Assembly: GCA_002391675.1 (NCBI GenBank)
Contig: DGFM01000038.1
Coordinates: forward strand, 1-63,863
Direction: 5' to 3'
Source: Cloacimonetes bacterium UBA3900
GTDB taxonomy: Bacteria > Cloacimonadota > Cloacimonadia > Cloacimonadales > Cloacimonadaceae
DNA: 63,863 bases
Shown here: in pieces, positions 1 to 63,863 of the stretch
Layout: each line of letters starts with the position of its first letter
How positions within the stretch are numbered: the first letter of the stretch is position 1
Notes under the pieces: generated by a model
Database searches by the model: none
The model's input: the letters and a program-made list of their open reading frames with translations, nothing else
What the model was told of the DNA's origin: nothing
Translations under genes and position numbers: made by a program

Positions 1-236
1 CGTTCTGAAATATTTGACCTGCGCACCAGTTTTGCGAAAACAAATCCGCCCTCTAAAACGTCGATTTCATGCGGCCTCCCTTAGGCCCTCCTATGGGTCT
101 CCTTTGGGATCCACAAGTAACCCAAAGAAAACCCAAGGGTTACGCATTCGAGCGCCGAGGAGATCCTAAGGTGGGGTAAGCCCGGGCCAAAGTCAAAGGT
201 TGCGGCAAGTATCAGTTTATTGAAAACAATTTCCGG
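1..236 (-). repeat. Copy A of a conserved noncoding element, inverted relative to copy B at 20991-21272 and truncated by the window edge
   Basis: The reverse complement of 1-145 matches 21128-21272 almost base for base. Shared blocks include CTTGGGTTTTCTTTGGGTTACTTGTGGATCCCA, AGGAGACCCATAGGAG, CTAAGGGAGGCCGCATGAAATCGACGTTTTA and GGCGGATTTGTTTTCGCAAAAC. Weaker similarity runs to 236 vs 20991. Contains the hairpin GTAACCC-N13-GGGTTAC at 117-143. Confidence 0.8.
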
Positions 237-355
237 CGCTTAAGGGGAGGGCTTTTCCATCGAAAACCGGCAACTGCGAGCTTGTCTTGTTACACCTCCC
301 CATCCCCATTGAACATGAGCCAAATGTATTATTATTCTCTTGACTTTATATTGGC

Positions 356-3337
356 TTGTTAAATAATAGCATTGAAATACAAAAAGTCTTAGGAGCCGCT
401 TTGCAAGACGATCTGATCCTCGATTCGGGCCTTTTCGGATTTGAAGAAGACAACCTGAATCGCAAGCAAAAACATCAGCTTCGCGAAGGAGAACTTCGTG
501 AGGTAACCATCCTTTTTGCCGATATTAAGGGCTTTACAGACCTTTCTCTGCAGCTCGATCCCGAGACCATTCATCTGCGTATGGATGAGCTGATGAAAAT
601 CTTTTCCCGCTGCGTGACCTTTTACGGTGGTTTTGTGGACAAATATATCGGCGATGCGATCATGGCTTTATTTGGCGCCAAACAGGCCAGTGAGCATGAT
701 ACCGAGCGTGCCATCCGGGCGGCTTTGAAGATGATCGAGCAGCTCAAGCGTTACAACCAAAAGCTGAAAGAGATTCCCAAATACCGGGATGTGGAGCTGC
801 GCATCAGGGTGGGGATCAATACCGGCATCGTGAGCGTGGGCAAGGTGGGGCAGAGCCGCGAGGGCGATTTCACAGTTTATGGCCCTGAGGTAAACCTTGC
901 TTCGCGCCTGGAAACCAACGCCCCCACAGGCAGGATAATGCTGAGCCAATACACTAAAGAGTTGGTGGACGATATCTTTGATTTTGAATATCTGGGCGCC
1001 AAGGATCTCAAGGGCATCGCTGAGCCGGTGGAATGCTGGAGTCCGGTGGGCGTAAGTGCATCCCAGTCAAGCCGCTTGAATAGATTTTCCGGCTCGTTTT
1101 TGGGTCGCAATTCCGAGCTGTCGCTACTTGGTGAGGCTTTGAAAGAGATAAGCTCTCAGGGCTGCTTCGGCGAATATATCACTGAGCTTCCACCGCCGAG
1201 ACCGCTGATCTATGGCGTTAGAGCGGATGCGGGTTTGGGCAAGAGCCGTTTGGCCTATGAATTTATCCAAAGACACTCCGCTCGGGCAGAGTTTCTGGAA
1301 GCCGCTTGTAATGGCGTTACGCAGACGCCGCTGCACCTGTTTACGCGCCTGGTGCAAAAGTATTTTAATATCAGTGTCCGTGATGAACCTCAGCTGAGGC
1401 TGGAAAAGCTGCAAACCGGAATAGAGGACTTGCAAAGGAATGTGGATGCACCGCTTGCAGAACGGCTTGGCGATTCCTTTGCCCTGATTGCCCGGCTATT
1501 GGAGATCAGGGTGGAAGATGCACGCCTCAGGCAAGGCGGCAAAGAGCTGCTGCAGCATCTTTTGCTGGCTCTGAACAACACATTGGAAGCCATCATGCAA
1601 AAGTGTGCCAAAAATGGCAAGCCCTTGGTGTTGATATTGGATGACCTGCAATGGCTGGATGACAGCTCCAGAGAGCTTTTGGGGCATTTGGTCAACCGCA
1701 TGAGCCAGAGCAAATTGCCCAGTTTGTGGCTGCTTTTCTACCGTCCCACTTTTGAAGTTCCCGGCTTCCTGGAGCGTATGCGCGGCTGGCACGAACTGGA
1801 GCTCAAACCCTTGGACGAGCAGGACATCACGCAGCTGATGATGCTCTATACCAGGCACTTGGACCTCTCGGAGCGCAGCATGGAAGCGGTGGTAAAGTTG
1901 GCTGCCGGCAACCCCTTCTACTTGGAAGAATGGTGCAACTATGTGAGCACTCTGCCGGAGCAGGAATGGCAAGACCTTCCCGTGCCTTCCAGCTTGAATG
2001 CGCTGATCCAGTCGCGCCTGGACGTCCTGCCCAAAGCACTGAGAATCCTGCTGCAAAAAGCGGCGGTGATCGGACATGAGTTTCTGGTGGAGGTGCTGCG
2101 TGAATTGGAGCGGCTTATGGACGGCTCCACTCAGATTGAAGAGGGCTTGGAGAGCCTGGAAAATCAGGCCCTGATCATCCGGCAGACGGGCTTTGAATTC
2201 AGCGCCTATTTCTTCAAACACATCACCACCCGCGATGTAGCCTATCAAAGTCTCTTGGGCAGCAATCGCAAGCTGTTGCATCAATTGGTGGCGGAGGCGA
2301 TCCGGAATGTGTTCCCGGGCAGATTGGACGAGTTTTCACATCCCTTGGCCATGCATTACATGAAGGCAGGCAAATATGAGGAGGCGCTTCCCTGGCTGCG
2401 CAAAGCGGCTGATGAGGCGCAGAGAGCCTATGACAACTCGCTGGCTTTGAAGCTTTACAAAGAGCTGCTGGACATCCTGCCCGCAGATGCCTGGAAAGAG
2501 CGGGCGGAGGTGCTGCTTAACTGCTTGGAAATCAAGTGGTTGATCGGCGATTGGAAAGACATCGATGAGGCTATGGCGCTTCTGGAAGAGTGGAACGATC
2601 AGGCGCAGGATATTGCGCTAAGATTCCATCAGTTACGCTTCAGTGGCCGGCTGGCGTTTGGGCGCCGGCAAAAGGACATCGCCAAAGAACATTGGGATGA
2701 GGCGGAACGATTGGCCCGTGAAGCAGACGATCCGGAGCTGATCTGCGTGATCGAGAATCTGCTGGGCATCTGGTATTATGATCAGTCTCTTTTGGATGAA
2801 TCGCTCAAGCGGCATCAACACAGCAAGCAGCTGGCGCGCAGTCTGCAAAATCATGCCCAGGAGGCAAAATCTTTCAACAATCTGGGCCTGGTCTATCTAA
2901 AGCAAGAGAAGCTGGATGAGGCGCAAAACGCCTTTTGCCGAAGCATGGAATTGGCCGCCGAACACCGCATCCTCAAAGTGGAATCCGAAGCGATGGGCAA
3001 TCTGGCCTACGTTTTGATCCTCACAGGACAGTATGAGGATGCTATCTTCCACCTGATGCGCCAATTTCAATATGCGCAGCAAATCAACGATAAACTGGAA
3101 AGCATCCGCGCTCTGGGAAATTTGGCTGATGCTTATAAGTATCTGGAAAGATATAGAGATGCGGCGGATTGTTTTGAGCACATCATAAAAATTAAGCAGT
3201 ATTTGGGGGATGAGGATGGTATAAAGGGTACAGGCAAGGCATTGGCAGCAATGCTCAAGCTTGTAGAAAGTACAAAAACAGACCCCACAACAGACCCTAC
3301 AACAGACCCTACAACAGACCCTACTAAGGAGGAATGA
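356..3337 (+). CDS. Class III adenylate/guanylate cyclase domain fused to a STAND/AAA ATPase and C-terminal TPR repeats
   Basis: 993-aa ORF with a TTG start. Cyclase motifs: ILFADIKGFTDLS, IGDAIMALFG, GPEVNLASRLE. P-loop ADAGLGKSRLAYEF and Walker B LVLILDDLQWLDD. TPR-like repeats lie in the last ~350 aa, with a (TDPT)4 tail. Confidence 0.85.
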   Translation: MLNNSIEIQKVLGAALQDDLILDSGLFGFEEDNLNRKQKHQLREGELREVTILFADIKGFTDLSLQLDPETIHLRMDELMKIFSRCVTFYGGFVDKYIGDAIMALFGAKQASEHDTERAIRAALKMIEQLKRYNQKLKEIPKYRDVELRIRVGINTGIVSVGKVGQSREGDFTVYGPEVNLASRLETNAPTGRIMLSQYTKELVDDIFDFEYLGAKDLKGIAEPVECWSPVGVSASQSSRLNRFSGSFLGRNSELSLLGEALKEISSQGCFGEYITELPPPRPLIYGVRADAGLGKSRLAYEFIQRHSARAEFLEAACNGVTQTPLHLFTRLVQKYFNISVRDEPQLRLEKLQTGIEDLQRNVDAPLAERLGDSFALIARLLEIRVEDARLRQGGKELLQHLLLALNNTLEAIMQKCAKNGKPLVLILDDLQWLDDSSRELLGHLVNRMSQSKLPSLWLLFYRPTFEVPGFLERMRGWHELELKPLDEQDITQLMMLYTRHLDLSERSMEAVVKLAAGNPFYLEEWCNYVSTLPEQEWQDLPVPSSLNALIQSRLDVLPKALRILLQKAAVIGHEFLVEVLRELERLMDGSTQIEEGLESLENQALIIRQTGFEFSAYFFKHITTRDVAYQSLLGSNRKLLHQLVAEAIRNVFPGRLDEFSHPLAMHYMKAGKYEEALPWLRKAADEAQRAYDNSLALKLYKELLDILPADAWKERAEVLLNCLEIKWLIGDWKDIDEAMALLEEWNDQAQDIALRFHQLRFSGRLAFGRRQKDIAKEHWDEAERLAREADDPELICVIENLLGIWYYDQSLLDESLKRHQHSKQLARSLQNHAQEAKSFNNLGLVYLKQEKLDEAQNAFCRSMELAAEHRILKVESEAMGNLAYVLILTGQYEDAIFHLMRQFQYAQQINDKLESIRALGNLADAYKYLERYRDAADCFEHIIKIKQYLGDEDGIKGTGKALAAMLKLVESTKTDPTTDPTTDPTTDPTKEE
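3278..3325 (+). repeat. 12-nt tandem repeat x4 (ACAGACCCYACA) encoding (TDPT)4 at the C-terminus of the cyclase protein
   Basis: Read directly: acagaccccaca acagaccctaca acagaccctaca acagaccctact. It is in frame and lies just upstream of the AGGAGG site of the next gene. Confidence 0.9.
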
Positions 3338-4188
3338 TGAAAAAGCTATTTAGTATTCTGTTGATTGCCCTCTTGGCAATCAGTGCACTGCCGGCTCAGA
3401 AGGCGCTGGTCATCAGCAATGGTGGCGTGCTTGAAAAGAGCGCATTGCGTACCATTGAAGGCACGGTTGAAGCCCAAAGCTTGTCACGTGCCCACGAAGA
3501 TGCTGCTCTGATCGACTCCACGCTCGTGGAATTGGGCTGGGAGGTGCAGAGATACAGCAATCTTGATGCTAAGACTTTTAAGAAAAGCATTGGCGAATTT
3601 GCGGCTTCCATCGAAGACGAAGAGCCGGTTCTGATCTTTTTCAGCGGCACCGCGGTGCAAGTCGATGGCAAAAACTATCTGGTTCCCCAAGGCACTTTCA
3701 GGACGCAGAGAAGGTTTGTGGCCTCCGCTCCGGAGTTGAGCTGGATATTGAGTCAGGTATCGAAAGCCAGCGTGAAGATGGTCTTTTTGGATGCCTCGCG
3801 GGCACCCACAAACTTGAGTTTCAAGCCCACAAAGAGTGGCTTGACCGGCCTCCAGAAAATAGCCGGCAATACCCTGTTGATGTACAGTTCGCCCCTGGAT
3901 ACCATCCAGCCGGATCAGGAGGGGGAGCACAACCATCTGCCGCAGGCTCTGGCAAAAGTGATCCAGACGCCCGATCTGCCTCTGCAAACGCTGGGCGATA
4001 AGATAATCACGCAGATGGGCATCCTGCATGGAGGCAAGACGCCGCCCATACCCTACAGAATCTCCACCATCAAGGAGGGCTGGAAGCTCAATCCACCCAA
4101 GGAAGAAGGCGAGATTAAGCGCATCATTTTGAGACCGCCTCCATTATACAGAGGGAATATAGATGGAGGTGTGGCTCCTTCTTTTTAG
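3334..4188 (+). CDS. Secreted caspase-like (Peptidase_C14 fold) protein with both catalytic residues substituted; a probable pseudo-protease
   Basis: ATGA start/stop overlap with the upstream gene, and AGGAGG 5 nt upstream. Signal peptide [23 protein letters not shown]14-like core KALVISNGG...EDAAL...[21 protein letters not shown]...VFLDASRAP, where the canonical motifs would read SGHG and DxCR. Confidence 0.6.
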
Positions 4189-4268
4189 AGAGCTATCCAG
4201 ATATTAAGCTTGACATTAAAGCCTCCAATAGGAATTGGTTTTGTAGTAATAAAATCAGAAAAACTGAC

Positions 4269-5522
4269 TTGGAGGAAGTCTTGAACGAAAACTTGAAATA
4301 TGGAACTATCAGCTCCGCCAAAGCTATGGAATTGGAACACGAATACGGAGCTCACAACTACCACCCCCTGCCAGTGGTATTGGCCAAAGGTGAAGGTGTC
4401 TTTGTGTGGGACCCGGAAGGAAACCGTTATTACGATTTTCTTTCTGCCTACTCCGCTGTAAACCAGGGACATTGCCATCCCAAGATCATCAACGCCTTGA
4501 CCGAACAAGCCAAGGTGCTCACCCTCACTTCGCGTGCCTTTTTCAATAACAAACTGGGTGAATATGAAAAGTTTATTACCGAGTTCTTCGGTTACGACAT
4601 GGTTTTGCCCATGAATACCGGGGCAGAAGGCGTGGAAACTGCCATGAAGCTGGCCCGTAGATGGGGCTACGATGTCAAAGGCATCGAGGAAGATAAGGCC
4701 ATCCTGGTATTCTGCGAAGGAAACTTCCACGGCCGCACCATCTCCATCGTCGCTGCATCCACCGATCAGGGTTGCCGCAAAGGTTTTGGCCCTTTCACAC
4801 CCGGAATCGTGACTGTGCCTTACAACGACGCAGACGCCTTGGGCAAATATCTGGATGAACACGGCAAAAACGTGGCCGGTTTCATCGTGGAACCCATCCA
4901 GGGCGAAGCGGGCGTGTATGTGCCGGATGATGGCTACCTGAAAGCCTGCTATGATCACTGCAAAAAGCACAATGTGCTCTTTGTGGCAGACGAGATCCAA
5001 AGCGGTCTGGCCCGTGCCGGCAGAATGCTCGCCGTGGATTATGAAGACGTGCGCCCGGACATCCTGATCTTGGGTAAAGCGCTCTCCGGTGGTGTGTTGC
5101 CCGTCTCTGCAGTGCTGGCAGATAAAGAAATCATGCTCACCATCAAACCCGGCGAACATGGCTCCACCTACGGTGGATTCCCCATGGCTTGCGTCACCGC
5201 CAAAGCCGCTCTGGAAGTGTTGCGTGATGAAAAGCTGGCGGAACGCTCCTATGAACTGGGAATGCATTTCCGCGAGGAAATGAAGAAGATAGACCATCCC
5301 ATGCTTAAGCTGGTGCGCGGTAAAGGCTTGCTCAATGCCATCGTGGTGGAACCCAAAGATGGCCTGGAAGCCTGGGACGTGTGTATCATGCTCAAAGAAA
5401 AGGGCTTGCTCTGCAAACCTACCCACCGTCATATCATCCGTCTGGCACCACCTCTGGTCATCACCAAAGAACAACTCGATGAATGCATCGACATCATCAA
5501 GAGTGTGTTTGCCGAGCTGTAA
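4269..5522 (+). CDS. rocD: Ornithine aminotransferase (ornithine--oxo-acid transaminase)
   Basis: Collinear with RocD-type sequences as recalled: [74 protein letters not shown]. The TTG start is uncertain; an ATG lies at 4327. Confidence 0.9.
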
Positions 5523-5535
5523 ACGATAAAAACGT

Positions 5536-5585
5536 GTTACCCATAACCATGAATCCGGTGGAAACGCCGGATTCATCGTGGTAAC
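5536..5585 (+). terminator. Intergenic stem-loop between rocD and era; a possible terminator or attenuator with no U-tract
   Basis: Perfect 10-bp stem ATGAATCCGG-tggaaacg-CCGGATTCAT (5549-5576), extended by an outer GTTACC/GGTAAC pairing (5536-5541 with 5580-5585). Confidence 0.35.
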
Positions 5586-5609
5586 ATGGACTTTTGCCAT
5601 AGGAATCAG

Positions 5610-6491
5610 ATGACAGATACATCCTTTCGCAGCGGCTGGGTAGCGATCGTCGGCAAGCCAAATACGGGGAAATCCACCTTCCTCAACCGCATCTTGGGCG
5701 AAAAGCTCTCCATCACTTCGGCCAAGCCGCAGACCACTCGTTATGCCATCAAAGGCATCCTGAATCGTGAGGATGCGCAGATCATCTTCATAGACACACC
5801 CGGCTTTCTCAAACCACGCTACGAGATGCAGAGCCGGATGTTGGACATCGTGCACGACAGCTTCAAAGACGTGGATCTGGTGCTCTTTATCACAGATGTG
5901 ACAGACTTTCCCACCGATTATGATAACGAGGTCTTGCAGCTGCTCTCCAAAAGCTCGGCGCATCAGATAGCGGTGTTCAACAAGATAGACCTCAAGCCGG
6001 ATGTGGATAGGGAGGCGCTGCTCGCACAGCTGCCTTCCCGGATAGAGGAAAGCCACTTTGTGAGCTGCACCACGGGTGAAAATATGGATGTTTTGATGGA
6101 GAGCATCCTGAGATATATCCCCTTCCATGACCCCTACTATGAGCAAGATCAGCTCTCGGATCTGCCCGTGCGCTTCTTTGCCGCCGAAGTGATACGTGAA
6201 GCCATCTTTCACCTTTATCAACAGGAAGTCCCCTACAGCACCGCCGTGATCATCGAGCGCTTCCATGAATATCCTGATCAGGTGGTGGTTGAGGCCCAGA
6301 TCTGGGTGGACAGGCAAAGTCAGAAGGTGATCGTGATCGGTAGGAAGGGTGCGGGGTTGAAGCGGATACGCGAATATGCCCAGGCGCAATTGAGCGAGTT
6401 TTTGGGCGTTGATGTGCGGGTGCAATTGTGGGTGAAGGTGGTGCCCAATTGGAGGAAAAAGAAGAGTAACCTGAGGGAAATCGGCTTTTAA
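5610..6491 (+). CDS. era: GTPase Era
   Basis: G1 motif VAIVGKPNTGKSTFLN, then TSAKPQTTR, DTPG, NKID and a C-terminal KH-like region. ATG 5610 is preferred over ATG 5586 because 5586 directly abuts the upstream hairpin. Confidence 0.9.
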   Translation: MTDTSFRSGWVAIVGKPNTGKSTFLNRILGEKLSITSAKPQTTRYAIKGILNREDAQIIFIDTPGFLKPRYEMQSRMLDIVHDSFKDVDLVLFITDVTDFPTDYDNEVLQLLSKSSAHQIAVFNKIDLKPDVDREALLAQLPSRIEESHFVSCTTGENMDVLMESILRYIPFHDPYYEQDQLSDLPVRFFAAEVIREAIFHLYQQEVPYSTAVIIERFHEYPDQVVVEAQIWVDRQSQKVIVIGRKGAGLKRIREYAQAQLSEFLGVDVRVQLWVKVVPNWRKKKSNLREIGF

Positions 6492-6706
6492 AAGGCCTTG
6501 AAAGGTGGTCTGTTGCCTCCGCTTGCTGTTTTTTCTGTTGACACAAAAGCGATGGCCTATAAATGTGAAATCTCCATAGTCCCCCATTCTTTTTCATATT
6601 TTCAAATTCTATATTAAGGTGAGATGTTATGCCCAATACCAATGAATCCGACAGCTTTAAAAAGCTGGGGGATGAGAGCAGCAACGCCAAGGGAACCGAG
6701 CTTCTC

Positions 6707-7468
6707 ATGGCAGTGGATATAGGCAACAGCACTGTCGTTGTTGGCCTGTTTGACGGACCGCGTCTGGTCCGCAGGATGCTGTTTGCCAGCCAAAAAGGCG
6801 GCAGCTATCGTGATTATGGCATCCTGTTGCGCCTGGAGCTCGCCCAGATGGCAGATGTAATCATCAGAAACATGGTGATCTGCAGCGTGGTGCCCGAGCT
6901 CACGGGTGAATGGAAGAAATTGGCTTCCGAAGAGTATCAGGCATCTGTGTATGAAGTCAATGCGCTGAGCGACTTGGGGCTCAGTTTCAAGGTTGACGAT
7001 CCCTCTTTCATCGGGCCTGATCTGATTGCTAACGCCTTTGCTGCGTGGAAGATGTTCAATCACCATTGCATCATCATAGACTTGGGCACAGCTACCACCC
7101 TCCAGGTGGTGAGCCGGGAAGGTCGCTTTGAAGGCGGCATTATCGTACCCGGCTTGGAGCTTTCTCTCAAGAGTCTGGGCCAGGGTGCTTCACTGCTGAA
7201 GTCGATAGAGCTCGAGCGGCCCACCGAGCTGATCGGCACCAACACGCGCGAGTCTATCCTCTCGGGTGTGGTAAACGGGCACGTCTATATGTTAAAAGGT
7301 TTTGTCCAGGAGCTGCAGGACGATTATCCCAATGCCAAAGTGCTGCTTACCGGCGGCTTGGCTGCATCCATCAAAGACCTCTTGGATGCGGGCTTTGTCC
7401 ACGATCCCGATCTCACACTCCAAGGTCTGTATTTAGCTTTTCAAGAACTGAAAACAAAAGGTTTATGA
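6707..7468 (+). CDS. coaX: Type III pantothenate kinase
   Basis: Begins MAVDIGNSTVVVGLF, has IIIDLGTATT and GGIIVPG, and has the typical length. The ORF extends upstream to 6629, but that extra N-terminus is not CoaX-like. Confidence 0.8.
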   Translation: MAVDIGNSTVVVGLFDGPRLVRRMLFASQKGGSYRDYGILLRLELAQMADVIIRNMVICSVVPELTGEWKKLASEEYQASVYEVNALSDLGLSFKVDDPSFIGPDLIANAFAAWKMFNHHCIIIDLGTATTLQVVSREGRFEGGIIVPGLELSLKSLGQGASLLKSIELERPTELIGTNTRESILSGVVNGHVYMLKGFVQELQDDYPNAKVLLTGGLAASIKDLLDAGFVHDPDLTLQGLYLAFQELKTKGL

Positions 7469-10400
7469 TCAAAAGGTTTCTGCTCTGCCTGATAGGGCTC
7501 TTCCTCTTGGGAAGCCTGTTTGCCAATGTGTTTCCCCTGCACTTGCATCTGGATGGCTACTATCCCGTCCTAGATAACAAGGTGCTCTTTTACAAGTTTG
7601 ACAAAGGGATAGGCTACATCAAGCAGAGACAGCTTTTGGTGAATAACCTGGCGCCCACCACCAGGGAAAAGATAGATTTTGACAACCGGCAGGTGGTCAT
7701 CTCCACGCTGATAGACGATAAAAAGGTCACGCCCGATCGCGTCATCTCCTTTGATAGCTACTTCGCCTCTTTGCAGCGTAAGGCCTTCCGCAAGAGCTAT
7801 TTTGCCCAGGTGAGGACCAAGCGCCAGCAGACGGTGGTCACCACCAGCGGTTTGATCGGAGAATTCAAGCTGGAGCTGCCTTCCATCGCCATGCCCAAGG
7901 CTGTTAAGAGATTCCTGGGCTCCTCGGCCGGCAGGCTCAATCTGGATGGAACGCAAAAGCTCACCCTCGAGGTAGGCAGCACCAAACGCAAGCTGCAGCC
8001 CATCTATGAAACCAGTTCCAAAAGCCGCTTTGACCTCAAGATGGAACAGGAGACAAACCTGAGGCTCTCGGGAAAGATCGGCGATAAAATAGACGTTAAC
8101 CTCAAATATAACAGCAAGCTGGACGAGCAGTTCTTTGATCCTAACAACGTGAGCATCAAATACACGGGCACGGAGGACGAGCTGGTGCAATCCGTCGAAG
8201 CAGGAAACATCACGCTCTCGCTTTCCGGCTCCCGCTATATCTCATATTCTACCAGCTCTCAAGGCTTGTTTGGAGTTTCATCCAAGCTTAAATATGGTGA
8301 TCTGGACGTGACGCTGATCGCCAGTAAAGAAGAGAGCCAAAAGAATACGCAGAGCTACATCGGTACCAGCCAGGCGGATTCCACCATCTTCGATAGTAAA
8401 CAATATGCCACGCGTACCATGTTCTATCTGGAAAAGCCGCAGGATTTGTATCAGCTCTATGAAGAGGGCGATCCGGATTGCAAGACGGGCTATGCAAACA
8501 ACGCCATCCGCACCGCGCCTGATGGAGCCTGGTTGATCAAGGAGCCCATGTTGCTGCCCGCTCCCGGAACCGTGAAAGTGTATATCGACGACCTCGTGGC
8601 TACCAACAACGTGGGTGCTGCTCCCGGAGAAATCATCCGCATCAACGGGCAAAACTACCAGCTGAACTGGGATGAGCTGATGGAGGGTGCAGATTTTACC
8701 ACCGACTACGATAGCGGCATCATCCAGATAAACCGAAATGTGCTCACCTCGCACATTGTGGGGGTGCGCTATACCACCCGCGGCGGAGTGGATATGCCCA
8801 TCATCACGCCCCAGCAGGCGGAATCAGACACGCTCTACGCCAAAATCATCCGCAATTATAACCAGCAATATGAACCGGATAACCCCAATAGCACCTGGGA
8901 TTATCAGATGCGTAACGTGTATCAGATGACCGGCACAAACATCCGCAACGATGGCTTTGAACTGGAAATCTATACCGAAAATACAGACCGCACGCGCAAC
9001 TTCTTCGTTCCGGACAGCCTCAATGTGGGGCAAAACGTCCGCTATACGGATTACCTGCGCATGGACAGCAACGGCGACTCACGCGTGGATGGCAGCGATG
9101 CCACCGTGAACCTCGTTTCAGGGCACATCATCATTCCCATGCTCTGGCCCTTTGAGCCCCTGGGAGATGGCATCATCTACCGCCTTGAAAACGACAGCTA
9201 CAGCATCAATCCCCTGGATACAGATATCTTCCTCACCGTGAAGGGAAAGATCGGCCGCGATGTGCTGGAGCTCAACCAGGCAAACATCCTCAAAGGCAGC
9301 GTGAGAGTGAAGGTAAACTCGCTGGAGCTCAAGGAAAACCTGGACTACCTTGTGGATTATGATACCGGACGCATCACGTTCCTTACTCCTGCAGGTAAGG
9401 ACCCCGATGCCAAGATTGAGGTGGATTACGAATTCCGGGGTATGTTCGATGTAGCCAGCAAGACCCTCGCCGGCGTGCGTATGGACTGGAATTTTACAGA
9501 TTGGGCCAAGCTGGGCGGCACCTTCATCTACCGCAGTGAAAACGTGGCAGATAAGCGCCCCAGGATCGGCAATGAAAACATAGAAATGATGCTGGCCAAC
9601 ATCGATGGCAATATCACCGTCAGACCCAAGTTTGTCACTCGCTGGATAGATAAATTGCCCCTGATCAGCACCTCGGCGGAGTCTCGCTTCAACCTCTCCG
9701 GCGAAATCGCCTACACCATGCCCAATATCTATGGAGACCCCAAAGGCAAAAAGAACAATATCTACCTGGACGACATGGAATCCATCATGGATTCATATCC
9801 CTTGCCCATCACCATGAGCTCCTGGGTGATGGCCAGCAAGCCGTATGGCTTCAACCTCGCCAAAGGTATTCCCAACTGGTACAACCCCAAAAACGTGCGC
9901 AGGCAGGAGCTGGTGGATGATCCGGAGACACTCACGGAGCGCGAAAAGAACGAGTATGTAACCGTGCTGGCGCTCAAGAATACTCCCACCAAACTGGGCG
10001 TGGGCGGCTCTACACAACAAAGCTGGGCCGGAGTGATGAAGTATCTGGGCAACCAGCTGGACTTTAACCAAAAGAAATACATTGAGCTCCTGGTAAAGGT
10101 GGATGTCAAAACCGATGAGGAAGTCCCAAACCCCATCATGTTTGTAGACTTGGGTGATATCAGCGAAGACTTTTACACCGAAAACGGTGGCCTGGGAGTG
10201 CTCAATACCGAAGACCTCAATGGAGACGGTGTGCTCACTCTGGAAGAGGACATCGGCTTGGACGGACGCAAGCAGGGCACACCCGGAGCAGACCCAAACG
10301 ACATCTGCCCACCCGTACTGCAAAACCATCACAATGAATCCTGGCCGGGTATCAACGGCACGGAAGGAAACAGAGTCCTCGATACCGAAGACCTCAACGG

Positions 10401-13400
10401 AAACGGCATCCTGGATCAGGTAAACAGATACTTCAGCTACAGCTTTGCGCTCAACGGCGTGGAGCATCTGGTAAACGAAAACCACAGCGGTTGGCGCCTC
10501 TACCGCATCCCTCTGCATGACCCCGCTGTCTACAATATCATCACGGACTCCGCCACCGGCGTGCAGCCCTCCATGAGCCGCATCTCCTACGCCAGGATTT
10601 GGTTGCAGACAGACCTGCCGGCCAGAGTCTACATCGCAGATATGGCCATCGTGGGCAATAAATGGCAGGATTTTGGCGTGCGTACCGAAAACAACCAGGA
10701 GCTGGGCGAAGACTACGTAGCCTCGCTGGGAACCACCTATCTCTCCGGGATCGTGACCAACCAGACCAGCAGCCACTATAAACCTCCCGAAGGAACCGTC
10801 TATATCGAAGACCGCAGACAGAGCGTGGAATCCTCGCTCACGCTGGAAACCAAAAAGCTGCAGCCCGGCCATCAAGTGCTGTTGCGTCAGCGCTCTGTGG
10901 ATGCTTACAGCCTGCTCTCCTACGGGAAGCTGAGGCTCTTCGTATATCCCGAAGCACTCAGAACCGGCGAAAGCCATCCCAGCCAGGTGGATATGGTCTT
11001 GCGTCTGGGCGCAGATGAATTTACCTACTACGAGATCAAGCAGCGGGTGGACATCAACCCCTGGGAAATGACCATGGATGAGGATAAATGGCTGCTTTTC
11101 ACCTGGGAGCTATCTGATATCGCCAAGCTGAGAGAGGCCAATCCGGATACCACCTCCGGCTTTATCCAAGTGGACGAAAACACACGCTTCAGCTTTAGAG
11201 GACGGCCCACTCTTTCCACCATCAGGGATATCTGTTTGGGAGTGGCAAACCCACGCGGGAATCAGGTCTACAACGGCATGATGTACTTTGATGAGCTGCA
11301 GCTGCTTGACCCCTATGAGGATGTGGGCGTGGCCAAGCGAGTGTCGCTCAATGCTGCCTTTGCAGACGTCAGCACCCTCGATATCGACTATGAAGAGAAG
11401 AGCGAAAACTTCAACCCCAATATCCAACGAGGGCGCAGCAACACCTTCACCAGCACCACTTCGCTGAATATCTCAAACAAATACTTCCTGGGCAGACTGT
11501 TCCCGCGCAACTGGAGCGTGGAAATTCCCGTCACCCTGGTTCGCAACTACAGCTTGGGCATCCCGCGCTTCCGCGCCAATTCAGACCTCCTGCGCAGCAG
11601 CATCGAGGAAGATAGCACCAAGATGAGGGAGCGCAACGAAAGCCTGCTCTACGCAGCAGACGTCGCTTTCAGCCTCAAAAGCGCACCCAAAAGCAAGATA
11701 TTGGAATACACCATCTATCGCACCTCGTTGAGCGGACGCATAGAAAGCTCCGTGCGCAACCAACCCACCAGCAGAGACAGCACCTTCAGCGTGCGCGGCA
11801 CGGTCAACTACAACCTCGGTTTCCCCAGCGACAAGGTGAGCTTTAAGCTCTGGAAAAACTACCGTTTAGGCTGGTTCCCGTCCACCTGGAACAACAGCAT
11901 CACCTTCAACAGCACCAACCCCAGAAGCGAAAACTGGGAGCGGCGCATGATCGATGGCCAATATGTGACCTACTGGTTCCCACGGCAGGGAGTGCTGCCC
12001 ACCAAGCTTTTGACTACCGACTCCAATATCAACTGGGCCCTCACCAGCGACATCGGCCTCACCGGCAGGCTCAATACCAAGCGCGACTTCAACCAAAAAC
12101 ACTACTGGAAAGACGTCAACATCGGCAAAATCACCGAATACGTGCAAGACCTGGGCGTGAACTACAACCCCAACTACCTGCGCAGATTCATGACCTTCAC
12201 CGCCAGCGCAAACACGCGCTACAACGAAACGCAAAGACGCTATTATGACAACACCACCGGCACGCAGGTGGAAGTGTATCAGAGCGATGGAGGCGTCAAT
12301 CGGGGCGTGCGCGCAAACTTGAGCCTGCAAAACTCCACGCTGCTGGGCGCTTGGGCTCAGAGCATTACCCGTAAGTATCAGGCCAGAAAAGCGATCAAGG
12401 AAGCCAAAAAGCGAGAGGCCGAGATGCAGGGTTCCGAGGCGCCGGAAGGTAAGGAAGAAGAGTTTGAAGACAAAGACTTCGATCGGGAAGCTTGGGAGAA
12501 GGAAATGCTCGATAAGGGTGAAGACCTGAGCGAAGAAGAGAAGATGAAGCTGGAAGAAGAGTACAAGAAGCGCATGGAAGACGAAGAGATGCGCAAAAAG
12601 GAAGAAGAATTCTGGTCTGAGCCACCCAAGGATGACTACAAGGACCCCTTCGGTGGAGATTATAAAGACCCCTTCGGTGGGGACTATAAAGACCCTTACG
12701 GTGACAAGGATCTCTTCGGCGACGATTTTGGAGATTATAAAGACCCCTTCGGCGACGGAGCGGATGGCAAAGACGGCATGGGCTTTGGCCCCGGCGCTTC
12801 CTATCAGGGAGGAGACCCCGGCAGGGCTTATGTACCACCCAAAGGCGTGACCTACCTGCCCGCATTGCTCATCGGCTATCTTTCCAAGATCAAAAACATC
12901 ACGGCTTCCTATCAAAATACCTATACCATGAACTACACGCGCAAGGAAGACAGGCCGCCATTTGGCTTCCAGATTGGCTTGCCGCACACCGTGCCCTCTG
13001 ACTTCCTCGATGCCACCGGCAACGACAACACCTTCACCCTCTCCAGCGGTATCATGTTCACCAGGCAGCTGGATAGCGTGATAAACTATTCCTATGCCAT
13101 CAATAAGCGCTATTCCAACGCCAGCAACCAAAACACCGCCGTCACCTTCCCCGATATCACGCTCAGCATCCTGGAAGCTGAAAAATGGGTGGGTTTGGGA
13201 AACATCATCTCCGGCTCGCGCATCAATACCGGCTTCCAAAAGTCCTATCGCGCCAGCGGTAATATAGACTGGGATCAACCCAAGCAAGAGACCGTCAGTT
13301 ATGCCCTCAATCCGCTCATCGGCTTTGCCGGAACTCTGTTTAAAAAAGTGAGCACCAACCTGAGCTTCAGCATGATGAACAGCACCAACACCACGGATAT

Positions 13401-13767
13401 GGAAACCTACGACATCGTCAAGCTCACCTCTTCCTACAGCCTCAATGGCAATATCTCCTATTCCTTCAAGGGCGGACGCGGCTTCACCGTGCCCTTCACC
13501 AAGAAGAAAATCCACATCAACAACGAGCTCACCTCCAGCCTGGCATTCGTATTTGAAAAGAATCTGGACGACACCACGGGCCGCGAAGGCAACCACCAAA
13601 TAGACAGGGATACCACGCGCCTGGCCTTCACTCCCGGTGCCACCTATCAGTTCAATCAAGACATCCGTGGCGGCCTCACCGGAACCTATGAGATCACGTC
13701 GGATAAGAGGAGAGACGACGGCCTGCGCACCTTCAGACTGGGTGTGTGGGTGGAAATAAACCTGTAA
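7465..13767 (+). CDS. sprA: T9SS translocon protein SprA
   Basis: 2100 aa with a signal peptide. The SprA N-terminal signature is present: SGKIGDKIDVNLKYNSKLDEQFFDPNNVSIKYTGTEDELVQSVEAGNITLSLSGSRYI...GLFGVSSKLKYGDLDVTLIASKEESQK. ATGA overlap with coaX. Confidence 0.85.
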   Translation: MIKRFLLCLIGLFLLGSLFANVFPLHLHLDGYYPVLDNKVLFYKFDKGIGYIKQRQLLVNNLAPTTREKIDFDNRQVVISTLIDDKKVTPDRVISFDSYFASLQRKAFRKSYFAQVRTKRQQTVVTTSGLIGEFKLELPSIAMPKAVKRFLGSSAGRLNLDGTQKLTLEVGSTKRKLQPIYETSSKSRFDLKMEQETNLRLSGKIGDKIDVNLKYNSKLDEQFFDPNNVSIKYTGTEDELVQSVEAGNITLSLSGSRYISYSTSSQGLFGVSSKLKYGDLDVTLIASKEESQKNTQSYIGTSQADSTIFDSKQYATRTMFYLEKPQDLYQLYEEGDPDCKTGYANNAIRTAPDGAWLIKEPMLLPAPGTVKVYIDDLVATNNVGAAPGEIIRINGQNYQLNWDELMEGADFTTDYDSGIIQINRNVLTSHIVGVRYTTRGGVDMPIITPQQAESDTLYAKIIRNYNQQYEPDNPNSTWDYQMRNVYQMTGTNIRNDGFELEIYTENTDRTRNFFVPDSLNVGQNVRYTDYLRMDSNGDSRVDGSDATVNLVSGHIIIPMLWPFEPLGDGIIYRLENDSYSINPLDTDIFLTVKGKIGRDVLELNQANILKGSVRVKVNSLELKENLDYLVDYDTGRITFLTPAGKDPDAKIEVDYEFRGMFDVASKTLAGVRMDWNFTDWAKLGGTFIYRSENVADKRPRIGNENIEMMLANIDGNITVRPKFVTRWIDKLPLISTSAESRFNLSGEIAYTMPNIYGDPKGKKNNIYLDDMESIMDSYPLPITMSSWVMASKPYGFNLAKGIPNWYNPKNVRRQELVDDPETLTEREKNEYVTVLALKNTPTKLGVGGSTQQSWAGVMKYLGNQLDFNQKKYIELLVKVDVKTDEEVPNPIMFVDLGDISEDFYTENGGLGVLNTEDLNGDGVLTLEEDIGLDGRKQGTPGADPNDICPPVLQNHHNESWPGINGTEGNRVLDTEDLNGNGILDQVNRYFSYSFALNGVEHLVNENHSGWRLYRIPLHDPAVYNIITDSATGVQPSMSRISYARIWLQTDLPARVYIADMAIVGNKWQDFGVRTENNQELGEDYVASLGTTYLSGIVTNQTSSHYKPPEGTVYIEDRRQSVESSLTLETKKLQPGHQVLLRQRSVDAYSLLSYGKLRLFVYPEALRTGESHPSQVDMVLRLGADEFTYYEIKQRVDINPWEMTMDEDKWLLFTWELSDIAKLREANPDTTSGFIQVDENTRFSFRGRPTLSTIRDICLGVANPRGNQVYNGMMYFDELQLLDPYEDVGVAKRVSLNAAFADVSTLDIDYEEKSENFNPNIQRGRSNTFTSTTSLNISNKYFLGRLFPRNWSVEIPVTLVRNYSLGIPRFRANSDLLRSSIEEDSTKMRERNESLLYAADVAFSLKSAPKSKILEYTIYRTSLSGRIESSVRNQPTSRDSTFSVRGTVNYNLGFPSDKVSFKLWKNYRLGWFPSTWNNSITFNSTNPRSENWERRMIDGQYVTYWFPRQGVLPTKLLTTDSNINWALTSDIGLTGRLNTKRDFNQKHYWKDVNIGKITEYVQDLGVNYNPNYLRRFMTFTASANTRYNETQRRYYDNTTGTQVEVYQSDGGVNRGVRANLSLQNSTLLGAWAQSITRKYQARKAIKEAKKREAEMQGSEAPEGKEEEFEDKDFDREAWEKEMLDKGEDLSEEEKMKLEEEYKKRMEDEEMRKKEEEFWSEPPKDDYKDPFGGDYKDPFGGDYKDPYGDKDLFGDDFGDYKDPFGDGADGKDGMGFGPGASYQGGDPGRAYVPPKGVTYLPALLIGYLSKIKNITASYQNTYTMNYTRKEDRPPFGFQIGLPHTVPSDFLDATGNDNTFTLSSGIMFTRQLDSVINYSYAINKRYSNASNQNTAVTFPDITLSILEAEKWVGLGNIISGSRINTGFQKSYRASGNIDWDQPKQETVSYALNPLIGFAGTLFKKVSTNLSFSMMNSTNTTDMETYDIVKLTSSYSLNGNISYSFKGGRGFTVPFTKKKIHINNELTSSLAFVFEKNLDDTTGREGNHQIDRDTTRLAFTPGATYQFNQDIRGGLTGTYEITSDKRRDDGLRTFRLGVWVEINL
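12634..12756 (+). repeat. 24-nt in-frame repeats encoding DYKDPFGG-like octapeptides inside SprA
   Basis: GACTACAAGGACCCCTTCGGTGGA, GATTATAAAGACCCCTTCGGTGGG and GACTATAAAGACCCTTACGGTGAC occur in tandem, with a fourth copy at 12733-12756. A Glu/Lys-rich stretch precedes them from about 12385. Confidence 0.85.
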
Positions 13768-13829
13768 GAGAGGGCGAGACATGACCTTCACAACCAACAA
13801 CCTCAAAAGATTTAACGGAGCCCAATCCC

Positions 13830-16346
13830 ATGTATAAAACTTCACAACCGGCCAAGCTCTTTATCTTGAGCGCCTTATTCCTGTTTTGCTTTATCAGCTT
13901 GTCTGCAGCCGGCCCCTGGCAAACTTACACAAACACCTCCCACGTCTTCGATATCGTCACCCAGGGTGACAAGCTCCTCTTTTCTTCCTGGGGCGGCGTG
14001 GTGGAAATCACCGCTCCGGATGACAACACTTCCATCACCCATTGGGAGCAAACAAACTCTTGGAACACCGGCAACGGCTTGCCAAACAACGATATCCGCC
14101 ATCTTGAAAGCATGGAGAACGTCTCCGCACTCTGGTTGGGAAGCGAATTGGCCGGCATCAGCATCATCTCGCCAAAAGGCATCCAAGCACTCGATGAAAG
14201 CATGGGCCTGCCATCCAATCGGGTGAGAAAGATGATAGAGGCAGGAGACCGCATCCTGATCGCCACCTCAAGCGGGTTGGCAGAATACTACTATCTGCCC
14301 GGAGTAAGCTTTCCCCTGATGTTGCATAGATATAACAGGCAAAACACGGGCGGAGCCTTGCTTTCAGATGAGCTCACGGGCATGACTTTGACCAAAAACA
14401 ACTACCTCTGGCTGTGCAGCTCCGCCGGCTTGAACTATGTACACCTGGATTCCCTGGCTATAGACAGCGCCTGGAAGTCTTTGAGCACACCCCAAATTTG
14501 GGGCGTTTCCCCCAAGCTGGAAATGAACGACAATCACATCGCCTTGGGAACCGGACAAGCCATATATCTGCATTCCATCGATCCATATCAGACCGGCTGG
14601 ACCACCCTCATGGCAGGAGTACAGCTCAAGGATGACATCATCTCCACCTTTGCCCTGGATGCCAATGATGACCTCTGGGTGGCTTATGGAGCCTGGGATG
14701 AAGATAGAATGCTGTATACCGCTCCGGATAGCCTGCAAGCCATACTCAGCAGAGTGGAGGCGGACGGCACCACTCGTCATTATGACTTCGGTGAAGATGG
14801 CTTGGGCCACCATTGCATTTCCTGCATTCTCTGCAAAGATGGAAACGTCTATTTGGGTTCCTGGGGAGATGGAGTCTATCGCTTGGAGGGCGAAGAGTGG
14901 AACTCATTTAAACCCAACGGCATCGGCTTCCCAAAGGTTACGCAGATCGCCGTGGATGCCAATAGTGCAGTTTGGTTTTCCAATGGCAACTACGCCGCCG
15001 GCCCCACCCGCAAAAGCTCCTTGGGCGTATGTCGCTGGCAAAACGGCAAGTGGGATACTTTCAACGTCTCAAACAGCCCTCTCCATTCCGATAATATCCT
15101 CGCCGTCAATGTGGATAGCCGCAACCGCAAATGGTTTGGCGCCTGGGATGTGAGCGCCGATCAAAGTCCCAGCACCTGGAGCAACGGCCTCACCATCTGG
15201 GATGAAGAAGAGGACAGCTGGGCCCATATGAGTATCTCCGGAAAACGTTTTTGGAACGCAGAAACCGGCAGCTGGGGCGACTTTGTGCCCGGCCTGCCCA
15301 GATTGATGGGTGCAGTCATCCCCTATATCGGCATGGATTTGTATGGAAACATCTTTGTAGCCGGTTCGGGAAGCGGTTTCACCATCCTCGATCCCAACGA
15401 CCAGCATATCGAAAACCTGATTGTCTCACCTCTCAACAGACAGTGGGTCAACTATATGTACCACAGCGGCCGCCAATACTTCTTTGGCTCACGCAACGAC
15501 CGCGGTTTAGCCATCTGGAACCAAGATTCCATCCCGCGCACCGGAGATGACGCGCACTGGGTCATTCCCCCCTTCGCCGAACTCACCAACCGCGCCGGCG
15601 AAATCCATGGTGTGGTGACCGTTGAAAGCCCTTATGAAGGCTTGCAACACTGGATTGCCGCCAGCTCCGGACTCTTTATGTGGGATGAGGTCAATTGGTA
15701 TCAATATGATACCGCCATCAAGCGCTATCGCTACAACACCCTCACCGGTGAGTGGGACCGCAATCTGCTCTATTATGTGGATGAAGAGAGGCTTTTTGGC
15801 GCCGAGCGCACCGTGCCCACCTGCATCTTCAAAGACCCCTTCGAGCGCATCTGGATCGGCACTCTGGAAAACGGCTTCAGCATGTATGATCCCGTCAAGG
15901 AACGCTTTACAAACTACACACCGGCAAATTCACCCCTGCTCTCGGCCCATATCACCGCTCTGGGCTATGAACCCACCCAGGGATTGCTCCTCATCGGCAC
16001 TCCCGATGGACTGAACACTTTTGAAATAGGCAAAACCATCAAAACCCCAAGCGAGCTCACCACCCTCAAGGCCTACCCCAATCCCTTCTATCCCGGTCAG
16101 GGCAACACCGTGCAAATCATCAACGAACCTTCAGGTGAGATGCCCGTGGGAACCAGAGGCTGCAGGATTTACGACAGCTCCGGCTCGTTGGTGGCCAAGC
16201 TCAAGGAAAACAGCTTCTTCCGCTTTGAATGGGATGGCAAAAACAGGGCCGGAAACTACTGCGCTTCCGGTGTCTATTTCTTTGTGATTGCTACAGAGGA
16301 TAAGGAAGTGGGCCGCGGCAAGATCATGCTAATCCGCAAGGATTGA
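13830..16346 (+). CDS. Secreted beta-propeller (two-component-regulator-propeller-like) protein with a T9SS/FlgD-Ig type C-terminal sorting domain
   Basis: Signal peptide, with repeated W/G-rich propeller blades. C-terminus KAYPNPFYPG...RIYDSSGSLVAKL...EWDGKNRAGNYCASGVYFFVI...GKIMLIR. Confidence 0.7.
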   Translation: MYKTSQPAKLFILSALFLFCFISLSAAGPWQTYTNTSHVFDIVTQGDKLLFSSWGGVVEITAPDDNTSITHWEQTNSWNTGNGLPNNDIRHLESMENVSALWLGSELAGISIISPKGIQALDESMGLPSNRVRKMIEAGDRILIATSSGLAEYYYLPGVSFPLMLHRYNRQNTGGALLSDELTGMTLTKNNYLWLCSSAGLNYVHLDSLAIDSAWKSLSTPQIWGVSPKLEMNDNHIALGTGQAIYLHSIDPYQTGWTTLMAGVQLKDDIISTFALDANDDLWVAYGAWDEDRMLYTAPDSLQAILSRVEADGTTRHYDFGEDGLGHHCISCILCKDGNVYLGSWGDGVYRLEGEEWNSFKPNGIGFPKVTQIAVDANSAVWFSNGNYAAGPTRKSSLGVCRWQNGKWDTFNVSNSPLHSDNILAVNVDSRNRKWFGAWDVSADQSPSTWSNGLTIWDEEEDSWAHMSISGKRFWNAETGSWGDFVPGLPRLMGAVIPYIGMDLYGNIFVAGSGSGFTILDPNDQHIENLIVSPLNRQWVNYMYHSGRQYFFGSRNDRGLAIWNQDSIPRTGDDAHWVIPPFAELTNRAGEIHGVVTVESPYEGLQHWIAASSGLFMWDEVNWYQYDTAIKRYRYNTLTGEWDRNLLYYVDEERLFGAERTVPTCIFKDPFERIWIGTLENGFSMYDPVKERFTNYTPANSPLLSAHITALGYEPTQGLLLIGTPDGLNTFEIGKTIKTPSELTTLKAYPNPFYPGQGNTVQIINEPSGEMPVGTRGCRIYDSSGSLVAKLKENSFFRFEWDGKNRAGNYCASGVYFFVIATEDKEVGRGKIMLIRKD

Positions 16347-16348
16347 GG

Positions 16349-17383
16349 TTACTTCCGCCGCGCCATCACCAGATACCACGCCACGATCGCCAAAGCCGAA
16401 ATAAACATCAGGACGCTGAACAGTATCTTCCTCGATGAGAAGGAAAAGCCTATCGCAATCAGGCCAAAGAGCAGCGTCACAAAATAGACGATCAGGGCCA
16501 CAGCCTTCTGTGAGAACCCCAGCTTCAGCATCAGGTGGTGGATGTGGCTTTTGTCCGGTTTGAAGATATTTCCGCCGTTGATGCGCCTGAAGATCGCCAA
16601 TCCCACATCCAAAATGGGAACGGCCATCACCGTGAGCGGGATCATCAACGTGATGGAGGTGATGCCTTTAAATTGTTGGTTGCCGGTAGTGCTGATGGCA
16701 GCGATGATAAAGCCTATATAGAGCGAGCCCGTATCGCCCAGAAAGATCTTGGCGGGATGGAAGTTGTAGCGGAGGAAAGCCAGCGTGCCCGCTAACAGCA
16801 TGGATGCCAGCAGGATAACCTGCATATTTTCGTGTCTGATTCCCACCACAAGCAGCACTGCGCTCACGATGGCCGCAATCCCCGTTGCCAAGCCATCCAG
16901 GCCGTCTATGAGATTGATGGCGTTCATCATCATCAGATACCACAGAATGGTCAGCGGCAGGGAAAACCCCGCCAGCACAAAGTCATCTCCGAAGATATTG
17001 GTGAGATAGTTTACCCTGAAGCCTATCAAATACATCACCAAGGCTATGCCTATCTGGGCGAGAGTCTTGAACCAGGCGTTGCACTCATAGCGATCATCGA
17101 TCAAACCCACGCTCAAGACCAGTATCCCCACCCCGCAGAGCTGCAACAGCATGATGCCTTCCGGCTCCGAGATGTATATCACCCCCAAAACTGCCTGGAT
17201 TATAGACATGGGCAGGGCGAAGGAGAGCCCGCCCGCCAGCGGTGTTTCCTTGGTGTGAATGTGGCGCTCACCCGGCTTGGCAACCAGTTGATGCTTGTTT
17301 GACCACTTGATATTCCACGGGACCAGGAGGTGGGTGAGCACGTGCGTCAAAACCGCTGCGATCAATACTGTTACATAGTTCAT
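16349..17383 (-). CDS. MraY/WecA-family polyprenyl-phosphate HexNAc-1-phosphate transferase (glycosyltransferase family 4)
   Basis: Multi-pass membrane protein carrying GLIDDRYE, NAINLIDGLDGLA and FLGDTGSLYIGF motifs. Confidence 0.8.
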   Translation of the reverse strand: MNYVTVLIAAVLTHVLTHLLVPWNIKWSNKHQLVAKPGERHIHTKETPLAGGLSFALPMSIIQAVLGVIYISEPEGIMLLQLCGVGILVLSVGLIDDRYECNAWFKTLAQIGIALVMYLIGFRVNYLTNIFGDDFVLAGFSLPLTILWYLMMMNAINLIDGLDGLATGIAAIVSAVLLVVGIRHENMQVILLASMLLAGTLAFLRYNFHPAKIFLGDTGSLYIGFIIAAISTTGNQQFKGITSITLMIPLTVMAVPILDVGLAIFRRINGGNIFKPDKSHIHHLMLKLGFSQKAVALIVYFVTLLFGLIAIGFSFSSRKILFSVLMFISALAIVAWYLVMARRK

Positions 17384-17414
17384 GCCGGCTTCCTATGCGT
17401 TCTCAAAGCTGCCC

Positions 17415-19148
17415 TCATCCAAAAGCTTTCCCATTTCCCTGGCCTTCTCTGTCTATCCTCATCACCACCACATCGCCGGCTTTTACGTCTCCAAAAGAGA
17501 TGATATTGTCTTTGGCCGTCGCTTTTTCATATTTCAGCTCAGGCTGGTTTCCATCCAATATCTCTTTGATCCTCACGTCTCCAATCAGCTGCAAGGTAAA
17601 GCTTTCCATGTCATCAGCAAAGCTCACGCTCACTTCATATAGAGATTCATCCACCGTCACAGCTGCCCGTTTTTGCCACCACTCCGCGATCTTTCCCGGG
17701 CTGGTGATCCAGGTATCGGCGGTCCCAATCATCTCCAGGATATAGGGATACAGCTTTTCCATGTAGCTGATGTCTGTCCAGGCAGCCACGCTCATGTCTA
17801 TGCCCATCACGCTTCCGGATTTGATGCATTGCTGGAATATCTTTTTCACCATGCGCTTGGCGTCGTCCAGAGGCAGTTCTTTGTGGTAGTTCACCATCAG
17901 ATAGCGGTCTCTCAACACTATCGGGATTTCCCAAAAACCGCTCTGCGCCTTGGCTACCCAGGGCATCCACGGCAGGCCAAATCCATATTTGAAGCCTGGC
18001 GTTTCATCCGGCGCATGGCTCTGTCCGTAGGCGGGCGAGAGCTTGGAATGCAGCTCCAAAATCTTGGCGTTGGTCTTGTATCGCAGTTGCCTTATGCCGA
18101 TATTCGTCTTGTGCAGCAGGTGTATCAACACTTGTTTGCGGCTCAGGAAGTCATCGCGATTCAGCTTGTCCGCAGTGGCCAAGAGCCCTATCTCACACTT
18201 TTCCTTGTCCAGGTTTTGGATTTCCTCCAGCAGGTCTGCATCATCCAGGCTGTAGTCTATATCCTCACACGCTTCCGAGGCAAAAAACCAGCTGCTTTTC
18301 ACCTTGGCTTCACGCTCTAAGCTGCGGTACTCCTTAAAGTTCCAATACAGCTCGTAGTTGGTGAAGAGATATTTGAGCTTGCCCTTCATCTCATGCCAGA
18401 GGCGGCCCCACCTGAAGGTGAAGAAAAGTGCCACGTCATCGGCAATCCCGAGCAGCAGCGAAGAGAGGCTCCATTTTTGCAGGGTGTCCACGCTGTGAGT
18501 GAGGCATACCGCCGCCTTTTCGCCCTTGGGCCATTTCAGCTTCTTGCTGGTGTAAGTGCCTGAAGAACGGACATATTCCACGATCATGGAGTCCAAAAGC
18601 CAGAGCAGGTTGTCCACCGCCGGACTTTCCATATTGTCACGGAAGACGCTTTGGCTGTCCGCCAGCACGTAGTTTTCGTTACCTGCGCTGTTGAGGGCTT
18701 CTTCTCGCATGGCCAATCTGAAGAAGATGTTTGCTACCAGGTCAAAGGTGATTCTGCCTGCTTTCAGGCCGTCCTCGGTGTAGTTTACCGCCGGATAATC
18801 AAAGCTGCGGGCGCTGATCACCAAGGTGGGGGAGAGCAGATTCACCTTGCGCAGGTTGCTCTTCAATTTCGCCGCTGTGTAGGCAGTTTCGTCAAATAGA
18901 TCCGGCTCGCTTTGAATGAAAATGGTGATGTATTTGCGCGCAATCGCCTGCAGCTCCTCGCTTGTGGGCTCGGTGTATCCATACATGATCAATACGTCAT
19001 TTTCGCTCACCTGCTCCAGCCTCTCCACAAAGAGATAATTGTATCCCAATGCCGAGAGAGCATACTCAAACGCATAGCGAATCTGACTTTGAAAGCGCTG
19101 TAATTTGTAGTCTATATATATGGATATCATTGTGTTCTCCATCACCAA
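17415..19148 (-). CDS. Hypothetical 577-aa protein, possibly a divergent NodB/deacetylase-like fold
   Basis: Long ORF 31 nt from the WecA-like gene on the same strand. The stretch AAVCLTHSVD...SSWFFASEA...CEIGLLATAD resembles the RHDVD...YYFR...HEIGYHYE pattern of the 59015 deacetylase-like protein, but with key residues changed. Confidence 0.55.
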   Translation of the reverse strand: MVMENTMISIYIDYKLQRFQSQIRYAFEYALSALGYNYLFVERLEQVSENDVLIMYGYTEPTSEELQAIARKYITIFIQSEPDLFDETAYTAAKLKSNLRKVNLLSPTLVISARSFDYPAVNYTEDGLKAGRITFDLVANIFFRLAMREEALNSAGNENYVLADSQSVFRDNMESPAVDNLLWLLDSMIVEYVRSSGTYTSKKLKWPKGEKAAVCLTHSVDTLQKWSLSSLLLGIADDVALFFTFRWGRLWHEMKGKLKYLFTNYELYWNFKEYRSLEREAKVKSSWFFASEACEDIDYSLDDADLLEEIQNLDKEKCEIGLLATADKLNRDDFLSRKQVLIHLLHKTNIGIRQLRYKTNAKILELHSKLSPAYGQSHAPDETPGFKYGFGLPWMPWVAKAQSGFWEIPIVLRDRYLMVNYHKELPLDDAKRMVKKIFQQCIKSGSVMGIDMSVAAWTDISYMEKLYPYILEMIGTADTWITSPGKIAEWWQKRAAVTVDESLYEVSVSFADDMESFTLQLIGDVRIKEILDGNQPELKYEKATAKDNIISFGDVKAGDVVVMRIDREGQGNGKAFG

Positions 19149-19245
19149 TTCAATTTAAACCTTGATTTTATATATGAGGGGATTGTCAAGTGTTTTTGTC
19201 ACGGGGAGCGTGGATTCTTGTTTTTCACAGATGTTGATCATGTAT

Positions 19246-19319
19246 GGTCGCTTGCCACAGCGACCTGTACGGCGGTTGCCACACCGCCGTCAAGGTAGCC
19301 GGAGCTTGCCACAGCGCCG
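19246..19319. other. Array of three hairpins with an invariant 8-nt loop (TTGCCACA) and different but complementary stems
   Basis: GGTCGC-TTGCCACA-GCGACC (19246-19265), ACGGCGG-TTGCCACA-CCGCCGT (19269-19290), and CGGAGC-TTGCCACA-GCGCCG (19300-19319, one mismatch). Confidence 0.7.
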
Positions 19320-19340
19320 CAGCAGGCGCAGCTTGATGTT

Positions 19341-20900
19341 GAGTCTCTAATGTTGGTGTAAATTCCAACTTGTTATTGATACGGTTCTCTGAGGACATTT
19401 TAAAATTCCTCGTTATTCACTTCTATGTTCGGTCGACTGACTGTCGCCATTATCTTAACACTGGTGATATTCGTCAAGAGTTTTCTCATTTCTGGCTACC
19501 TGCTACCTTGGGATTGAGCTCTGCGGAGGTGGCATAGCCGACGGAGCAGAGCTCAATCCCGTCGGATTTTACAGCCAATGTCATTGGGCTTTTCTGGTTT
19601 TCTCTAATTGCCTCCATGGGTGATACAATATACCTTTTGCCGCTTATCCAGTCTTCTGATTGATCCTGCAGAATCGCACCGAACATCCTCGCACAGCTAT
19701 TCTCGTCAGGGAATATCCTGACGCATCTTTCCCGGCGTCTCAGCTCTCTATTCACTCGTTCAATTGGGTTCGTGCTCTTGATTTTACTCCAATGCGATGG
19801 AGGGAAATTAAGATAAGCTGTTATCTCGTGGTAAGTGCTATCGAGCCTGCCTAATAGCTTGTCTTTGTTCCTGGCTTCGGCTGCCTTGATGAGCTCGCTC
19901 CAAGCTGCCGCAAAAGATTCCCTTGTACTGGACTTAACCAAATCTTTTATACGCGGCAACAGCCACTGTAGATCAGACTTAGACACCTTGCTCATCGCGT
20001 TGCGCATCCAATGGACAATACAACGCTGTCTGAGTTGACCGGGGAAACATTCCTCTATCGCCTTTATCAATCCATCATGCTCGTCACTGATCCAGAGCTC
20101 CGATCTCTCAAGACCACGTGCTTTTAAGCTCTGAAAGAAGTCCTTCCAATTGTGATAACTCTCACGGTTACCAAGATGAAAACCCAGCACATCACGATAA
20201 CCATCTTCGCTTACACCAATTGCCACTAAAACAGCAGTAGAACGAACAGCATCATCTATCCTGATCTTGGTATAGATCGCGTCAACCCAAATATAGGCAT
20301 AACAGCTATCTAACTGCCTGTTCCGCCACTTCTCTATCTCATCATCAATCTTGGCGGCACAACGGCTTACCAAGCTGCGATCTATATTGCCAAGCCCTAA
20401 ATCCTCAAACACTTGGCTCATCTTGCGAGTAGGCACACCAGCATAATAGGCTTCGCAGATAATGCTGATCAAGGCCTTGTCTACGCGTGAATACCGCTCT
20501 AATATCGAGGGATAGAAACTGCCACGCCGAAGCTTGGGGACACTAACGTTGATCGCCCCTAATGCGGTTTTAAGAGGCTTCTTGCGCCTGCGATAGCCGT
20601 TGCGGCTGTTAGTCCGCTCATCTGATCGCTCATAACGATCGGCGCCCAATCTGTAACTTAATTCCGCTTCAATAAGTTCACGGATGCCGAATGCAAGCAC
20701 CTGCGCAAAATCGTTCGGCATAATTTCACTAAAGTACTTGACTAAATCTGCCACTTCAGTTTTCTTTGTCCTTGGTTGAGTCATTTGATTCTCCTTTAAT
20801 GATTCGTTTTGGTGAGAACCATAAAATAAAAAGTGGGAATCGGCTCAACCTTTTTGTTCAAAACGGTTACCTATTTTACACCAACCTTTGAGACACTACC
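19341..20900 (-). mobile_element. IS256-family insertion sequence, apparently intact
   Basis: Imperfect terminal inverted repeats: GAGTCTCTAATGTTGGTGTAAA (19341-19362) versus the reverse complement of 20875-20896, GTGTCTCAAAGGTTGGTGTAAA. The direct repeat CAGCTTGATGTT flanks the element at 19329-19340 and 20901-20912. It carries a Mutator-family transposase gene. Confidence 0.8.
19486..20784 (-). CDS. IS256/Mutator-family transposase
   Basis: 432 aa. Contains ELIEAELSYRLGADRYERSDERTNSRNGYRRR, YIWVDAIYTKIR, VAIGVSEDGYRDVLGF, ISDEHDGLIKAIEECFP and RCIVHWMRN. Confidence 0.9.
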   Translation of the reverse strand: MTQPRTKKTEVADLVKYFSEIMPNDFAQVLAFGIRELIEAELSYRLGADRYERSDERTNSRNGYRRRKKPLKTALGAINVSVPKLRRGSFYPSILERYSRVDKALISIICEAYYAGVPTRKMSQVFEDLGLGNIDRSLVSRCAAKIDDEIEKWRNRQLDSCYAYIWVDAIYTKIRIDDAVRSTAVLVAIGVSEDGYRDVLGFHLGNRESYHNWKDFFQSLKARGLERSELWISDEHDGLIKAIEECFPGQLRQRCIVHWMRNAMSKVSKSDLQWLLPRIKDLVKSSTRESFAAAWSELIKAAEARNKDKLLGRLDSTYHEITAYLNFPPSHWSKIKSTNPIERVNRELRRRERCVRIFPDENSCARMFGAILQDQSEDWISGKRYIVSPMEAIRENQKSPMTLAVKSDGIELCSVGYATSAELNPKVAGSQK

Positions 20901-20990
20901 CAGCTTGATGTTTAAACCCGTGAAACCGCTATCTACTCAGCTGTTGCGAGTATCTGAAACCTGCGCCTCCAAAAAACCGAACTTCAACCC

Positions 20991-21272
20991 CCGGAAATTC
21001 CCCGGTTTATCCCCCTCGAAAAAGTGCTCATTTTGGGGCTTAATTTATTTGCCCAAAACAGATGCTTGCGAAACATTTGACTTTTCACCGGGCTTGCCCT
21101 CCCTGCGGAACTCCCTAGCCCTCACTTGCGTAACTCTTGGGTTTTCTTTGGGTTACTTGTGGATCCCACAGGAGACCCATAGGAGCCCCTAAGGGAGGCC
21201 GCATGAAATCGACGTTTTACAAGGCGGATTTGTTTTCGCAAAACCAGCTCCCAAGTTAAATATTTCAGAAAG
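20991..21272 (+). repeat. Copy B of the conserved noncoding element (see 1-236)
   Basis: 21128-21272 matches the reverse complement of 1-145. The upstream part, 20991-21127, is more diverged and about 44 nt longer than in copy A. Confidence 0.8.
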
Positions 21273-21497
21273 CCCGCCCGTTTCAAGTGCCGGGGATTAA
21301 AAACGAACTCCTACTAAAATAGTAGGTGATCTGTGACTATCTTTTAGCCATTGTTATAATCCACTTTTTAGCCGCTATTGTTCTCTGGCCAGAGCGTGGT
21401 TTCCAGGTTACATTCTGCTAAGCCGCCAGCTTGCTGTCTCGCCCGTGGTCTCGCTTGTCCAAAGTCTTGGCCTCGCTTCCTGAAGCCCACGCAGCCG

Positions 21498-21541
21498 CTC
21501 TCCCTCCCTCCCTCCCTCCCTCTCTCGCTCTCTCCCTCTCC
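21498..21541 (+). repeat. Polypyrimidine (CCCT/CT)n tract
   Basis: ctctccctccctccctccctccctctctcgctctctccctctcc: 44 nt with a single purine. Complementary polypurine versions occur at 49826-49839 and 58215-58236. Confidence 0.9.
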
Positions 21542-21547
21542 GACAGG

Positions 21548-22095
21548 TTCGTGTAATTTCTATAGCTACCAATGGCCTCGATCCATTCCGCAGAGCTCTT
21601 CCGTCCCTGCAACGGCAGCCCATTGTAAACCCATAATTATATCATTCGTGTAATTCGTGTAATTCGTGGAAAAACAAAGAACTCCAAAACAGTGCGTATC
21701 ATAAAGTGTAACAGAGGTATAGCATACAATGACCTCCCCTTAATCCCCTCATCCATTCGTGTTCATTCGTGTGCATTCGTGGAAAAGTAAAAAATATCCG
21801 TGTAAATCCGTGTTCATCCGTGGGAAAGAAAAATCATTCGTGTAATTTCTAAAGCTACCAATGGCCTCGATCCATCCCGCAGAGCTCTTCCGTCTCTGCA
21901 ATGACAGCCCATTGTAAACTCCCATATTATATCATTCGTGTAATTCGTGTAATTCGTGGAAAAAGAAAGTGCCACAAAGAGGTGCGTATGATAAAGTGTA
22001 AGAGGCACATAGCATACAATGACCTCCCCTTAATCCCCTCATCCATTCGTGTTCATTCGTGTACATTAGTGGAAAAGAAAAAAGAACATCCGTGG
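21548..22095 (+). repeat. About 1.9 tandem copies of a 289-bp unit (R1) containing phased TTCGTG/TCCGTG arrays and a conserved hairpin
   Basis: The unit starts (TTCGTGTAATTTCTAWAGCTACCAATGGCC) fall at 21548 and 21837. Arrays: ATTCGTGTAATTCGTGTAATTCGTGG (9-bp phase), CATTCGTGTTCATTCGTGTGCATTCGTGG (10-bp phase) and ATCCGTGTAAATCCGTGTTCATCCGTGGG. Hairpin GCAGAG-N9-CTCTGC. Confidence 0.9.
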
Positions 22096-22579
22096 TTTCC
22101 AAATGCCATCTCGCCTCAGGCAAGTAAAACAAGCAACTTTTACTTGACAATAACACCCTCTTCACAATTCTTGCTTACACTATGGAAAACGTTAATTTGA
22201 GATTATATACATATGACAAGCTCTTGCTTTACATCGGAAGCAAAATGGCCATGACGCAAGACTAATAGCCCGTTTCTGAGCGTAATTCAGCTTAGGGATG
22301 GGCCTTTTTTAGTTCCCCTTTCAGAGCAAGACGTGCAATATAGCAGCTCATTTTAATGTTCAGTGTAGAGTATGTTTTTAGTCGTAGTCCCCAAGCGACG
22401 GGGCGAAGCTGTATCTACGAGTAGAACTGTCAGCGCTGCCATTTATGCAGGCTTTGGGGATAATATAAAAAATAACGATAGGTTTACACAACTTATCTAA
22501 CATAGTGATAACGAGTGCTGGGGTTTGGTATGATTTCTAACCTCAGTGCTCCTCATCCAGAACAATCTATGGAGATTAC

Positions 22580-24079
22580 ATGAATATCAGGAAAGAAAAA
22601 CCAATGCCAGAGAGTAGGTGCACCCTGCGGCTTATCATAGCCTTGGGCTTGATCTCGCTTTCTCTGCTGTCGTTTGGCTGCAAGTCGTTAACCAAGCCAA
22701 GAGTCGGCAGTATTAGGGGCAAGGTGGTGCTTGAAAATGATAGCGGTGACCCTGCCTTTGATAATGCAGACCTGTCCGGGATAAAAGTCACTCTGTACAA
22801 ACCTGTTGCACTTGACAGCACCATAGTTAGGATTCGAAGCATTTATCCAGTCTTGGGAACTGATATGCATCAATCTATGGTATTTGATCCTCGTAAAGAA
22901 TCGCCTGTTAAGTCTACCACTACAAATGCAGAGGGTAGATACGAATTCAAAGATGTTTCTGCGGGGCAATACCATTTGGTTTTTGAGAAAGATGGATGGG
23001 GGCCAGTTGTGGAACATCATGTTGCCACAGGTAAATCCATTGATCAAGATGGAGAGGGTGGATTTGGGTCCAAAGAGCTGGTGACCACCACCATGTATCC
23101 AATAGTTCACATTCCTGCCACCGTAACTGACGAATTTACCTTTAAAAACAGACACACATATATGGTCGGCGCCAATGCAAGCTTTCTGGCTCCTGTTCAC
23201 TTTGAGGGGCACAGTAGGGTTCGTCTTGCTCCAAATGTTGGCATCAGCTTCTTTAATGATATTATCTATGACGATGCAAGTAACCATTATGTGACCTTCA
23301 CCTCGTTAGATCATGGTCCAGATGATGATTTGCCTCCTCTTTGGGGTGCCGTGAGGTCTTACAAGGACAATCAAATAGTGAAGAACTGGAGCGTTGAACA
23401 TTCTTCAGGTGGCATTATTATGAACGGCAACCACGCTGTTGTCACATCTTGTGTTATAAGGGATTCAGATACCGGTATCAATATCCAAGCAGAGTGTTCG
23501 AAGATTGAAAATATCATCTTTGACGGAATAATATCCAGAGCTGTATTCTATGACCAAGTGCAAGGTTCCGATATTATAAAACAACAGGTTACCAACTGCA
23601 TATTCAAATCCTGCCGGGAAGGGCTGCGCACGCGAGGTCAAGCTGTCAGGATCTCTAATAACTACTTTATAGACTGCGATAATGGTCTTTTTTCCTATGA
23701 TGGCTATCACATCATCAGAAACAATACCTTTGATAGAAATGTATATGCGATATGTATTACCAGTTCCACAATCTGTATAGAGTATAACGATTTCTATGAT
23801 AATCGATACAGTGTACGTTTTGTCCATGAATACCATGAGTATCTTTCTAACCCCCGGTTTGCCAACAACAATTTCTATCAAACCACAAGCTATGCTTTCT
23901 GGATTAGAGCTGATAACCCGCAAGGGGATATTGATGCAAAAAATAACTATTGGGCATCTTCTGACATAAATACAATAATCCATGATGCAAATGACGATCC
24001 CGAGTTGGATTGTGAGATTATCTACCTCCCCAAAAAATCGCAACCAATAGCAGGTGCGGGGGTTGTAGCTAATCCATAA
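22580..24079 (+). CDS. Lipoprotein with a carboxypeptidase-regulatory-like domain and right-handed parallel beta-helix repeats
   Basis: Lipobox LLSFGC. GSIRGKVVLEND...IKVTLYKP and NAEGRYEFKDVSAGQYHLVFEKDGW indicate the CarboxypepD_reg-like domain. The C-terminal half has repeated N/D-I/V-x-I beta-helix turns, e.g. IRDSDTGINIQ, ISNNYFIDCDNGL, IIRNNTFDRNVYAI. Confidence 0.65.
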   Translation: MNIRKEKPMPESRCTLRLIIALGLISLSLLSFGCKSLTKPRVGSIRGKVVLENDSGDPAFDNADLSGIKVTLYKPVALDSTIVRIRSIYPVLGTDMHQSMVFDPRKESPVKSTTTNAEGRYEFKDVSAGQYHLVFEKDGWGPVVEHHVATGKSIDQDGEGGFGSKELVTTTMYPIVHIPATVTDEFTFKNRHTYMVGANASFLAPVHFEGHSRVRLAPNVGISFFNDIIYDDASNHYVTFTSLDHGPDDDLPPLWGAVRSYKDNQIVKNWSVEHSSGGIIMNGNHAVVTSCVIRDSDTGINIQAECSKIENIIFDGIISRAVFYDQVQGSDIIKQQVTNCIFKSCREGLRTRGQAVRISNNYFIDCDNGLFSYDGYHIIRNNTFDRNVYAICITSSTICIEYNDFYDNRYSVRFVHEYHEYLSNPRFANNNFYQTTSYAFWIRADNPQGDIDAKNNYWASSDINTIIHDANDDPELDCEIIYLPKKSQPIAGAGVVANP

Positions 24080-24439
24080 CCTTACCTTTCCCAATATGGT
24101 AGGCAAAAGTGCCCAATTTGCCCTGTTGAAATATGCAGTCAAATACTGGATATGTGCAGGGAAGGCGGTATTGGAAATTCAGATTCGACTTCTCAAAGTA
24201 GTGTTTCAACCATATCTTTTTATCTGCTAAATATAAGTCTGCCTGCGTTGAAAGCTTTTTGCGGTAATCTCGAATATGGTGTTAAGGTTATCGATGGAGC
24301 GCAATTGAGTTTTGTAGGATGAACTACTTCTTGGGCGCATGGGTATGTCAGGCTACAATCTTTGTCGCTCATGTCAGTAGATGGTGGATTGCTTCCACGA
24401 TAAACACATTAAACTTGTCATAGGACGTTAGAAATAAGT

Positions 24440-26311
24440 ATGAAAGAAACCAAAAAAGTTAATGAAAGTATGGCGGAGCAGAGATATTGGAGAAAGATAT
24501 ACCGGCTTCTGAATAGAAAAGAGCGGGTTCAGTTTTTAGGGATACTGTTCCTTCAAATATTAGCATCAATTTCTGAAGTGATCGGTCTTGGGGCAATTCC
24601 TGCATTTATACTTGCATTGTCCAATCCTGCCAAGATATTGGAGCACAAAACTGCTGGCCCCATCCTGAGTCAATTGGGTGTCACTGATTCTAAGAATTTG
24701 TTGATTTGGGGCGGACTTGCCATGATCATCGTGTTTGTTCTCAAAAACATCTTCTTCATTATCGTTGAATATATAAAGGTGAACTATCTGCGCAATCTCC
24801 AGATTCGTATTAGCAGAGAGCTATTTTATAGGTATATGTATGCAGAGTACACCTATCTTCTAAGCCACAACACCGCAGAGCTGCTGCGAAGTTGCATGAG
24901 TGATGTATCAAGGGTTGTTTTGAATGTTGTTCAAAGTTTTCTCACCCTGTTTATGAACATTGTTTTAGCTATTAATCTTATAGTGGTTCTTTTTGTGATG
25001 GAGCCCATATCATCCCTATTAACTGTTGTCGTTATCGGTTCCGTATCTTTCATCTTTTTAAGGGTTACTCGCAACAAACTTGTCAGCTTGGGCCAAAGAG
25101 CCCAGGAAGCTTTCTTAGACATTATACAGGCAGTTGAAGATGGTTTGAGTGGAATTAAAGAAACAAGGGTGATGCAAGCAGAGAGTATGTTTATTAATGC
25201 ATACAATCGTGCCTTCAGGGTTTTTTCAAGATCGGAAAAAATCAGGGGTCTTATCTCAAGTGCCATCCGTCCTATCTTTGAGATTCTATTGGTTGCGGCA
25301 CTGCTGTCAATTACAGCGGTTATGTTCATGCAAAATAAGCCAATTGGGTCAATAATCCCGATGTTGGCTACCTTTAGTGTGGCAATGGTGCGTCTGATGC
25401 CGTCCATAAGGGAAATAACCAGCGTCCTTTCCACTATGAGGTATGCCTTGGTGTCAATAGACCCTATCTTAAGCAGCATGGATATACCTCTTGTTTCTGA
25501 TCCTACGGCTCAAGAAGCAGAAGACGATGATGGTGACAATGCTCTTAAGTTTAATCAAACAATATCAGTGGAAAACCTAACCTACTTCTATCCAAATACC
25601 GATAGGCCAGCCGTTGACAATGTTAGCTTCGAAATCAAAAAAGGGGAAACGGTAGCCTTTGTCGGAGGATCCGGAGCGGGCAAAACCACTCTGTTAGATT
25701 TGATTACCGGTCTTTTGACCCCCACCTCCGGGAGGATATTGGCAGATGGCAACGATATAACAAGCAGGATGAGGCTGTGGCAAAAGAATCTAGGCTATAT
25801 ACCTCAATTCATTTTTTTGGCTGATATTTCCATCAAAGAAAACATTTTATGGGGTAGAAAGGAAACAGCAGAGAATATGGAAAACTACAAGGAAGCAATA
25901 GTAAGTTCCCAATTAGAAGAACTTGTTAACCAGCTTCAACAAGGGGATGATACCATAATTGGCGAGCGAGGGACGAGGCTTAGTGGTGGACAAAGGCAGA
26001 GAATTGGAATTGCGAGAGCTATATTCCGCGATCCTGAAGTTTTGATTATGGATGAAGCGACTGCTTCCTTGGATAGTATTACGGAAAAAGAAATTGCAGA
26101 TGCCTTGGTTAGAATGAAGGGGCAAAGAACTATTTTGATTGTTGCTCACCGTCTAAGCACAGTGCGTAATAGTGATCGGATATACCTGATGGACTCCGGC
26201 AGAATAATTGATTCTGGCAGCTATGATGAACTGTATGAAAGAAATGAAATTTTCCGAAAGCTACACGGCACCTTTGTAAATTCTGAAGAAAGTAAAGAAG
26301 AGACAATATGA
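24440..26311 (+). CDS. Fused TMD-NBD ABC exporter (MsbA/PglK-like)
   Basis: Six predicted TM helices followed by Walker A GGSGAGKTT, signature LSGGQRQRIGIARA and Walker B VLIMDEATASLD. Confidence 0.9.
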   Translation: MKETKKVNESMAEQRYWRKIYRLLNRKERVQFLGILFLQILASISEVIGLGAIPAFILALSNPAKILEHKTAGPILSQLGVTDSKNLLIWGGLAMIIVFVLKNIFFIIVEYIKVNYLRNLQIRISRELFYRYMYAEYTYLLSHNTAELLRSCMSDVSRVVLNVVQSFLTLFMNIVLAINLIVVLFVMEPISSLLTVVVIGSVSFIFLRVTRNKLVSLGQRAQEAFLDIIQAVEDGLSGIKETRVMQAESMFINAYNRAFRVFSRSEKIRGLISSAIRPIFEILLVAALLSITAVMFMQNKPIGSIIPMLATFSVAMVRLMPSIREITSVLSTMRYALVSIDPILSSMDIPLVSDPTAQEAEDDDGDNALKFNQTISVENLTYFYPNTDRPAVDNVSFEIKKGETVAFVGGSGAGKTTLLDLITGLLTPTSGRILADGNDITSRMRLWQKNLGYIPQFIFLADISIKENILWGRKETAENMENYKEAIVSSQLEELVNQLQQGDDTIIGERGTRLSGGQRQRIGIARAIFRDPEVLIMDEATASLDSITEKEIADALVRMKGQRTILIVAHRLSTVRNSDRIYLMDSGRIIDSGSYDELYERNEIFRKLHGTFVNSEESKEETI

Positions 26312-27285
26312 AAGCATTAGTTACCGGCGCCGACGGTTTTATCGGCTCTCATCTAACAGAACACCTGCTGCAAGCAGGCTACCATGTAAGAGCATTAGCT
26401 CAGTACAATAGTTTCAATAACTGGGGTTGGTTGGAAGACGTAGAACCGCGACCCGAACTGGAGATTGTCACAGGCGACGTCCGGGATCCCAATTACTGTC
26501 GTGTGATTTGTGAAGATGTAGATGTAGTCTTCCATCTGGCTGCCCTGATCGCTATTCCTTACTCCTATATTGCTCCTGATAGCTACATCGATACCAACGT
26601 AAAGGGAACGTTGAATATCTGCCAGGCGGCCAGGGATGCAAAAGTGCAAAGGATTTTGGTTACCTCCACCAGTGAGGTATATGGCACGGCGCAATATGTT
26701 CCCATCGATGAAAAGCATCCTATGCAACCGCAGTCTCCCTACAGTGCCAGCAAGATTGGGGCCGATGTCATCGCCATGAGTTTCTACAATGCGCTGAAAC
26801 TCCCGCTCACCATAGTGCGTCCTTTCAATACTTACGGTCCACGTCAGTCAGCGCGGGCTGTGATTCCCACCATCATCACCCAGATCGCCGCCGGGATGAA
26901 GCAGATTAAGCTGGGTGACACCACGCCTACCCGTGATTTTAACTACGTAGAGGATACCTGCAGAGGATTTCTTGAGCTGGCCAAGTGTGACCAAGCCATT
27001 GGTGAAACGGTAAACGTTGGCTCCAACTATGAGACATCTGTTCAAGATACTTTGGAATTGATCAAAGACATCATGCAAAGCGATGTGGAGTTTATCAGAG
27101 ACGAGCAGAGGATCCGTCCTGAAAAGTCAGAGGTGTTCAGGCTTTGGTGCGATAACAGCAAGATACGTGCTTTGACAGGCTTCGAGCCGCGCTACAGCAT
27201 CCGAGAGGGTCTGGAAAAGACAGTGGAGTGGTTTACCCAGCCGGAGAACTTGAGGAAATACAAAGCTGGCATTTATAATGTTTGA
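26308..27285 (+). CDS. NAD-dependent sugar epimerase/dehydratase (extended SDR)
   Basis: Contains VTGADGFIGSHL and the catalytic YSASK. ATGA overlap with the ABC gene. Confidence 0.85.
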   Translation: MKALVTGADGFIGSHLTEHLLQAGYHVRALAQYNSFNNWGWLEDVEPRPELEIVTGDVRDPNYCRVICEDVDVVFHLAALIAIPYSYIAPDSYIDTNVKGTLNICQAARDAKVQRILVTSTSEVYGTAQYVPIDEKHPMQPQSPYSASKIGADVIAMSFYNALKLPLTIVRPFNTYGPRQSARAVIPTIITQIAAGMKQIKLGDTTPTRDFNYVEDTCRGFLELAKCDQAIGETVNVGSNYETSVQDTLELIKDIMQSDVEFIRDEQRIRPEKSEVFRLWCDNSKIRALTGFEPRYSIREGLEKTVEWFTQPENLRKYKAGIYNV

Positions 27286-27287
27286 TT

Positions 27288-27720
27288 CTTCCACGAATGC
27301 TCAAAAGCCCACGAATTACACGAATTATTGGTAAGATGTGTAGACTTGGCGGAAGTGGGTATTAAGAGATTTTAGCGTGCAGATGATAACTACAAATGAG
27401 AATTAACAAGAGTGATACATACTGTCATCTTACATACCCTACAATTGTTGTAATTCGTGTAATATCTATGGCTACCAATGGCCTTGATCCATCCCGCAGA
27501 GCTCTTCCGTCTCTGCAGCGACAGCCCGTTGTCCCCCCCCCTATTATATCGTTCGTGTAATTCGTGTAATTCGTGGGAAGAACATAAACCCCGGAGTTGT
27601 GCGGATTGTGAAGTGTAACAGATGCATAGCTTACAACGATCTCCCCATGATACCCTTATCCGTGTCCATCCGTGTTCATCCGTGGAAAAAGGAAAAAAGA
27701 ACATCCGTGTTATTTCGTGG
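27288..27720. repeat. Inverted partial R1 fragment (27288-27330, CACGAA orientation) plus a full forward R1 copy (27454-27720)
   Basis: TTCCACGAATGC...CCACGAATTACACGAATTA, then TTCGTGTAATATCTATGGCTACCAATGGCC...CGTTCGTGTAATTCGTGTAATTCGTGGG...ATCCGTGTCCATCCGTGTTCATCCGTGG...TTTCGTGG. The repeat ends 12 nt before ATG 27733. Confidence 0.85.
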
Positions 27721-27732
27721 GAAAAACAAAAT

Positions 27733-28968
27733 ATGAACCTTACCTATGACAAACTGCAAGACTTGGAGCGCAGATTAGGCGATTCTTGGTATATTCTGGA
27801 CCTTGACCGGTTTGTGGCTAATTACAACGATTTCTTGGCGGCGTTTCGCAAGTATTACCCAAATACCCAAATAGCATATTCCTACAAAACAAATTATACT
27901 CCTTTACTGGGGAAGACTGTGAATGAGCTGGGCGGATATGCCGAAGTCGTTTCAGAGATGGAATACCTTCTGGCAATCGATATAGGTGTTCAGCCGGAAA
28001 ACATTATTGTAAATGGTCCCTATAAACCTTATCGTGCCTTAGAGTTGTATCTTGAGAGCGGGAGCGTCGTTGTCTTGGATTCTTACCAAGAGTACAAAGA
28101 TACAATTCAGATCGCGAAGTCAAATCATGGTAAACCTCTGAGAGTCGGCTTAAGATGCAATTTCCCCTTATCCGGCTATCCAAATTCCAGGTTTGGCTTT
28201 GATATCAATAATCCCAAGTTTTACGATATTGCCAGAGAGCTTAGTTTAAATAACAATATCGTGCTGGAGGGAATTCATTCGCATTTTCCCTATCGGGACG
28301 TGAACACCTTTTATGAAAGAGTTGAGCGGATGTTTGAAGTATACGACAATGTGTCAGAATTCTGTGATTTGAAGTTTATTGATATGGGCAGTGGCCTGGG
28401 TGGCAGGACGAGCGATGAGTTGGTCAAGCTATTGGGCATCAAAAAGGTGGATTATCAAGACTATGCTGATGTGGTGGCTCATCAGTTTCAAAAGAGATTT
28501 GGGGCTGGTGAACAGGCTCCACAATTGATAATGGAGCCTGGCACTGCACTCGTCGCAGACACCATGTCATATATATGCAAGGTGATTGAGATCAAGAAGG
28601 TCGGGGATAGCAATATTGCCATCACATCTGGGTCCAAAGTTAACTACCATTCGCGCACTTCAAAGCTCAATATGCCAATACAGGTCTATTCCGATGGCCA
28701 TCAAGCTTCGGATCACCTTGATTCCGCGGATATTTCCGGTTATACCTGCATGGAAGAGGATTATATCTATCGGGCATATCAGGGCAATTTGAAAATCGGT
28801 GACTATATCCGAGTCGACAATGTTGGCTCATATTCAATCGTATTCAAGCCTCCTTTTATCAATCCCAATGTTCCCATCATCGCGTATAGTAAAGGTAGTT
28901 ATGATGTGATAAAAGAGGCTGAGGATTTTGAGTATGTTTTTCAACTGTACAAGAGGAAAACTAAATGA
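27733..28968 (+). CDS. PLP-dependent decarboxylase, Orn/DAP/Arg decarboxylase (fold III) family
   Basis: Starts MNLTYDKLQ... and contains YSYKTNY (PLP Lys region), HSHF and EPGTALVAD. The ORF-track N-terminal extension from 27622 merely translates the repeat element. Confidence 0.8.
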   Translation: MNLTYDKLQDLERRLGDSWYILDLDRFVANYNDFLAAFRKYYPNTQIAYSYKTNYTPLLGKTVNELGGYAEVVSEMEYLLAIDIGVQPENIIVNGPYKPYRALELYLESGSVVVLDSYQEYKDTIQIAKSNHGKPLRVGLRCNFPLSGYPNSRFGFDINNPKFYDIARELSLNNNIVLEGIHSHFPYRDVNTFYERVERMFEVYDNVSEFCDLKFIDMGSGLGGRTSDELVKLLGIKKVDYQDYADVVAHQFQKRFGAGEQAPQLIMEPGTALVADTMSYICKVIEIKKVGDSNIAITSGSKVNYHSRTSKLNMPIQVYSDGHQASDHLDSADISGYTCMEEDYIYRAYQGNLKIGDYIRVDNVGSYSIVFKPPFINPNVPIIAYSKGSYDVIKEAEDFEYVFQLYKRKTK

Positions 28969-29906
28969 AAGGCAAGAATAAAGACATGGTGTTTTTCAGA
29001 GGCGACTTCGTTCCCTCTGCTGAGGCTAACATCAGCATCCTGTCTGCCGTGGCTCAATACGGGATGAACGTATTTGAAGGTCTCAGGGGTTATTACAACC
29101 ATGATTCTCTCACCATGAACGTGTTTCAACTGCCTGAGCACATCTCGAGGTTGCTGTGTTCTGCCAGGATGCTCAAGTTCAAGTTAGACCCAGCTCACAC
29201 TCAAGCTTATATAGAACAAAAAGTGAAAGAGCTCATCAAACTGAATGCCCATACCGAAGATATTTACATCAGGGTCTGCCTGTTCTTGGATAACTTTTGG
29301 GGCTGGAGTTCTCAAGATCCTGTGGGGCTGATTATCAATACTTTTCCCAAAGATAGAGCTTTTACCGATTTGAAGGGGCTCAAGTGTTGCGTTTCATCCT
29401 GGCGGCGCATCAACGATTCCTCTTTCCCGCCTCGAATCAAAGCTGGGCCCAATTATCTGAACAGCAGATTATCTCTGTTGGAGGCTAAGCAAAACGGATA
29501 TGATTATCCCATTTTGCTCAATGACAGGTCTACTGTAGCCGAGGGCCCGGGAGCTTGTCTCTTTATCGTAAGAAACGGCTCTTTAATAACGCCACCCGTT
29601 TACGCTTCTGTGCTTGAGAGCATTACCAGAAATGCGGTAATTGATGTGGCGCGCAGTATCCTCAAGGTACCCGTGATGGAAAGAGAGATTGACAGGACTG
29701 AGCTATATTTGGCGGATGAGATATTCTTTGTAGGTACTGCTATAGAGATAATGCCTGTAGAGAGCGTGGATGGAATACAGGTTAAAGATTTTAGGCCGAG
29801 GCCAATAACCAGAGAGATTCTGAAGCACTACTTCAAGATAGTGAGAAGTGAGAGCGAACACTTTGCCAGGTGGAATACACCCATAAAAATGACACAGGAG
29901 GCTTAA
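28965..29906 (+). CDS. Class IV aminotransferase (BCAT/D-amino-acid aminotransferase family)
   Basis: VFEGLRGYY, a PNYLNSRLSLLEAKQNGYDYPILLN-like core, GSLITPP...ESITR and EIFFVGTA. ATGA overlap with the decarboxylase gene. Confidence 0.8.
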   Translation: MKGKNKDMVFFRGDFVPSAEANISILSAVAQYGMNVFEGLRGYYNHDSLTMNVFQLPEHISRLLCSARMLKFKLDPAHTQAYIEQKVKELIKLNAHTEDIYIRVCLFLDNFWGWSSQDPVGLIINTFPKDRAFTDLKGLKCCVSSWRRINDSSFPPRIKAGPNYLNSRLSLLEAKQNGYDYPILLNDRSTVAEGPGACLFIVRNGSLITPPVYASVLESITRNAVIDVARSILKVPVMEREIDRTELYLADEIFFVGTAIEIMPVESVDGIQVKDFRPRPITREILKHYFKIVRSESEHFARWNTPIKMTQEA

Positions 29907-30704
29907 ATGGAGTATATCTCGATAACTAATGACCCAATGGTTGCCCGGCTCTTCGAATCTGCCGGTATCCATGATGTGATGGTTGATCTTGAGATAATAG
30001 GGAAACAGGAAAGGCAAAAGGGGTTGAATACGGTCATATCTTGTCACTCAATGGATGATATCAGCACCATCAGAAATGTCTTAACACAATCCAATTTGCT
30101 GGTGAGAGTCAATCCTATTCACGCCGGATCCAAGGATGAAATAGAGGAAGTGATTGCGAGGAAGGCAGATATCATTATGCTGCCAATGTTTACCACGGCA
30201 GAGGAAGTGGCGCAATTTGTAGAAATCGTTGATGGGCGTGCAAAGGTGTATCTCTTGCTTGAAACTGCCCAGGCAATGGTGAGAATAGACGACATATTGT
30301 CAGTCAAAGGAATTGATGCTATTCACATAGGGTTAAATGATCTGTCCATCAGTATGGGGCTTGATTTTTTGTATGAGCCTCTTATTGGCGGGATTGTGGA
30401 ATATATCTGTTCCAAGATTGGGGCTCACAAGATAAAATATGGCTTTGGAGGCGTATCCAGACTGAGCAGAGGAAAGCTTATCTTGTCAGAGCATTTCAGG
30501 TTAGGGTCTCAGATGGTTATCATCAATAGGGATTTTAGATATTACAAGGAAAGCTATGAGGAGATAATCCAAGCAGTGGACATGAAGCATGAGATAGATC
30601 TGATCAATGAATATCTGGAATCCCTGGTTACAAAAGATGCTGAATATCTTGAATCTAACAGTATAAAATTGGTGGCTGAGATTAAGAGCCAGATAAGGTC
30701 TTGA
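29907..30704 (+). CDS. HpcH/HpaI aldolase / citrate-lyase-beta-like family protein
   Basis: MVDLEIIG, RVNPIHAGS, ADIIMLPMFTTAEEV, LLLETAQAMVRIDDILSVKGIDAIHIGLNDLSISMG. The start immediately follows the preceding stop (TAAATG). Confidence 0.65.
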   Translation: MEYISITNDPMVARLFESAGIHDVMVDLEIIGKQERQKGLNTVISCHSMDDISTIRNVLTQSNLLVRVNPIHAGSKDEIEEVIARKADIIMLPMFTTAEEVAQFVEIVDGRAKVYLLLETAQAMVRIDDILSVKGIDAIHIGLNDLSISMGLDFLYEPLIGGIVEYICSKIGAHKIKYGFGGVSRLSRGKLILSEHFRLGSQMVIINRDFRYYKESYEEIIQAVDMKHEIDLINEYLESLVTKDAEYLESNSIKLVAEIKSQIRS

Positions 30705-30886
30705 GTATGGACACTCTAAGTATGTCTGTAAAACATTCAATGAGGATCAGTTAATAATAATATGGGGAGACAATGTAGATGGACTGTTGTTGCTCATATC
30801 CGTACCCAAGCTTTGGGTGTGGAGCTTCCCATATGCTTTGATTGCTCCAAATTAATTGTAGGGATACATAGGAGATAGGATTAACG

Positions 30887-32209
30887 ATGAGATTGGTGAT
30901 GTTATGCCACTTTTCAAACCCGAAAGTGAGAAGTCGCCTAAATCTATTGTCAAGAAACAGGCTGACGGCAAGAAACTTCTTTAAAAAACGCTCCCAAGCT
31001 GTTTATTCTGATTTTGCACCCTGGGTTTCAAGTTTAATCCTTGAGCTTGAGCATTTTAAAGAGCATGAGTTCCACATTGTATCTCCCCATAGAGGTATGG
31101 CGAGGATGTGTCAGGAGTTTAATCTTGATGGCATTCACTATCATTTTTACAATCCGGATCATCTAAAAAATTATGATTCATTTATGACAAAAACGTTCCC
31201 CAACTCAATGAACCATTATCTGCTCAATAGATATCTCGTTAAGCGCATCATCAGGAAGATAAAACCTGACATCGTAAACCTTATTGGAGCTGAGAATCCC
31301 TACTACTCCAGTGCAGCTCTCGATATTAAGGGAATTCCTATTTATCTCACCGTGCAAACCGTTTATTCAAACGATAATGCAAAACAGTTGTCGGGTTCCC
31401 TTGATCCCTATAGAGCGGCATTGGAAAAGGAGCTGTACCGTAGAGTGTACTACGTTGGCTGTGAAGGTAAAATGCACTATGATTTGATCCGGAAAATGAA
31501 TCCTGAAATTACAATCTTTAAGATGCTTTTTCCCTACAAAAAGCCGGCCTTAGTGGAAGCAGTCGAACCGGAGTTTGACTTTGTAAATTTTGCGGGCAGG
31601 ATGGGGGAATCAAAGGGCGGTCTCGACGCATTAGAGGCTCTCGCGCATCTGAAAAGGCAGGGAATAACAGCTTCACTAAATCTGGTGGGAAGAGCTGCTC
31701 CTGAGTATCAGAGAAAAATGGAAACGTTTGTCAAAGATAACGGCCTATCCGATCAGGTAACCTTTTCGGGGTACTTTAAAGAGCATATTGATATGTTCAG
31801 GCAGGTCAAGAAGTCACGCTTTGCTTTGCTGCCAATAAAGCTGGATGTGATATCAAGCACGATCATTGAGGCAGCTCACCTTGGTTTGCCCATCGTTACC
31901 TATATCACCAGCGGAACCCCCTATCTCAATAGGGACGGCGAGGCTGTGTTGCTATCAAACATTGGAGATATTAAGGGGTTGGCCAACAATATGAAGAGGT
32001 TGCTTGAGAATCCTGAACTTGGGGAAACGCTAAGTAATGCTGCCACTCGCTTGGTCGATAAGGATTTTGATAATAGAAAATCAACCAAGAGTTTGCTGGA
32101 CAACTTTGCAGCAATCCTTGAATATGAGCGAAATGGAACACCTATACCAGAGGAGATGCTCTTTAACCCGGATGATTATCCAGACTACAAAGGAGTGTAT
32201 GGCGGCTAA
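30887..32209 (+). CDS. Glycosyltransferase (GT-B, GT4-like)
   Basis: GT-B C-terminal domain: GRMGESKGGLDAL...LNLVGR...SSTIIEAAHLGLPIVTY. Confidence 0.7.
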   Translation: MRLVMLCHFSNPKVRSRLNLLSRNRLTARNFFKKRSQAVYSDFAPWVSSLILELEHFKEHEFHIVSPHRGMARMCQEFNLDGIHYHFYNPDHLKNYDSFMTKTFPNSMNHYLLNRYLVKRIIRKIKPDIVNLIGAENPYYSSAALDIKGIPIYLTVQTVYSNDNAKQLSGSLDPYRAALEKELYRRVYYVGCEGKMHYDLIRKMNPEITIFKMLFPYKKPALVEAVEPEFDFVNFAGRMGESKGGLDALEALAHLKRQGITASLNLVGRAAPEYQRKMETFVKDNGLSDQVTFSGYFKEHIDMFRQVKKSRFALLPIKLDVISSTIIEAAHLGLPIVTYITSGTPYLNRDGEAVLLSNIGDIKGLANNMKRLLENPELGETLSNAATRLVDKDFDNRKSTKSLLDNFAAILEYERNGTPIPEEMLFNPDDYPDYKGVYGG

Positions 32210-32224
32210 AACAAGCCCAGGTTC

Positions 32225-32434
32225 TTGCCCAAAATTATTTTAGATACCAGATGCGCAATGTCCAACATATACTACCCGTTAGCCTTGCAATCGTCAATAA
32301 ACGGTATAAATGCAACTGTCATGGTATGTTATCAGATAAAGATTACTCTTGGAGTGACCGTTGGTATGGACTCAGCGATTACAAAGGGCGCGCCGGTTGC
32401 TGGAGTATGGGTGGGTAAAACCGCGAGGAACTGA
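32225..32434 (+). pseudogene. Possible remnant of a hexapeptide-repeat (LbH) acetyltransferase C-terminus
   Basis: The 69-aa ORF ends ...INGINATVMVCYQIKITLGVTVGMDSAITKGAPVAGVWVGKTARN. This resembles the C-terminal IG.gsvV.kd.P...v..G.PAr end of LbH acetyltransferases, but the ORF is far too short to be a complete enzyme. Confidence 0.35.
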
Positions 32435-32435
32435 A

Positions 32436-33497
32436 ATGAAAGACAAAATAAAACAACTTAGCATTGATGCTTCATCTTCCATTAGCTCTGCCCTCCAAAA
32501 AATGGATGCCATTGAAAGAAAGCTGCTCATAGTTACCGATAAAGAGCGTTTCTATAGTATTCTCAGTATAGGCGACATACAGCGAGCCATTATCAAGGGT
32601 GTTGACCTAAAAAGTCCCATCATCAATATTCTTAGAGACGAGGTCGGAGTAGCGTCTCCCAAGGATGACATGGAAGCTGTGAGACAGACGATGCTCATGG
32701 AAAGAAACGAGTATATGCCCATAGTTGATGAATGGGGGAATGTAGAAAAAGTGCTTTTTTGGGAAGATTTGTTTTCTGATCATGCGTCACCGGTCAAAAA
32801 GAAGCTGCAGCTTCCTGTTTTGATCATGGCGGGTGGGATTGGTTCCAGGCTCAGGCCTTTAACCAATGTTTTCCCTAAGGCTTTGATTCCCATCGGGGAA
32901 AAGTCTATTATTGAACAGATAATTGACTCCTTTATTGAGTATGATTGTAGAGATTACTATGTGTCGGTAAATCATAAGGCAGAGATGATCAAGTTTTATC
33001 TCAAGGATGGAGCGGCTAAAGGAATAAGGATAAGCTATTTGGAGGAGGATGATTTTTGGGGTACCGCGGGCAGTATACGCTTGCTTGAGCCCTATGTGGA
33101 TTCCACTTTTTTTGTGAGCAATTGCGACATCCTGGTGGACCAAGACTATGCCGATATTCTGGAATTTCATAAAGCTAACCGTAATGAAATTACCATCGTG
33201 GGAGCCATGATGAGCCAGAAGCTGCCCTATGGTGTTATGCATACGGACAATAATGGGATGCTTATCAGGTTAGAGGAAAAGCCAGAGTTCTTTTACAAGA
33301 TCAATACCGGGCTTTATATCTTGGAGCCCTCCATCTTTGTTGATATTCCCCAGGGTGAAGTGTGTCAGATCACAGATATCATTCTTAAGCTGATTGGCCA
33401 AGAGCGCCGTGTGGGTATCTTTCCCGTGAGTGAAAACAGCTGGACAGATATGGGAAACTGGAATGAGTTTTTAAAACAAACGAAGGTACTGGAGTAA
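32436..33497 (+). CDS. CBS-domain-containing sugar-phosphate nucleotidyltransferase (PtmE-like architecture)
   Basis: An N-terminal CBS pair is followed by LIMAGGIGSRLRPLT...PKALIP and a nucleotidyltransferase fold. ATG 32436 is preferred over the upstream ORF start. Confidence 0.8.
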   Translation: MKDKIKQLSIDASSSISSALQKMDAIERKLLIVTDKERFYSILSIGDIQRAIIKGVDLKSPIINILRDEVGVASPKDDMEAVRQTMLMERNEYMPIVDEWGNVEKVLFWEDLFSDHASPVKKKLQLPVLIMAGGIGSRLRPLTNVFPKALIPIGEKSIIEQIIDSFIEYDCRDYYVSVNHKAEMIKFYLKDGAAKGIRISYLEEDDFWGTAGSIRLLEPYVDSTFFVSNCDILVDQDYADILEFHKANRNEITIVGAMMSQKLPYGVMHTDNNGMLIRLEEKPEFFYKINTGLYILEPSIFVDIPQGEVCQITDIILKLIGQERRVGIFPVSENSWTDMGNWNEFLKQTKVLE

Positions 33498-33697
33498 TGA
33501 AAAGGCTTCAGGCTAAATGGAAAAAATATTGGATAAGGGTTGTAGATTCGGATATGTTTTGTAAGATAACCGAGGGGATGGGAGCTTCCATGAACAACAA
33601 GCTATCGATCATAAAACGTGCCTCTTTCCAAGTCAGTTCTTGTGTAAAAAGGCATGGAAGAACAATAGCAGCAGGCCTGTACTATGAAACTGAGTAA
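33497..33697 (+). CDS. Small basic ORF (66 aa), uncertain
   Basis: It fills the only gap here, with a TAATG overlap to the upstream stop and a 14-nt overlap with the Wzy-like start. No recognisable motif. Confidence 0.25.
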   Translation: MKRLQAKWKKYWIRVVDSDMFCKITEGMGASMNNKLSIIKRASFQVSSCVKRHGRTIAAGLYYETE

Positions 33698-34976
33698 ATT
33701 AATCGACATTTTAGCCATCATGGTGATGGGATTTCTCTTTTCAGGACTGTTTGCTTACTTCTTTACCACAAAATCCTTCTTGGGGTTTAATTTGTTGAGA
33801 AGAGATCTGATATTCTTTCTCTTTTACTTGCTCATATTTATCAGGTCTCCCCAAGTCTATTTTAGCGACACAATGAAGCTAATATATCTTTATTACGCTA
33901 TCTTTTATTTGATGCGCATCAGTGGCCACTATGATATTGATAATCAGTGGTTTATGGCTTATCATTACCCTGTTTTTTCTGCAATTCTGATCCATAATTA
34001 CTATGTGGATTCAAAAGATTATCATAGCTATGCCAAGGTTGTTCTGGCTGCCCTCATCTTTGTCGGAATTTCTGCAATTTCCAATATCTATACTCTTATT
34101 AGATATCCTGATGCCACAAGGATGTTGTCGGGAGAGAGTAGCGTGCTATATACCTATGGTTCATTAATATTTGCGAGTATTGGCAGATATGGGTTTGTTT
34201 CCGCTGTTCCCTTTATCATCCCCATGCTTGTTGCTTTCCATAAGAGTAGCGGGAAAACAAGCTTAAGGTTGGTTATCACCGTTTATATTTTGGTCATTCT
34301 AATTTCCCTGTTTTTATCATCGCTCACTGCCCCTATTTTGATAGCAGCACTTTGTTTGCTTTTTTCTCTTTCTGGTCAAAGGAGGTTTAAGGCTTCAATA
34401 CTGGTCTCAACGATATTGCTGGCCATCATTGCTGCTGTTCCTACGCATATAAAAAGTGACTTCTTCTACTCAATCTCTGAAATGGTTACTCAGAAGGACC
34501 TTTCCATGAAAATGAGAGATATTGGCTATGTGATAGAAACCGGGATAGACGTATCAAATCCTCTTTCTTCGGTTGAAGAAAGAGCCGTTAGAATACCGGA
34601 AAACCTCAAAGCATTTGCCTCAAATCCGCTATTCGGCACAGGCTATGAGGTTAATTCACATATCTTCTGGCTGAATAGGTTGGCGCAGGTGGGGCTCATC
34701 GGAACTATCCCGCTCATTCTTATTCTCTTCCGCCATATGAGGCTCTGCCTTAGGCGTTGCGATAGTTACTACCGCTTTTATCTCTTGGTGTCGTTTCTTC
34801 TGTTTATGGTGTCCGGTTTTATGAAGAACATCGTTGGTGATATGTTTTATTATCTCCTCTTGCTTGTACCCGGGATGTATTATCTGAGATACCTGAAGAA
34901 AAACAGTGTAGTAACTGCCAAAGGCTATAGTAGCCCCGTGGCAGTTAAAGCTATAAGCTTGGGTGGAGAAAACTAA
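33684..34976 (+). CDS. O-antigen polymerase/ligase-like (Wzy_C) membrane protein
   Basis: About 10 or more TM helices, with a periplasmic-loop motif GTGYEVNSHIFWLNRLAQVGLIG typical of Wzy/WaaL-family proteins. Confidence 0.7.
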   Translation: MKLSKLIDILAIMVMGFLFSGLFAYFFTTKSFLGFNLLRRDLIFFLFYLLIFIRSPQVYFSDTMKLIYLYYAIFYLMRISGHYDIDNQWFMAYHYPVFSAILIHNYYVDSKDYHSYAKVVLAALIFVGISAISNIYTLIRYPDATRMLSGESSVLYTYGSLIFASIGRYGFVSAVPFIIPMLVAFHKSSGKTSLRLVITVYILVILISLFLSSLTAPILIAALCLLFSLSGQRRFKASILVSTILLAIIAAVPTHIKSDFFYSISEMVTQKDLSMKMRDIGYVIETGIDVSNPLSSVEERAVRIPENLKAFASNPLFGTGYEVNSHIFWLNRLAQVGLIGTIPLILILFRHMRLCLRRCDSYYRFYLLVSFLLFMVSGFMKNIVGDMFYYLLLLVPGMYYLRYLKKNSVVTAKGYSSPVAVKAISLGGEN

Positions 34977-35175
34977 ATGATGGCAAATTGCAGATGTAGA
35001 GGTCTTTCAATAACTCCTTCTTGGGATAGGGGTTTCTTTATTTATGCAGGTGATAACAAGATTAAGGCTAATCACTCTTAGCAACAGTATGTTTCTGCCT
35101 TCTATCAAAAGTGCAGGCAAATTCACCCGACATTATGTCCATTAATAGCGAACAATCGATCAAAGGAATAATCAA

Positions 35176-36495
35176 ATGCCACAACAAAACTGTGCGAAAA
35201 TCCTAATCGTAGGCAAGAACTTTAATCACCAAACTGGTAGTGGGATAACCTTGTCCAACCTGTTCTCTTCTTATCCAAGAGACAGGATTGCAGTGGTAAC
35301 GGCATATAGAAACTCAGATCTTGGGTTTTGCAAAAGGGTGTATCGTTTAACTGCAAGGGACACAAAGTATCTGTTGCGTAGTCCCAAGTCGAGGCGGGAT
35401 TATGAGAGGGTGGTTTCCAAGTATTTACCCAGATCGCATAACAGTGTTTTGTTGGCTTGGAAAGACCGCTTGCTTGGCTTTATTAACTCCTACATTTTGG
35501 GCAGTATTTGCAGGATATTTAAGAAAATCTTTCGTATACGTTGCTTTCGTTTCTTTTACATATCAACTGCTTTATCAAGCTGGATAGAATCATTTGACCC
35601 TGACCTCATTTATACTCACTTAGGCGAGATATCTCACACTCTCCTTTTTGAACAAATAAGACTTGCTTACAAAAAGCCCTATGCTGTTCATATTATGGAC
35701 GATTGGTTTCAGTTTCATCCCGAGTGCAAACAGGATGGGCCTATGTATCCGATGGTGTGCAATCAGATTCAGAAAGCTTCCGTCCTTATGGCCATTTGTG
35801 ATGGTATGGCTACTGAATTCAAAAAGAGGTTTGGCAGGGAATTTCTTGCTTTTCATAACCCTGTGGACGTGGAGAGCCGAAAGCACTTGGTCAAAAGCGA
35901 TTGGTCAATCAAGAACGAAAGTTTCACTATCCTTTTTGCCGGTAGTTTGAAAAACAAGCTGCAGGACTATGCTGAGGTATGTAAAGCAATTGATGATTTG
36001 CGCCGGAAGCGCGACTATCGCATTTCTTTTCATTTATACACGATGGATCATGACTCTACTGAAGCAAGAAGACTCGAGGAGTTCCAGGGAGTCAAGGTTT
36101 TTGCTCACATACCAAATGACCAAATTGCAGCAATGTTGGTTGAAGCCGATCTGCTTTTGCTGAATCTTTCACTTGACGAAAATCAGGCTCGAATAGCGAT
36201 GTTTTCTATGCCGACTAAAACGAGCGAATATATGTATTCGGGCACACCCATCCTTGTTTACGCACACGCTGACAGTGCGCTCACCCTCTATGCGCAGGAA
36301 TATAACTGGGGCTTTGTGGTTACAGAAAGAGACAGCGAAAAGCTCAAAAAGGCGATTGCCGATTTGTATAAAAATGAAAGCCTAAGACAATCATTGGGGG
36401 AAACGTCACACTCCCTGGCTGTGACAAGGCACAACAAGGTTCAGGTTAGCCAGGATTTTTGTGAGCAGCTTAATAGACCTTTCAGAAGGCTGTAA
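35176..36495 (+). CDS. Glycosyltransferase (GT-B-like)
   Basis: ILIVGKNFNHQTGSGITLSNLF at the N-terminus, and FSMPTKTSEYMYSGTPILVYA (EX7E-like region) in the C-terminal domain. Confidence 0.55.
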   Translation: MPQQNCAKILIVGKNFNHQTGSGITLSNLFSSYPRDRIAVVTAYRNSDLGFCKRVYRLTARDTKYLLRSPKSRRDYERVVSKYLPRSHNSVLLAWKDRLLGFINSYILGSICRIFKKIFRIRCFRFFYISTALSSWIESFDPDLIYTHLGEISHTLLFEQIRLAYKKPYAVHIMDDWFQFHPECKQDGPMYPMVCNQIQKASVLMAICDGMATEFKKRFGREFLAFHNPVDVESRKHLVKSDWSIKNESFTILFAGSLKNKLQDYAEVCKAIDDLRRKRDYRISFHLYTMDHDSTEARRLEEFQGVKVFAHIPNDQIAAMLVEADLLLLNLSLDENQARIAMFSMPTKTSEYMYSGTPILVYAHADSALTLYAQEYNWGFVVTERDSEKLKKAIADLYKNESLRQSLGETSHSLAVTRHNKVQVSQDFCEQLNRPFRRL

Positions 36496-36526
36496 CACGA
36501 GGATGGGTAATTCAAGGTAAAGACGT

Positions 36527-37618
36527 ATGGCCGTAAAAGTTATGCACATTGTAGCTTCCCTTGGACGTGGCGGTAAAGAGCGTCAGGTGGCCAATATCAT
36601 CAAGCATAGTCCGCGAGATATTCAGAGTACTGCTATCGCCATTATCCCAAGCACAAAAAGTTATAGCCAGGAATATGGCATAGGCGACAAGGTAAGAATC
36701 CTAATTCGCTTGAAACGTGGGAAGAAGATTTTAAGGCCCTTTTTGTTTTTTTATGCATTGTGTAAACTTGTTACCTGTATCAAGAAGGATAAGCCCGATA
36801 TAGTGTGGGCTTGGGGAGATTATGATGCCCAGCTGTGCATTCTCGCATCATTGTTTACCCGCTTTAAGTTCATCAATGGCTCCATCCGGTACGGGGTAAA
36901 GAAGAATTTCAATTACAGGATGTTGCTGTTGAAGCTGTCTAAACGTAGGGTGGCAAATTCCAAAGCAGGCGCTTCGCTTTATGGGCTTGCCACCAGAATC
37001 CTGTATAATGGTATCGAATTTCCGGAAAGTATTGTGCATAATACGGATTTCGCACAGCTATCTTTCATATCTGTGGCAAATTTCATGCCCTATAAGGACT
37101 ATACTCCCATCATGAATGTGTTAGGCAAGCTCAAGGGGCAGGGATATATGTTTTCTTATACTGTGCTGGGAGACGGTCCCATGCGGAAGGTCGTAGAAGA
37201 ATCCATTGTACAAAATGGTTTGGAGAAAGAGGTGCGTCTCATGGGGAGGGTGCAGAACGTACAGGAAATGCTTGCAAAAGCTGATGTGTTTTTGCATTCA
37301 AGCGCAGCAGAGGGCTGCTCAAATGCAATAATTGAGGCTATGGGAGCCGGGCTGCCAATTGTTTCATCCAATGTGGGCGGTGTTTCGGAAACTGTAGCTG
37401 AAGAGGGTTCCTTCCTATATAGCTATAAAAACGAGGAGCAACTACTCAGTATTATCATGAGGTTCTTTGAAGACCCGGATATTATCTCCACAATGGGATT
37501 GAAATCAAGAGAAATGGCATTGAAGCGTTTTAGTATAGATGCCATGATCCAAGCTTACAGAGAGATCGTACATGATACGCTCGATAACAGATGGGATGAA
37601 AAAGCGGAGGTGTATTGA
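36527..37618 (+). CDS. Glycosyltransferase family 4
   Basis: VMHIVASLGRGGKERQ, then HSSAAEGCSNAIIEAMGAGLPIVSSNVGGVSE. Confidence 0.8.
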   Translation: MAVKVMHIVASLGRGGKERQVANIIKHSPRDIQSTAIAIIPSTKSYSQEYGIGDKVRILIRLKRGKKILRPFLFFYALCKLVTCIKKDKPDIVWAWGDYDAQLCILASLFTRFKFINGSIRYGVKKNFNYRMLLLKLSKRRVANSKAGASLYGLATRILYNGIEFPESIVHNTDFAQLSFISVANFMPYKDYTPIMNVLGKLKGQGYMFSYTVLGDGPMRKVVEESIVQNGLEKEVRLMGRVQNVQEMLAKADVFLHSSAAEGCSNAIIEAMGAGLPIVSSNVGGVSETVAEEGSFLYSYKNEEQLLSIIMRFFEDPDIISTMGLKSREMALKRFSIDAMIQAYREIVHDTLDNRWDEKAEVY

Positions 37619-37645
37619 TGGATCTTGTTTTTCATCGATCACTAA

Positions 37646-38839
37646 ATGATGAGGTATGGTGACATTATGAAGGTTATTATGTTTCACAGCGTCGGCTGTG
37701 ATAATACTGCCTGGAAGCGGAGTTTTCTCTCTGTTCCTCTGCAGCAATTTGAAGCATTTTGTCGGTTTATCCACAAAAACATGATTAAGGCTCACTTTCT
37801 TGATGAGTGGTATGAGGCTCAAGCATCGGGTAAGAGCCATCTTCAAGGTCTGGTTTTAACCTTTGATGACGGTTATTTGGACAACTGGGTATATCTATTT
37901 CCCCTGTTGCAGAAGTATCAGATTAAAGCTACAATCTTTGTTAATCCGGGCTTTGTGGATCCTGTGCCAGAGAAGAGATGTAATTTGACCGATGTGTGGG
38001 AAAACAGATGTGAAGAGCACGACCTGCAGGCTTTGGGCTTTCTAAATTGGTCTGAGATTATTGAGATGCAAAAATCAGGTTGGGTGGATATCCAGTCACA
38101 CTCGATGAGCCACAATTGGCTTTTTTCCTCTGATAAGCTCGTCGACATCTATGCAAGGCAGGAAAAATATGACTGGCTGGCATGGTTGCTTCATCCCGAG
38201 CAGAAATATCAGTATATCTCCAATCCTCAGTTTGCCCATAAAACTCCACTTGGGTTTCCTGTTTTTGAAAATGGCAGAGCCTTGGCAGTACGACAATTCA
38301 TACCCAATACAGATTTTATTGACTATGCCATTTCTCTGTATGCTGAAACCGCCGAGTCTCAGGCGGATACTGGTGCCAAATTTGAGGGTATTGTGGCCAA
38401 GTTAACCGATTTTGGAGAGAAAAATGGCTTTGGAGAGTACGAGTCTGAAGAGATGCAAAAACAGAGATATTGGAGCGAGCTCAAGGATTCAAAAGATATT
38501 TTGGAACAGAAGCTGAATAAGGAAGTAAGATTTCTATGCTGGCCGGGAGGGGGATACAATGATCTTAGTGTAGCATTATCCTGGGATGCAGGCTACAAGG
38601 CTTCCACTATTGCCTCTTGGGACAATCACAGCATTATTGATAACAAAGATGCACGAAAAAGAGTAAAAAGAATTACGCTAAGCCACAGCTTGAAAATAGG
38701 AGATAAAGGGCACTATCCCCTGAAAAATCACTTTATGGCTATGTCCTACAGAGCAAAAAGTGGGAGCGCCATTAACAAATGGGCCCTCAGAGCCGTGAAG
38801 GCGTTTTATCTTGTTAAAGGAGTTTTGGGTGGGAATTAG
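37646..38839 (+). CDS. Polysaccharide deacetylase (NodB family)
   Basis: LVLTFDDGYLDNWVYLFPLLQKYQIKATIFV and IQSHSMSHNW. The start is more likely ATG 37667 (MKVIMFHSVG). Confidence 0.8.
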   Translation: MMRYGDIMKVIMFHSVGCDNTAWKRSFLSVPLQQFEAFCRFIHKNMIKAHFLDEWYEAQASGKSHLQGLVLTFDDGYLDNWVYLFPLLQKYQIKATIFVNPGFVDPVPEKRCNLTDVWENRCEEHDLQALGFLNWSEIIEMQKSGWVDIQSHSMSHNWLFSSDKLVDIYARQEKYDWLAWLLHPEQKYQYISNPQFAHKTPLGFPVFENGRALAVRQFIPNTDFIDYAISLYAETAESQADTGAKFEGIVAKLTDFGEKNGFGEYESEEMQKQRYWSELKDSKDILEQKLNKEVRFLCWPGGGYNDLSVALSWDAGYKASTIASWDNHSIIDNKDARKRVKRITLSHSLKIGDKGHYPLKNHFMAMSYRAKSGSAINKWALRAVKAFYLVKGVLGGN

Positions 38840-40160
38840 AAGCTGTCTATTCCGTATCATACATGATCATATCAAAAAAGATGATCTCTTTGCTAACTAT
38901 CGAATGTTGTTAGAATCCCAGTATTGGGATGAGGATAAAATGCAAGCGTACCAGTTTGGATTACTCCGCAAGCTGTTAGTGGACGCTTATGATGATACGC
39001 TATACTACAAAGAATTATTTGATGGCTTGGGGATTAATCCGCGGGACATAAGAAAAATCGAGGACCTTCGCCAGCTTCCGATTCTCACCAAGAATGACAT
39101 TACACAAAACCTGGAGAGTATGACCTCACGTAAAAGGAATCCAAAGAATAGCAAAACTAATTCAACCAGTGGCTCAACAGGCGTTGCTTTAAAATTCTAC
39201 TCACCCACAAACGTAACCATGATGAGAGCTATCATGATGCGCTGTTCACAATGGATGGGTGTCGGGTTGGATGATAGAACGCTGCAAATATGGGGACATG
39301 GTTTCGGAGAGAAAGAGGGCTTTGTAAAGCGACTTAAGCTCTTTCTGAATAATAATAAAGTAATTTCGGGATATGATCTGTCGGATGCAGATATGGAAGA
39401 GATTATAGAGGTGTTCCGTAAAAGAAAGCCGAAGTTATTCATCACCTATCCCAGTATTTTGGAGCATATTGGCAATTATTGTATTCCCAGAAAGATCGAA
39501 ATCAGGGTGGATGTGATTCGCATAGGTGGCGAAAAGCTGTATCCCCATCAGAGGGAGTTGGCCATGAAGGTTTTCGGTGCCCCGGTTTTTGACTTTTATG
39601 GCAGCCGCGACATCACCTCTATTGCTATGGAGTGTAAGGAGCATCACGGACTTCACATTATGAGTGAAAATGTAATTGTAGAAGTGCAAGACGACAATGG
39701 CAATTTTGTTACTGAGGGAGAGGGGGACCTGATTGTTACCCACCTGCACAACTGGGTTACGCCCTTTATCCGCTATCGCATTGGGGATAGGGTGAGAATA
39801 TCCCAGCGTAAATGTTCTTGTGGAAGGAAACTGCCTTTGATTGAAGAAGTGTTGGGACGCTCTTTTGATATGATTACCTTCCCCAATGGTAATTCTGTAA
39901 TGGGCACTTTTTGGACCTTTCTTTTTAAGAGCAAACCAGGGATAGATCAGTTTTCGGTTCATTTGGTAGCCAAGGATAGGCTTACTATTAAGTATGTCGC
40001 CAGGAACATGCTTTCAGATGCTGCGAAGGAGTACTTTGTATCGGAGATAAAGAAGAAATCCGGCGCAGGGCTCAAGGTCGACTTTGTTCTCGTAGACAGC
40101 ATACCCGTGACATCTGCCGGAAAGCTAAAGTTTGTGTTTGATGAGACCAGGCAGCCTTGA
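38811..40160 (+). CDS. CapK/PaaK-like adenylate-forming ligase (phenylacetate-CoA ligase / F390 synthetase family)
   Basis: LPILTKNDI, TSGSTGVALKF (AMP-binding motif), and a C-terminal SAGKLKFV. The TTG start is uncertain. Confidence 0.7.
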   Translation: MLKEFWVGIRSCLFRIIHDHIKKDDLFANYRMLLESQYWDEDKMQAYQFGLLRKLLVDAYDDTLYYKELFDGLGINPRDIRKIEDLRQLPILTKNDITQNLESMTSRKRNPKNSKTNSTSGSTGVALKFYSPTNVTMMRAIMMRCSQWMGVGLDDRTLQIWGHGFGEKEGFVKRLKLFLNNNKVISGYDLSDADMEEIIEVFRKRKPKLFITYPSILEHIGNYCIPRKIEIRVDVIRIGGEKLYPHQRELAMKVFGAPVFDFYGSRDITSIAMECKEHHGLHIMSENVIVEVQDDNGNFVTEGEGDLIVTHLHNWVTPFIRYRIGDRVRISQRKCSCGRKLPLIEEVLGRSFDMITFPNGNSVMGTFWTFLFKSKPGIDQFSVHLVAKDRLTIKYVARNMLSDAAKEYFVSEIKKKSGAGLKVDFVLVDSIPVTSAGKLKFVFDETRQP

Positions 40161-40315
40161 CAGTGCTTGTCTATAATGTGGTATACTTTAGCTATTCTAC
40201 ATCAACCAAGAGCAAATGGGTTTTGATCAACCTCCTTTGCATGGGAAGCAGATGCTCATCCTTTGATAACTTGGGCTTAGGCAAGCTGCGGTTCTTGAAC
40301 AGATTGTAATTTGAT

Positions 40316-41371
40316 ATGAAGAAACCTACCATCCTCCACCTTGTCACCTCTTTAGGCCGAGGGGGTGCAGAACGTCAATTGGCTACCATCGCAAACCATG
40401 CAGATGAAACGAACAATATCATCTTTTCTTTCCATGATAGAGCTACAGGCTATTTGGATGATCCGGCCAAGATAAAGGCGTTTAAAAGCAAGGGGCTTAT
40501 CAGTAGGCTTTTTGAGCTCAGGTCTATTCTGCGCGAGCAAAAGCCGGATCTCATCTATGCTTGGGCACCGCTACCTTATGTTTTGGCATCCCTTGCCGCA
40601 TTTGGGCGAGGCTCCAAGATAATCAATGGAAGCATCCGCCATGGTATTTTTAAAAGAACGCCTAATGGCTACTTTAGAAAATGGCTTTTGCAGAGCTCCC
40701 GCTATGTGGTGGCAAATTCCTATGCGGGCTTACAAGCAAATGGGATCAAGAAGGGTTTTGTGCTCTACAATGGCATTGATCCTAAGTTTGATAAAGCAAA
40801 TTGGCCAAAAGGGTCTCAAGGAGAATCAGGTAAAGTGCTCAATTTACTATCCATCGCCAATTTGGTGCCGGTTAAGGATTACTTTACTGTGCTGGAGGCT
40901 CTTAAAAAGATCAAAGATGATGGCTTTAGCTTTCATTACTGCATTATTGGTGAAGGGCCACTGAGAAGTGAGATAGAAACAAGGATAAGGGAATTGGAGC
41001 TGTCTAAAATGGTCCAGCTTCTGGGTCGAGTCAATGACCCTGAGACCCATCTGGCACGGGCAGATATCTTCATCCACTCCTCCAAAGGGGAAGGATGCTC
41101 CAATGCTATTTTGGAAGCGATGTATATGGCTCTCCCTGTGATTGCTTCGGATACGGGTGGCACCTCGGAAATCGTGGTCTCAAATGCAATTCTTTTCGAA
41201 TACAAAAATATCCGGCAGCTTTATGAAGCTATCAAGAAGCTGTTGCAGGATGAGAACCTGAGAAAGGATATGGCTGCTGAATCTTATAGAATTGCCAGCA
41301 GCAGGTTCAGTGTGAAAAGTATGCTGGCTAACTATAACTCCATCATAACCGAAATACTAGCAGGTAAATAA
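40316..41371 (+). CDS. Glycosyltransferase family 4
   Basis: Paralogous to the 36527 gene: ILHLVTSLGRGGAERQ and HSSKGEGCSNAILEAMYMALPVIASDTGGTSE. Confidence 0.8.
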   Translation: MKKPTILHLVTSLGRGGAERQLATIANHADETNNIIFSFHDRATGYLDDPAKIKAFKSKGLISRLFELRSILREQKPDLIYAWAPLPYVLASLAAFGRGSKIINGSIRHGIFKRTPNGYFRKWLLQSSRYVVANSYAGLQANGIKKGFVLYNGIDPKFDKANWPKGSQGESGKVLNLLSIANLVPVKDYFTVLEALKKIKDDGFSFHYCIIGEGPLRSEIETRIRELELSKMVQLLGRVNDPETHLARADIFIHSSKGEGCSNAILEAMYMALPVIASDTGGTSEIVVSNAILFEYKNIRQLYEAIKKLLQDENLRKDMAAESYRIASSRFSVKSMLANYNSIITEILAGK

Positions 41372-41373
41372 GG

Positions 41374-42435
41374 ATGGTTACTATGAAAATCGGTATTATT
41401 CGCAACGAGGATCCTGAGTCCGCCAAAGATTGGATTCAGGCTTGCAAGAACAGGAAGCTGGACTACACAGTAATAGACATTAGTGCAGATAACTGGTTAG
41501 AACAGGTTCTGAGCAGTCAGGCAGATTTCTTTGTTACCCAGCCCCCTGGGATATATGAACGCTTTAAAACCATGTTTGACGAGCGTATTTACATTATCAC
41601 TCAAGAGCTGGGCATGAAAGTGTTCCCCAGCTTTACTGAAAGCTTGATCTATGAAAACAAGAAGATGAGCTCATATTATTTTAAGGCCAAGAATATTTTG
41701 CATCCCCAAACTTGGGTTTTTTATAGCTATCAAGAAGCGGAAAGCTTCGTCCAGAAGGCCGAATATCCCTTTGTAGCCAAGACTTCTATCGGTGCTTCTG
41801 GTTCAGGTGTCAAAATCATTAAATTTCCTAAAGAAGCGATGGCTTATATTCATCTTGCTTTCAAGGGAAAGGGAATTAAGAGAAGGTTTGGCCCTAATAG
41901 GAATACGGGCTCCCCCCAAAAGTGGGCAGCTAAAACCATCAAAAGCCCCAGTTACTTCATCAAAAGACTTAAGTACTATCTCGAAATTGTTGGTAATACC
42001 CAGTTTGGATATGTGATCTTTCAGGAATATATCCCTCACACTTTTGAATGGAGAGTGGTGAAAATTGGAGACTCATATTTTGTTCATAAAAAAATTGTGG
42101 TGAAGGATAAGGCAAGCGGGGGCAAAGTAAAAGAATTTGGCTTTCCACCCGAGTCAGTTTTGGACTATGTAAAATCTTTATGCAACGAACATGATTTCCA
42201 TTGTGTCTGTGTGGATTTATTCGAGTCCGAACGTGGCTATCTTGTGAATGAGATCCAGTGTGTGTTTGGCATCCCTTACAAGTATCTGGCAAAGGTTGGA
42301 GATGATGTTGGTAGATTTATTCAGAAGGATGGCGCTTGGGCTTTTGAAAAAGGCGACTTTACAGTAAACGAAGCATGTGATCTTAAGTTAGAGGCAGCTA
42401 CAAAGCTGTTTTCACATAACAAGGAAGATGGCTGA
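41374..42435 (+). CDS. ATP-grasp domain protein (RimK/Ddl-like carboxylate-amine ligase)
   Basis: YPFVAKTSIGASGSGVKII, FQEYIP...EWRVV, and VDLFESERGYLVNEIQ (Mg/ATP-binding E/N region). Confidence 0.65.
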   Translation: MVTMKIGIIRNEDPESAKDWIQACKNRKLDYTVIDISADNWLEQVLSSQADFFVTQPPGIYERFKTMFDERIYIITQELGMKVFPSFTESLIYENKKMSSYYFKAKNILHPQTWVFYSYQEAESFVQKAEYPFVAKTSIGASGSGVKIIKFPKEAMAYIHLAFKGKGIKRRFGPNRNTGSPQKWAAKTIKSPSYFIKRLKYYLEIVGNTQFGYVIFQEYIPHTFEWRVVKIGDSYFVHKKIVVKDKASGGKVKEFGFPPESVLDYVKSLCNEHDFHCVCVDLFESERGYLVNEIQCVFGIPYKYLAKVGDDVGRFIQKDGAWAFEKGDFTVNEACDLKLEAATKLFSHNKEDG

Positions 42436-42452
42436 GATAAATAGGTAGCGAG

Positions 42453-43469
42453 ATGCCAGTAAGAAAACTATACAAATCACTTCGGGCTAAGCTGAACACC
42501 AAGCAAAGGTCAGCCTTATCTAAACTTGTCTTTTCCATCAGTGGCAAGCCCTTCGTCTATGCTCAAAACCAGGCGATCTACAAGGGCTTTCCGCAGCAGC
42601 AGCGAGGTGGTTTTATTATCTCTGCAGATTTTGAAATGGCCTGGGCTTTTCGCTACTCCAAACGTAAGGTGGATCCACTAGCCATGGCGCAACTGGAGAG
42701 AGAAAACATCCCCGAGCTGCTCAAGCTATTCGAAAGATACAATATCCCCATTACCTGGGCTACAGTTGGGCATCTGATGCTTGAGAGCTGCAAGAAAGGT
42801 GACCATGATTGGATGCAGCGGTTGCCCTATGTGGATGACCATTGGAAGTATACATCTGGAGATTGGTTTGATGCAGACCCATATACGGATTACAAAGCCG
42901 ATAACGCTTGGTACGCCCCCGATATGTTGGAGCTCATTTTACAATCCCCGGTCAAACACGAGATTGGCTGTCATACCTTTTCTCATATAGATTGTCTGGA
43001 TCGTAATTGTCCACCTCAGGTTTTGGATGACGAAATAGTTGCCTGTAAAAATGCCGCCAAGGCTTGGGATATAGAGCTTAAATCCTTCGTTTTTCCTGGG
43101 GGAACTGCGGGGAATTACCCAATCCTTAATAAACATGGCTTCCAAATATATAGAAAGAACGTTGACCACGATCTTGCCTATCCTTATCCAGATGAGTATG
43201 GTATGCTAATCACTCCAAGCACTTCTGCCTTTGGTAGAATTCATGATTGGAGCGCGGACTACTATATCTATAGGTTTAAGACCATGTTAGACAAGGCGGT
43301 TAAAACAAACACAGTGGCTCATATTTGGTTGCATCCCTCAGTGGATAAATGGACCATCGCTGAGGTGATGCCAGAAGTGCTTAGGTATGCCTCAGATTTA
43401 AGAGAAGCGGGAAAGCTCTGGATTGGAACTATGGGTGATATCGCCAACCACATCAATGGTGGTGAGTAA
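42453..43469 (+). CDS. Polysaccharide deacetylase-like protein
   Basis: IISADFEMAWAF, NIPITWATVGHL, EIGCHTFSHID, and WLHP near the C-terminus. Confidence 0.65.
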   Translation: MPVRKLYKSLRAKLNTKQRSALSKLVFSISGKPFVYAQNQAIYKGFPQQQRGGFIISADFEMAWAFRYSKRKVDPLAMAQLERENIPELLKLFERYNIPITWATVGHLMLESCKKGDHDWMQRLPYVDDHWKYTSGDWFDADPYTDYKADNAWYAPDMLELILQSPVKHEIGCHTFSHIDCLDRNCPPQVLDDEIVACKNAAKAWDIELKSFVFPGGTAGNYPILNKHGFQIYRKNVDHDLAYPYPDEYGMLITPSTSAFGRIHDWSADYYIYRFKTMLDKAVKTNTVAHIWLHPSVDKWTIAEVMPEVLRYASDLREAGKLWIGTMGDIANHINGGE

Positions 43470-45301
43470 TGGCTGGAATAACGGGAATCATAGCTCTAAA
43501 GCCCGATGGCTTGGTCAGGGATACATCAATCTTTGAGCGGATGATAGTCGGCATTAAGGCGGAAGTAACCCAAGAGCATAGTAGCTTCTACGATGAAAAT
43601 GTTTTTGTTTCTATTGTTTCTCAAACAAGATCAAGTCCGAAAGCCAACTTTTACCACGACCAAGAGTATGGTATCATCTGTGCCTTGGATGGATTTTGCT
43701 TTATTGACGAACAGGCGGCTGCCGGGTTCGCTCGGGATGAAAGTGTTCCCAAAGATGCGAGCACTTTAGCTAAGATAGTTCACCTGTATCGGAAGCTGGG
43801 TGAGGAAGTGTTCAGGCATCTCCGAGGTAGCTTTAACCTACTCATCTATGATGCCGAAAAACGGAGAACCATTTTGGCGAACGACAGGTTTGGTTTCTAT
43901 CCAATGTACTATGCTCAAAGTGCAGAATACTTGATCTTTTCTTCCAAGCTCAGTTCCATAATTGATTCCGGTCTCATCCAATCGCCCCAAGCAGATCTTG
44001 CCAGCATAGTGGAGCATCTATACTTTGGCTATGTAATCTCTGAGCACAGTTACATCCGGGGTGTTTGCACTTTACCCAATGCCAGTGTAATCAAGGTCGA
44101 AGACTGCCAAGTTGCCATAGATAAGTATTGGAAAATGGCATCAGAATATGGCAGGAATCCGCTTAATAAAAAGCAGAGTATTGAAGCTGTTGACCAAGGC
44201 TTAAGGGCGGCTATTTCCCGCATAGCTCAGGTGGACGAAGCACTGTTGTGCTCTATCACCGGAGGCTGGGATAGCCGTGTGGTGCTTTCCTATCTGCTGC
44301 CTCAGGCAAGAAAGCGCCTGAATTGCTATTCTTTCGGTGCCGGCGATGCGCCCGACGTCACTATTCCTCAGCTAATCAGCAGCAAAGAGTCCTTTCGCTA
44401 TCGTCCTTTCAGCTTGGACCAAACCTATCTTGATAATGACTTTATCGCTGCAGCTCAAGATACGATCAGACTTTCTTCAGGTACCAGGAACTACAAGAGG
44501 ACCCACTATCTTTATGCTCTCCGGGAGATGGGTGAATACTCTCAACATCTTATCAGTGGCATTTTTGGGGATCAGGTGTTTAAAGCTGGCAGACCTAAAG
44601 GCAATGTGGTTTTGAGCAGCGCAATATTGAACCCTCTGGAATCTAACTTTGATCTGGATTACCTGAACACGGACTTACAGTCCTTTTTGAAAGCGTTTTT
44701 GCCCGAGCATGATAGCAAAGAGCTGCTGTCCGAACTGTTAAACAGGATGGCTTCGCTAAAAGATCAATTCTCTATCTATGCCTCTGCACCTGAAAGATAT
44801 ATCGCTTTCCGTTTTGAGATAAACCTGCGTAGATACTTTGGTAACGAAGCCAGCAGCTATAACGACTATGCCTTGTGCTACTCTCCTTTTACAGATTATG
44901 ATTTTGTGAAAACCTGGCTTATTACCTTTTATGCGGGGCAGCTATACCCTTTCCAGCCGGCTACCAAAGCCATGCAAAGAAATAGTGGTACCCTCTACGC
45001 AACCTTGGTGAAACGGAACTATAAGCCCTTGATTTACTATCCAACAGCGAGAGGATATACCATGGCAGATACCCTCTCTTTCTTTGGCAGTTTCCGTATT
45101 TTGCTGGCCAGGCTGCAGAGAGAGAAAAATGCCCACAAGGATGCTTTTTCAACCAAAGATACTGTTGCTCTCTTCCAAAACATGCTGGCCCAGGAAAACA
45201 TAAAATGTAGCTTTGACATAGGCAGGTTCAAGGGAACAAATGCCTATGATGATGCTTTGTCTTTATGTTACTGGCTTGCCATCAATGGCTTGGCTAAGTG
45301 A
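43469..45301 (+). CDS. Asparagine synthase (AsnB)-like amidotransferase lacking the N-terminal nucleophile Cys
   Basis: The N-terminus reads MAGITGI instead of the canonical MCGI. There is an Ntn-like domain (RGSFNLLIYD, NDRFGFYPMYY) and a PP-loop-like SITGGWDSRVV. TAATG overlap with the upstream gene. Confidence 0.75.
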   Translation: MAGITGIIALKPDGLVRDTSIFERMIVGIKAEVTQEHSSFYDENVFVSIVSQTRSSPKANFYHDQEYGIICALDGFCFIDEQAAAGFARDESVPKDASTLAKIVHLYRKLGEEVFRHLRGSFNLLIYDAEKRRTILANDRFGFYPMYYAQSAEYLIFSSKLSSIIDSGLIQSPQADLASIVEHLYFGYVISEHSYIRGVCTLPNASVIKVEDCQVAIDKYWKMASEYGRNPLNKKQSIEAVDQGLRAAISRIAQVDEALLCSITGGWDSRVVLSYLLPQARKRLNCYSFGAGDAPDVTIPQLISSKESFRYRPFSLDQTYLDNDFIAAAQDTIRLSSGTRNYKRTHYLYALREMGEYSQHLISGIFGDQVFKAGRPKGNVVLSSAILNPLESNFDLDYLNTDLQSFLKAFLPEHDSKELLSELLNRMASLKDQFSIYASAPERYIAFRFEINLRRYFGNEASSYNDYALCYSPFTDYDFVKTWLITFYAGQLYPFQPATKAMQRNSGTLYATLVKRNYKPLIYYPTARGYTMADTLSFFGSFRILLARLQREKNAHKDAFSTKDTVALFQNMLAQENIKCSFDIGRFKGTNAYDDALSLCYWLAINGLAK

Positions 45302-45332
45302 TGGTGGGTAGCAAATCGTTTAGTATTATAGT

Positions 45333-45755
45333 TCACATTCCTGTTACCTCCGTTAAAAGCCCTGCTTCAATGGCACTCTGTACGCTCCTGCAGGGCAAAT
45401 CTTGACTTTCTACCATTTCCCAGTTCAGGTCCAGAATATCAATGCCCAACGCCTTGGCTTGAGCATACATCAGTTTGATAAAGAGGTTGTGGCTGCTTCG
45501 AATAGGCTTCTCGTCTTCTGTTATGTTTGCATTATGAAGCACAACATACCGTTTCAATTCATTCACAAACTCATCTGGTACGTTTATCGAACACAAATGC
45601 TTGGTTGCTAAGCCAAGCTTCTTGTTTACTTCGGTATACCTTGGTTTTACATAACGTCTTGCGTAGACGTTGTTTGTGGATTTGTTACCATAGTATACCA
45701 GCCCGTCCATGGTCCCACTCAAACAAGGGGCACAATTCTTCATCGTTACTTTCAT
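45333..45755 (-). CDS. Hypothetical protein (~140 aa); the only minus-strand gene inside the glycan locus
   Basis: ATG 45755 is preceded by AAGGAGAC 4 nt upstream. The ORF-track start at 45845 is probably an over-extension. No motif recognised. Confidence 0.55.
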   Translation of the reverse strand: MKVTMKNCAPCLSGTMDGLVYYGNKSTNNVYARRYVKPRYTEVNKKLGLATKHLCSINVPDEFVNELKRYVVLHNANITEDEKPIRSSHNLFIKLMYAQAKALGIDILDLNWEMVESQDLPCRSVQSAIEAGLLTEVTGM

Positions 45756-46207
45756 TTTTGTCTCCTTTATTGTAGTTTTTAGTATCCAGGGCTTATTGTG
45801 GCGGGTGCGAGGCTCACGAGCCCATATCGCCAGCCTCTTTCCCATCCTCCACCTTTACATCCACCCTTATTAAATTAAGGAGGAATTAAGGTGGCAAACA
45901 AGTACCTTCTACAATGTACACTGACGACCTCACTTTTGCTCTTATTTCCCCTTGAGCTGAGCTTGTTTTATACCATTTAAGCACCAGATCCTCAGCGTGT
46001 ATAACTAAATATGTATTAGATGGTTCTAATGTTTGACCAACGTGTCATATCGTGACGTAAGTGAAATGAAACAATTGTTGCTGAGCTCCCGTGAAAGGTA
46101 AAGTAGCCTGCGTCCACGCCTTAATTCCGAATGATAATCCCCAAATCCCATTTAGTTACTGCCGGGGTTAGCCTCATAACATCACAACATCACCATTAGG
46201 AGAAGCA

Positions 46208-47317
46208 ATGAAGAAACAAGAAAGATTTAAGCTTGCAGAAATCAGTATATATGGCTACAAGTCTATAGGCAAACCACAAACCTTGAGCTTTGGTGACGTC
46301 AATGTGCTGATTGGAGCCAATGGAGCAGGCAAGAGCAACTTGGTTTCTTTTTTTCAGATGTTGAATCACATTGCTATAGGTAGACTACAGTTGTTCATTG
46401 GCAGAAATGGCTATGCTGAATCTGTTCTCTATTATGGCCCTCAGAAAACGGAAGCATTTAGGGCAAAAGTCAGATTTGAAAAGCAAGATATGTCTATAGA
46501 GTATGAGTTTTTCTTGGGTTATTCATATCAAGGGCAAATGACCTTTATTATAGAGTCATTTAAGACTACAGGTAAGCCCTTACAGTTTTTAGGTGCGGGT
46601 CATAGAGAGAGTCTGTTAAAAGAAAAAAAGTTGCGGGCACCAAGTGCTCTACCCCTCCTCTCACTACTCAGAGGTTGCGGGGTGTTTCAATTCCACGATA
46701 CTTCAAATAACTCATCTATCAGACAGCCCGCCAACATCAACGACAATCGTTACCTGCGTTCCGATGCGGGGAATCTGGCTGCTTTTCTCTATGCCATGCG
46801 TGAATCCAAGCAGGGAAGAAGATATTTTGAGCGCATTGAATTCGTGATTCACAGGATATTGCCCCAGTTTGAATCTTTTTTCTTGGAACCTGCAGTAGAA
46901 AACCCTAATTTTGTCAAGCTTAATTGGCGTTCGAAAAAGGAAGATTACATCTTTGGGGCGCATCAGTTATCAGATGGTTCACTACGCTTTATGGCATTGG
47001 CAGCCTTACTTTTACAGTCTCCTGAAACTCTGCCCAATGTGATCGTGATTGATGAGCCAGAGCTTGGCTTGCATCCCAAGGCATTGATGGATCTGGTGGG
47101 AATGATAAAAATAGCATCTGAAAACAGCCAAGTAATCCTCAGCACCCAATCCTCATTCTTGCTGGATTTTTTTGATGTGGATGATATCATTGTGGTGGAT
47201 GTAGAACATGATTCCTCAACTTATAAAAGATTAAACACAGAAGAGCTTGCCCAGTGGATCGAAGATTATTCCTTGGCTGAGTTGTGGGAGAAAAACATAC
47301 TGGGAGGGAGGCCGTGA
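46208..47317 (+). CDS. ABC/SMC-like ATPase (AAA_15/AAA_21 type)
   Basis: Walker A GANGAGKSN, signature-like HQLSDGSLRF, Walker B VIVIDEPELGLHP. The H-loop position reads STQS. Confidence 0.8.
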   Translation: MKKQERFKLAEISIYGYKSIGKPQTLSFGDVNVLIGANGAGKSNLVSFFQMLNHIAIGRLQLFIGRNGYAESVLYYGPQKTEAFRAKVRFEKQDMSIEYEFFLGYSYQGQMTFIIESFKTTGKPLQFLGAGHRESLLKEKKLRAPSALPLLSLLRGCGVFQFHDTSNNSSIRQPANINDNRYLRSDAGNLAAFLYAMRESKQGRRYFERIEFVIHRILPQFESFFLEPAVENPNFVKLNWRSKKEDYIFGAHQLSDGSLRFMALAALLLQSPETLPNVIVIDEPELGLHPKALMDLVGMIKIASENSQVILSTQSSFLLDFFDVDDIIVVDVEHDSSTYKRLNTEELAQWIEDYSLAELWEKNILGGRP

Positions 47318-47997
47318 CTCGTCTCCATATTTTCGCTGAGGGCCAAACTGAAAAACGGTTTGTTGAAGAGCTGCTAGTAAACCATCTTTTTGTGTTTGAG
47401 GTTTATGTACAGGTGAGCACTTTTACCACTAAATTTGATAAACAAAAAGGTAAGAAACATAAGGGAGGGATTGGCAACTACGAAAAAGTAAGACGGGAGA
47501 TAAACAATCTGCTTAGGGAAAATACCAGAGAATGCTTTAGAGTTACTACTATGATCGATCTTTATGGAATCCCTACAGATTTCCCGGGGCATCGTGAAGC
47601 TTTCTTGAAAAAAGACGCCTATGAGAAGGTGGATGCCTTGGAAAATGCGCTTGCAGCAGACATAGAGTGTAGTCGGTTTATACCTTATGTTCAGTTACAC
47701 GAGTTTGAAGCTTTACTATTTAGTGACCCAAACAAACTGAAGCACTTATACTTTGACAATGACAGACAAATAGGTGATCTGGTGGCATTGAGTGAAAAAG
47801 TGAATCCCGAGCTGATAAACGATGGTCCGCAAACGAGCCCATCGAAGCGAATCATGGCGGCTATAAGTAGTTATGATAAATGCTTTGCTGGAAGCAGTGT
47901 TGCCGGAGCGATTGGGTTAAATAAAATCAGAAACAAATGCAAGCATTTTGATGAATGGCTATGCAAACTTGAAAATCTGAATAAAGATGTACTGTAG
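47314..47997 (+). CDS. Small TOPRIM-like protein resembling the DUF4276 family
   Basis: The GTG start overlaps the ATPase stop (GTGA). N-terminal LHIFAEGQTEKRFV (acidic EGxxE strand), TTMIDLYG and LHEFEALLF. The family assignment is from memory and needs an HMM check. Confidence 0.65.
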   Translation: MTRLHIFAEGQTEKRFVEELLVNHLFVFEVYVQVSTFTTKFDKQKGKKHKGGIGNYEKVRREINNLLRENTRECFRVTTMIDLYGIPTDFPGHREAFLKKDAYEKVDALENALAADIECSRFIPYVQLHEFEALLFSDPNKLKHLYFDNDRQIGDLVALSEKVNPELINDGPQTSPSKRIMAAISSYDKCFAGSSVAGAIGLNKIRNKCKHFDEWLCKLENLNKDVL

Positions 47998-48107
47998 ACA
48001 ACGATTTAAACTCTCACGGGCTGAAGAAGTATTGGTAAACGAGTATTAGACTATACCATATAGTATCAATAGCTCTAAGATCGCTGGAAATTTAAATAAC
48101 GTCCAAC

Positions 48108-49091
48108 ATGATAGTTCTTTCTATTAGCAGCGGAAACCGCCTTGACGGAGATATATCGCCCATCGTTAAAGCCCAGAATAGGTCTTTGCAACAAACTGGG
48201 CTTGATATTGATACCTACGCTATCGTTGGTAAAGGCTTGTTAGGTTATTTGAAAAACGTTTATCCTCTGTATAAGTATTTACAGAAAAATGAGATAGACT
48301 TGATCCATGCCCACTATTCTTTGTGTGGCTTCGTGGGTTATTTTGCTACATTTTTATACAGGCTGAGTGGCAAAAAAAGGCTACCCATGGTTGTATCCCT
48401 GATGGGGAGTGATGTAAAAAGTAGTTGCTTATGGCGCGGGATTATTGCTTTTTTTGTCAAGCACTTTTGGTCTGTCACCATCGTAAAATCCGAAGATATG
48501 AAAAGGAGTTTGGGGATCAAAAGCCTCCAAGTGATCCCCAATGGAGTGGATTTGGAGCTCTTTGATCAGCGCGATAAAGGGGCATGCAGAAAGAAACTGG
48601 CTTGGGAGCAGGACGTGCCCCACATCCTATTTGGCTCTAATCCCAATAGAGACGTGAAGAACTACCCTCTGGCAAAGAGAGCGTTTGATCTTCTGCTGAA
48701 AAACAACCTACATCTCCAAGAAGCAAATTGCCAGCTTAAGTCTCTGAAGTCCGCGCCTCACGATTCCATTCCGATATATCTGAACGCCTGTGATGTGCTG
48801 CTGCTGACCTCTAAATGGGAGGGTTCGCCCAATATCATCAAAGAAGCCATGGCTTGTGGAACTCCAATCGTCTGCACCGATGTGGGTGATGTGAGATGGC
48901 TTTTGAGCGGCCTGGACGGGTGCTTTATCACTAACAATACGCCTGAAGATATTGCGCTGAAACTAAAACATGCACTCCAATATGACTCTAAAACCAAAGG
49001 TAGGGCAAGACTTCAGGAGCTCTGCTTGGATGCTAAGCTGGTAGCAGAGAGGCTGTTGGGCATTTATGAAGGTATTAGGTTTAAGTATTGA
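48108..49091 (+). CDS. Glycosyltransferase (GT4-like)
   Basis: C-terminal LLLTSKWEGSPNIIKEAMACGTPIVCTDVGDV. Confidence 0.75.
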   Translation: MIVLSISSGNRLDGDISPIVKAQNRSLQQTGLDIDTYAIVGKGLLGYLKNVYPLYKYLQKNEIDLIHAHYSLCGFVGYFATFLYRLSGKKRLPMVVSLMGSDVKSSCLWRGIIAFFVKHFWSVTIVKSEDMKRSLGIKSLQVIPNGVDLELFDQRDKGACRKKLAWEQDVPHILFGSNPNRDVKNYPLAKRAFDLLLKNNLHLQEANCQLKSLKSAPHDSIPIYLNACDVLLLTSKWEGSPNIIKEAMACGTPIVCTDVGDVRWLLSGLDGCFITNNTPEDIALKLKHALQYDSKTKGRARLQELCLDAKLVAERLLGIYEGIRFKY

Positions 49092-49140
49092 AAGTTGACA
49101 GTATGCATTCAATATCAGGCAGTTGTGAAAGAGAATATGA

Positions 49141-49866
49141 GTGATTGAGCTGCACATTTTAGGAGAAGGCTACACGGAGGAAGCGTTTGTCAAAGAGCTG
49201 CTCATTGGTCATCTTGCCAATTATGGGATTAAGGTAGTGGCGAGCATATTTGTTACCAAGTTTGATGAGGATACCGGGAGGCTGTACAAAGGTGGTATCA
49301 GCAACTATCAAAAGGTGAAGAGTGACATTGTGAGGCGGCTATCCTCCGATAGAAGGGATAACCTAAGGGTTAGTACCATGATAGACTTTTATGGATTGCC
49401 TGCGGATTTTCCTTCCTATTATCAGGCTTATCGAGAAGAAGACCCCTACAAAAGGGTGGAGATCTTGGAAGCTGCCTTTGCAGAAGATATAGGGGACAGC
49501 AGGTTTATCCCTTATTTGTCGCTGCATGAGTTTGAGGCCTTGATCTTTAGCGATCCAGGCAAGTTGGGGTGCGTTTACTTTAACAATGATAAACAAATAG
49601 ATGAGTTGGTGGCTTTGAGCCAAGAAGTTAGTCCCGAGCTCATCAACAATGATCCAGAAACTTGCCCCTCGAGGAGAATAAAGAAAGCCATCCGCAGCTA
49701 CAATAAACGCTTTGCAGGCAGCAGGGTGGCAAAAGCGATAGGGCTCAATAGAATCAGGAGTAGATGCAAGCATTTTGATGAATGGATTGGTATTCTCGAA
49801 GTGCTGGCAACCGCGGGCGGTTACCAGAGAGGGAGAGAGTGGAGCCAGCTACGCAGGCAGTTGTGA
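49141..49866 (+). CDS. Second DUF4276/TOPRIM-like paralog with no adjacent ATPase
   Basis: Collinear with the 47314 protein by eye along its whole length, with many identical positions: LHILGEGYTEEAFV, STMIDFYG, LHEFEALIF, CKHFDEW. The last ~18 codons read into the polypurine/heptamer repeat. Confidence 0.65.
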   Translation: MIELHILGEGYTEEAFVKELLIGHLANYGIKVVASIFVTKFDEDTGRLYKGGISNYQKVKSDIVRRLSSDRRDNLRVSTMIDFYGLPADFPSYYQAYREEDPYKRVEILEAAFAEDIGDSRFIPYLSLHEFEALIFSDPGKLGCVYFNNDKQIDELVALSQEVSPELINNDPETCPSRRIKKAIRSYNKRFAGSRVAKAIGLNRIRSRCKHFDEWIGILEVLATAGGYQRGREWSQLRRQL

Positions 49867-49902
49867 GTTGTGAGTGATGAGTTGTGAGTGACCCGTGACC
49901 CG
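49826..49902 (+). repeat. R2 module: polypurine run plus a 7-nt periodic array (TTGTGAG orientation)
   Basis: AGAGAGGGAGAGAG ... TTGTGAG TTGTGAG TGATGAG TTGTGAG TGACCCG TGACCCG (49861-49902). Confidence 0.9.
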
Positions 49903-50028
49903 TGCCAAAAAACCGGACTAAAAATGCTAAGGAGAACACCATGGAAATTATGTCCAACAGCGGAGTCATTATCCGGTACAGTGAAGCCTTTAAACTCAAA
50001 GTAAATCATAAGATTGATATTAGGAAAC

Positions 50029-50409
50029 ATGGCAGTAATAAAGAGTTTTAGAGATTTAATCGTATACAGAAAAGCATTTGAAATGGCGTGTAAGATATAT
50101 GGGATCACAAGTTCATTTCCTAAAGAAGAAAAGTACTCACTGACAGACCAGATCAGAAGATCATCAAGATCTGTGTGTGCTAATCTTGCAGAAGCATGGG
50201 CTAGAAAGTCGTACCCTAAGGCATTTGTGAATAGGCTAAGTGACGCTTTGGCTGAACAACTGGAAACAGAAGTCTGGTTGGATTTCTGTGTAAGGCATAA
50301 ATACATTGATAACGCCACATATACAACCCTGTTAGAAAACTATGATGAAGTAAGGAAAATACTCATATCTATGATAAACAAACCGGAGAATTTTAACCGT
50401 GATCACTGA
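50029..50409 (+). CDS. Four-helix-bundle protein (23S rRNA intervening-sequence protein / Avd-like family)
   Basis: MAVIKSFRDLIVYRKAFEMACKIY...FPKEEKYSLTDQIRRSSRSVCANLAEAWARK...L...A..E..ET..WL is a textbook match to this family as recalled. AGGA lies 5 nt upstream of ATG 50029. Confidence 0.85.
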   Translation: MAVIKSFRDLIVYRKAFEMACKIYGITSSFPKEEKYSLTDQIRRSSRSVCANLAEAWARKSYPKAFVNRLSDALAEQLETEVWLDFCVRHKYIDNATYTTLLENYDEVRKILISMINKPENFNRDH

Positions 50410-51748
50410 TAGTCCTGAGAATGCTACCTATAACCCAGAGCTAAAATCTCCCAGCCCAAAAGCGGGGTACTCACAACTCACAACTCACAACTCACAACCG
50501 ACATCTGACAACTTGCAGAATGGCACTGATGGTTCGCAGCGCAAGTTTTCCAGCTCAAAAGCGGGATACTCACAACTCACAACTCACAACTCACAACTGA
50601 CTACGACACCGGGTGTCATAGTCATCGAGGGTCACGTCCAGGGTCTCGCCAACACCCGCCTTCTGGGGAGCAAGGGCATTGACGTGATCGTAGTCGATAA
50701 GGATGACTGCGTGGCAAGGCATTCGCGCTATTGCAAGGCATTTTATAAATGTCCTGACTTTCTTGGGGATGATTTTGCAGACTATTTGATCCGTTTGCAT
50801 AGGGCTTTCAATCTTCAGTATTGGTTGCTTTTACCTTCCAATGATCACGCCGTGCACACCATTTCCAGAAACAAGGAGAGGCTGAGCAAGTGTTATAAGA
50901 TCATCACAGAAGATCTGCCTGTAATCGAAAACATCTATAACAAAAGGAAGCTGCTCAAGATCGCAGCCCAGGCGGAACTGCCCATCCCGGCTACCATCAT
51001 GCCAGAAACAGAGAATCCCAGCGAAGTGGACCTGCGCTATCCTATTCTAATCAAAGGAAATCAGGGCTTGAGCTTTTATAAACGCTTTAAACATAAGGCA
51101 TTGATGCTAAAGGACGCAAGCGAACTGAAGGAGGTTTGGGATGATACCTTGGCGGGTATTGAGCCAACTGAGTATTTCATCCAGGAAGTGATACCCTATG
51201 ATCATAAGACTGTCTCGGTGACAGTTTTTGCGGTTAATGGAGAAGTGCACGCTTTTTGGATGGGGGTAAAACTGAGAGAGCATCCCATCACCTTTGGTAC
51301 CGCGACCTGCTGCAAAAGTGTCTATGAAGAAGATATGCTTTTGCAGAGCAAAAGGCTTATCAAAGAGCTGAATTATACCGGCGTGTGTGAGATTGAGTGG
51401 CTGAGAGATAGCCGCGATGGCTTGGCCAAGCTGATCGAGATAAATGCCAGAACCTGGCTTTGGGTGGAGCTGGCTGCAAAATCCGGGGTGGACTATCCCA
51501 ATATGATCTATGACTATGTTTACAAGGATAAACTGCCCCAACATATTGATTACAAAAAGGATGTGGTCTGGCTGAATATCTTCACGGATCTCGTTTATTC
51601 ACTGATAGGGATCATCAAGGGTAAATACAGGATCAAGGACGTGTGTAAAACGTATAGGAAGTTTCATGAAGCCACTTGGAGACTGAGCGATCCCATCCCG
51701 TTTTTTAAATATGCCCTGTCAACAGGACGTTTCTTGAGGAATAGATGA
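50399..51748 (+). CDS. ATP-grasp carboxylate-amine ligase (COG3919-like) with a repeat-derived N-terminal extension
   Basis: The conserved domain begins at GVIVIEGHVQGLANTRLLGSKGIDVIVVDKDDCVARHSRY. The only in-frame ATG/GTG/TTG codons upstream of it are GTG 50399 and TTG 50513, both upstream of heptamer tract 2. Confidence 0.7.
   Translation: MITDSPENATYNPELKSPSPKAGYSQLTTHNSQPTSDNLQNGTDGSQRKFSSSKAGYSQLTTHNSQLTTTPGVIVIEGHVQGLANTRLLGSKGIDVIVVDKDDCVARHSRYCKAFYKCPDFLGDDFADYLIRLHRAFNLQYWLLLPSNDHAVHTISRNKERLSKCYKIITEDLPVIENIYNKRKLLKIAAQAELPIPATIMPETENPSEVDLRYPILIKGNQGLSFYKRFKHKALMLKDASELKEVWDDTLAGIEPTEYFIQEVIPYDHKTVSVTVFAVNGEVHAFWMGVKLREHPITFGTATCCKSVYEEDMLLQSKRLIKELNYTGVCEIEWLRDSRDGLAKLIEINARTWLWVELAAKSGVDYPNMIYDYVYKDKLPQHIDYKKDVVWLNIFTDLVYSLIGIIKGKYRIKDVCKTYRKFHEATWRLSDPIPFFKYALSTGRFLRNR
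50451..50597 (+). repeat. Two ~48-bp direct repeats 99 bp apart, each ending in (ACTCACA)4
   Basis: CCAGCCCAAAAGCGGGGT(ACTCACA)4AC at 50451-50498 and CCAGCTCAAAAGCGGGAT(ACTCACA)4AC at 50550-50597. The heptamer tracts are at 50469-50496 and 50568-50595. Confidence 0.9.
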
Positions 51749-53985
51749 TTCCCTATTACAATCCCTATTTTGGCCTGACAGACCTGCTCAAAACCTTCTT
51801 ATGCGTTAATGCTGAGGCTGAGCTGGAAGAGAAGTTCAGGCAGCTTACGGGAAAGAAATACATCCTCTTTACCGCTTCTTGTAGAAGTGCTCTCTATCTT
51901 GCCTATAAAGCCATCGGGAAAACAGGTCTTGTGCATACCAGTCCGCTTACCTGCCAGGTGGCGATTTTGCCCATTTGGGCCTCAGGGAATGAAACCTCTT
52001 TTCAGGACGTGAAGGCTGACGACTGGACGCTCGATCCCGAAGAGGTCAAAAAGGCAATCACGCGTGATAGTATTGCCATCCAGGCCATTCATTTGGGTGG
52101 TTTCCCCTGCGATATGCCCGCCTTGAGAGCCATTGCAGATGAAAATAATCTGGTTTTGATCGAAGACTGTGCGCAGGGGTTCGGGGCGAGTATTGATGGA
52201 GTGCCAACAGGTGTTCTGGGAGATATAGCCTGCTTTACCCTGACCAAAAATCTATACAGCTTGGGTGGGGGAGTGCTGGCTACTGACAACAGGCAGTGGT
52301 TCCAAGCGGCAAAAGAGCACCAGGAGAGTTTCCCGAAGGTGTCTTGGTTGAGGCTGGTTTTCCGGGTCCTGATCACCCTGCTTTCCAGTTACAGGCATTT
52401 AAGCGTGGTTGAAAAGCTATATCAATTCTTGAAAAATGCCTCTACAAGTTCTAAAAGTAAAGCGGGCGAGGTGCGAGAAGATGTCCTGAATAAGGAGCTC
52501 AAGCAGGTTCCACGTCTTTATCTCAAGAGCTGTGCAGCCAGGTGGGATAAGATTCAAAAGCTGGTTAAGATCAATAAAGAGACCGCCAAAGAGACGCTTT
52601 CAGCCCTCAAGCTTGAGGGAGCTATCCGGCAGCATAATCCCCGCACTGAGCCTTCATATACAAAGCTGTTCTTGGCACTTGGACAAGATTCTCCGCGGTT
52701 TATCGAGACGTTAAATAATAATGGGGTAGAAGCCATGCACTTGGAGCATAAACACAAGGTTTACTATCAGGAGAAGCTTTTTGATGGCGAGGCGGAAAAC
52801 TATCATAGGCTGCATGATAGGGTGGTGAGTCTGCCCGGTGCAGCAGCTACAAAAGTCAGCGATAGGTTAAATCATATTATCGGAAGAAAGAGGTTTGAAT
52901 TGAAAAAGATTTTAATCGAGATCGGGCACCCTGCTCATGTCCATCATTTTAAAAACCTGTATTGGGAGTTGGAGAAAAGAGGGTGGCAAGGGCTTTTCGT
53001 GACCAAAGACAAGGAGTGTGCTGTTGATCTTCTGAAGGCTTACAACCTGCCTTACGCCGTCTTGGGTACCACCAAGCAGGGTATTGCCGCCAAGCTATTG
53101 TCGCTGCCAGGCTTTGCTTATAAAATGTTTACGATTGCCAGAGAGTTTAAGCCAGACATCTTCATCAGCAGAGTTTCGCCTCTATCTGGCTGGTCGAGCC
53201 GGCTCCTGATGAAACCTCATATCACTTTTACAGATACAGAAAATGTGAAGAAAATGGACTTGATTTCAGAGCCTTTCGCCGATGTGGTGCTGACATCTGA
53301 TGTCTATCAAAGAGAGCATGGCAAGAAGCAGCTCCGTTATCCGGGCTATCATGAATTGGCATATCTGCATCCCAATAGATTTACGCCCGATCCATCGGTA
53401 CTGTCCCTGCTTGGAATCCAAGAGGGGGAAAGATATGCAATTGTGAGATTTGTGGCTTGGACTGCACATCACGATGTGGGCTTGACTGGTATGAATTTGG
53501 AAAACAAGATCAAGCTTGTGAATCTGCTAAGCAAGCATCTGAAGGTATTTATCTCTTCCGAAGGCGAGCTGCCTCCTGAATTGGCTCAATACAAGATAAA
53601 AATTCCTGCGGAAAGAATGCACGACGCTTTATACTATGCTCATCTCTTTGTGGGAGAAAGCGCTACCATGGCTTCGGAATGTGCCGTCTTCGGAACGCCC
53701 GCTCTATATATGAACAGCGTTAGGTTCGGTTCCACGGATGATCAGATCAAATTTGGCCTGCTGGAGCAGTTTTCAAGCTCCCCAGAAGATCAGGAAGCTA
53801 TGATCAATAGAGCTGTGGAAATAGGGGCTGACGCTGCATATAAAATGAGTTTGGTGGAAAAGCAAAGGAAAATGTTGGCGTGCAAGATGGATGTAACTGC
53901 GTTTATGCTCTGGTTTGTGGAAAACTATCCCAGATCGAGAGACCAGATGCGAAAACGAGGTTTTGATTTTGGTGCTTTTAGGTAG
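51745..53985 (+). CDS. Fusion of a DegT/DnrJ/EryC1-type PLP sugar aminotransferase (N-terminal) and a DUF354 GT-B-like domain (C-terminal)
   Basis: N-terminal part: LIEDCAQGFGA and FTLTKNLYSLGGGVLAT (PLP Lys). C-terminal part from ~52900: KKILIEIGHPAHVHHFKNLYWELEKRGW (DUF354 signature). A single ORF with no intervening stop. ATGA overlap with the ATP-grasp gene. Confidence 0.75.
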   Translation: MIPYYNPYFGLTDLLKTFLCVNAEAELEEKFRQLTGKKYILFTASCRSALYLAYKAIGKTGLVHTSPLTCQVAILPIWASGNETSFQDVKADDWTLDPEEVKKAITRDSIAIQAIHLGGFPCDMPALRAIADENNLVLIEDCAQGFGASIDGVPTGVLGDIACFTLTKNLYSLGGGVLATDNRQWFQAAKEHQESFPKVSWLRLVFRVLITLLSSYRHLSVVEKLYQFLKNASTSSKSKAGEVREDVLNKELKQVPRLYLKSCAARWDKIQKLVKINKETAKETLSALKLEGAIRQHNPRTEPSYTKLFLALGQDSPRFIETLNNNGVEAMHLEHKHKVYYQEKLFDGEAENYHRLHDRVVSLPGAAATKVSDRLNHIIGRKRFELKKILIEIGHPAHVHHFKNLYWELEKRGWQGLFVTKDKECAVDLLKAYNLPYAVLGTTKQGIAAKLLSLPGFAYKMFTIAREFKPDIFISRVSPLSGWSSRLLMKPHITFTDTENVKKMDLISEPFADVVLTSDVYQREHGKKQLRYPGYHELAYLHPNRFTPDPSVLSLLGIQEGERYAIVRFVAWTAHHDVGLTGMNLENKIKLVNLLSKHLKVFISSEGELPPELAQYKIKIPAERMHDALYYAHLFVGESATMASECAVFGTPALYMNSVRFGSTDDQIKFGLLEQFSSSPEDQEAMINRAVEIGADAAYKMSLVEKQRKMLACKMDVTAFMLWFVENYPRSRDQMRKRGFDFGAFR

Positions 53986-54175
53986 TGGGTGATGGAGCTG
54001 CATTCTGCTGTCGCCGTATCTATTCCCTCGTCTTTCTGAAGGCAGAGATAAAGTTATGCTTTACACAGTTTCAACAAAATGATACCATAACCAACCGCAT
54101 GGATTTCAAACGGTGTACCGTTTTCGCTGTGACTAACTAAATATAAGATAAAAAACAAATCAATAGAGGAACACT

Positions 54176-55192
54176 ATGTTCAAGGACAAAACAATCATTA
54201 TTACGGGTGGAACCGGTTCGTTTGGCAATGCGACTTTAAACCGATTCCTGGATTCCGACATCAAAGAGATCCGCATATTCAGTCGCGACGAAAAGAAGCA
54301 GGATGATATGCGCAAGCTGTATAAAAACGACAAAATCAAGTTTTATATCGGGGACGTGCGTGACTATGATAGCATTTTCAACGCCATGGCGGGCGCAGAC
54401 TATGTGTTTCACGCTGCGGCTCTCAAGCAAGTGCCGTCCTGTGAGTTTTTCCCGGTGCAGGCGGTAAAGACCAATATCCTGGGTGCTGAAAACGTGCTCC
54501 GTGCCGCTATTGCCAACAAGGTGAAAAAGGCAATCGTGCTTTCCACGGACAAGGCAGTTTACCCTGTCAATGCCATGGGAATGAGCAAGGCATTGATGGA
54601 GAAGGTGATGGTGGCCTATTCACGTCAGCAACCCCAAAATGGAACGGTTTTATGCGGCACGCGCTATGGGAACGTGATGGCGTCACGTGGTTCCGTGATT
54701 CCTTTGTTTATCGAGCAGATTAAGGCAGGGAAACCTATCACTGTTACCGATCCCGAGATGACCAGATATCTGATGTCTCTGGAAGAAGCGGTGGAACTGG
54801 TGGTCTTTGCCTATCAAAATGGAGTACCGGGCGATATCTTTGTGCAAAAATCGCCCGCCTCTACGATAATCGACCTCGCCCAGGCTCTGATAGAGCTCTT
54901 TGAAGCCAAAACTGAGATCAAGATAATTGGTACCAGGCACGGCGAAAAGAAGCATGAAACATTGGTCAATAGAGAAGAAATGGTAAAGGCAATCGATCTT
55001 CCGGGATACTTCCGCATCCCTGCAGATACCAGAGACCTGAACTATGACAAGTACTTCAGCGATGGGCAGGCAAAGCTTGCGGAAGCAGAGGACTATACTT
55101 CTGAGAATACTTACAGGCTGAGCATTCCGGAGATCAAAGAGAAATTGCTTTCATTGCAATATGTGAGAGATGAATTAGCGGCTCGTGGCTGA
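54176..55192 (+). CDS. fnlA: UDP-N-acetylglucosamine 4,6-dehydratase/5-epimerase (FnlA/CapE type)
   Basis: MFKDKTIIITGGTGSFGNA...IRIFSRDEKKQDDMRK...FYIGDVRDY...HAAALKQVPSCEF...GTRYGNVMASRGSVIPLF. Nearly collinear with CapE/FnlA as recalled. Confidence 0.85.
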   Translation: MFKDKTIIITGGTGSFGNATLNRFLDSDIKEIRIFSRDEKKQDDMRKLYKNDKIKFYIGDVRDYDSIFNAMAGADYVFHAAALKQVPSCEFFPVQAVKTNILGAENVLRAAIANKVKKAIVLSTDKAVYPVNAMGMSKALMEKVMVAYSRQQPQNGTVLCGTRYGNVMASRGSVIPLFIEQIKAGKPITVTDPEMTRYLMSLEEAVELVVFAYQNGVPGDIFVQKSPASTIIDLAQALIELFEAKTEIKIIGTRHGEKKHETLVNREEMVKAIDLPGYFRIPADTRDLNYDKYFSDGQAKLAEAEDYTSENTYRLSIPEIKEKLLSLQYVRDELAARG

Positions 55193-55254
55193 GCGCGGGA
55201 TTCAATTGAGCGAGGCCAAAGCTCTTTGCGATCAATTAATAGGAGGATAGGAAA

Positions 55255-56373
55255 GTGATAACAATAGGTATTACCGGTCAAGCCGGTTTTATTGGTACAC
55301 ATCTGTTTAATACTTTGAGCTTGCATAAGGATAAATATGTTACGGTGCCCTTTGAGGATAGTTTCTTTGAGGCTGAAGCTACTTTAGATGATTTTGTGCA
55401 GCAATGCGATGTAATCATTCATTTGGCGGCCATGAACAGGCATAGTGATGCCAACATCCTGTATAAGACCAACATCGAATTGGTGCAGAAGCTGATCAAT
55501 GCGATGGAAAGAACCCGGAGCAAGCCATATGTGATTATGAGCTCATCTCTGCAAGAAGAAAGAGACAACCTCTACGGCCGTTCAAAACGTGAGGGGAGAG
55601 AGCTCTTCAATCAGTGGGCAGATAGAAATGATGCTACTTTTACAGGCCTGATCATCCCGAATGTGTTTGGGCCCTTTGGCGTGCCTTTTTACAATTCCGT
55701 GGTTTCCACCTTTTCTCATCAGGTTGCTACAGGGCTGGAACCCAAGATTGAAGTGGATGCAGAACTGAAGCTGATCTATGTGGGTGATCTGGTGAAGAAA
55801 ATCATGGGGTTGGTAGATGAGAGCAGTTCAAGGCAAAGATGCATTGAAGTGGAGCATACCGCACAACATAAGGTAAGCGAGCTCCTGGCCAAGCTCAGGG
55901 GCTACAAAGAGTTATACATGGACAAGGGCATTTTCCCAGACCTTTCTGACTGGTTTGAATGCTGTCTGTTCAATACCTTCCGTTGCTACATTCCCTCAGG
56001 ACACTTCCCTGCGAAATACACCCAACACTCTGATCCCAGAGGAGTGTTTGTGGAAGTAATGAAGTTTTGTTCAGGCGGACAGGTCTCATTTTCTACCACC
56101 GTCCCCGGCATTACCAGAGGGAACCACTTTCACATCCGCAAGGTGGAAAGATTTGCCGTTATTAAGGGCAAAGCATCTATCAAGCTGCGCAAATACAGAA
56201 CCGATGAAGTGATAGAATACGTCTTGGACGGCTCAGAACCTGCTTATGTGGATATGCCGGTCTGGTATACACATAACATCACCAATATCGGCGATACCGA
56301 GCTGTTAACCATGTTCTGGATCAACGAGTTTTACGATCCCGAAGACCCGGACACATACTATGAGGAAGTGTGA
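55255..56373 (+). CDS. fnlB: FnlB/CapF-type reductase (SDR N-domain plus cupin C-domain)
   Basis: ITGQAGFIGTHL is followed by a C-terminal cupin-like region (DPRGVFVE...TRGNHFH...FAVIKG). It sits between fnlA and an epimerase. GTG start with AGGAGG upstream. Confidence 0.75.
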   Translation: MITIGITGQAGFIGTHLFNTLSLHKDKYVTVPFEDSFFEAEATLDDFVQQCDVIIHLAAMNRHSDANILYKTNIELVQKLINAMERTRSKPYVIMSSSLQEERDNLYGRSKREGRELFNQWADRNDATFTGLIIPNVFGPFGVPFYNSVVSTFSHQVATGLEPKIEVDAELKLIYVGDLVKKIMGLVDESSSRQRCIEVEHTAQHKVSELLAKLRGYKELYMDKGIFPDLSDWFECCLFNTFRCYIPSGHFPAKYTQHSDPRGVFVEVMKFCSGGQVSFSTTVPGITRGNHFHIRKVERFAVIKGKASIKLRKYRTDEVIEYVLDGSEPAYVDMPVWYTHNITNIGDTELLTMFWINEFYDPEDPDTYYEEV

Positions 56374-56386
56374 AAAGGAGGAGAAA

Positions 56387-57502
56387 ATGCTGAAAGTAAT
56401 AACAGTGGTTGGTACCCGGCCGGAGATCATCCGGCTGGCGTGTGTGATCCAACTCTTTGATAAATATACAAGTCACATCCTGGTGCATACGGGCCAGAAC
56501 TACGATTATGAGCTGAATGAGATATTTTTTGAAGACTTGCAGCTTAGAAAACCGGACTACTTCCTCAATGTGGATACCTCCTCGCTGGGACGTGTTTTGG
56601 GAGAAACGCTGATCGGGATCGAGGAAGTAATGCGCAAGGAAAAGCCGGATGCCATGCTGATCCTGGGCGATACCAATGCCAGCATTGCGGCCATCATGGC
56701 AAAACGCATGCGCATCCCCATCTATCATATGGAAGCAGGAAACCGCAGCTTTGATGCCAATGTGCCGGAAGAGATCAACCGGAAAATGATCGATCATATT
56801 GCTGATTTTAATCTGGTTTATACTGAGAATTCCAGACGTCACCTGCTGGCAGAAGGGTTGTCGCACCGCAGGGTGTATTTGACGGGCTCACCAATGTTTG
56901 AGGTTTTAAATCAATATCTGCCCAGAATAAAAGAGTCTAAGGCTCTTGAGGAACTGGATTTGGAGGCAAGAAAGTATTTTCTGGTCTCCGTGCATAGGGA
57001 AGAGAATGTGGATTATCCGGAAAACCTCAAGGCTATTGGCAAGGTGCTGAACACCTTGGCTGAAACCTATCAGTATCCAATTGTCGTCAGCACTCATCCC
57101 AGGACTAGGAAAAGAATAGAGATGCTGGATGGCTTCGTCTTCGATCCACTGATCAGGTTTCTTAAGCCCTTCGGCTTCCTGGACTATAACTATCTGCAAA
57201 TGAATGCTAAGTGTGTGATTTCCGATAGTGGCACAATTAGCGAAGAAAGCTCAATTCTCAAGTTTCCTGCAATTACTATCCGCAATTCCATGGAGCGCCC
57301 GGAAGCTATTGATGCCGGAACCATTATCCTGACGGGCTTCAATCCCCAGACTGTATTGGATTCCATCAAGTTGGTGGTAGATGAAAATGCCGAGTATGAA
57401 AAGATCTGTCCAGAGTATGAAGTTGCAAATACATCCATGAGGGTGCTGAAGCTGGTGATGGGAACTGCAAGACTGCATAAGCAGTGGAGCGGACTCTATT
57501 AA
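56387..57502 (+). CDS. fnlC: UDP-N-acetylglucosamine 2-epimerase (FnlC/CapG type)
   Basis: VVGTRPEIIRL, HTGQNYD, LGDTNASIAA, HMEAGNRSFD..VPEEINRK, DSGTISEE. AAGGAGGAG lies upstream of ATG 56387. Confidence 0.85.
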   Translation: MLKVITVVGTRPEIIRLACVIQLFDKYTSHILVHTGQNYDYELNEIFFEDLQLRKPDYFLNVDTSSLGRVLGETLIGIEEVMRKEKPDAMLILGDTNASIAAIMAKRMRIPIYHMEAGNRSFDANVPEEINRKMIDHIADFNLVYTENSRRHLLAEGLSHRRVYLTGSPMFEVLNQYLPRIKESKALEELDLEARKYFLVSVHREENVDYPENLKAIGKVLNTLAETYQYPIVVSTHPRTRKRIEMLDGFVFDPLIRFLKPFGFLDYNYLQMNAKCVISDSGTISEESSILKFPAITIRNSMERPEAIDAGTIILTGFNPQTVLDSIKLVVDENAEYEKICPEYEVANTSMRVLKLVMGTARLHKQWSGLY

Positions 57503-57513
57503 GGTGCTGAAGT

Positions 57514-58011
57514 TTGTTTCACAATATAATCACGGCGATCCTGAAACACTCCTATAGAGGAGAGTTTAGATTTAGCGTCTCAGATGCCATTTTCAACGAG
57601 ATGGTGGCAAAGAAGCTGAATATACCCGGGGTTGCGGCAATTGATATTGCGAGTATGCACAAATACCTGCAAGCCAGGGTCTATCTTGGGCTCAGCCGCA
57701 AATATTCCTTCAAGATAGATATCAAACTGGAGTATGGTGGCTTCAGGGCTGGTGATAATACAGCAGTGCTCGTCTTCAATTGGGCTTGCCCCAAGCTGGT
57801 CAAAAAAGTTATCATACCCCGCCTCGAGAAACTGGAATTCATGTCTGCCCGAGATGGAAAGCTGGTCTTGGACTTTTACAAGATTAAGTCCCTGCAGGAT
57901 AATGAACAGATAATGGAAATCCTGAGCACTCTACGCCATCTTGAAGTTGGTTTTAGTCCCGGCGTGGTGGCGTTCAGAGCGAAGCTGTTGAATGATAGGC
58001 GAGAGGGGTGA
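57514..58011 (+). CDS. Hypothetical protein (165 aa, TTG start)
   Basis: ORF only, with no recognisable motif. It follows fnlC by 11 nt. Confidence 0.4.
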   Translation: MFHNIITAILKHSYRGEFRFSVSDAIFNEMVAKKLNIPGVAAIDIASMHKYLQARVYLGLSRKYSFKIDIKLEYGGFRAGDNTAVLVFNWACPKLVKKVIIPRLEKLEFMSARDGKLVLDFYKIKSLQDNEQIMEILSTLRHLEVGFSPGVVAFRAKLLNDRREG

Positions 58012-58214
58012 GGGGCTTACTTTCGGGTTGCTCACATTTTCTCATCGAAATTATGGATGGTGCCGACGTGCGGGATACTTGCCTGGCTAACTTAATTTGG
58101 CAATATTTGATGTAGATGGGTACTTGGTTGCCAGATAAGGAGATATGGCGTTTTGGTGAGCGGCGTTTCTGCCTTTTAGGTGAGGTCGTCAGGGTATATT
58201 ATAGAAGGGCTTTC

Positions 58215-58538
58215 GAAGAGTGAGAGAGGGAGGGGGCGAGCTGCGCTCGCAGTTGTCAGTGAGTGAGTTGCCAGTTGTGAGTTGCTGCGTGGGCTTTGAA
58301 GATGCGGATGGTTGTGGCGGGGATACGCACTTCTCTGGAGTTCTTTCCTTTTCCACGAATGCACACGAATTACACGAATGATATAATAAGGGGTTACGGT
58401 GGGCTGTAGTTGCAGAGACGGGGGAGCTCTGTGGGATGGATAAAGGCCATTGGTAGCTATAGAAATTACACGAATTATGAGATAAGAAGGTCCACGAATG
58501 CTTTTCTTTTTTCACGAATGCACCCGAATGGACACGAA
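58215..58538 (-). repeat. Composite repeat: R2 module (polypurine plus degenerate heptamers, 58215-58300) and a reverse-orientation R1 copy (58322-58538)
   Basis: GAAGAGTGAGAGAGGGAGGGGG...GCAGTTGTCAGTGAGTGAGTTGCCAGTTGTGAGTTGCTGCGTGGGCTTT, then CCACGAATGCACACGAATTACACGAATGATATAAT...GGCCATTGGTAGCTATAGAAATTACACGAA...CACGAATG...CACGAATT. Confidence 0.85.
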
Positions 58539-58581
58539 TTATGGAGGCGGCATCTCTGGCAGTGGCAAATGAGCGGTATTA

Positions 58582-58995
58582 ATGAATAATAGAAACATCA
58601 TCAAACATCTCTTCTGGATTTGGTTGATCTTGCTCCTGTTTCTCAATGTACTTCCAATAAACTTGGGCTTTGGGAGCGATGGGCAGCAGTTGAGTGGGCA
58701 GAAGGTGTTTGCCCTTCGTTTGGATTATCTGTTGCACTCGCTCACCTTTTTGCCATTTGCTGGTATCTGGCTTTTGGGGAAGAGGCTGGGAGTACGTTGG
58801 TTTGAACGTAATGAGGCGTTGAAGTTTTCTTCGATAGTGTTTCTGGCAGCGATTGGGTTTGAGCTCTTGCAACGGCTCACAACCTGGCGGACTTTTAATT
58901 GGGTGGATATGGCGTATAACGTGATCGGGGCTGTGTGCAGCATCGTTGTGATAGCTCTGAGCACGCTATTGACAGGGGAATGCCCAGAGGAATGA
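58582..58995 (+). CDS. VanZ-like membrane protein
   Basis: Four TM segments. LDYLLHSLTFLPFAG and WVDMAYNVIGA are typical of the VanZ family. Confidence 0.6.
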   Translation: MNNRNIIKHLFWIWLILLLFLNVLPINLGFGSDGQQLSGQKVFALRLDYLLHSLTFLPFAGIWLLGKRLGVRWFERNEALKFSSIVFLAAIGFELLQRLTTWRTFNWVDMAYNVIGAVCSIVVIALSTLLTGECPEE

Positions 58996-59014
58996 TCAGT
59001 TTAAGGATAACAAT

Positions 59015-59785
59015 ATGCGTGACTTTACTTTGCAAACTTACTCTCTCTTGTTGGATGCGCTCATCAAAGCAGGATACGACTTTCAGACTTTCAGGGACTA
59101 TATGCTCAATCCCAAGCAGAGGGTCGTGATCCTCAGGCATGACGTGGATAAAATGCCGGGCAACTCACTCTCTTTTGCCAAAGTAGAGGCTGAAAAGCAG
59201 TTGTCTGCATCCTATTACTTCCGGATTGTGAAGGAAAGCCTGGAGGCGGATAAACTGCTCTCCATTCGAAGTCTCGGTCACGAGATCGGCTATCACTACG
59301 AAGACATGGACCCTGCTAAAGGGGATTCATCGGTAGCGATAGAGAGCTTCAAGCAAAACCTTGCTCTCTTAAGGAAGTTGGCTCCCATTGAGACTATCTG
59401 TATGCATGGCAGTCCGCTTTCCAAATATGATAACAAAGACCTTTGGAAAGACTATAATTATCGGGATTACGGCATTATCGGTGAGCCCTACTTTGATCTG
59501 GACTACAATGAGGTTTTCTATGTGACGGACACGGGCCGCAAGTGGAACAACGCCGATGCCAGCATCAGAGATAAGGTGGAAAGTGGTTTTGATATCAGGA
59601 TTGACAGCACATTTCACTTTATCCAACTGCTCAAAGAGAATAAACTGCCGGACAAGATGATGATCAATACACATCCGCAGCGCTGGGATAACAATATGTT
59701 GCCCTGGCTGCGGGAGCTGGTGCTGCAAAACGTGAAGAATGTGGCAAAGAGAGTTTTGGCGCAGCTTCGTCACAAAAGTTCTTGA
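59015..59785 (+). CDS. Polysaccharide deacetylase-like protein
   Basis: VVILRHDVDKMP, SASYYFRI, LGHEIGYHYE, ICMHGSP. Confidence 0.65.
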   Translation: MRDFTLQTYSLLLDALIKAGYDFQTFRDYMLNPKQRVVILRHDVDKMPGNSLSFAKVEAEKQLSASYYFRIVKESLEADKLLSIRSLGHEIGYHYEDMDPAKGDSSVAIESFKQNLALLRKLAPIETICMHGSPLSKYDNKDLWKDYNYRDYGIIGEPYFDLDYNEVFYVTDTGRKWNNADASIRDKVESGFDIRIDSTFHFIQLLKENKLPDKMMINTHPQRWDNNMLPWLRELVLQNVKNVAKRVLAQLRHKSS

Positions 59786-59883
59786 CCGTAGTCAGGGGAC
59801 ATCTATGTTGAGCTCAACTTTACAATTTCTGCAAACCAATCTATCGGATCTCAGATCAACCTAAATGGAGGATTGATATAAAC

Positions 59884-60813
59884 ATGAAATACTTAGTCAC
59901 TGGTGGAGCCGGTTTCATTGGCTCCAACATCGTAGCCGAACTTTTGAAGCAAGGCCAGGAAGTGGTGGTCTTGGACAACTTTGCCACAGGCAAGCGGGAG
60001 AACATCCTGCCGTATGTGAAGAACCCGCTATTTACCATGATTGAGGGCGATATACGCAGCTTTCACATCGTGCGTTCTGCCGTGAAGGGAGTGGATTATA
60101 TCCTGCATCAGGGTGCCTTGCCGTCCGTGCCGCGTTCCATCAACGATCCCATTACAACCAATGACGTGAACGTCCTCGGTATGCTGAACATCCTGGAAGC
60201 AGCCAAGGAGTTTGGAGTCAAGCGCGTGGTTTTGGCATCCTCTTCTTCTATCTACGGGGATAGCGAAACCTTGCCCAAGGTAGAAGATATGCGCGTGAAT
60301 CCCATGTCTCCCTACGCTCTCACCAAATATGCGCAAGAGCGTTATTGCCAGGTGTTTTACAAGCTCTATGGCTTGGAGACGGTTGCCTTGCGCTACTTTA
60401 ACGTTTTTGGCCCCAATCAGGATCCCACCTCGCAATACAGCGCCGTGATACCTAAGTTTATCAGGCTGATCAAGAATGACAAAGAGCCCGTGATCTACGG
60501 AGACGGAACCCAAAGCCGTGACTTCACCTACGTGGAAAACAACGTCTGGGCAAACATCCAGGCCTGCACCGCAGAAAAGGCGCCGGGCGAGGTGATCAAC
60601 GTTGCCTGTGGAGAGCGCTATACCCTGATCGAGCTGGTGCAGATGATCAACAAAATCCTGGGTAAAAACATCGAGCCTAAGTTCGCACCCGATAGAGCAG
60701 GGGATGTGAAGCACTCTCAGGCAGGCATCGAGAAGGCGAAAGATATCTTGGGCTACAAAGTGAGAGTGAGCTTTGAGGAGGGACTGGAAAGGACAGTTCC
60801 GTCTGTGAAATAG
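59884..60813 (+). CDS. NAD-dependent UDP-sugar 4-epimerase (extended SDR)
   Basis: VTGGAGFIGSN, SSSSIYG, YALTKY, FNVFGPNQDP, GDGTQSRDFTYVEN. Confidence 0.85.
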   Translation: MKYLVTGGAGFIGSNIVAELLKQGQEVVVLDNFATGKRENILPYVKNPLFTMIEGDIRSFHIVRSAVKGVDYILHQGALPSVPRSINDPITTNDVNVLGMLNILEAAKEFGVKRVVLASSSSIYGDSETLPKVEDMRVNPMSPYALTKYAQERYCQVFYKLYGLETVALRYFNVFGPNQDPTSQYSAVIPKFIRLIKNDKEPVIYGDGTQSRDFTYVENNVWANIQACTAEKAPGEVINVACGERYTLIELVQMINKILGKNIEPKFAPDRAGDVKHSQAGIEKAKDILGYKVRVSFEEGLERTVPSVK

Positions 60814-60964
60814 TGGCCGAGTGTGATCGGGTATGGCAATTGGTAAGGAGAATTAGGGCAGGTAGGCATTCAAGGAAATATATGCTTGGAAGAAAGCGTG
60901 GTCTTTAGCATCACGACGAACAGTCCGGCTTGGCCGGCTGATCTTTATTCCTGAAGGAAGTGTT

Positions 60965-62566
60965 ATGAAACACAAAATCACCAAAGTCTCGCTTTTTATT
61001 CTCAACATCGCCATCGTGGTAGTTGCCTTCTTGTTGGCAGCCAAGTTTTTGAAGACGAGAAGCCGTTTGGCTGTAATCAACTACTGGAGGCCCATGATTC
61101 CATTTATGGTTATCTGGATTGGCACCGGCGTCTGGGGGCTCAAGTATTCGCTGAAGACGGTAAACAGTGGTGCCGAGATGGCCCGACGTGTGCTCAAGTG
61201 CGACGTGGTGGCGGCTGCCATCATTTTTGGCCTCATGTTTGTCTTCAATCTTTTCCACTATTCCAGGGCTATGGTGCTGGGTACCATGTTAGGTTCGGTG
61301 GTTATCGAACTATTTCTCTATGTGGGAATGTATTATGCACTGAGGTTCCGCACAGAAAACGAGACTTATGCCAGCACAAAACTGGTGACTCATTCCACAG
61401 AACTGGAGGAGTCGCAAAGCCCGAAATTCTTCATTGACAGCGCCAATGCCGTACCCGCAATCTCGGATACTACCTATATGCCGCCTTATGATGAGGTGAG
61501 CTCAGAGAACAGCATCATGATGCCGCTTCGTGAGAAATATCTGGCGGGAGACCGAGAGCTGTTTGACTTCATCAACGAATACCTGGATCTTACCCGTTTT
61601 GGCAAAGATGAAACACTCGTCCTGAACAGTGCTCAAATCTACAACATCCAAAACGAGGAGAAAGGCTCACGTCAGCTCTTTATCAATCTCCATAAGATCA
61701 ATGACCACCGTCGCCTCAACCGCTACATCATCCGCGTCAATGAAATGTTAGTGGATGGAGGAGTATATATCTGTCACGGCCAGACCATCCTGCAGCGTCG
61801 TAACGACGTCCTGAAGCGCTATACTCCCTACTTGGGCATCTTCGTTTACGGCTTTGAATTTATCCTCAAGAGGGTGTTTCCCAAGCTGCCCGTTCTGCAG
61901 GGCTGGTATTTTGCCATCACCAAAGGCAAAGGAAGGGCGCTATCCGAAACGGAAATGCTGGGACGCTTCTACTTCTGCGGTTTTGAACTGATCCACAAGC
62001 GTGAGATCAATGGCAAGATGCACTTTATCCTCAAGAAAACCGGGGCACCGCGCACGGATACGAATCCCACCTACGGGCCCTTTATCCGCCTCAAACGCCT
62101 TGGAAAAGACGGCAAGGTTATCTATGTGAAAAAGCTGCGCACCATGCATCCCTACAGCGAATACCTGCAGAGCTACGTGTATGCCACGGGCAATCTGGAG
62201 GAAGGCGGCAAGTTCAAGAATGACTTCAGAGTGACTTCCTGGGGGAGGGTGTTGCGCAAGCTGTGGATAGATGAGTTGCCACAGTTTTTAAACTTTTTCA
62301 AAGGAGAGCTGGGATTGGTGGGCGTGCGGGCGCTCAGTGAACACTACTTCTCGCTGTATCCGCCCGACGTGCAGGAGCTGCGTCTCAAGACAAAGCCCGG
62401 CCTGCTGCCACCTTTCTATGCGGATATGCCCAAGACTTTTGACGAGATCGTGGAATCCGAAAGAAGATACCTCTTGCAAAAGCTGGAAAAACCCTTCAGA
62501 ACCGACTGGAAATACTTCTGGAAAGGAGTGTGGAACATCGTGGTGAAAAGGGCGAGGAGCGGATGA
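60965..62566 (+). CDS. Polyprenyl-phosphate sugar-phosphate transferase (Bac_transf domain) with N-terminal TM helices and a methyltransferase-like middle region
   Basis: C-terminal KDGKVIYVKKLRTMHPYSE...FRVTSWGRVLRKLWIDELPQFLNFFKGELGLVGVRA. Middle region LNRYIIRVNEMLVDGGVYI...EMLGRFYFCGFELI. Confidence 0.8.
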   Translation: MKHKITKVSLFILNIAIVVVAFLLAAKFLKTRSRLAVINYWRPMIPFMVIWIGTGVWGLKYSLKTVNSGAEMARRVLKCDVVAAAIIFGLMFVFNLFHYSRAMVLGTMLGSVVIELFLYVGMYYALRFRTENETYASTKLVTHSTELEESQSPKFFIDSANAVPAISDTTYMPPYDEVSSENSIMMPLREKYLAGDRELFDFINEYLDLTRFGKDETLVLNSAQIYNIQNEEKGSRQLFINLHKINDHRRLNRYIIRVNEMLVDGGVYICHGQTILQRRNDVLKRYTPYLGIFVYGFEFILKRVFPKLPVLQGWYFAITKGKGRALSETEMLGRFYFCGFELIHKREINGKMHFILKKTGAPRTDTNPTYGPFIRLKRLGKDGKVIYVKKLRTMHPYSEYLQSYVYATGNLEEGGKFKNDFRVTSWGRVLRKLWIDELPQFLNFFKGELGLVGVRALSEHYFSLYPPDVQELRLKTKPGLLPPFYADMPKTFDEIVESERRYLLQKLEKPFRTDWKYFWKGVWNIVVKRARSG

Positions 62567-62616
62567 GCCTCCTCTTTAGCTGCATATGAACTATCAGGAT
62601 AAAACAAGGAACTAAT

Positions 62617-63708
62617 ATGAAAAACATACATCTAATCGTGGGTGCACGTCCCAACTTCATGAAGATGGCGCCTCTATATGACGAGCTGTCCCTGCATAAG
62701 GACAGGTTCAATCCGCAGATCGTCCACACCGGACAGCATTATGACAGGAAAATGTCCAAGCTCTTTTTTGAGGACTTGGGTATGCCCGCACCTCATGCAT
62801 ATCTGAAGGTGGGCTCGGGCACGCACGGACAGCAGACTGCACGCATCATCGAGAGATATGAAGAGTATATCCTGGATGGCAACAGGCCGGATCTGGTGAT
62901 CGTGGCGGGAGATGTCAATTCCACCATCGCCTGCGCCCTGGTGGCCAAGAAGCTGCATATCCCGGTGGCTCATTTGGAAGCGGGTTTACGCAGTTTTGAC
63001 GAGCGTATGCCGGAGGAAATCAACCGCGTGCTGACGGATCGCATCTCAGACCTGCTGCTCACACCCTCCATGGACGGCAATGAAAACCTGATCAAAGAAG
63101 GAATCGATCCCGCCAAAATCCACTTGGTGGGCAATATCATGATCGACTCCCTCATCAACCACCGCCAGAAAGCCATGGTCTCAAACATCCATCAGGAACT
63201 GGGCATAGAAGAGGGCACAGATTACGCACTCGTGACTCTGCACAGACCCTCAAACGTGGATGTGGCCTCCGGACTGAATATGCTGCTGGACGCCTTCAAC
63301 TACATCGGCAAGCAGATCAAGCTGGTCTTTCCCATGCATCCACGCACCAAAAAGAACATCGAACGCCTGGGCTTGCAGGATAAACTGGAAGCCATCCCCA
63401 ATCTATACATCACCGAACCGATCGGATACCTGGACTTCATGAAACTGCAGATGAATGCCAAACTCATCCTCACGGACTCCGGCGGCATCCAGGAAGAATC
63501 CACCTACTTCGGCATCCCCTGCCTCACCCTCAGAGAAAACACCGAAAGACCCATCACCATCACCGAAGGCACAAACCAACTGGTACCTCTTGACTCCAAA
63601 AGCATCATTGAATATACCATGAGGATACTGGACGGTGACATCAAACAAGGTTCTATTCCCAAATACTGGGACGGCAAGACCGCTGAGCGAGTGGTGGCGT
63701 TATTGTGA
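62617..63708 (+). CDS. wecB: UDP-N-acetylglucosamine 2-epimerase (non-hydrolysing)
   Basis: IVGARPNFMKMAPL, HTGQHYD, AGDVNSTIACAL, HLEAGLRSFDERMPEEINR, DSGGIQEE. Confidence 0.9.
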   Translation: MKNIHLIVGARPNFMKMAPLYDELSLHKDRFNPQIVHTGQHYDRKMSKLFFEDLGMPAPHAYLKVGSGTHGQQTARIIERYEEYILDGNRPDLVIVAGDVNSTIACALVAKKLHIPVAHLEAGLRSFDERMPEEINRVLTDRISDLLLTPSMDGNENLIKEGIDPAKIHLVGNIMIDSLINHRQKAMVSNIHQELGIEEGTDYALVTLHRPSNVDVASGLNMLLDAFNYIGKQIKLVFPMHPRTKKNIERLGLQDKLEAIPNLYITEPIGYLDFMKLQMNAKLILTDSGGIQEESTYFGIPCLTLRENTERPITITEGTNQLVPLDSKSIIEYTMRILDGDIKQGSIPKYWDGKTAERVVALL

Positions 63709-63741
63709 CGAGGAGGCCTTCCTCTCTGATAGGAGATAGAT

Positions 63742-63863
63742 ATGAAAGACAAAGTGGACGCTTTAGAAAAACGTAACCGGGAACTGAAGGAAGAATTGGA
63801 AAAGCTTCGCCTGCACATCAATTTTATGCAAACCAGGCTTGAAGTCATGTTAGAGGAAGGAGT
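63742..63863 (+). CDS. 5' fragment of a coiled-coil protein, truncated by the window end
   Basis: ATG 63742 is preceded by AGGAGA. MKDKVDALEKRNRELKEELEKLRLHINFMQ... has a heptad-like pattern. Confidence 0.3.
   Translation, partial: MKDKVDALEKRNRELKEELEKLRLHINFMQTRLEVMLEEG

Follow-up and report, generated by a model that had tools for sequence, protein, structure and literature searches.

A decarboxylase, aminotransferase and aldolase cassette of bacterial glycan loci and its possible role in building branched nucleotide sugars

Introduction

Why should a glycan locus encode, in immediate succession, a decarboxylase, an aminotransferase and an aldolase, and on what substrate might the three enzymes act? 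The question is raised by the window, by which we mean the whole 63,863-nucleotide stretch of contig DGFM01000038.1 from Cloacimonetes bacterium UBA3900, in which three genes at positions 27733-30704 encode, in order, a PLP decarboxylase of fold III, an aminotransferase of class IV that resembles BCAT, and a divergent class II aldolase related to HpcH. The locus is low in GC and flanked by IS256, which marks it as an island. A preliminary description of this DNA had proposed that the trio makes a small hydroxy-amine from pyruvate and a simple aldehyde, to be attached to a glycan by a carboxylate-amine ligase of the same locus. Here, the clade of divergent HpcH/HpaI-like aldolases is labelled ALD and is taken as the core of the module.

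Results

The trio and its PLP enzymes

27733..28968, + strand: fold-III PLP decarboxylase; its open reading frame opens at 27622 (27622-28968), with 27733 as the likely start
28965..29906, + strand: BCAT-like aminotransferase of class IV whose side-chain pocket is remodelled (Aminotran_4)
29907..30704, + strand: ALD, a predicted metal-dependent pyruvate aldolase (Pfam HpcH_HpaI)

Open reading frames, Pfam and NCBIfam matches and a reading of the sequence bear out the families and junctions given in the preliminary description: the decarboxylase and aminotransferase genes overlap in an ATGA (28965-28968), and the TAA of the aminotransferase gene is followed directly by the ATG of the ALD gene (29904-29909). 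The decarboxylase start that it had chosen, the ATG at 27733, likewise fits the aligned N-termini of 26 homologues more closely than does the ATG further upstream, at 27622, and yields a protein of 411 aa (homologues, 403-425 aa).

The aminotransferase scores 139 bits against Aminotran_4, 253.7 bits against the IlvE model TIGR01122 (cut-off 245.6) and 278.4 against NF005146 (cut-off 279), and is about 40-45% identical to true BCATs. In alignment with E. coli IlvE, the equivalents of K159, Y164, E193, R59 and T257 are kept in 27/27 sequences or nearly so. In the side-chain pocket, W126 is replaced by K or R in 24/27 sequences, Y95 by A, S or T in 19/27, and Y129 by T, A, S, Q or N, while the loop carrying M107 and V109 is deleted. 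The hydrophobic side-chain pocket of IlvE has given way to an enlarged and cationic one, which speaks against the small neutral product that had been proposed. No other class IV aminotransferase was found in the MAG, which is 86.5% complete.

The decarboxylase matches Orn_Arg_deC_N with 85 bits and was rejected as LysA (TIGR01048, 126 bits against a cut-off of 297.9). Among solved structures DAP decarboxylase (2p3e) comes closest, followed by the N-citrylornithine decarboxylase FslC (7kh2, second-best), SbnH and BtrK (7ru7), and the substrates of the last three are amino acids with a large distal group on the side chain. However, identity to these three is low (NCBIfam FslC model, 109 bits, cut-off 500), and FslC, SbnH and BtrK belong to siderophore or aminoglycoside biosynthesis whereas the window enzyme lies in a glycan locus. 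A second fold-III decarboxylase is encoded elsewhere in the genome.

The aldolase clade

ALD matches Pfam HpcH_HpaI (PF03328) with 53 bits against a cut-off of 25 (51.1 bits in the genome search), and its AF2 model (pLDDT 93.8) is a PK-like TIM barrel for which VIA gives Z scores close to 20 with pyruvate kinase, SbnG and HpcH aldolases. For GarL (1dxe), SwHKA (8adq), SbnG (4tv6) and an HpcH/HpaI aldolase of D. hafniense (3qz6), Z is 19.4-19.8 and the rmsd 2.1-2.5 Å across 189-195 residues. An hhalign comparison with YfaU/GarL (96.6% probability) places R67, E119 and D145, invariant across 28 family members, on YfaU R74/E153/D179 (HpaI R70/E149/D175), such that the catalytic Arg of HpcH and its two metal ligands are kept. 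While ALD shares this barrel, these residues and a D-x-E...H motif with HpcH/HpaI, YfaU (RhmA) and GarL, it is only about 17-21% identical to them, has no counterpart of the YfaU 112-141 insert and carries a 17-residue insert peculiar to the family, in which K33, R36 and Q37 are invariant, and it resides in glycan loci rather than in catabolic operons. Orthology to HpaI, RhmA or GarL was rejected (29.3, 28.0 and 21.1/20.7 bits against NCBIfam cut-offs of 369, 441 and 393/407). Enzymes of a standard pathway, which would have counted against the preliminary description, are not borne out: the LysA model and these aldolase models all score below their cut-offs. The PEP mutase/isocitrate lyase family PF13714 has no match to the window ALD protein; one fused ALD relative reaches a sub-threshold 21 bits. 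At least 6522 relatives of ALD were scored, and carriers are found in 475 of 185,579 GTDB species from nearly every phylum; the clade has no curated family model, and our literature search found no paper on it.

Co-conservation, partners and fusions

The trio occurs together in 22 of the best 80 ALD-carrying loci, in glycan loci of at least 10 phyla, and also in Aliarcobacter, Smithella and one Bacteroidales chromosome. This adjacency is far beyond chance. The trio stands as one co-conserved functional unit, which supports the preliminary description. Among the same best 80 loci ALD is partnered by aminotransferase and decarboxylase in 22, by an aminotransferase alone in four, by a 2-hydroxyacid dehydrogenase in 21 and by a conserved uncharacterised 412-aa protein in eight, seven of which also have AsnB. 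Fusion proteins join ALD to the decarboxylase (about 695 aa), to Ldh_2 and to D-2-hydroxyacid dehydrogenase, the latter two being unrelated families of 2-oxoacid reductases that replace the aminotransferase in other loci. The decarboxylase fusion and the pairing or fusion with 2-oxoacid reductases or AsnB indicate that the product of ALD is a 2-oxoacid, consistent with the proposed order of aldolase, aminotransferase and decarboxylase.

A second set of associations concerns sugar priming. ALD is fused to small phosphoglycosyl transferases (PGTs; 470-495 aa) and to membrane/CoA_binding_3 domains (about 600 aa), a small PGT lies at most three genes from ALD in 45 of 76 loci, and a PGT often interrupts the trio (aminotransferase, PGT, decarboxylase, ALD). 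From these fusions and this proximity, ALD is bound up with the sugar-priming step. A long PglF-like dehydratase lies directly 3' of the module in L017, L022, L023, L025, L061 and L001, and a LegB-like dehydratase flanks it in the window, L006, L007 and L008; these dehydratases are non-orthologous and give the same product, a 4-keto-6-deoxy-HexNAc. Only 2 of the 22 trio loci contain DegT, and it is missing from 14 of 23 PglF-like loci, although PglF-like genes without DegT are also found in ordinary QuiNAc/FucNAc pathways and the count lacks a proper baseline. ALD, PGT, AsnB and a PglF-like dehydratase form a module in eight loci, and a Rhodobacterales plasmid carries DegT, AsnB and ALD together with nonulosonic-acid genes.

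Neighbouring genes in the window

26308..27285, + strand: LegB-like NAD-dependent HexNAc 4,6-dehydratase (NCBIfam TIGR04180, 514 bits, cut-off 475)
30887..32209, + strand: GT4 glycosyltransferase, co-conserved with the cassette (Glycos_transf_1)
32361..33497, + strand: CBS-domain sugar-1-phosphate nucleotidyltransferase of PtmE-like architecture (NTP_transferase, 138 bits, plus CBS domain)
33684..34976, + strand: Wzy-like polymerase in the conserved block (weak Wzy_C match)
38811-40160: CapK/PaaK-like ligase candidate
41374-42435: ATP-grasp ligase candidate 1
43469-45301: AsnB-like ligase candidate
50399-51748: ATP-grasp ligase candidate 2

Orthologues of the LegB-like dehydratase adjoin the trio in L006, L007 and L008 (65-82% identity), and those of the GT4 enzyme follow ALD, either directly or after one intervening gene, in L006, L007 and L009 (40-41%). 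The CBS-nucleotidyltransferase has orthologues in L006, L007, L009 and L010 (46-63%), beginning 22 bp past ALD in L010, and occurs in 7 of the 22 trio loci; the Wzy-like polymerase has positional homologues in L006-L009 at 23-26% identity. We propose that the nucleotidyltransferase makes an NDP-HexNAc and that the dehydratase turns out an NDP-4-keto-6-deoxy-HexNAc acceptor, with the GT4 enzyme as candidate transferase for the modified sugar. A legionaminic acid pathway was rejected for the LegB/PtmE-like pair: the 86.5%-complete MAG has no match to a NeuB-family synthase, which leaves the pair outside any complete pathway of this kind in the assembled genome, and the LegC model reaches only 65.8 bits (cut-off 420), on a truncated DegT-DUF354 fusion.

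All four ligase candidates pointed out in the preliminary description are real open reading frames, but the link that it drew between them and the trio is not supported, since homologues of the four (CapK-like, two ATP-grasp and AsnB-like) occur in 0/22, 1/22, 0/22 and 0/22 trio loci.

Discussion

The association of ALD with PGTs and HexNAc 4,6-dehydratases indicates a sugar-borne substrate. We therefore favour, with a probability of roughly one half, a scenario in which the cassette would tailor a nucleotide sugar and release no free amine, ALD adding pyruvate to an NDP-4-keto-6-deoxy-HexNAc, followed by transamination and decarboxylation to a 4-C-(2-aminoethyl) sugar. We infer all five steps from comparative genomics and residue conservation. 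The CBS-nucleotidyltransferase and LegB-like 4,6-dehydratase (in other lineages a PglF-like dehydratase) would first provide NDP-2-acetamido-2,6-dideoxy-hexos-4-ulose. ALD would then form a metal-bound pyruvate enolate and add it to the C4 ketone, giving a 4-C-(CH2-CO-COOH) branched sugar with the carbon skeleton of the known sugar shewanellose. The BCAT-like aminotransferase would turn the 2-oxo group of the side chain into an amino acid, the fold-III decarboxylase would strip the carboxylate to leave a 4-C-(2-aminoethyl)-6-deoxy-HexNAc nucleotide, and the adjacent GT4 enzyme, or an adjacent or fused PGT in other lineages, would transfer the sugar.

That ALD acts on an NDP-4-keto sugar is proposed on genomic context, namely dehydratase adjacency, the PGT fusions and the absence of DegT. 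The aminotransferase pocket and K33, R36 and Q37 of the ALD insert would fit a bulky anionic substrate, and that no activating ligase is co-conserved fits a sugar already activated as a nucleotide, which would need none. Several observations count against a nucleotide sugar. No dehydratase was found within 8-10 kb of ALD in L086, L089 and L098, while the five other Clostridia ALD-locus genomes checked each have one PglF-like gene elsewhere (5/5). In L088, the neighbours of an ALD-decarboxylase and an aminotransferase are an AlaDH-like gene and a pair of phosphoribosyltransferases, and glycan genes are absent from the vicinity. In L041 and L045, a full PglF/DegT/PglD set adjoins ALD, implying another consumer for the keto-sugar there. 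The closeness of the aminotransferase to true BCATs also weighs on this side, and we know of no class II aldolase that acts on a nucleotide keto-sugar; HpcH, YfaU and GarL take a small aldehyde as electrophile.

It is possible, though rather unlikely, that ALD condenses pyruvate with a small aldehyde and that the resulting free hydroxy-amine, or another small amine, is amide-linked to a uronic acid by an ATP-grasp, CapK-like or AsnB-like enzyme of the locus, as in C. jejuni HS:2. This chemistry is standard for HpcH aldolases and BCATs, and four ligase candidates do lie within the window. The trio without sugar genes in L088 is in keeping with it, as are L036 and L084, in which a distant decarboxylase lies next to an ATP-grasp gene alongside ALD. 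The precedent of Cj1436, Cj1437 and Cj1438 invoked in the preliminary description is genuine: PLP enzymes of the HS:2 capsule locus (glucuronamide genes Cj1436, Cj1437, Cj1438C and Cj1435) yield small amines that decorate the glycan (PMC11800397). The likeness lies in the PLP enzymes of a glycan locus, but the HS:2 enzymes act on phosphorylated C3/C2 units, namely DHAP and L-serine phosphate, there is no aldolase, and an ATP-dependent amide ligase and a phosphatase are required; with the window ligase families so rare in trio loci, a system of this type is not supported. Furthermore, a free amine does not account for the fusions of ALD to PGTs or membrane anchors or for the PGT within the trio, the loci with a 2-hydroxyacid dehydrogenase or with no partner lack an enzyme able to attach a free acid, and the aminotransferase pocket is ill-suited to a small neutral side chain.

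Less probable still is a small anionic 2-oxoacid, made from glyceraldehyde-3-phosphate (KDPG-like) or glyoxylate (4-hydroxy-2-oxoglutarate), whose amino-polyol phosphate or amino-hydroxy acid derivative would be activated by the CBS-nucleotidyltransferase and added as a phosphodiester or N-acyl decoration. The cationic pocket and K/R-rich ALD insert suit a phosphate or carboxylate, the nucleotidyltransferase can lie immediately past ALD, and the nearest decarboxylase relatives use amino acids with distal acidic groups. However, most trio loci lack the nucleotidyltransferase, the trio is not accompanied by any co-conserved kinase, phosphotransferase or acyl ligase, the PGT fusions are left over, and the LegB-like dehydratase of the window would have no consumer.

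We regard it as very improbable that ALD is a CitE- or SbnG-type CoA-ester lyase or synthase and that the decarboxylase takes a citryl- or acyl-amino acid, the situation in the siderophore pathways of SbnG/SbnH and FslC. The structural neighbours do include SbnG (Z 19.8) and citrate lyase beta (Z 18.8), CoA-ester lyases (18.5-18.8) tying within 1-2 units with the best score of 19.8, and FslC ranks high among the decarboxylase relatives. Against this, CitE-like chains are matched only marginally in sequence (E 0.08-0.8) whereas YfaU reaches 5e-6, the partners are 2-oxoacid reductases and an aminotransferase rather than NIS synthetases or CoA ligases, and, L088 apart, the context is a glycan locus throughout. 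Finally, that housekeeping amino-acid genes (IlvE, a LysA-like decarboxylase) lie here by chance is scarcely credible, even with an aminotransferase above the IlvE cut-off and alone of its class in the MAG, given a trio co-conserved and partly fused in glycan loci across phyla, the poor LysA score (126 bits against 298), the substituted BCAT pocket and the island setting.

The favoured route through a branched nucleotide sugar has partial parallels in known systems. Shewanellose, 4-C-(3'-carboxamide-2',2'-dihydroxypropyl)-2-acetamido-2,6-dideoxy-galactose, is a C-branched sugar of Shewanella putrefaciens A6 whose side chain on a 6-deoxy-HexNAc is formally the pyruvate aldol adduct of a 4-keto sugar followed by amidation (PMC4052302). 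By their predicted chemistry, the eight ALD-PGT-AsnB-dehydratase modules match its expected needs, although its side chain is amidated whereas that of the window would be aminated and decarboxylated to aminoethyl. The reported O-antigen contains an 8-epilegionaminic acid derivative, and the Rhodobacterales plasmid likewise pairs ALD with nonulosonic-acid genes; we found no paper on shewanellose biosynthesis.

In yersiniose A synthesis, ThDP-dependent YerE branches a CDP-4-keto sugar by transferring a two-carbon acyl anion. This pyruvate-derived carbon nucleophile adds to C4, the keto carbon of a nucleotide-activated 6-deoxy-4-ketohexose. An attack of this kind is also proposed for ALD, but ALD is an unrelated protein, predicted to be metal-dependent, that would pass on the pyruvate enolate with all three carbons. 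The PGT-ALD fusions resemble Neisseria PglB, in which a PGT is fused to a nucleotide-sugar-modifying acetyltransferase, in that a small PGT is joined to an enzyme finishing its nucleotide-sugar substrate, the partner here being an aldolase instead.

Perhaps, at somewhat less than even odds, the large yet neglected ALD clade represents an unrecognised class of metal-dependent aldolases that C-branch nucleotide sugars, the 2-oxoacid side chain being diversified by interchangeable partners. The partner would then set the outcome: AsnB would lead to shewanellose, whose formation would be accounted for, reductases to a lactyl-type branch, an aminotransferase to an alanyl branch, and aminotransferase plus decarboxylase to an aminoethyl branch. 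If so, an undescribed family of branched sugars is predicted in hundreds of species of bacteria, Patescibacteria and archaea, and with it several novel chemistries of surface sugars; among them would be a cationic sugar with an aminoethyl branch, expected to change surface charge, phage receptors and immune recognition. ALD would provide a genomic marker for such glycans and a new type of biocatalyst forming tertiary-alcohol C-C bonds on sugar nucleotides. Even if the sugar-borne reading is wrong, ALD together with an interchangeable 2-oxoacid-processing partner gives a new and testable rule for annotating glycan loci.

The cassette in its glycan locus

Beyond about 22.5 kb, the rest of the window is a polysaccharide locus on the + strand, with a GC content of 0.41-0.47 against 0.52 upstream. 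An IS256-family transposase gene (19486-20784, - strand) lies at the boundary where GC drops from about 0.52 to about 0.42, and the entire glycan locus has the appearance of an island gained by horizontal transfer. The contig, assigned here to Bacteroidota, also carries a T9SS PorZ gene, and the top match to the aldolase-like protein (ALD, a name used here also for its divergent HpcH/HpaI-like clade), at 94% identity, is labelled Proteiniphilum sp. The three reading frames of the preliminary description, with their ATGA overlap and TAA-ATG junction, are all present in the sequence, as are its four ligase-like genes, and the decarboxylase start that it placed at 27733 matches the N-termini of homologues.

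Features of the locus (+ strand)
24440-26311, fused PglK/MsbA-like ABC exporter, upstream of the cassette
27622/27733-28968, decarboxylase (Orn_Arg_deC_N)
28965-29906, aminotransferase (Aminotran_4)
29907-30704, ALD (HpcH_HpaI)
33684-34976, Wzy-like polymerase, downstream of the cassette
46208-47317, AAA_21 ATPase, overlapping a DUF4276 gene
47284-47997, DUF4276 gene, first copy
48108-49091, GT4 gene, preceding the second DUF4276 copy
49141-49866, DUF4276 gene, second copy
50399-51748, ATP-grasp-like gene lacking a Pfam match, preceding the next gene
51745-53985, 746-aa fusion of the N-half of a DegT aminotransferase (profile residues 24-188 only) to a DUF354 domain

No Wzx gene was seen in the window. 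The stretch from 46208 to 49866 looks like a defence-type ATPase/DUF4276 pair that has inserted amid the glycan genes, plus one orphan duplicate.

Three enzymes with unusual features

ALD belongs to the HpcH superfamily but is divergent: the Pfam HpcH_HpaI profile scores 53 bits, the HpaI, RhmA and GarL equivalogs just 21-29 bits, and there is no clade-specific NCBIfam model. Its AF2 model is a TIM barrel (pLDDT 93.8) that resembles pyruvate kinase, SbnG and HpcH aldolases equally well, with Z about 20 for each; the structure search could not tell these and CitE-type proteins apart, all scoring Z 18-21, and the ESM Atlas returned only clusters named "aldolase family protein". Profile alignment to E. 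coli YfaU/GarL (96.6% probability) matches the invariant R67, E119 and D145 with the catalytic arginine and two metal ligands, and reveals an ALD-specific insert of 17 residues that carries invariant K33, R36 and Q37. A phosphonate route, in which ALD would be a cryptic PEP mutase leading via phosphonoalanine to AEP, was dropped because ALD does not match the PEP_mutase profile, lacks an EDK-type motif and conserves the HpcH catalytic residues.

The decarboxylase is a fold-III PLP enzyme that scores 126 bits against the LysA model, whose cut-off is 298, and is thus not LysA. Its closest solved relatives are DAP decarboxylase, the N-citrylornithine decarboxylase FslC and BtrK, whose substrates are amino acids bearing a large distal substituent. 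The aminotransferase is near true branched-chain enzymes (TIGR01122, 253.7 versus 245.6 bits; PDB 6h65, E 4e-68). When 27 cassette aminotransferases are aligned to E. coli IlvE, the catalytic residues are retained but the hydrophobic side-chain pocket is remodelled: W126 is replaced by lysine or arginine in 24 of the 27, at least 80% of members share a neighbouring arginine, small residues stand in for Y95 and Y129, and the M107/V109 loop is missing. The resulting pocket is predicted to be larger and cationic, a poor fit for a small neutral side chain. A role in standard lysine or branched-chain amino acid metabolism is considered very unlikely on the model scores and the co-conservation of the three genes. 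No class IV aminotransferase other than the cassette enzyme was detected in the MAG (86.5% complete), which may lack a housekeeping IlvE or have its gene in unassembled sequence.

Distribution and partners of ALD

At least 6522 ALD relatives were scored in a search limited to 8000 candidates, and the family occurs in 475 GTDB species across most phyla, including Actinomycetota, Bacillota, Bacteroidota, Ignavibacteria, Pseudomonadota, Desulfobacterota, Campylobacterota, Acidobacteriota, Verrucomicrobiota, Patescibacteria and one archaeon. Neighbour clustering of the best 80 ALD loci showed the co-occurrence of the three families; the trio was also found in Aliarcobacter, Smithella and a Bacteroidales chromosome.

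Partners of ALD among the best 80 loci
Aminotransferase and decarboxylase (the trio): 22
Aminotransferase only: 4
D-2-hydroxyacid dehydrogenase: 21
Unknown 412-aa protein: 8 (AsnB also present in 7)
None of these: 25

Cultivable carriers include Geomonas diazotrophica, Colwellia sp. C1TZA3 and Aliarcobacter cryaerophilus for the trio, Pseudoalteromonas rubra S2676 for the aminotransferase-only type, Bacillus sp. SD075 and Planococcus chinensis for the reductase type, and Pedobacter montanisoli and Tenacibaculum amylolyticum for the AsnB type. Natural fusions join ALD to the decarboxylase (about 695 aa), to Ldh_2, to a 2-hydroxyacid dehydrogenase, or to a small phosphoglycosyl transferase (PGT) in a single chain of 470-495 aa, as in Pusillimonas. 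Very common are proteins of about 600 aa (L086:9001-12368, also P0160 and P0135) in which an N-terminus of the membrane/CoA_binding_3 type known from PglF or WbaP precedes the ALD domain; genes for a small PGT and a 2-hydroxyacid dehydrogenase come next. Since the alternative partners all use 2-oxo-carboxylates, the product of ALD is probably a 2-oxoacid, and the order aldolase, aminotransferase, decarboxylase given in the preliminary description is well supported.

A free or a sugar-borne substrate

The main rival to the reading that we favour holds that the cassette makes a free hydroxy-amine, which the ligases of the locus then attach as an amide. Its precedent is real: in C. jejuni the transaminase Cj1437 and the decarboxylase Cj1436 act with the amide ligase Cj1438C and the phosphatase Cj1435 (PMC11800397). 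However, the ligase partnership that defines the C. jejuni system is absent as a co-conserved feature of trio loci. Across the 22 trio loci, homologues of the CapK-like and AsnB-like genes of the window occur in none, and those of its two ATP-grasp genes in one and none, so the proposed link to carboxylate-amine ligases is not supported, and we consider the free-amine route less likely.

The neighbours that do recur point to nucleotide sugars. In 45 of 76 loci a small PGT gene is found no more than three genes away from ALD, and in some loci, from several phyla, it interrupts the trio to give the arrangement aminotransferase, PGT, decarboxylase, ALD. A tight ALD-PGT-AsnB module, mostly with a PglF-like dehydratase next, occurs in eight loci (hosts Pedobacter, Mucilaginibacter, Tenacibaculum, Arcobacter, Poseidonibacter, Endonucleobacter and a Flavobacteriaceae MAG). 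In L017, L022, L023, L025, L061 and the Aliarcobacter locus L001, the gene immediately after the ALD cassette encodes a long PglF-like dehydratase. Just 2 of the 22 trio loci contain DegT, and 14 of the 23 loci with a PglF-like gene are without it, a count taken from ALD loci alone.

A block ordered LegB-like dehydratase, decarboxylase, aminotransferase, ALD, GT4, CBS-domain sugar-1-phosphate nucleotidyltransferase and Wzy-like polymerase is largely common to the window, L006 (Actinomycetota) and L007 (Bacillota), although in L006 the LegB-like gene follows ALD rather than preceding the decarboxylase; with FnlABC, the block is shared by Actinomycetota, Bacillota and Alphaproteobacteria MAGs. 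In L008 (Ignavibacteria) the LegB-like gene is upstream but apart from the trio and the nucleotidyltransferase is a distant one; in L009 (Cohaesibacter) the decarboxylase is missing, and so is a close LegB-like gene. LegB-type and PglF-type dehydratases are non-orthologous, and both yield a 2-acetamido-2,6-dideoxy-hexos-4-ulose nucleotide. No NeuB-family synthase was found in the 86.5%-complete MAG, and the LegB/PtmE-like pair therefore stands outside any recognisable legionaminic acid pathway, and nothing but the trio evidently uses its product.

We therefore propose, at a probability of roughly 0.5 and from sequence comparison, that ALD C-branches an NDP-keto-sugar with pyruvate. ALD would add pyruvate to the C4 ketone, and the aminotransferase and decarboxylase would then turn the -CH2-CO-COOH branch into -CH2-CH2-NH2. 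This reading would account for the PGT fusions, for the dehydratases that adjoin ALD, for the absence of an activating ligase, for the exchange of partner enzymes between loci, and for both the cationic pocket of the aminotransferase and the lysine/arginine insert of ALD. The window ligases could still acylate a sugar-borne amine, so the two models are not fully exclusive.

Shewanellose, 2-acetamido-2,6-dideoxy-4-C-(3'-carboxamide-2',2'-dihydroxypropyl)-D-galactose, offers a chemical parallel, albeit a circumstantial one, to the ALD-PGT-AsnB modules; it occurs in S. putrefaciens A6 alongside an 8-epilegionaminic acid derivative (PMC4052302). It is formally the C4 pyruvate aldol adduct of the 2-acetamido-2,6-dideoxy-hexos-4-ulose with its carboxyl amidated. 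Certain M. morganii strains also bear shewanellose. Photobacterium ALD DNA had no match in E. coli genomes and thus provides no tie to a solved O-antigen structure. On a conjugative Rhodobacterales plasmid (NZ_CP049039.1, locus 5684-16118), DegT-AsnB-ALD is followed by NeuB-like and PGT genes, and the plasmid also carries CMP-transferase, NeuC and N-acetyl-sugar amidotransferase/HisH/HisF genes; these genes would form a mobile determinant of both a nonulosonic acid and an ALD-derived sugar.

Several observations weigh against C-branching. At L088:9001-14464 an ALD-decarboxylase fusion and a class IV aminotransferase precede an AlaDh_PNT-family gene and two phosphoribosyltransferases, with no glycan genes near the fusion, an arrangement that sugar tailoring leaves unexplained. 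No dehydratase was found within the examined loci L086, L089 and L098; a PglF-like gene lies elsewhere in the genome in all five other Clostridia ALD-locus genomes checked. In some loci the full PglF/DegT/PglD set adjoins ALD. Moreover, we know of no aldolase that acts on a nucleotide sugar.

A search of the literature outside subscription journals found no paper on the ALD clade. The cassette is a variant on known themes, namely class II aldolases and nucleotide-sugar tailoring, and the chance that sugar C-branching enzymes of a new class are at work here is substantial.

Follow-up and report, generated by a model that had tools for sequence, protein, structure and literature searches.

The two genes at positions 46208-47997 of the window (the whole analyzed stretch of 63,863 nucleotides of the Cloacimonetes bacterium UBA3900 contig DGFM01000038.1) are a full-length member of HEC-01, a catalogued family of candidate anti-phage pairs, which has been gained here as a sharply bounded two-gene insertion. 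The locus is probably best explained as an OLD-like, two-gene candidate anti-phage module of the HEC-01 type that resides in a surface-glycan operon. Given that the pair can be called by PADLOC, its identification is routine. The preliminary description of this DNA listed a minus-strand gene, an ATPase, its small partner, a glycosyltransferase (GT), and a second small protein; all five open reading frames (ORFs) were found at their coordinates and in that order (Table 1). They do not form the single inserted module envisaged there: the 140-aa gene, ∼385 nt of the following gap, and the GT gene are native to the operon. The E-values of the Pfam matches are far beyond chance expectation.

Table 1. 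Coordinates of the HEC-01-type genes, their cassette, and the adjoining operon features in the window
Feature	Positions	Strand	Basis or remarks
140-aa protein of unknown function	45333..45755	-	Native; goes with the AsnS-like glycan gene upstream of it, independently of the pair
Native intergenic region	45756..46140	.	81-84% nt conserved in empty-site loci L012 and L013
GT start-region duplicate, left copy	46121..46140	.	TTAATTCCGAATGATAATCC; aligns with the GT RBS/ATG region in L012 and L013
Pair-1 cassette	46141..48092	+	∼1.95-kb insertion (67-nt leader, ATPase, DUF4276 #1, 95-nt trailer); L012 and L013, otherwise collinear, lack it
ABC/SMC-type ATPase, HEC-01A family, 369 aa	46208..47317	+	PADLOC, Pfam, translated motifs
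DUF4276 #1, HEC-01B family, predicted TOPRIM-like nuclease, 227 aa	47314..47997	+	Pfam, PADLOC, AF2
GT start-region duplicate, right copy	48093..48117	.	TAAATAACGTCCAACATGATAGTTC; aligns with that region of the empty sites over ∼25 bp
GT4 glycosyltransferase	48108..49091	+	Pfam Glycos_transf_1, Glyco_transf_4; native, outside the defense module
DUF4276 #2, orphan TOPRIM-like half of "pair 2", 241 aa	49141..49866	+	Pfam, PADLOC, orthologues
IVS-protein cassette	49852..50605	.	Abuts DUF4276 #2; contains the right-hand allele breakpoint

Residues 7-369 of the ATPase align with positions 4-362 of the 363-position PADLOC profile PDLC04175 (HEC-01A; E = 2.9e-124), and the protein also matches the Pfam families AAA_21 (2.5e-29), AAA_15 (2e-14), and SMC_N (1.2e-10). 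These matches bear out its original assignment to the ABC/SMC-type ATPases, which relied on the Walker A motif GANGAGKSN, the signature LSDGS, and the Walker B/D-loop VIVIDEPELGLHP, all present in the translation. An identical protein is encoded on contigs of many metagenome samples. The best matches of this protein are defense ATPases, and its scores against the transporter families of NCBIfam are far under their cut-offs. Both observations, together with the absence of a permease partner, argue against a part of the pair in making or exporting glycan, such as that of ATPase and accessory protein of a polysaccharide ABC exporter. Such a role could account for the co-oriented, tightly packed arrangement of the two genes in a sugar operon here and in two other phyla (Bacteroidales locus L028 and Geobacteraceae locus L080). 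However, sugar operons make up just ∼3 of the 80 species loci surveyed, and related glycan loci without the pair are otherwise collinear, which makes this role extremely unlikely.

The gene for DUF4276 #1 starts with a GTG codon at position 47314, downstream of a GGGAGG site, and is coupled to the stop codon of the ATPase gene through the GTGA overlap (47314-47317) noted from the outset. Its product matches the Pfam family DUF4276 (E of about 9e-52) and the PADLOC profile PDLC04188 (HEC-01B; 2.8e-78). The AF2 model of this protein (pLDDT, 92.5; pTM, 0.88) has a predicted three-layer α/β TOPRIM-type fold similar to that of the OLD nucleases. This link is structural and does not come from sequence profiles: no Toprim-clan Pfam family matched the DUF4276 proteins even at E ≤ 10, leaving DUF4276 as the only match, and a sequence-profile search of the PDB with DUF4276 returned no match and no solved DUF4276 structure. 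When the model was compared with the PDB using Foldseek, ranks 1 to 5 were all TOPRIM regions of OLD nucleases (C-terminal regions of 6nk8, 6njx, 6njw, and 6njv; probability, 0.99-1.0; E, 4e-4 to 3e-3), with modest TM-scores of 0.39-0.51 and sequence identity of 12-16%. Six residues, E9, G10, E13, D82, E130, and E132, are invariant across 55 homologues. TOPRIM domains are expected to have a conserved Glu behind strand 1 and a DxD-like acidic cluster behind strand 3. On the model, E9 is found right behind strand 1 (residues 2-8) and D82 closes the strand 75-82 as a single Asp (M-I-D-L-Y); E130 and E132 form an E-x-E motif. Payne et al. (bioRxiv 10.1101/2024.01.29.577857) regard HEC-01B as TOPRIM-like and attribute to it a metal site of the OLD type, and another published account assigns DUF4276 to the Toprim superfamily and terms it a Mad4 homologue; according to this literature, the metal site is conserved. 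The two papers, the Pfam matches, and the Foldseek results all agree with the early suggestion that the small proteins are TOPRIM-like members of DUF4276.

Among the known systems, the defense-system models identify the pair as HEC-01 (Hma-embedded candidate 01; PADLOC-DB v2), which likewise combines an ABC ATPase with a DUF4276/TOPRIM protein encoded by adjacent, co-oriented, and overlapping genes. The present copy differs in that its host is not Hma but a surface-polysaccharide operon, and in having an orphan HEC-01B gene ∼1.1 kb downstream. The adjacent, same-strand arrangement expected of HEC-01 is seen only in pair 1, since DUF4276 #2 lacks its own ATPase. The ATPase-DUF4276 pairing, for which the preliminary description knew of no experimental characterization, has been assayed: HEC-01 did not protect E. 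coli from any of the coliphages used (Payne et al., bioRxiv 10.1101/2024.01.29.577857), and the related pair Mad3/Mad4, also an ATPase and a DUF4276-family protein, is required in MADS. Deletion of mad3 or mad4 weakens MADS protection, and mad5 can be deleted only jointly with mad2 or mad3 (Maestri et al.; bioRxiv 10.1101/2023.03.30.534895). The ATPase matches the PADLOC mad3 model (1.2e-24) and the NCBIfam MAD3 model (1.5e-26), the latter with 93.5 bits where the cut-off is 420, and therefore is not an equivalog. Besides, Mad3 and Mad4 serve as accessories in a methylation system of eight genes, whereas the 64-kb window contains no DNA methylase, BREX, Hma, or large helicase-type gene, so that MADS, the only context with genetic evidence, is absent here. 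Nor does the window contain any large defense-type gene that would fit as a counterpart of mad1, mad2, or mad5-8, a statement that, for the core genes mad6-8, does not come from individual model scans.

PARIS systems, which unlike the present family are frequently carried by phages or satellites, follow the same sensor-plus-effector logic, with an ABC (AAA_15/AAA_21) ATPase, AriA, and a small TOPRIM-fold nuclease, AriB. However, AriB belongs to DUF4435, the partner here belongs to DUF4276, and the match to AriA is just to a generic AAA_21-type model (1.2e-31). As the PADLOC matches of the small proteins are confined to HEC-01B and their Pfam matches to DUF4276, with no AriB, PARIS was rejected. 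Septu was rejected as well, based on an NCBIfam PtuA score of 35.3 bits, where the cut-off is 500, and on the lack of any HNH/PtuB match; the pair thus belongs to neither of the two systems to which it had been likened. The OLD-family nucleases and the Gabija protein GajA also unite ABC ATPase and TOPRIM nuclease parts, and C-terminal regions of class 2 OLD proteins are the sole significant PDB matches of the DUF4276 model. In those proteins, the two parts are fused in one polypeptide, in contrast to the two genes found here, and the PADLOC Old and GajA models match only a C-terminal stretch of the ATPase (1e-17 and 6e-15, respectively). Finally, NsnC variants of Menshen (PMC12065111) carry a C-terminal DUF4276 Toprim-superfamily effector domain, and their associated ABC ATPase is NsnB/MenB. 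Menshen comprises three genes, and its DUF4276 is fused to NsnC, whereas the locus described here shows a weak NsnB match (2.3e-14) and has no NsnA or NsnC.

The proposal that the ATPase/DUF4276 pair was inserted into a glycan operon is substantiated by three related loci (L012, L013, and L095) that lack the pair and retain the 140-aa gene followed directly by a GT homologue. In L012 and L013, homology to the window ends at ∼46140 and picks up again at ∼48093 in otherwise collinear loci, and an alignment of L001 with L012 contains an indel of 2041 bp versus 67 bp; L095 was recognized as the third empty site by gene order only. The inserted unit consists of the ATPase and DUF4276 #1 alone and lies at the RBS and start codon of the GT4 gene. 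It is flanked by an imperfect duplication of ∼20 bp of the GT start region, the right copy of which (48093-48117) is the actual start of GT. Upstream, the ORF at 45333-45845 could code for 170 aa at most, or 140 aa from the ATG at 45755 with its ribosome-binding site AAAGGAG, and within the array (22.5-63.7 kb) no other minus-strand ORF of 150 aa or more stands outside a longer plus-strand ORF. In this sense it is indeed the only minus-strand gene, and the gap that follows, first given as ∼450 nt, is 452 nt long. Only 7 homologues of the 140-aa protein were found, those in the three empty-site loci occurring without any ATPase or DUF4276; the protein had no match in Pfam, PADLOC, NCBIfam, or PHROG, and its AF2 model (pLDDT, 72) had no fold match. 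The intergenic region next to this gene shows no Rfam match and no promoter excess. We infer that it may carry the promoter of the sub-operon downstream, which would now drive the pair; the location of the cassette downstream of this region makes its co-transcription with the glycan sub-operon probable.

The second DUF4276-like gene had been listed as a paralog. It does belong to DUF4276 (Pfam, 3.5e-51; PADLOC HEC-01B, 9e-72) and its product is 57% identical to DUF4276 #1, but it is not a mere paralog: it is the remainder of a second, independently placed, related pair. At the amino acid level, it is 88-89% identical to the DUF4276 proteins of L001 and L007, both of which have a 370-aa ATPase upstream. 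This pair-2 ATPase is intact in L001, L007, and L015, and the ATPases of the two pair lineages are 72% identical; a search for its remnant in the window found none. The position of pair 2 differs in each of L001, L007, and the window. The homology between its copies in L001 and L007 extends from 5 nt before the ATG to 14 nt before the stop, and DUF4276 #2 in the window is an island: it is 87% identical to L007 at the nucleotide level, and the sequences to its left and right are unrelated. Such an orphan is unusual, since the ATPase was directly upstream of DUF4276 in all 80 other species surveyed. The dN/dS of ∼0.1 against its orthologues indicates that DUF4276 #2 is under purifying selection, and it may partner the ATPase of pair 1. 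With this rare orphan next to a heterologous ATPase, the locus is a natural setting for asking whether a single ATPase can work with two TOPRIM effectors.

Whether the pair occurs in defense operons elsewhere was asked as had been advised, and it does: it was found in Hma-like loci (L009 and L011) and in a BREX locus (L010), and at some of the 80 surveyed loci it is located in RM operons or beside type I/III RM genes and methylases. Synteny of the pair with glycan genes is not exclusive, because relatives sit inside BREX and Hma-like systems. In 7 of the 80 loci, the pair lies between PglX and PglZ, and every BREX-embedded copy is so placed. This placement, the requirement for Mad3/Mad4 within MADS, the inactivity of stand-alone HEC-01, and the lack of a methylase in the window are all consistent with an accessory effector that needs a methylation-based host system (MADS, Hma, or BREX). 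The glycan-operon copy would then be a stranded passenger, either inactive or reliant on a system elsewhere in the genome. This appears rather unlikely, given that most of the 80 loci have an intact pair without a methylase or helicase neighbor, that both genes are intact here, with the same ATPase protein recurring across many metagenome samples, and that even the orphan DUF4276 #2 is kept by purifying selection. Most of the surveyed loci have no recognizable defense neighbor, and some are found among unrelated genes. Members of the family were present in just 13 of 72,556 plasmids and had no match among 50,697 phage records.

Embedding in BREX, Hma-like, and sugar operons, along with the clean presence/absence pattern, the duplicated target, the tight edges of pair-2 homology between L001 and L007, and the three pair-2 positions, could also point to a selfish cassette or addiction-type module without net anti-phage benefit. 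Such a module would persist by inserting at gene boundaries of long, often-exchanged operons and by making its loss costly; the Pfam label of AAA_21, putative AbiEii toxin family, fits this picture. Its probability is judged to be low, as the pair-1 cassette comes with neither transposase nor integrase and lacks terminal inverted repeats, toxin-antitoxin behavior is without support, and homologues show a defense phenotype in MADS genetics.

Under the preferred reading, that of an HEC-01-type candidate anti-phage module, the ∼1.95-kb cassette at 46141-48092 entered the Cloacimonadota glycan operon at the RBS/start codon of GT4. The analogy to OLD, Gabija, and PARIS, along with MADS genetics, suggests that the ATPase would restrain or license the nuclease and would react to a phage cue, upon which the TOPRIM protein would cut nucleic acid, so that the infection is aborted or the invader is degraded. 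Several findings speak against the anti-phage reading: the negative E. coli assay of HEC-01, the absence of DNA methylase, BREX, and Hma genes from the window, the lack of a recognizable defense neighbor at most of the 80 loci, the purely structural TOPRIM link with its modest TM-scores, the lack of a solved DUF4276 structure, and the absence of the family from phage records and its scarcity on plasmids. The locus provides a natural presence/absence polymorphism of HEC-01 with base-level boundaries, in which only the two genes are gained or lost, and it shows that the "embedding" habit of defense operons reaches surface-polysaccharide operons in three phyla. Given that HEC-01 has had no phenotype so far, a variant from an abundant anaerobic-digester lineage is a useful handle, and empty-site strains from the same habitat add to its usefulness for metagenomic and heterologous tests.

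The right edge of the cassette is also an allele boundary. The window and L001 are 100% identical up to the start of GT, where a divergent allele (54-90%) begins; it ends inside the IVS-protein gene, after which 100% identity resumes. Within it, GT is 54-84% nt identical between 100% identical flanks. These breakpoints and the island of DUF4276 #2 could suggest that the TOPRIM nuclease and ATPase drive recombination in glycan loci, with cassette-associated breaks shuffling glycosyltransferase alleles. This is a single mosaic comparison, however; ordinary homologous recombination predicts breakpoints beside any shared sequence, and most family members are found outside glycan loci, all of which renders this mechanism very improbable. 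A broader and decidedly doubtful idea is that HEC-01-type pairs and 23S-IVS-type gene cassettes are recombinase-less mobile cassettes that insert precisely at operon gene boundaries, borrow transcription, and mark, and perhaps cause through TOPRIM cleavage, the recombination breakpoints at which glycosyltransferase alleles are shuffled. If so, their hosts would be long co-directional BREX, Hma-like, and surface-glycan operons, hardly any flanking sequence would travel with them, and a single exchangeable unit would physically link the variation of receptors to intracellular immunity. The repeats and IVS-like cassette reported next to the module are indeed present: the 23S-rRNA-IVS-type gene for a four-helix bundle is located at 50014-50409 and is bracketed by inverted heptamer arrays, at 49852-49895 on one side and at 50463-50498 and 50562-50605 on the other.

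The ATPase encoded in the middle of the glycan locus and the DUF4276 protein that follows it (DUF4276 #1) form a pair that can be securely assigned to HEC-01, the "Hma-embedded candidate 01" of Payne et al. (bioRxiv 10.1101/2024.01.29.577857). In PADLOC-DB, the ATPase matches HEC-01A over its full length (PDLC04175, 2.9e-124), and HEC-01B is matched both by DUF4276 #1 (2.8e-78) and by a second DUF4276 protein encoded farther downstream (DUF4276 #2; 9e-72); none of these proteins matches AriB or PtuB. The Pfam assignments are AAA_21 (2.5e-29), AAA_15 (2e-14), and SMC_N (1.2e-10) for the ATPase and DUF4276 (9.4e-52) for DUF4276 #1, which is 57% identical to DUF4276 #2 across 222 residues. The top NCBIfam match of the ATPase is MAD3, with a score of 93.5 bits where the cut-off is 420. 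On defining features, the pair does not qualify for PARIS, Septu, MADS, or the single-chain OLD/Gabija group, although it has in common with all of these the working model of an ABC ATPase controlling a TOPRIM nuclease. All five genes listed in the preliminary description were recovered as the same ORFs (see the table). The 140-aa gene also stands as the only minus-strand gene: within 22.5-63.7 kb, every other minus-strand ORF that reaches 150 aa is nested in a longer plus-strand ORF.

Features of the region encoding the HEC-01 pair (window coordinates)
Feature	Position	Strand	Remarks
Minus-strand ORF	45333-45845	-	Maximum 170 aa; 140 aa from ATG 45755 behind AAAGGAG
Left copy of GT start duplication			TTAATTCCGAATGATAATCC; from alignment to empty sites
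ATPase, 369 aa	46208-47317	+	Motifs GANGAGKSN, LSDGS, VIVIDEPELGLHP
DUF4276 #1, 227 aa	Start GTG 47314	+	GTGA overlap with ATPase stop; GGGAGG site upstream
Right copy of GT start duplication			TAAATAACGTCCAACATGATAGTTC; from alignment to empty sites
GT4 glycosyltransferase (GT)	48108-49091	+	Pfam Glycos_transf_1, Glyco_transf_4
DUF4276 #2, 241 aa	49141-49866	+	Pfam DUF4276 3.5e-51
Inverted heptamer arrays flanking IVS-protein gene	49852-49895 vs 50463-50498, 50562-50605		(AGTTGTG)n vs (ACTCACA)n
IVS-protein gene	50014-50409		Next after DUF4276 #2; Pfam 23S_rRNA_IVP 8.9e-33
85-nt direct repeat	50418-50502 and 50517-50601

HEC-01 has been described as an ABC ATPase whose TOPRIM-like partner retains an OLD-like metal site (10.1101/2024.01.29.577857). 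The PARIS paper lists DUF4276 as one of the partner families of AAA_15/21 ATPases, and the Menshen analysis (2025) assigned it to the Toprim superfamily and called it a homologue of Mad4 (PMC12065111). In MADS, protection drops upon deletion of mad3 or mad4, and mad5 can be deleted only jointly with mad2 or mad3; MAD3 and MAD4 are regarded as accessory because they are not present in all MADS systems (bioRxiv 10.1101/2023.03.30.534895).

The TOPRIM relationship of the small proteins, proposed in the preliminary description, is borne out at the level of the predicted fold. An AF2 model of DUF4276 #1, built from an alignment of 55 homologues (pLDDT 92.5, pTM 0.88), finds its best five PDB matches in OLD nucleases from Burkholderia and Xanthomonas, in each case in the C-terminal region that contains the TOPRIM domain (probability 0.99 to 1.0, E values of 4e-4 to 3e-3, TM scores of 0.39 to 0.51); the matches ranked below these are unrelated proteins. 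The acidic residues invariant among the 55 homologues are Glu9 and Glu13 just past strand 1, Asp82 at the end of the strand 75-82, Glu130, and Glu132. DUF4276 has no solved structure; it did not match the Toprim-clan Pfam families even at E ≤10, a PDB sequence-profile search with its alignment matched no chain, and a BFVD viral fold search gave no significant match. Given fold matches without a sequence-level bridge, the modeled relationship between DUF4276 and TOPRIM appears real but remote.

The five genes had been viewed as a single inserted module. Comparison with related loci shows that the insert consists of the pair only. In three empty sites (L012, L013, and L095), the GT gene comes right after the AsnS-like gene region, or at least after the convergent 140-aa gene, and both the ATPase and the DUF4276 genes are missing from this junction. 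DNA alignment of L012 and L013 with the window runs to ∼46140 and resumes from ∼48093; the same indel measures 2041 bp in the pair-carrying strain variant L001 versus 67 bp in L012. By these alignments, the mobile unit is 46141-48092, a 67-nt leader, two genes, and a 95-nt trailer, and the 140-aa gene, ∼385 nt of the 452-nt gap between it and the ATPase gene, and the GT gene are native to the locus. Aligning the window to the empty sites also revealed that ∼20 to 25 bp of the GT ribosome-binding site and start region are duplicated imperfectly, with one copy on each side of the insert; searches of the cassette ends for terminal inverted repeats or long direct repeats found none. A selfish embedded cassette is one of the readings that share the likelihood left beside a defensive role. 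The exact ATPase is present on many anaerobic-digester metagenome contigs and in the metagenome-assembled genome GCA_012842985.1, named Candidatus Cloacimonetes in the source records. A cyanobacterial origin, to which the heptamer repeats had seemed to point, was rejected in view of this anaerobic-digester Cloacimonetes source. Searches with tblastn found no family match in the phage collection and only 13 plasmid records, at 33 to 42% identity.

Placed after the native intergenic region and before the GT start, the pair may be cotranscribed with the glycan sub-operon. The noncoding ∼385-nt spacer (45756-46140) is 81 to 84% conserved in L012 and L013; it matches no Rfam family and lacks a strong promoter or terminator consensus. 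Across the region, an Rfam scan of 45000-50700 at E ≤1 gave no match, and sigma-70 promoter and terminator scans showed no excess over shuffled sequences. Positions 43468-46102 of the window and L013 (GCA_028702575.1, 4071-1439), binned as Sphaerochaetaceae, are 84% identical over 2.6 kb that include the noncoding spacer, the 140-aa gene, and the AsnS-like gene, which suggests that glycan genes recently moved between phyla in digesters or that the binning is wrong. The different upstream flank of another locus, L006, is probably an assembly artefact, as its first ∼400 nt match window 54150-54431.

Found without the pair in all three empty sites, the 140-aa protein was rejected as a module member. 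It has no match in Pfam, PADLOC, NCBIfam, or PHROGs and only seven detected homologues; its AF2 model is of middling quality (pLDDT 72), and a Foldseek search of the PDB returned nothing below E = 0.67. The called length of the AsnS-like gene upstream varies among near-identical assemblies (610, 538 plus 32, 475, and 536 aa, in assemblies including L001 7263-9094, L099 850-2277, and L100 3-1613), which suggests frameshift variants or assembly errors.

DUF4276 #2 belongs to a different lineage of the same family. Identity matrices resolved two pair lineages: pair 1 is 100% identical between the window and L001, whereas pair 1 and pair 2 are 72% identical in their ATPases and 57 to 60% in their DUF4276 proteins. 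Within pair 2, L001 and L007 share 94% identity in their ATPases, and DUF4276 #2 of the window is 88 to 89% identical to the DUF4276 proteins of both. An intact ATPase-DUF4276 pair is found immediately 3' of a polysaccharide deacetylase gene in each of L007, L008, and L015. In L001, a second AsnS-like gene, a 370-aa ATPase gene, and an IVS-protein gene additionally lie between the GT gene and DUF4276 #2, with the IVS-protein cassette inside the ATPase2-DUF4276 spacer. Pair-2 homology between L001 and L007 extends from 5 nt before the ATPase ATG to 14 nt before the DUF4276 stop, and pair 2 occupies three different positions across three loci. No remnant of ATPase2 was found in the window. In a census of one genome per species, the family was present in at least 600 species; in all 80 loci retrieved, the ATPase gene is immediately upstream of the DUF4276 gene, which makes an orphan DUF4276 exceptional. 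DUF4276 #2 is an intact ORF that keeps the invariant residues, with dN/dS of 0.09 to 0.11 versus its orthologues, and appears to be a selected orphan predicted nuclease. It may be served by ATPase 1.

The C-terminal extra residues of DUF4276 #2 arise where its reading frame runs into the left heptamer arm of the neighboring IVS-protein cassette. The right arms encode the "SQLTTHNSQLTT" N terminus of ORF 50399-51748, the true start of which is probably farther downstream, since one annotation gives 411 aa. Genes for 23S_rRNA_IVP four-helix bundles are embedded in operons elsewhere as well (L010 13349-13693; L044; L001 15960-16343 and 17492-17872): between PglZ and BrxL in the BREX loci L010 and L044, which come from different phyla (a 124-aa ORF in the latter), and between ATPase2 and DUF4276 #2 in L001. 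The HEC-01 pair embeds itself in operons in a similar way.

The glycan locus itself is mosaic. Identity between the window and L001 stays at 100% from ∼41.5 kb to 48.11 kb and returns to that level at ∼50.14 kb; the intervening segment reaches only 54 to 90% and has a different gene content. The left breakpoint coincides with the GT start, the right edge of the pair-1 cassette, and the right one lies inside the IVS-protein gene. Blocks of 54 to 90% identity (40314-41500 and 48114-50139) among the 100% blocks point to allele replacement by recombination, and the breakpoints and pair-2 positions are consistent with a hypervariable locus that gains, loses, and recombines cassettes as units. The pair might itself promote recombination, another reading within the residual likelihood; the mosaic patterns do not show it to be the cause. 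The glycan island (22.5-63.7 kb) is low in G+C; at its left border, where the G+C content falls from ∼53% to ∼43%, lies an IS256/Mutator-family transposase gene (19486-20784, minus strand; Transposase_mut, 5.6e-111).

Elsewhere, the pair does occur near known defence genes. In L010, it is flanked by PglX and PglZ of a BREX system; in L009 and L011, a ResIII helicase lies on one side, with an SNF2 helicase plus an N6_N4 methylase (L009) or a 1147-aa protein (L011) on the other. Among the two nearest neighbors per side in 80 species, PglZ was found 7 times, BrxL 5, Type I R subunits, ResIII, and N6_N4_Mtase 4 each, Eco57I/MmeI methylases 3, and GmrSD and HsdS 2 each; the exact PglX-[pair]-PglZ order was seen in 7 of the 80 loci, most of which have no recognizable neighborhood theme. 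Dependence of the pair on a methylation system, absent here, also shares the likelihood left beside defence. Sugar operons carry the pair in Cloacimonadota (L015), Bacteroidales (L028: YdjC, hexapeptide transferase, pair, DegT, GT4), and Geobacteraceae (L080: methyltransferase, GT4, pair, GT2, two GT4 genes). A glycan function of the pair is very unlikely. The literature search on defence genes in polysaccharide loci found nothing directly relevant.

On balance, a genuine role of the pair against phages or other mobile elements is moderately favored. Lack of a phenotype on expression, which the preliminary description held to speak against such a role, applies in part, through the published E. 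coli assays, in which HEC-01 gave no protection against any phage tested (10.1101/2024.01.29.577857). The pair itself belongs to a known candidate family, and PADLOC would annotate it automatically. The modestly interesting additions are an insertion polymorphism resolved to the base, pairs embedded in glycan operons across three phyla, the interleaving of two pair lineages, and a putatively selected orphan predicted nuclease; none of these overturns expectations.

Near the start of the window (356-4188, plus strand), two consecutive genes overlap by 4 bp. The first encodes a 993-aa protein that combines adenylate/guanylate cyclase, AAA_16 (STAND-like), and TPR domains, and the second a caspase-like Peptidase_C14 protein of 284 aa; together, these look like a conflict-system-type pair of sensor and protease.
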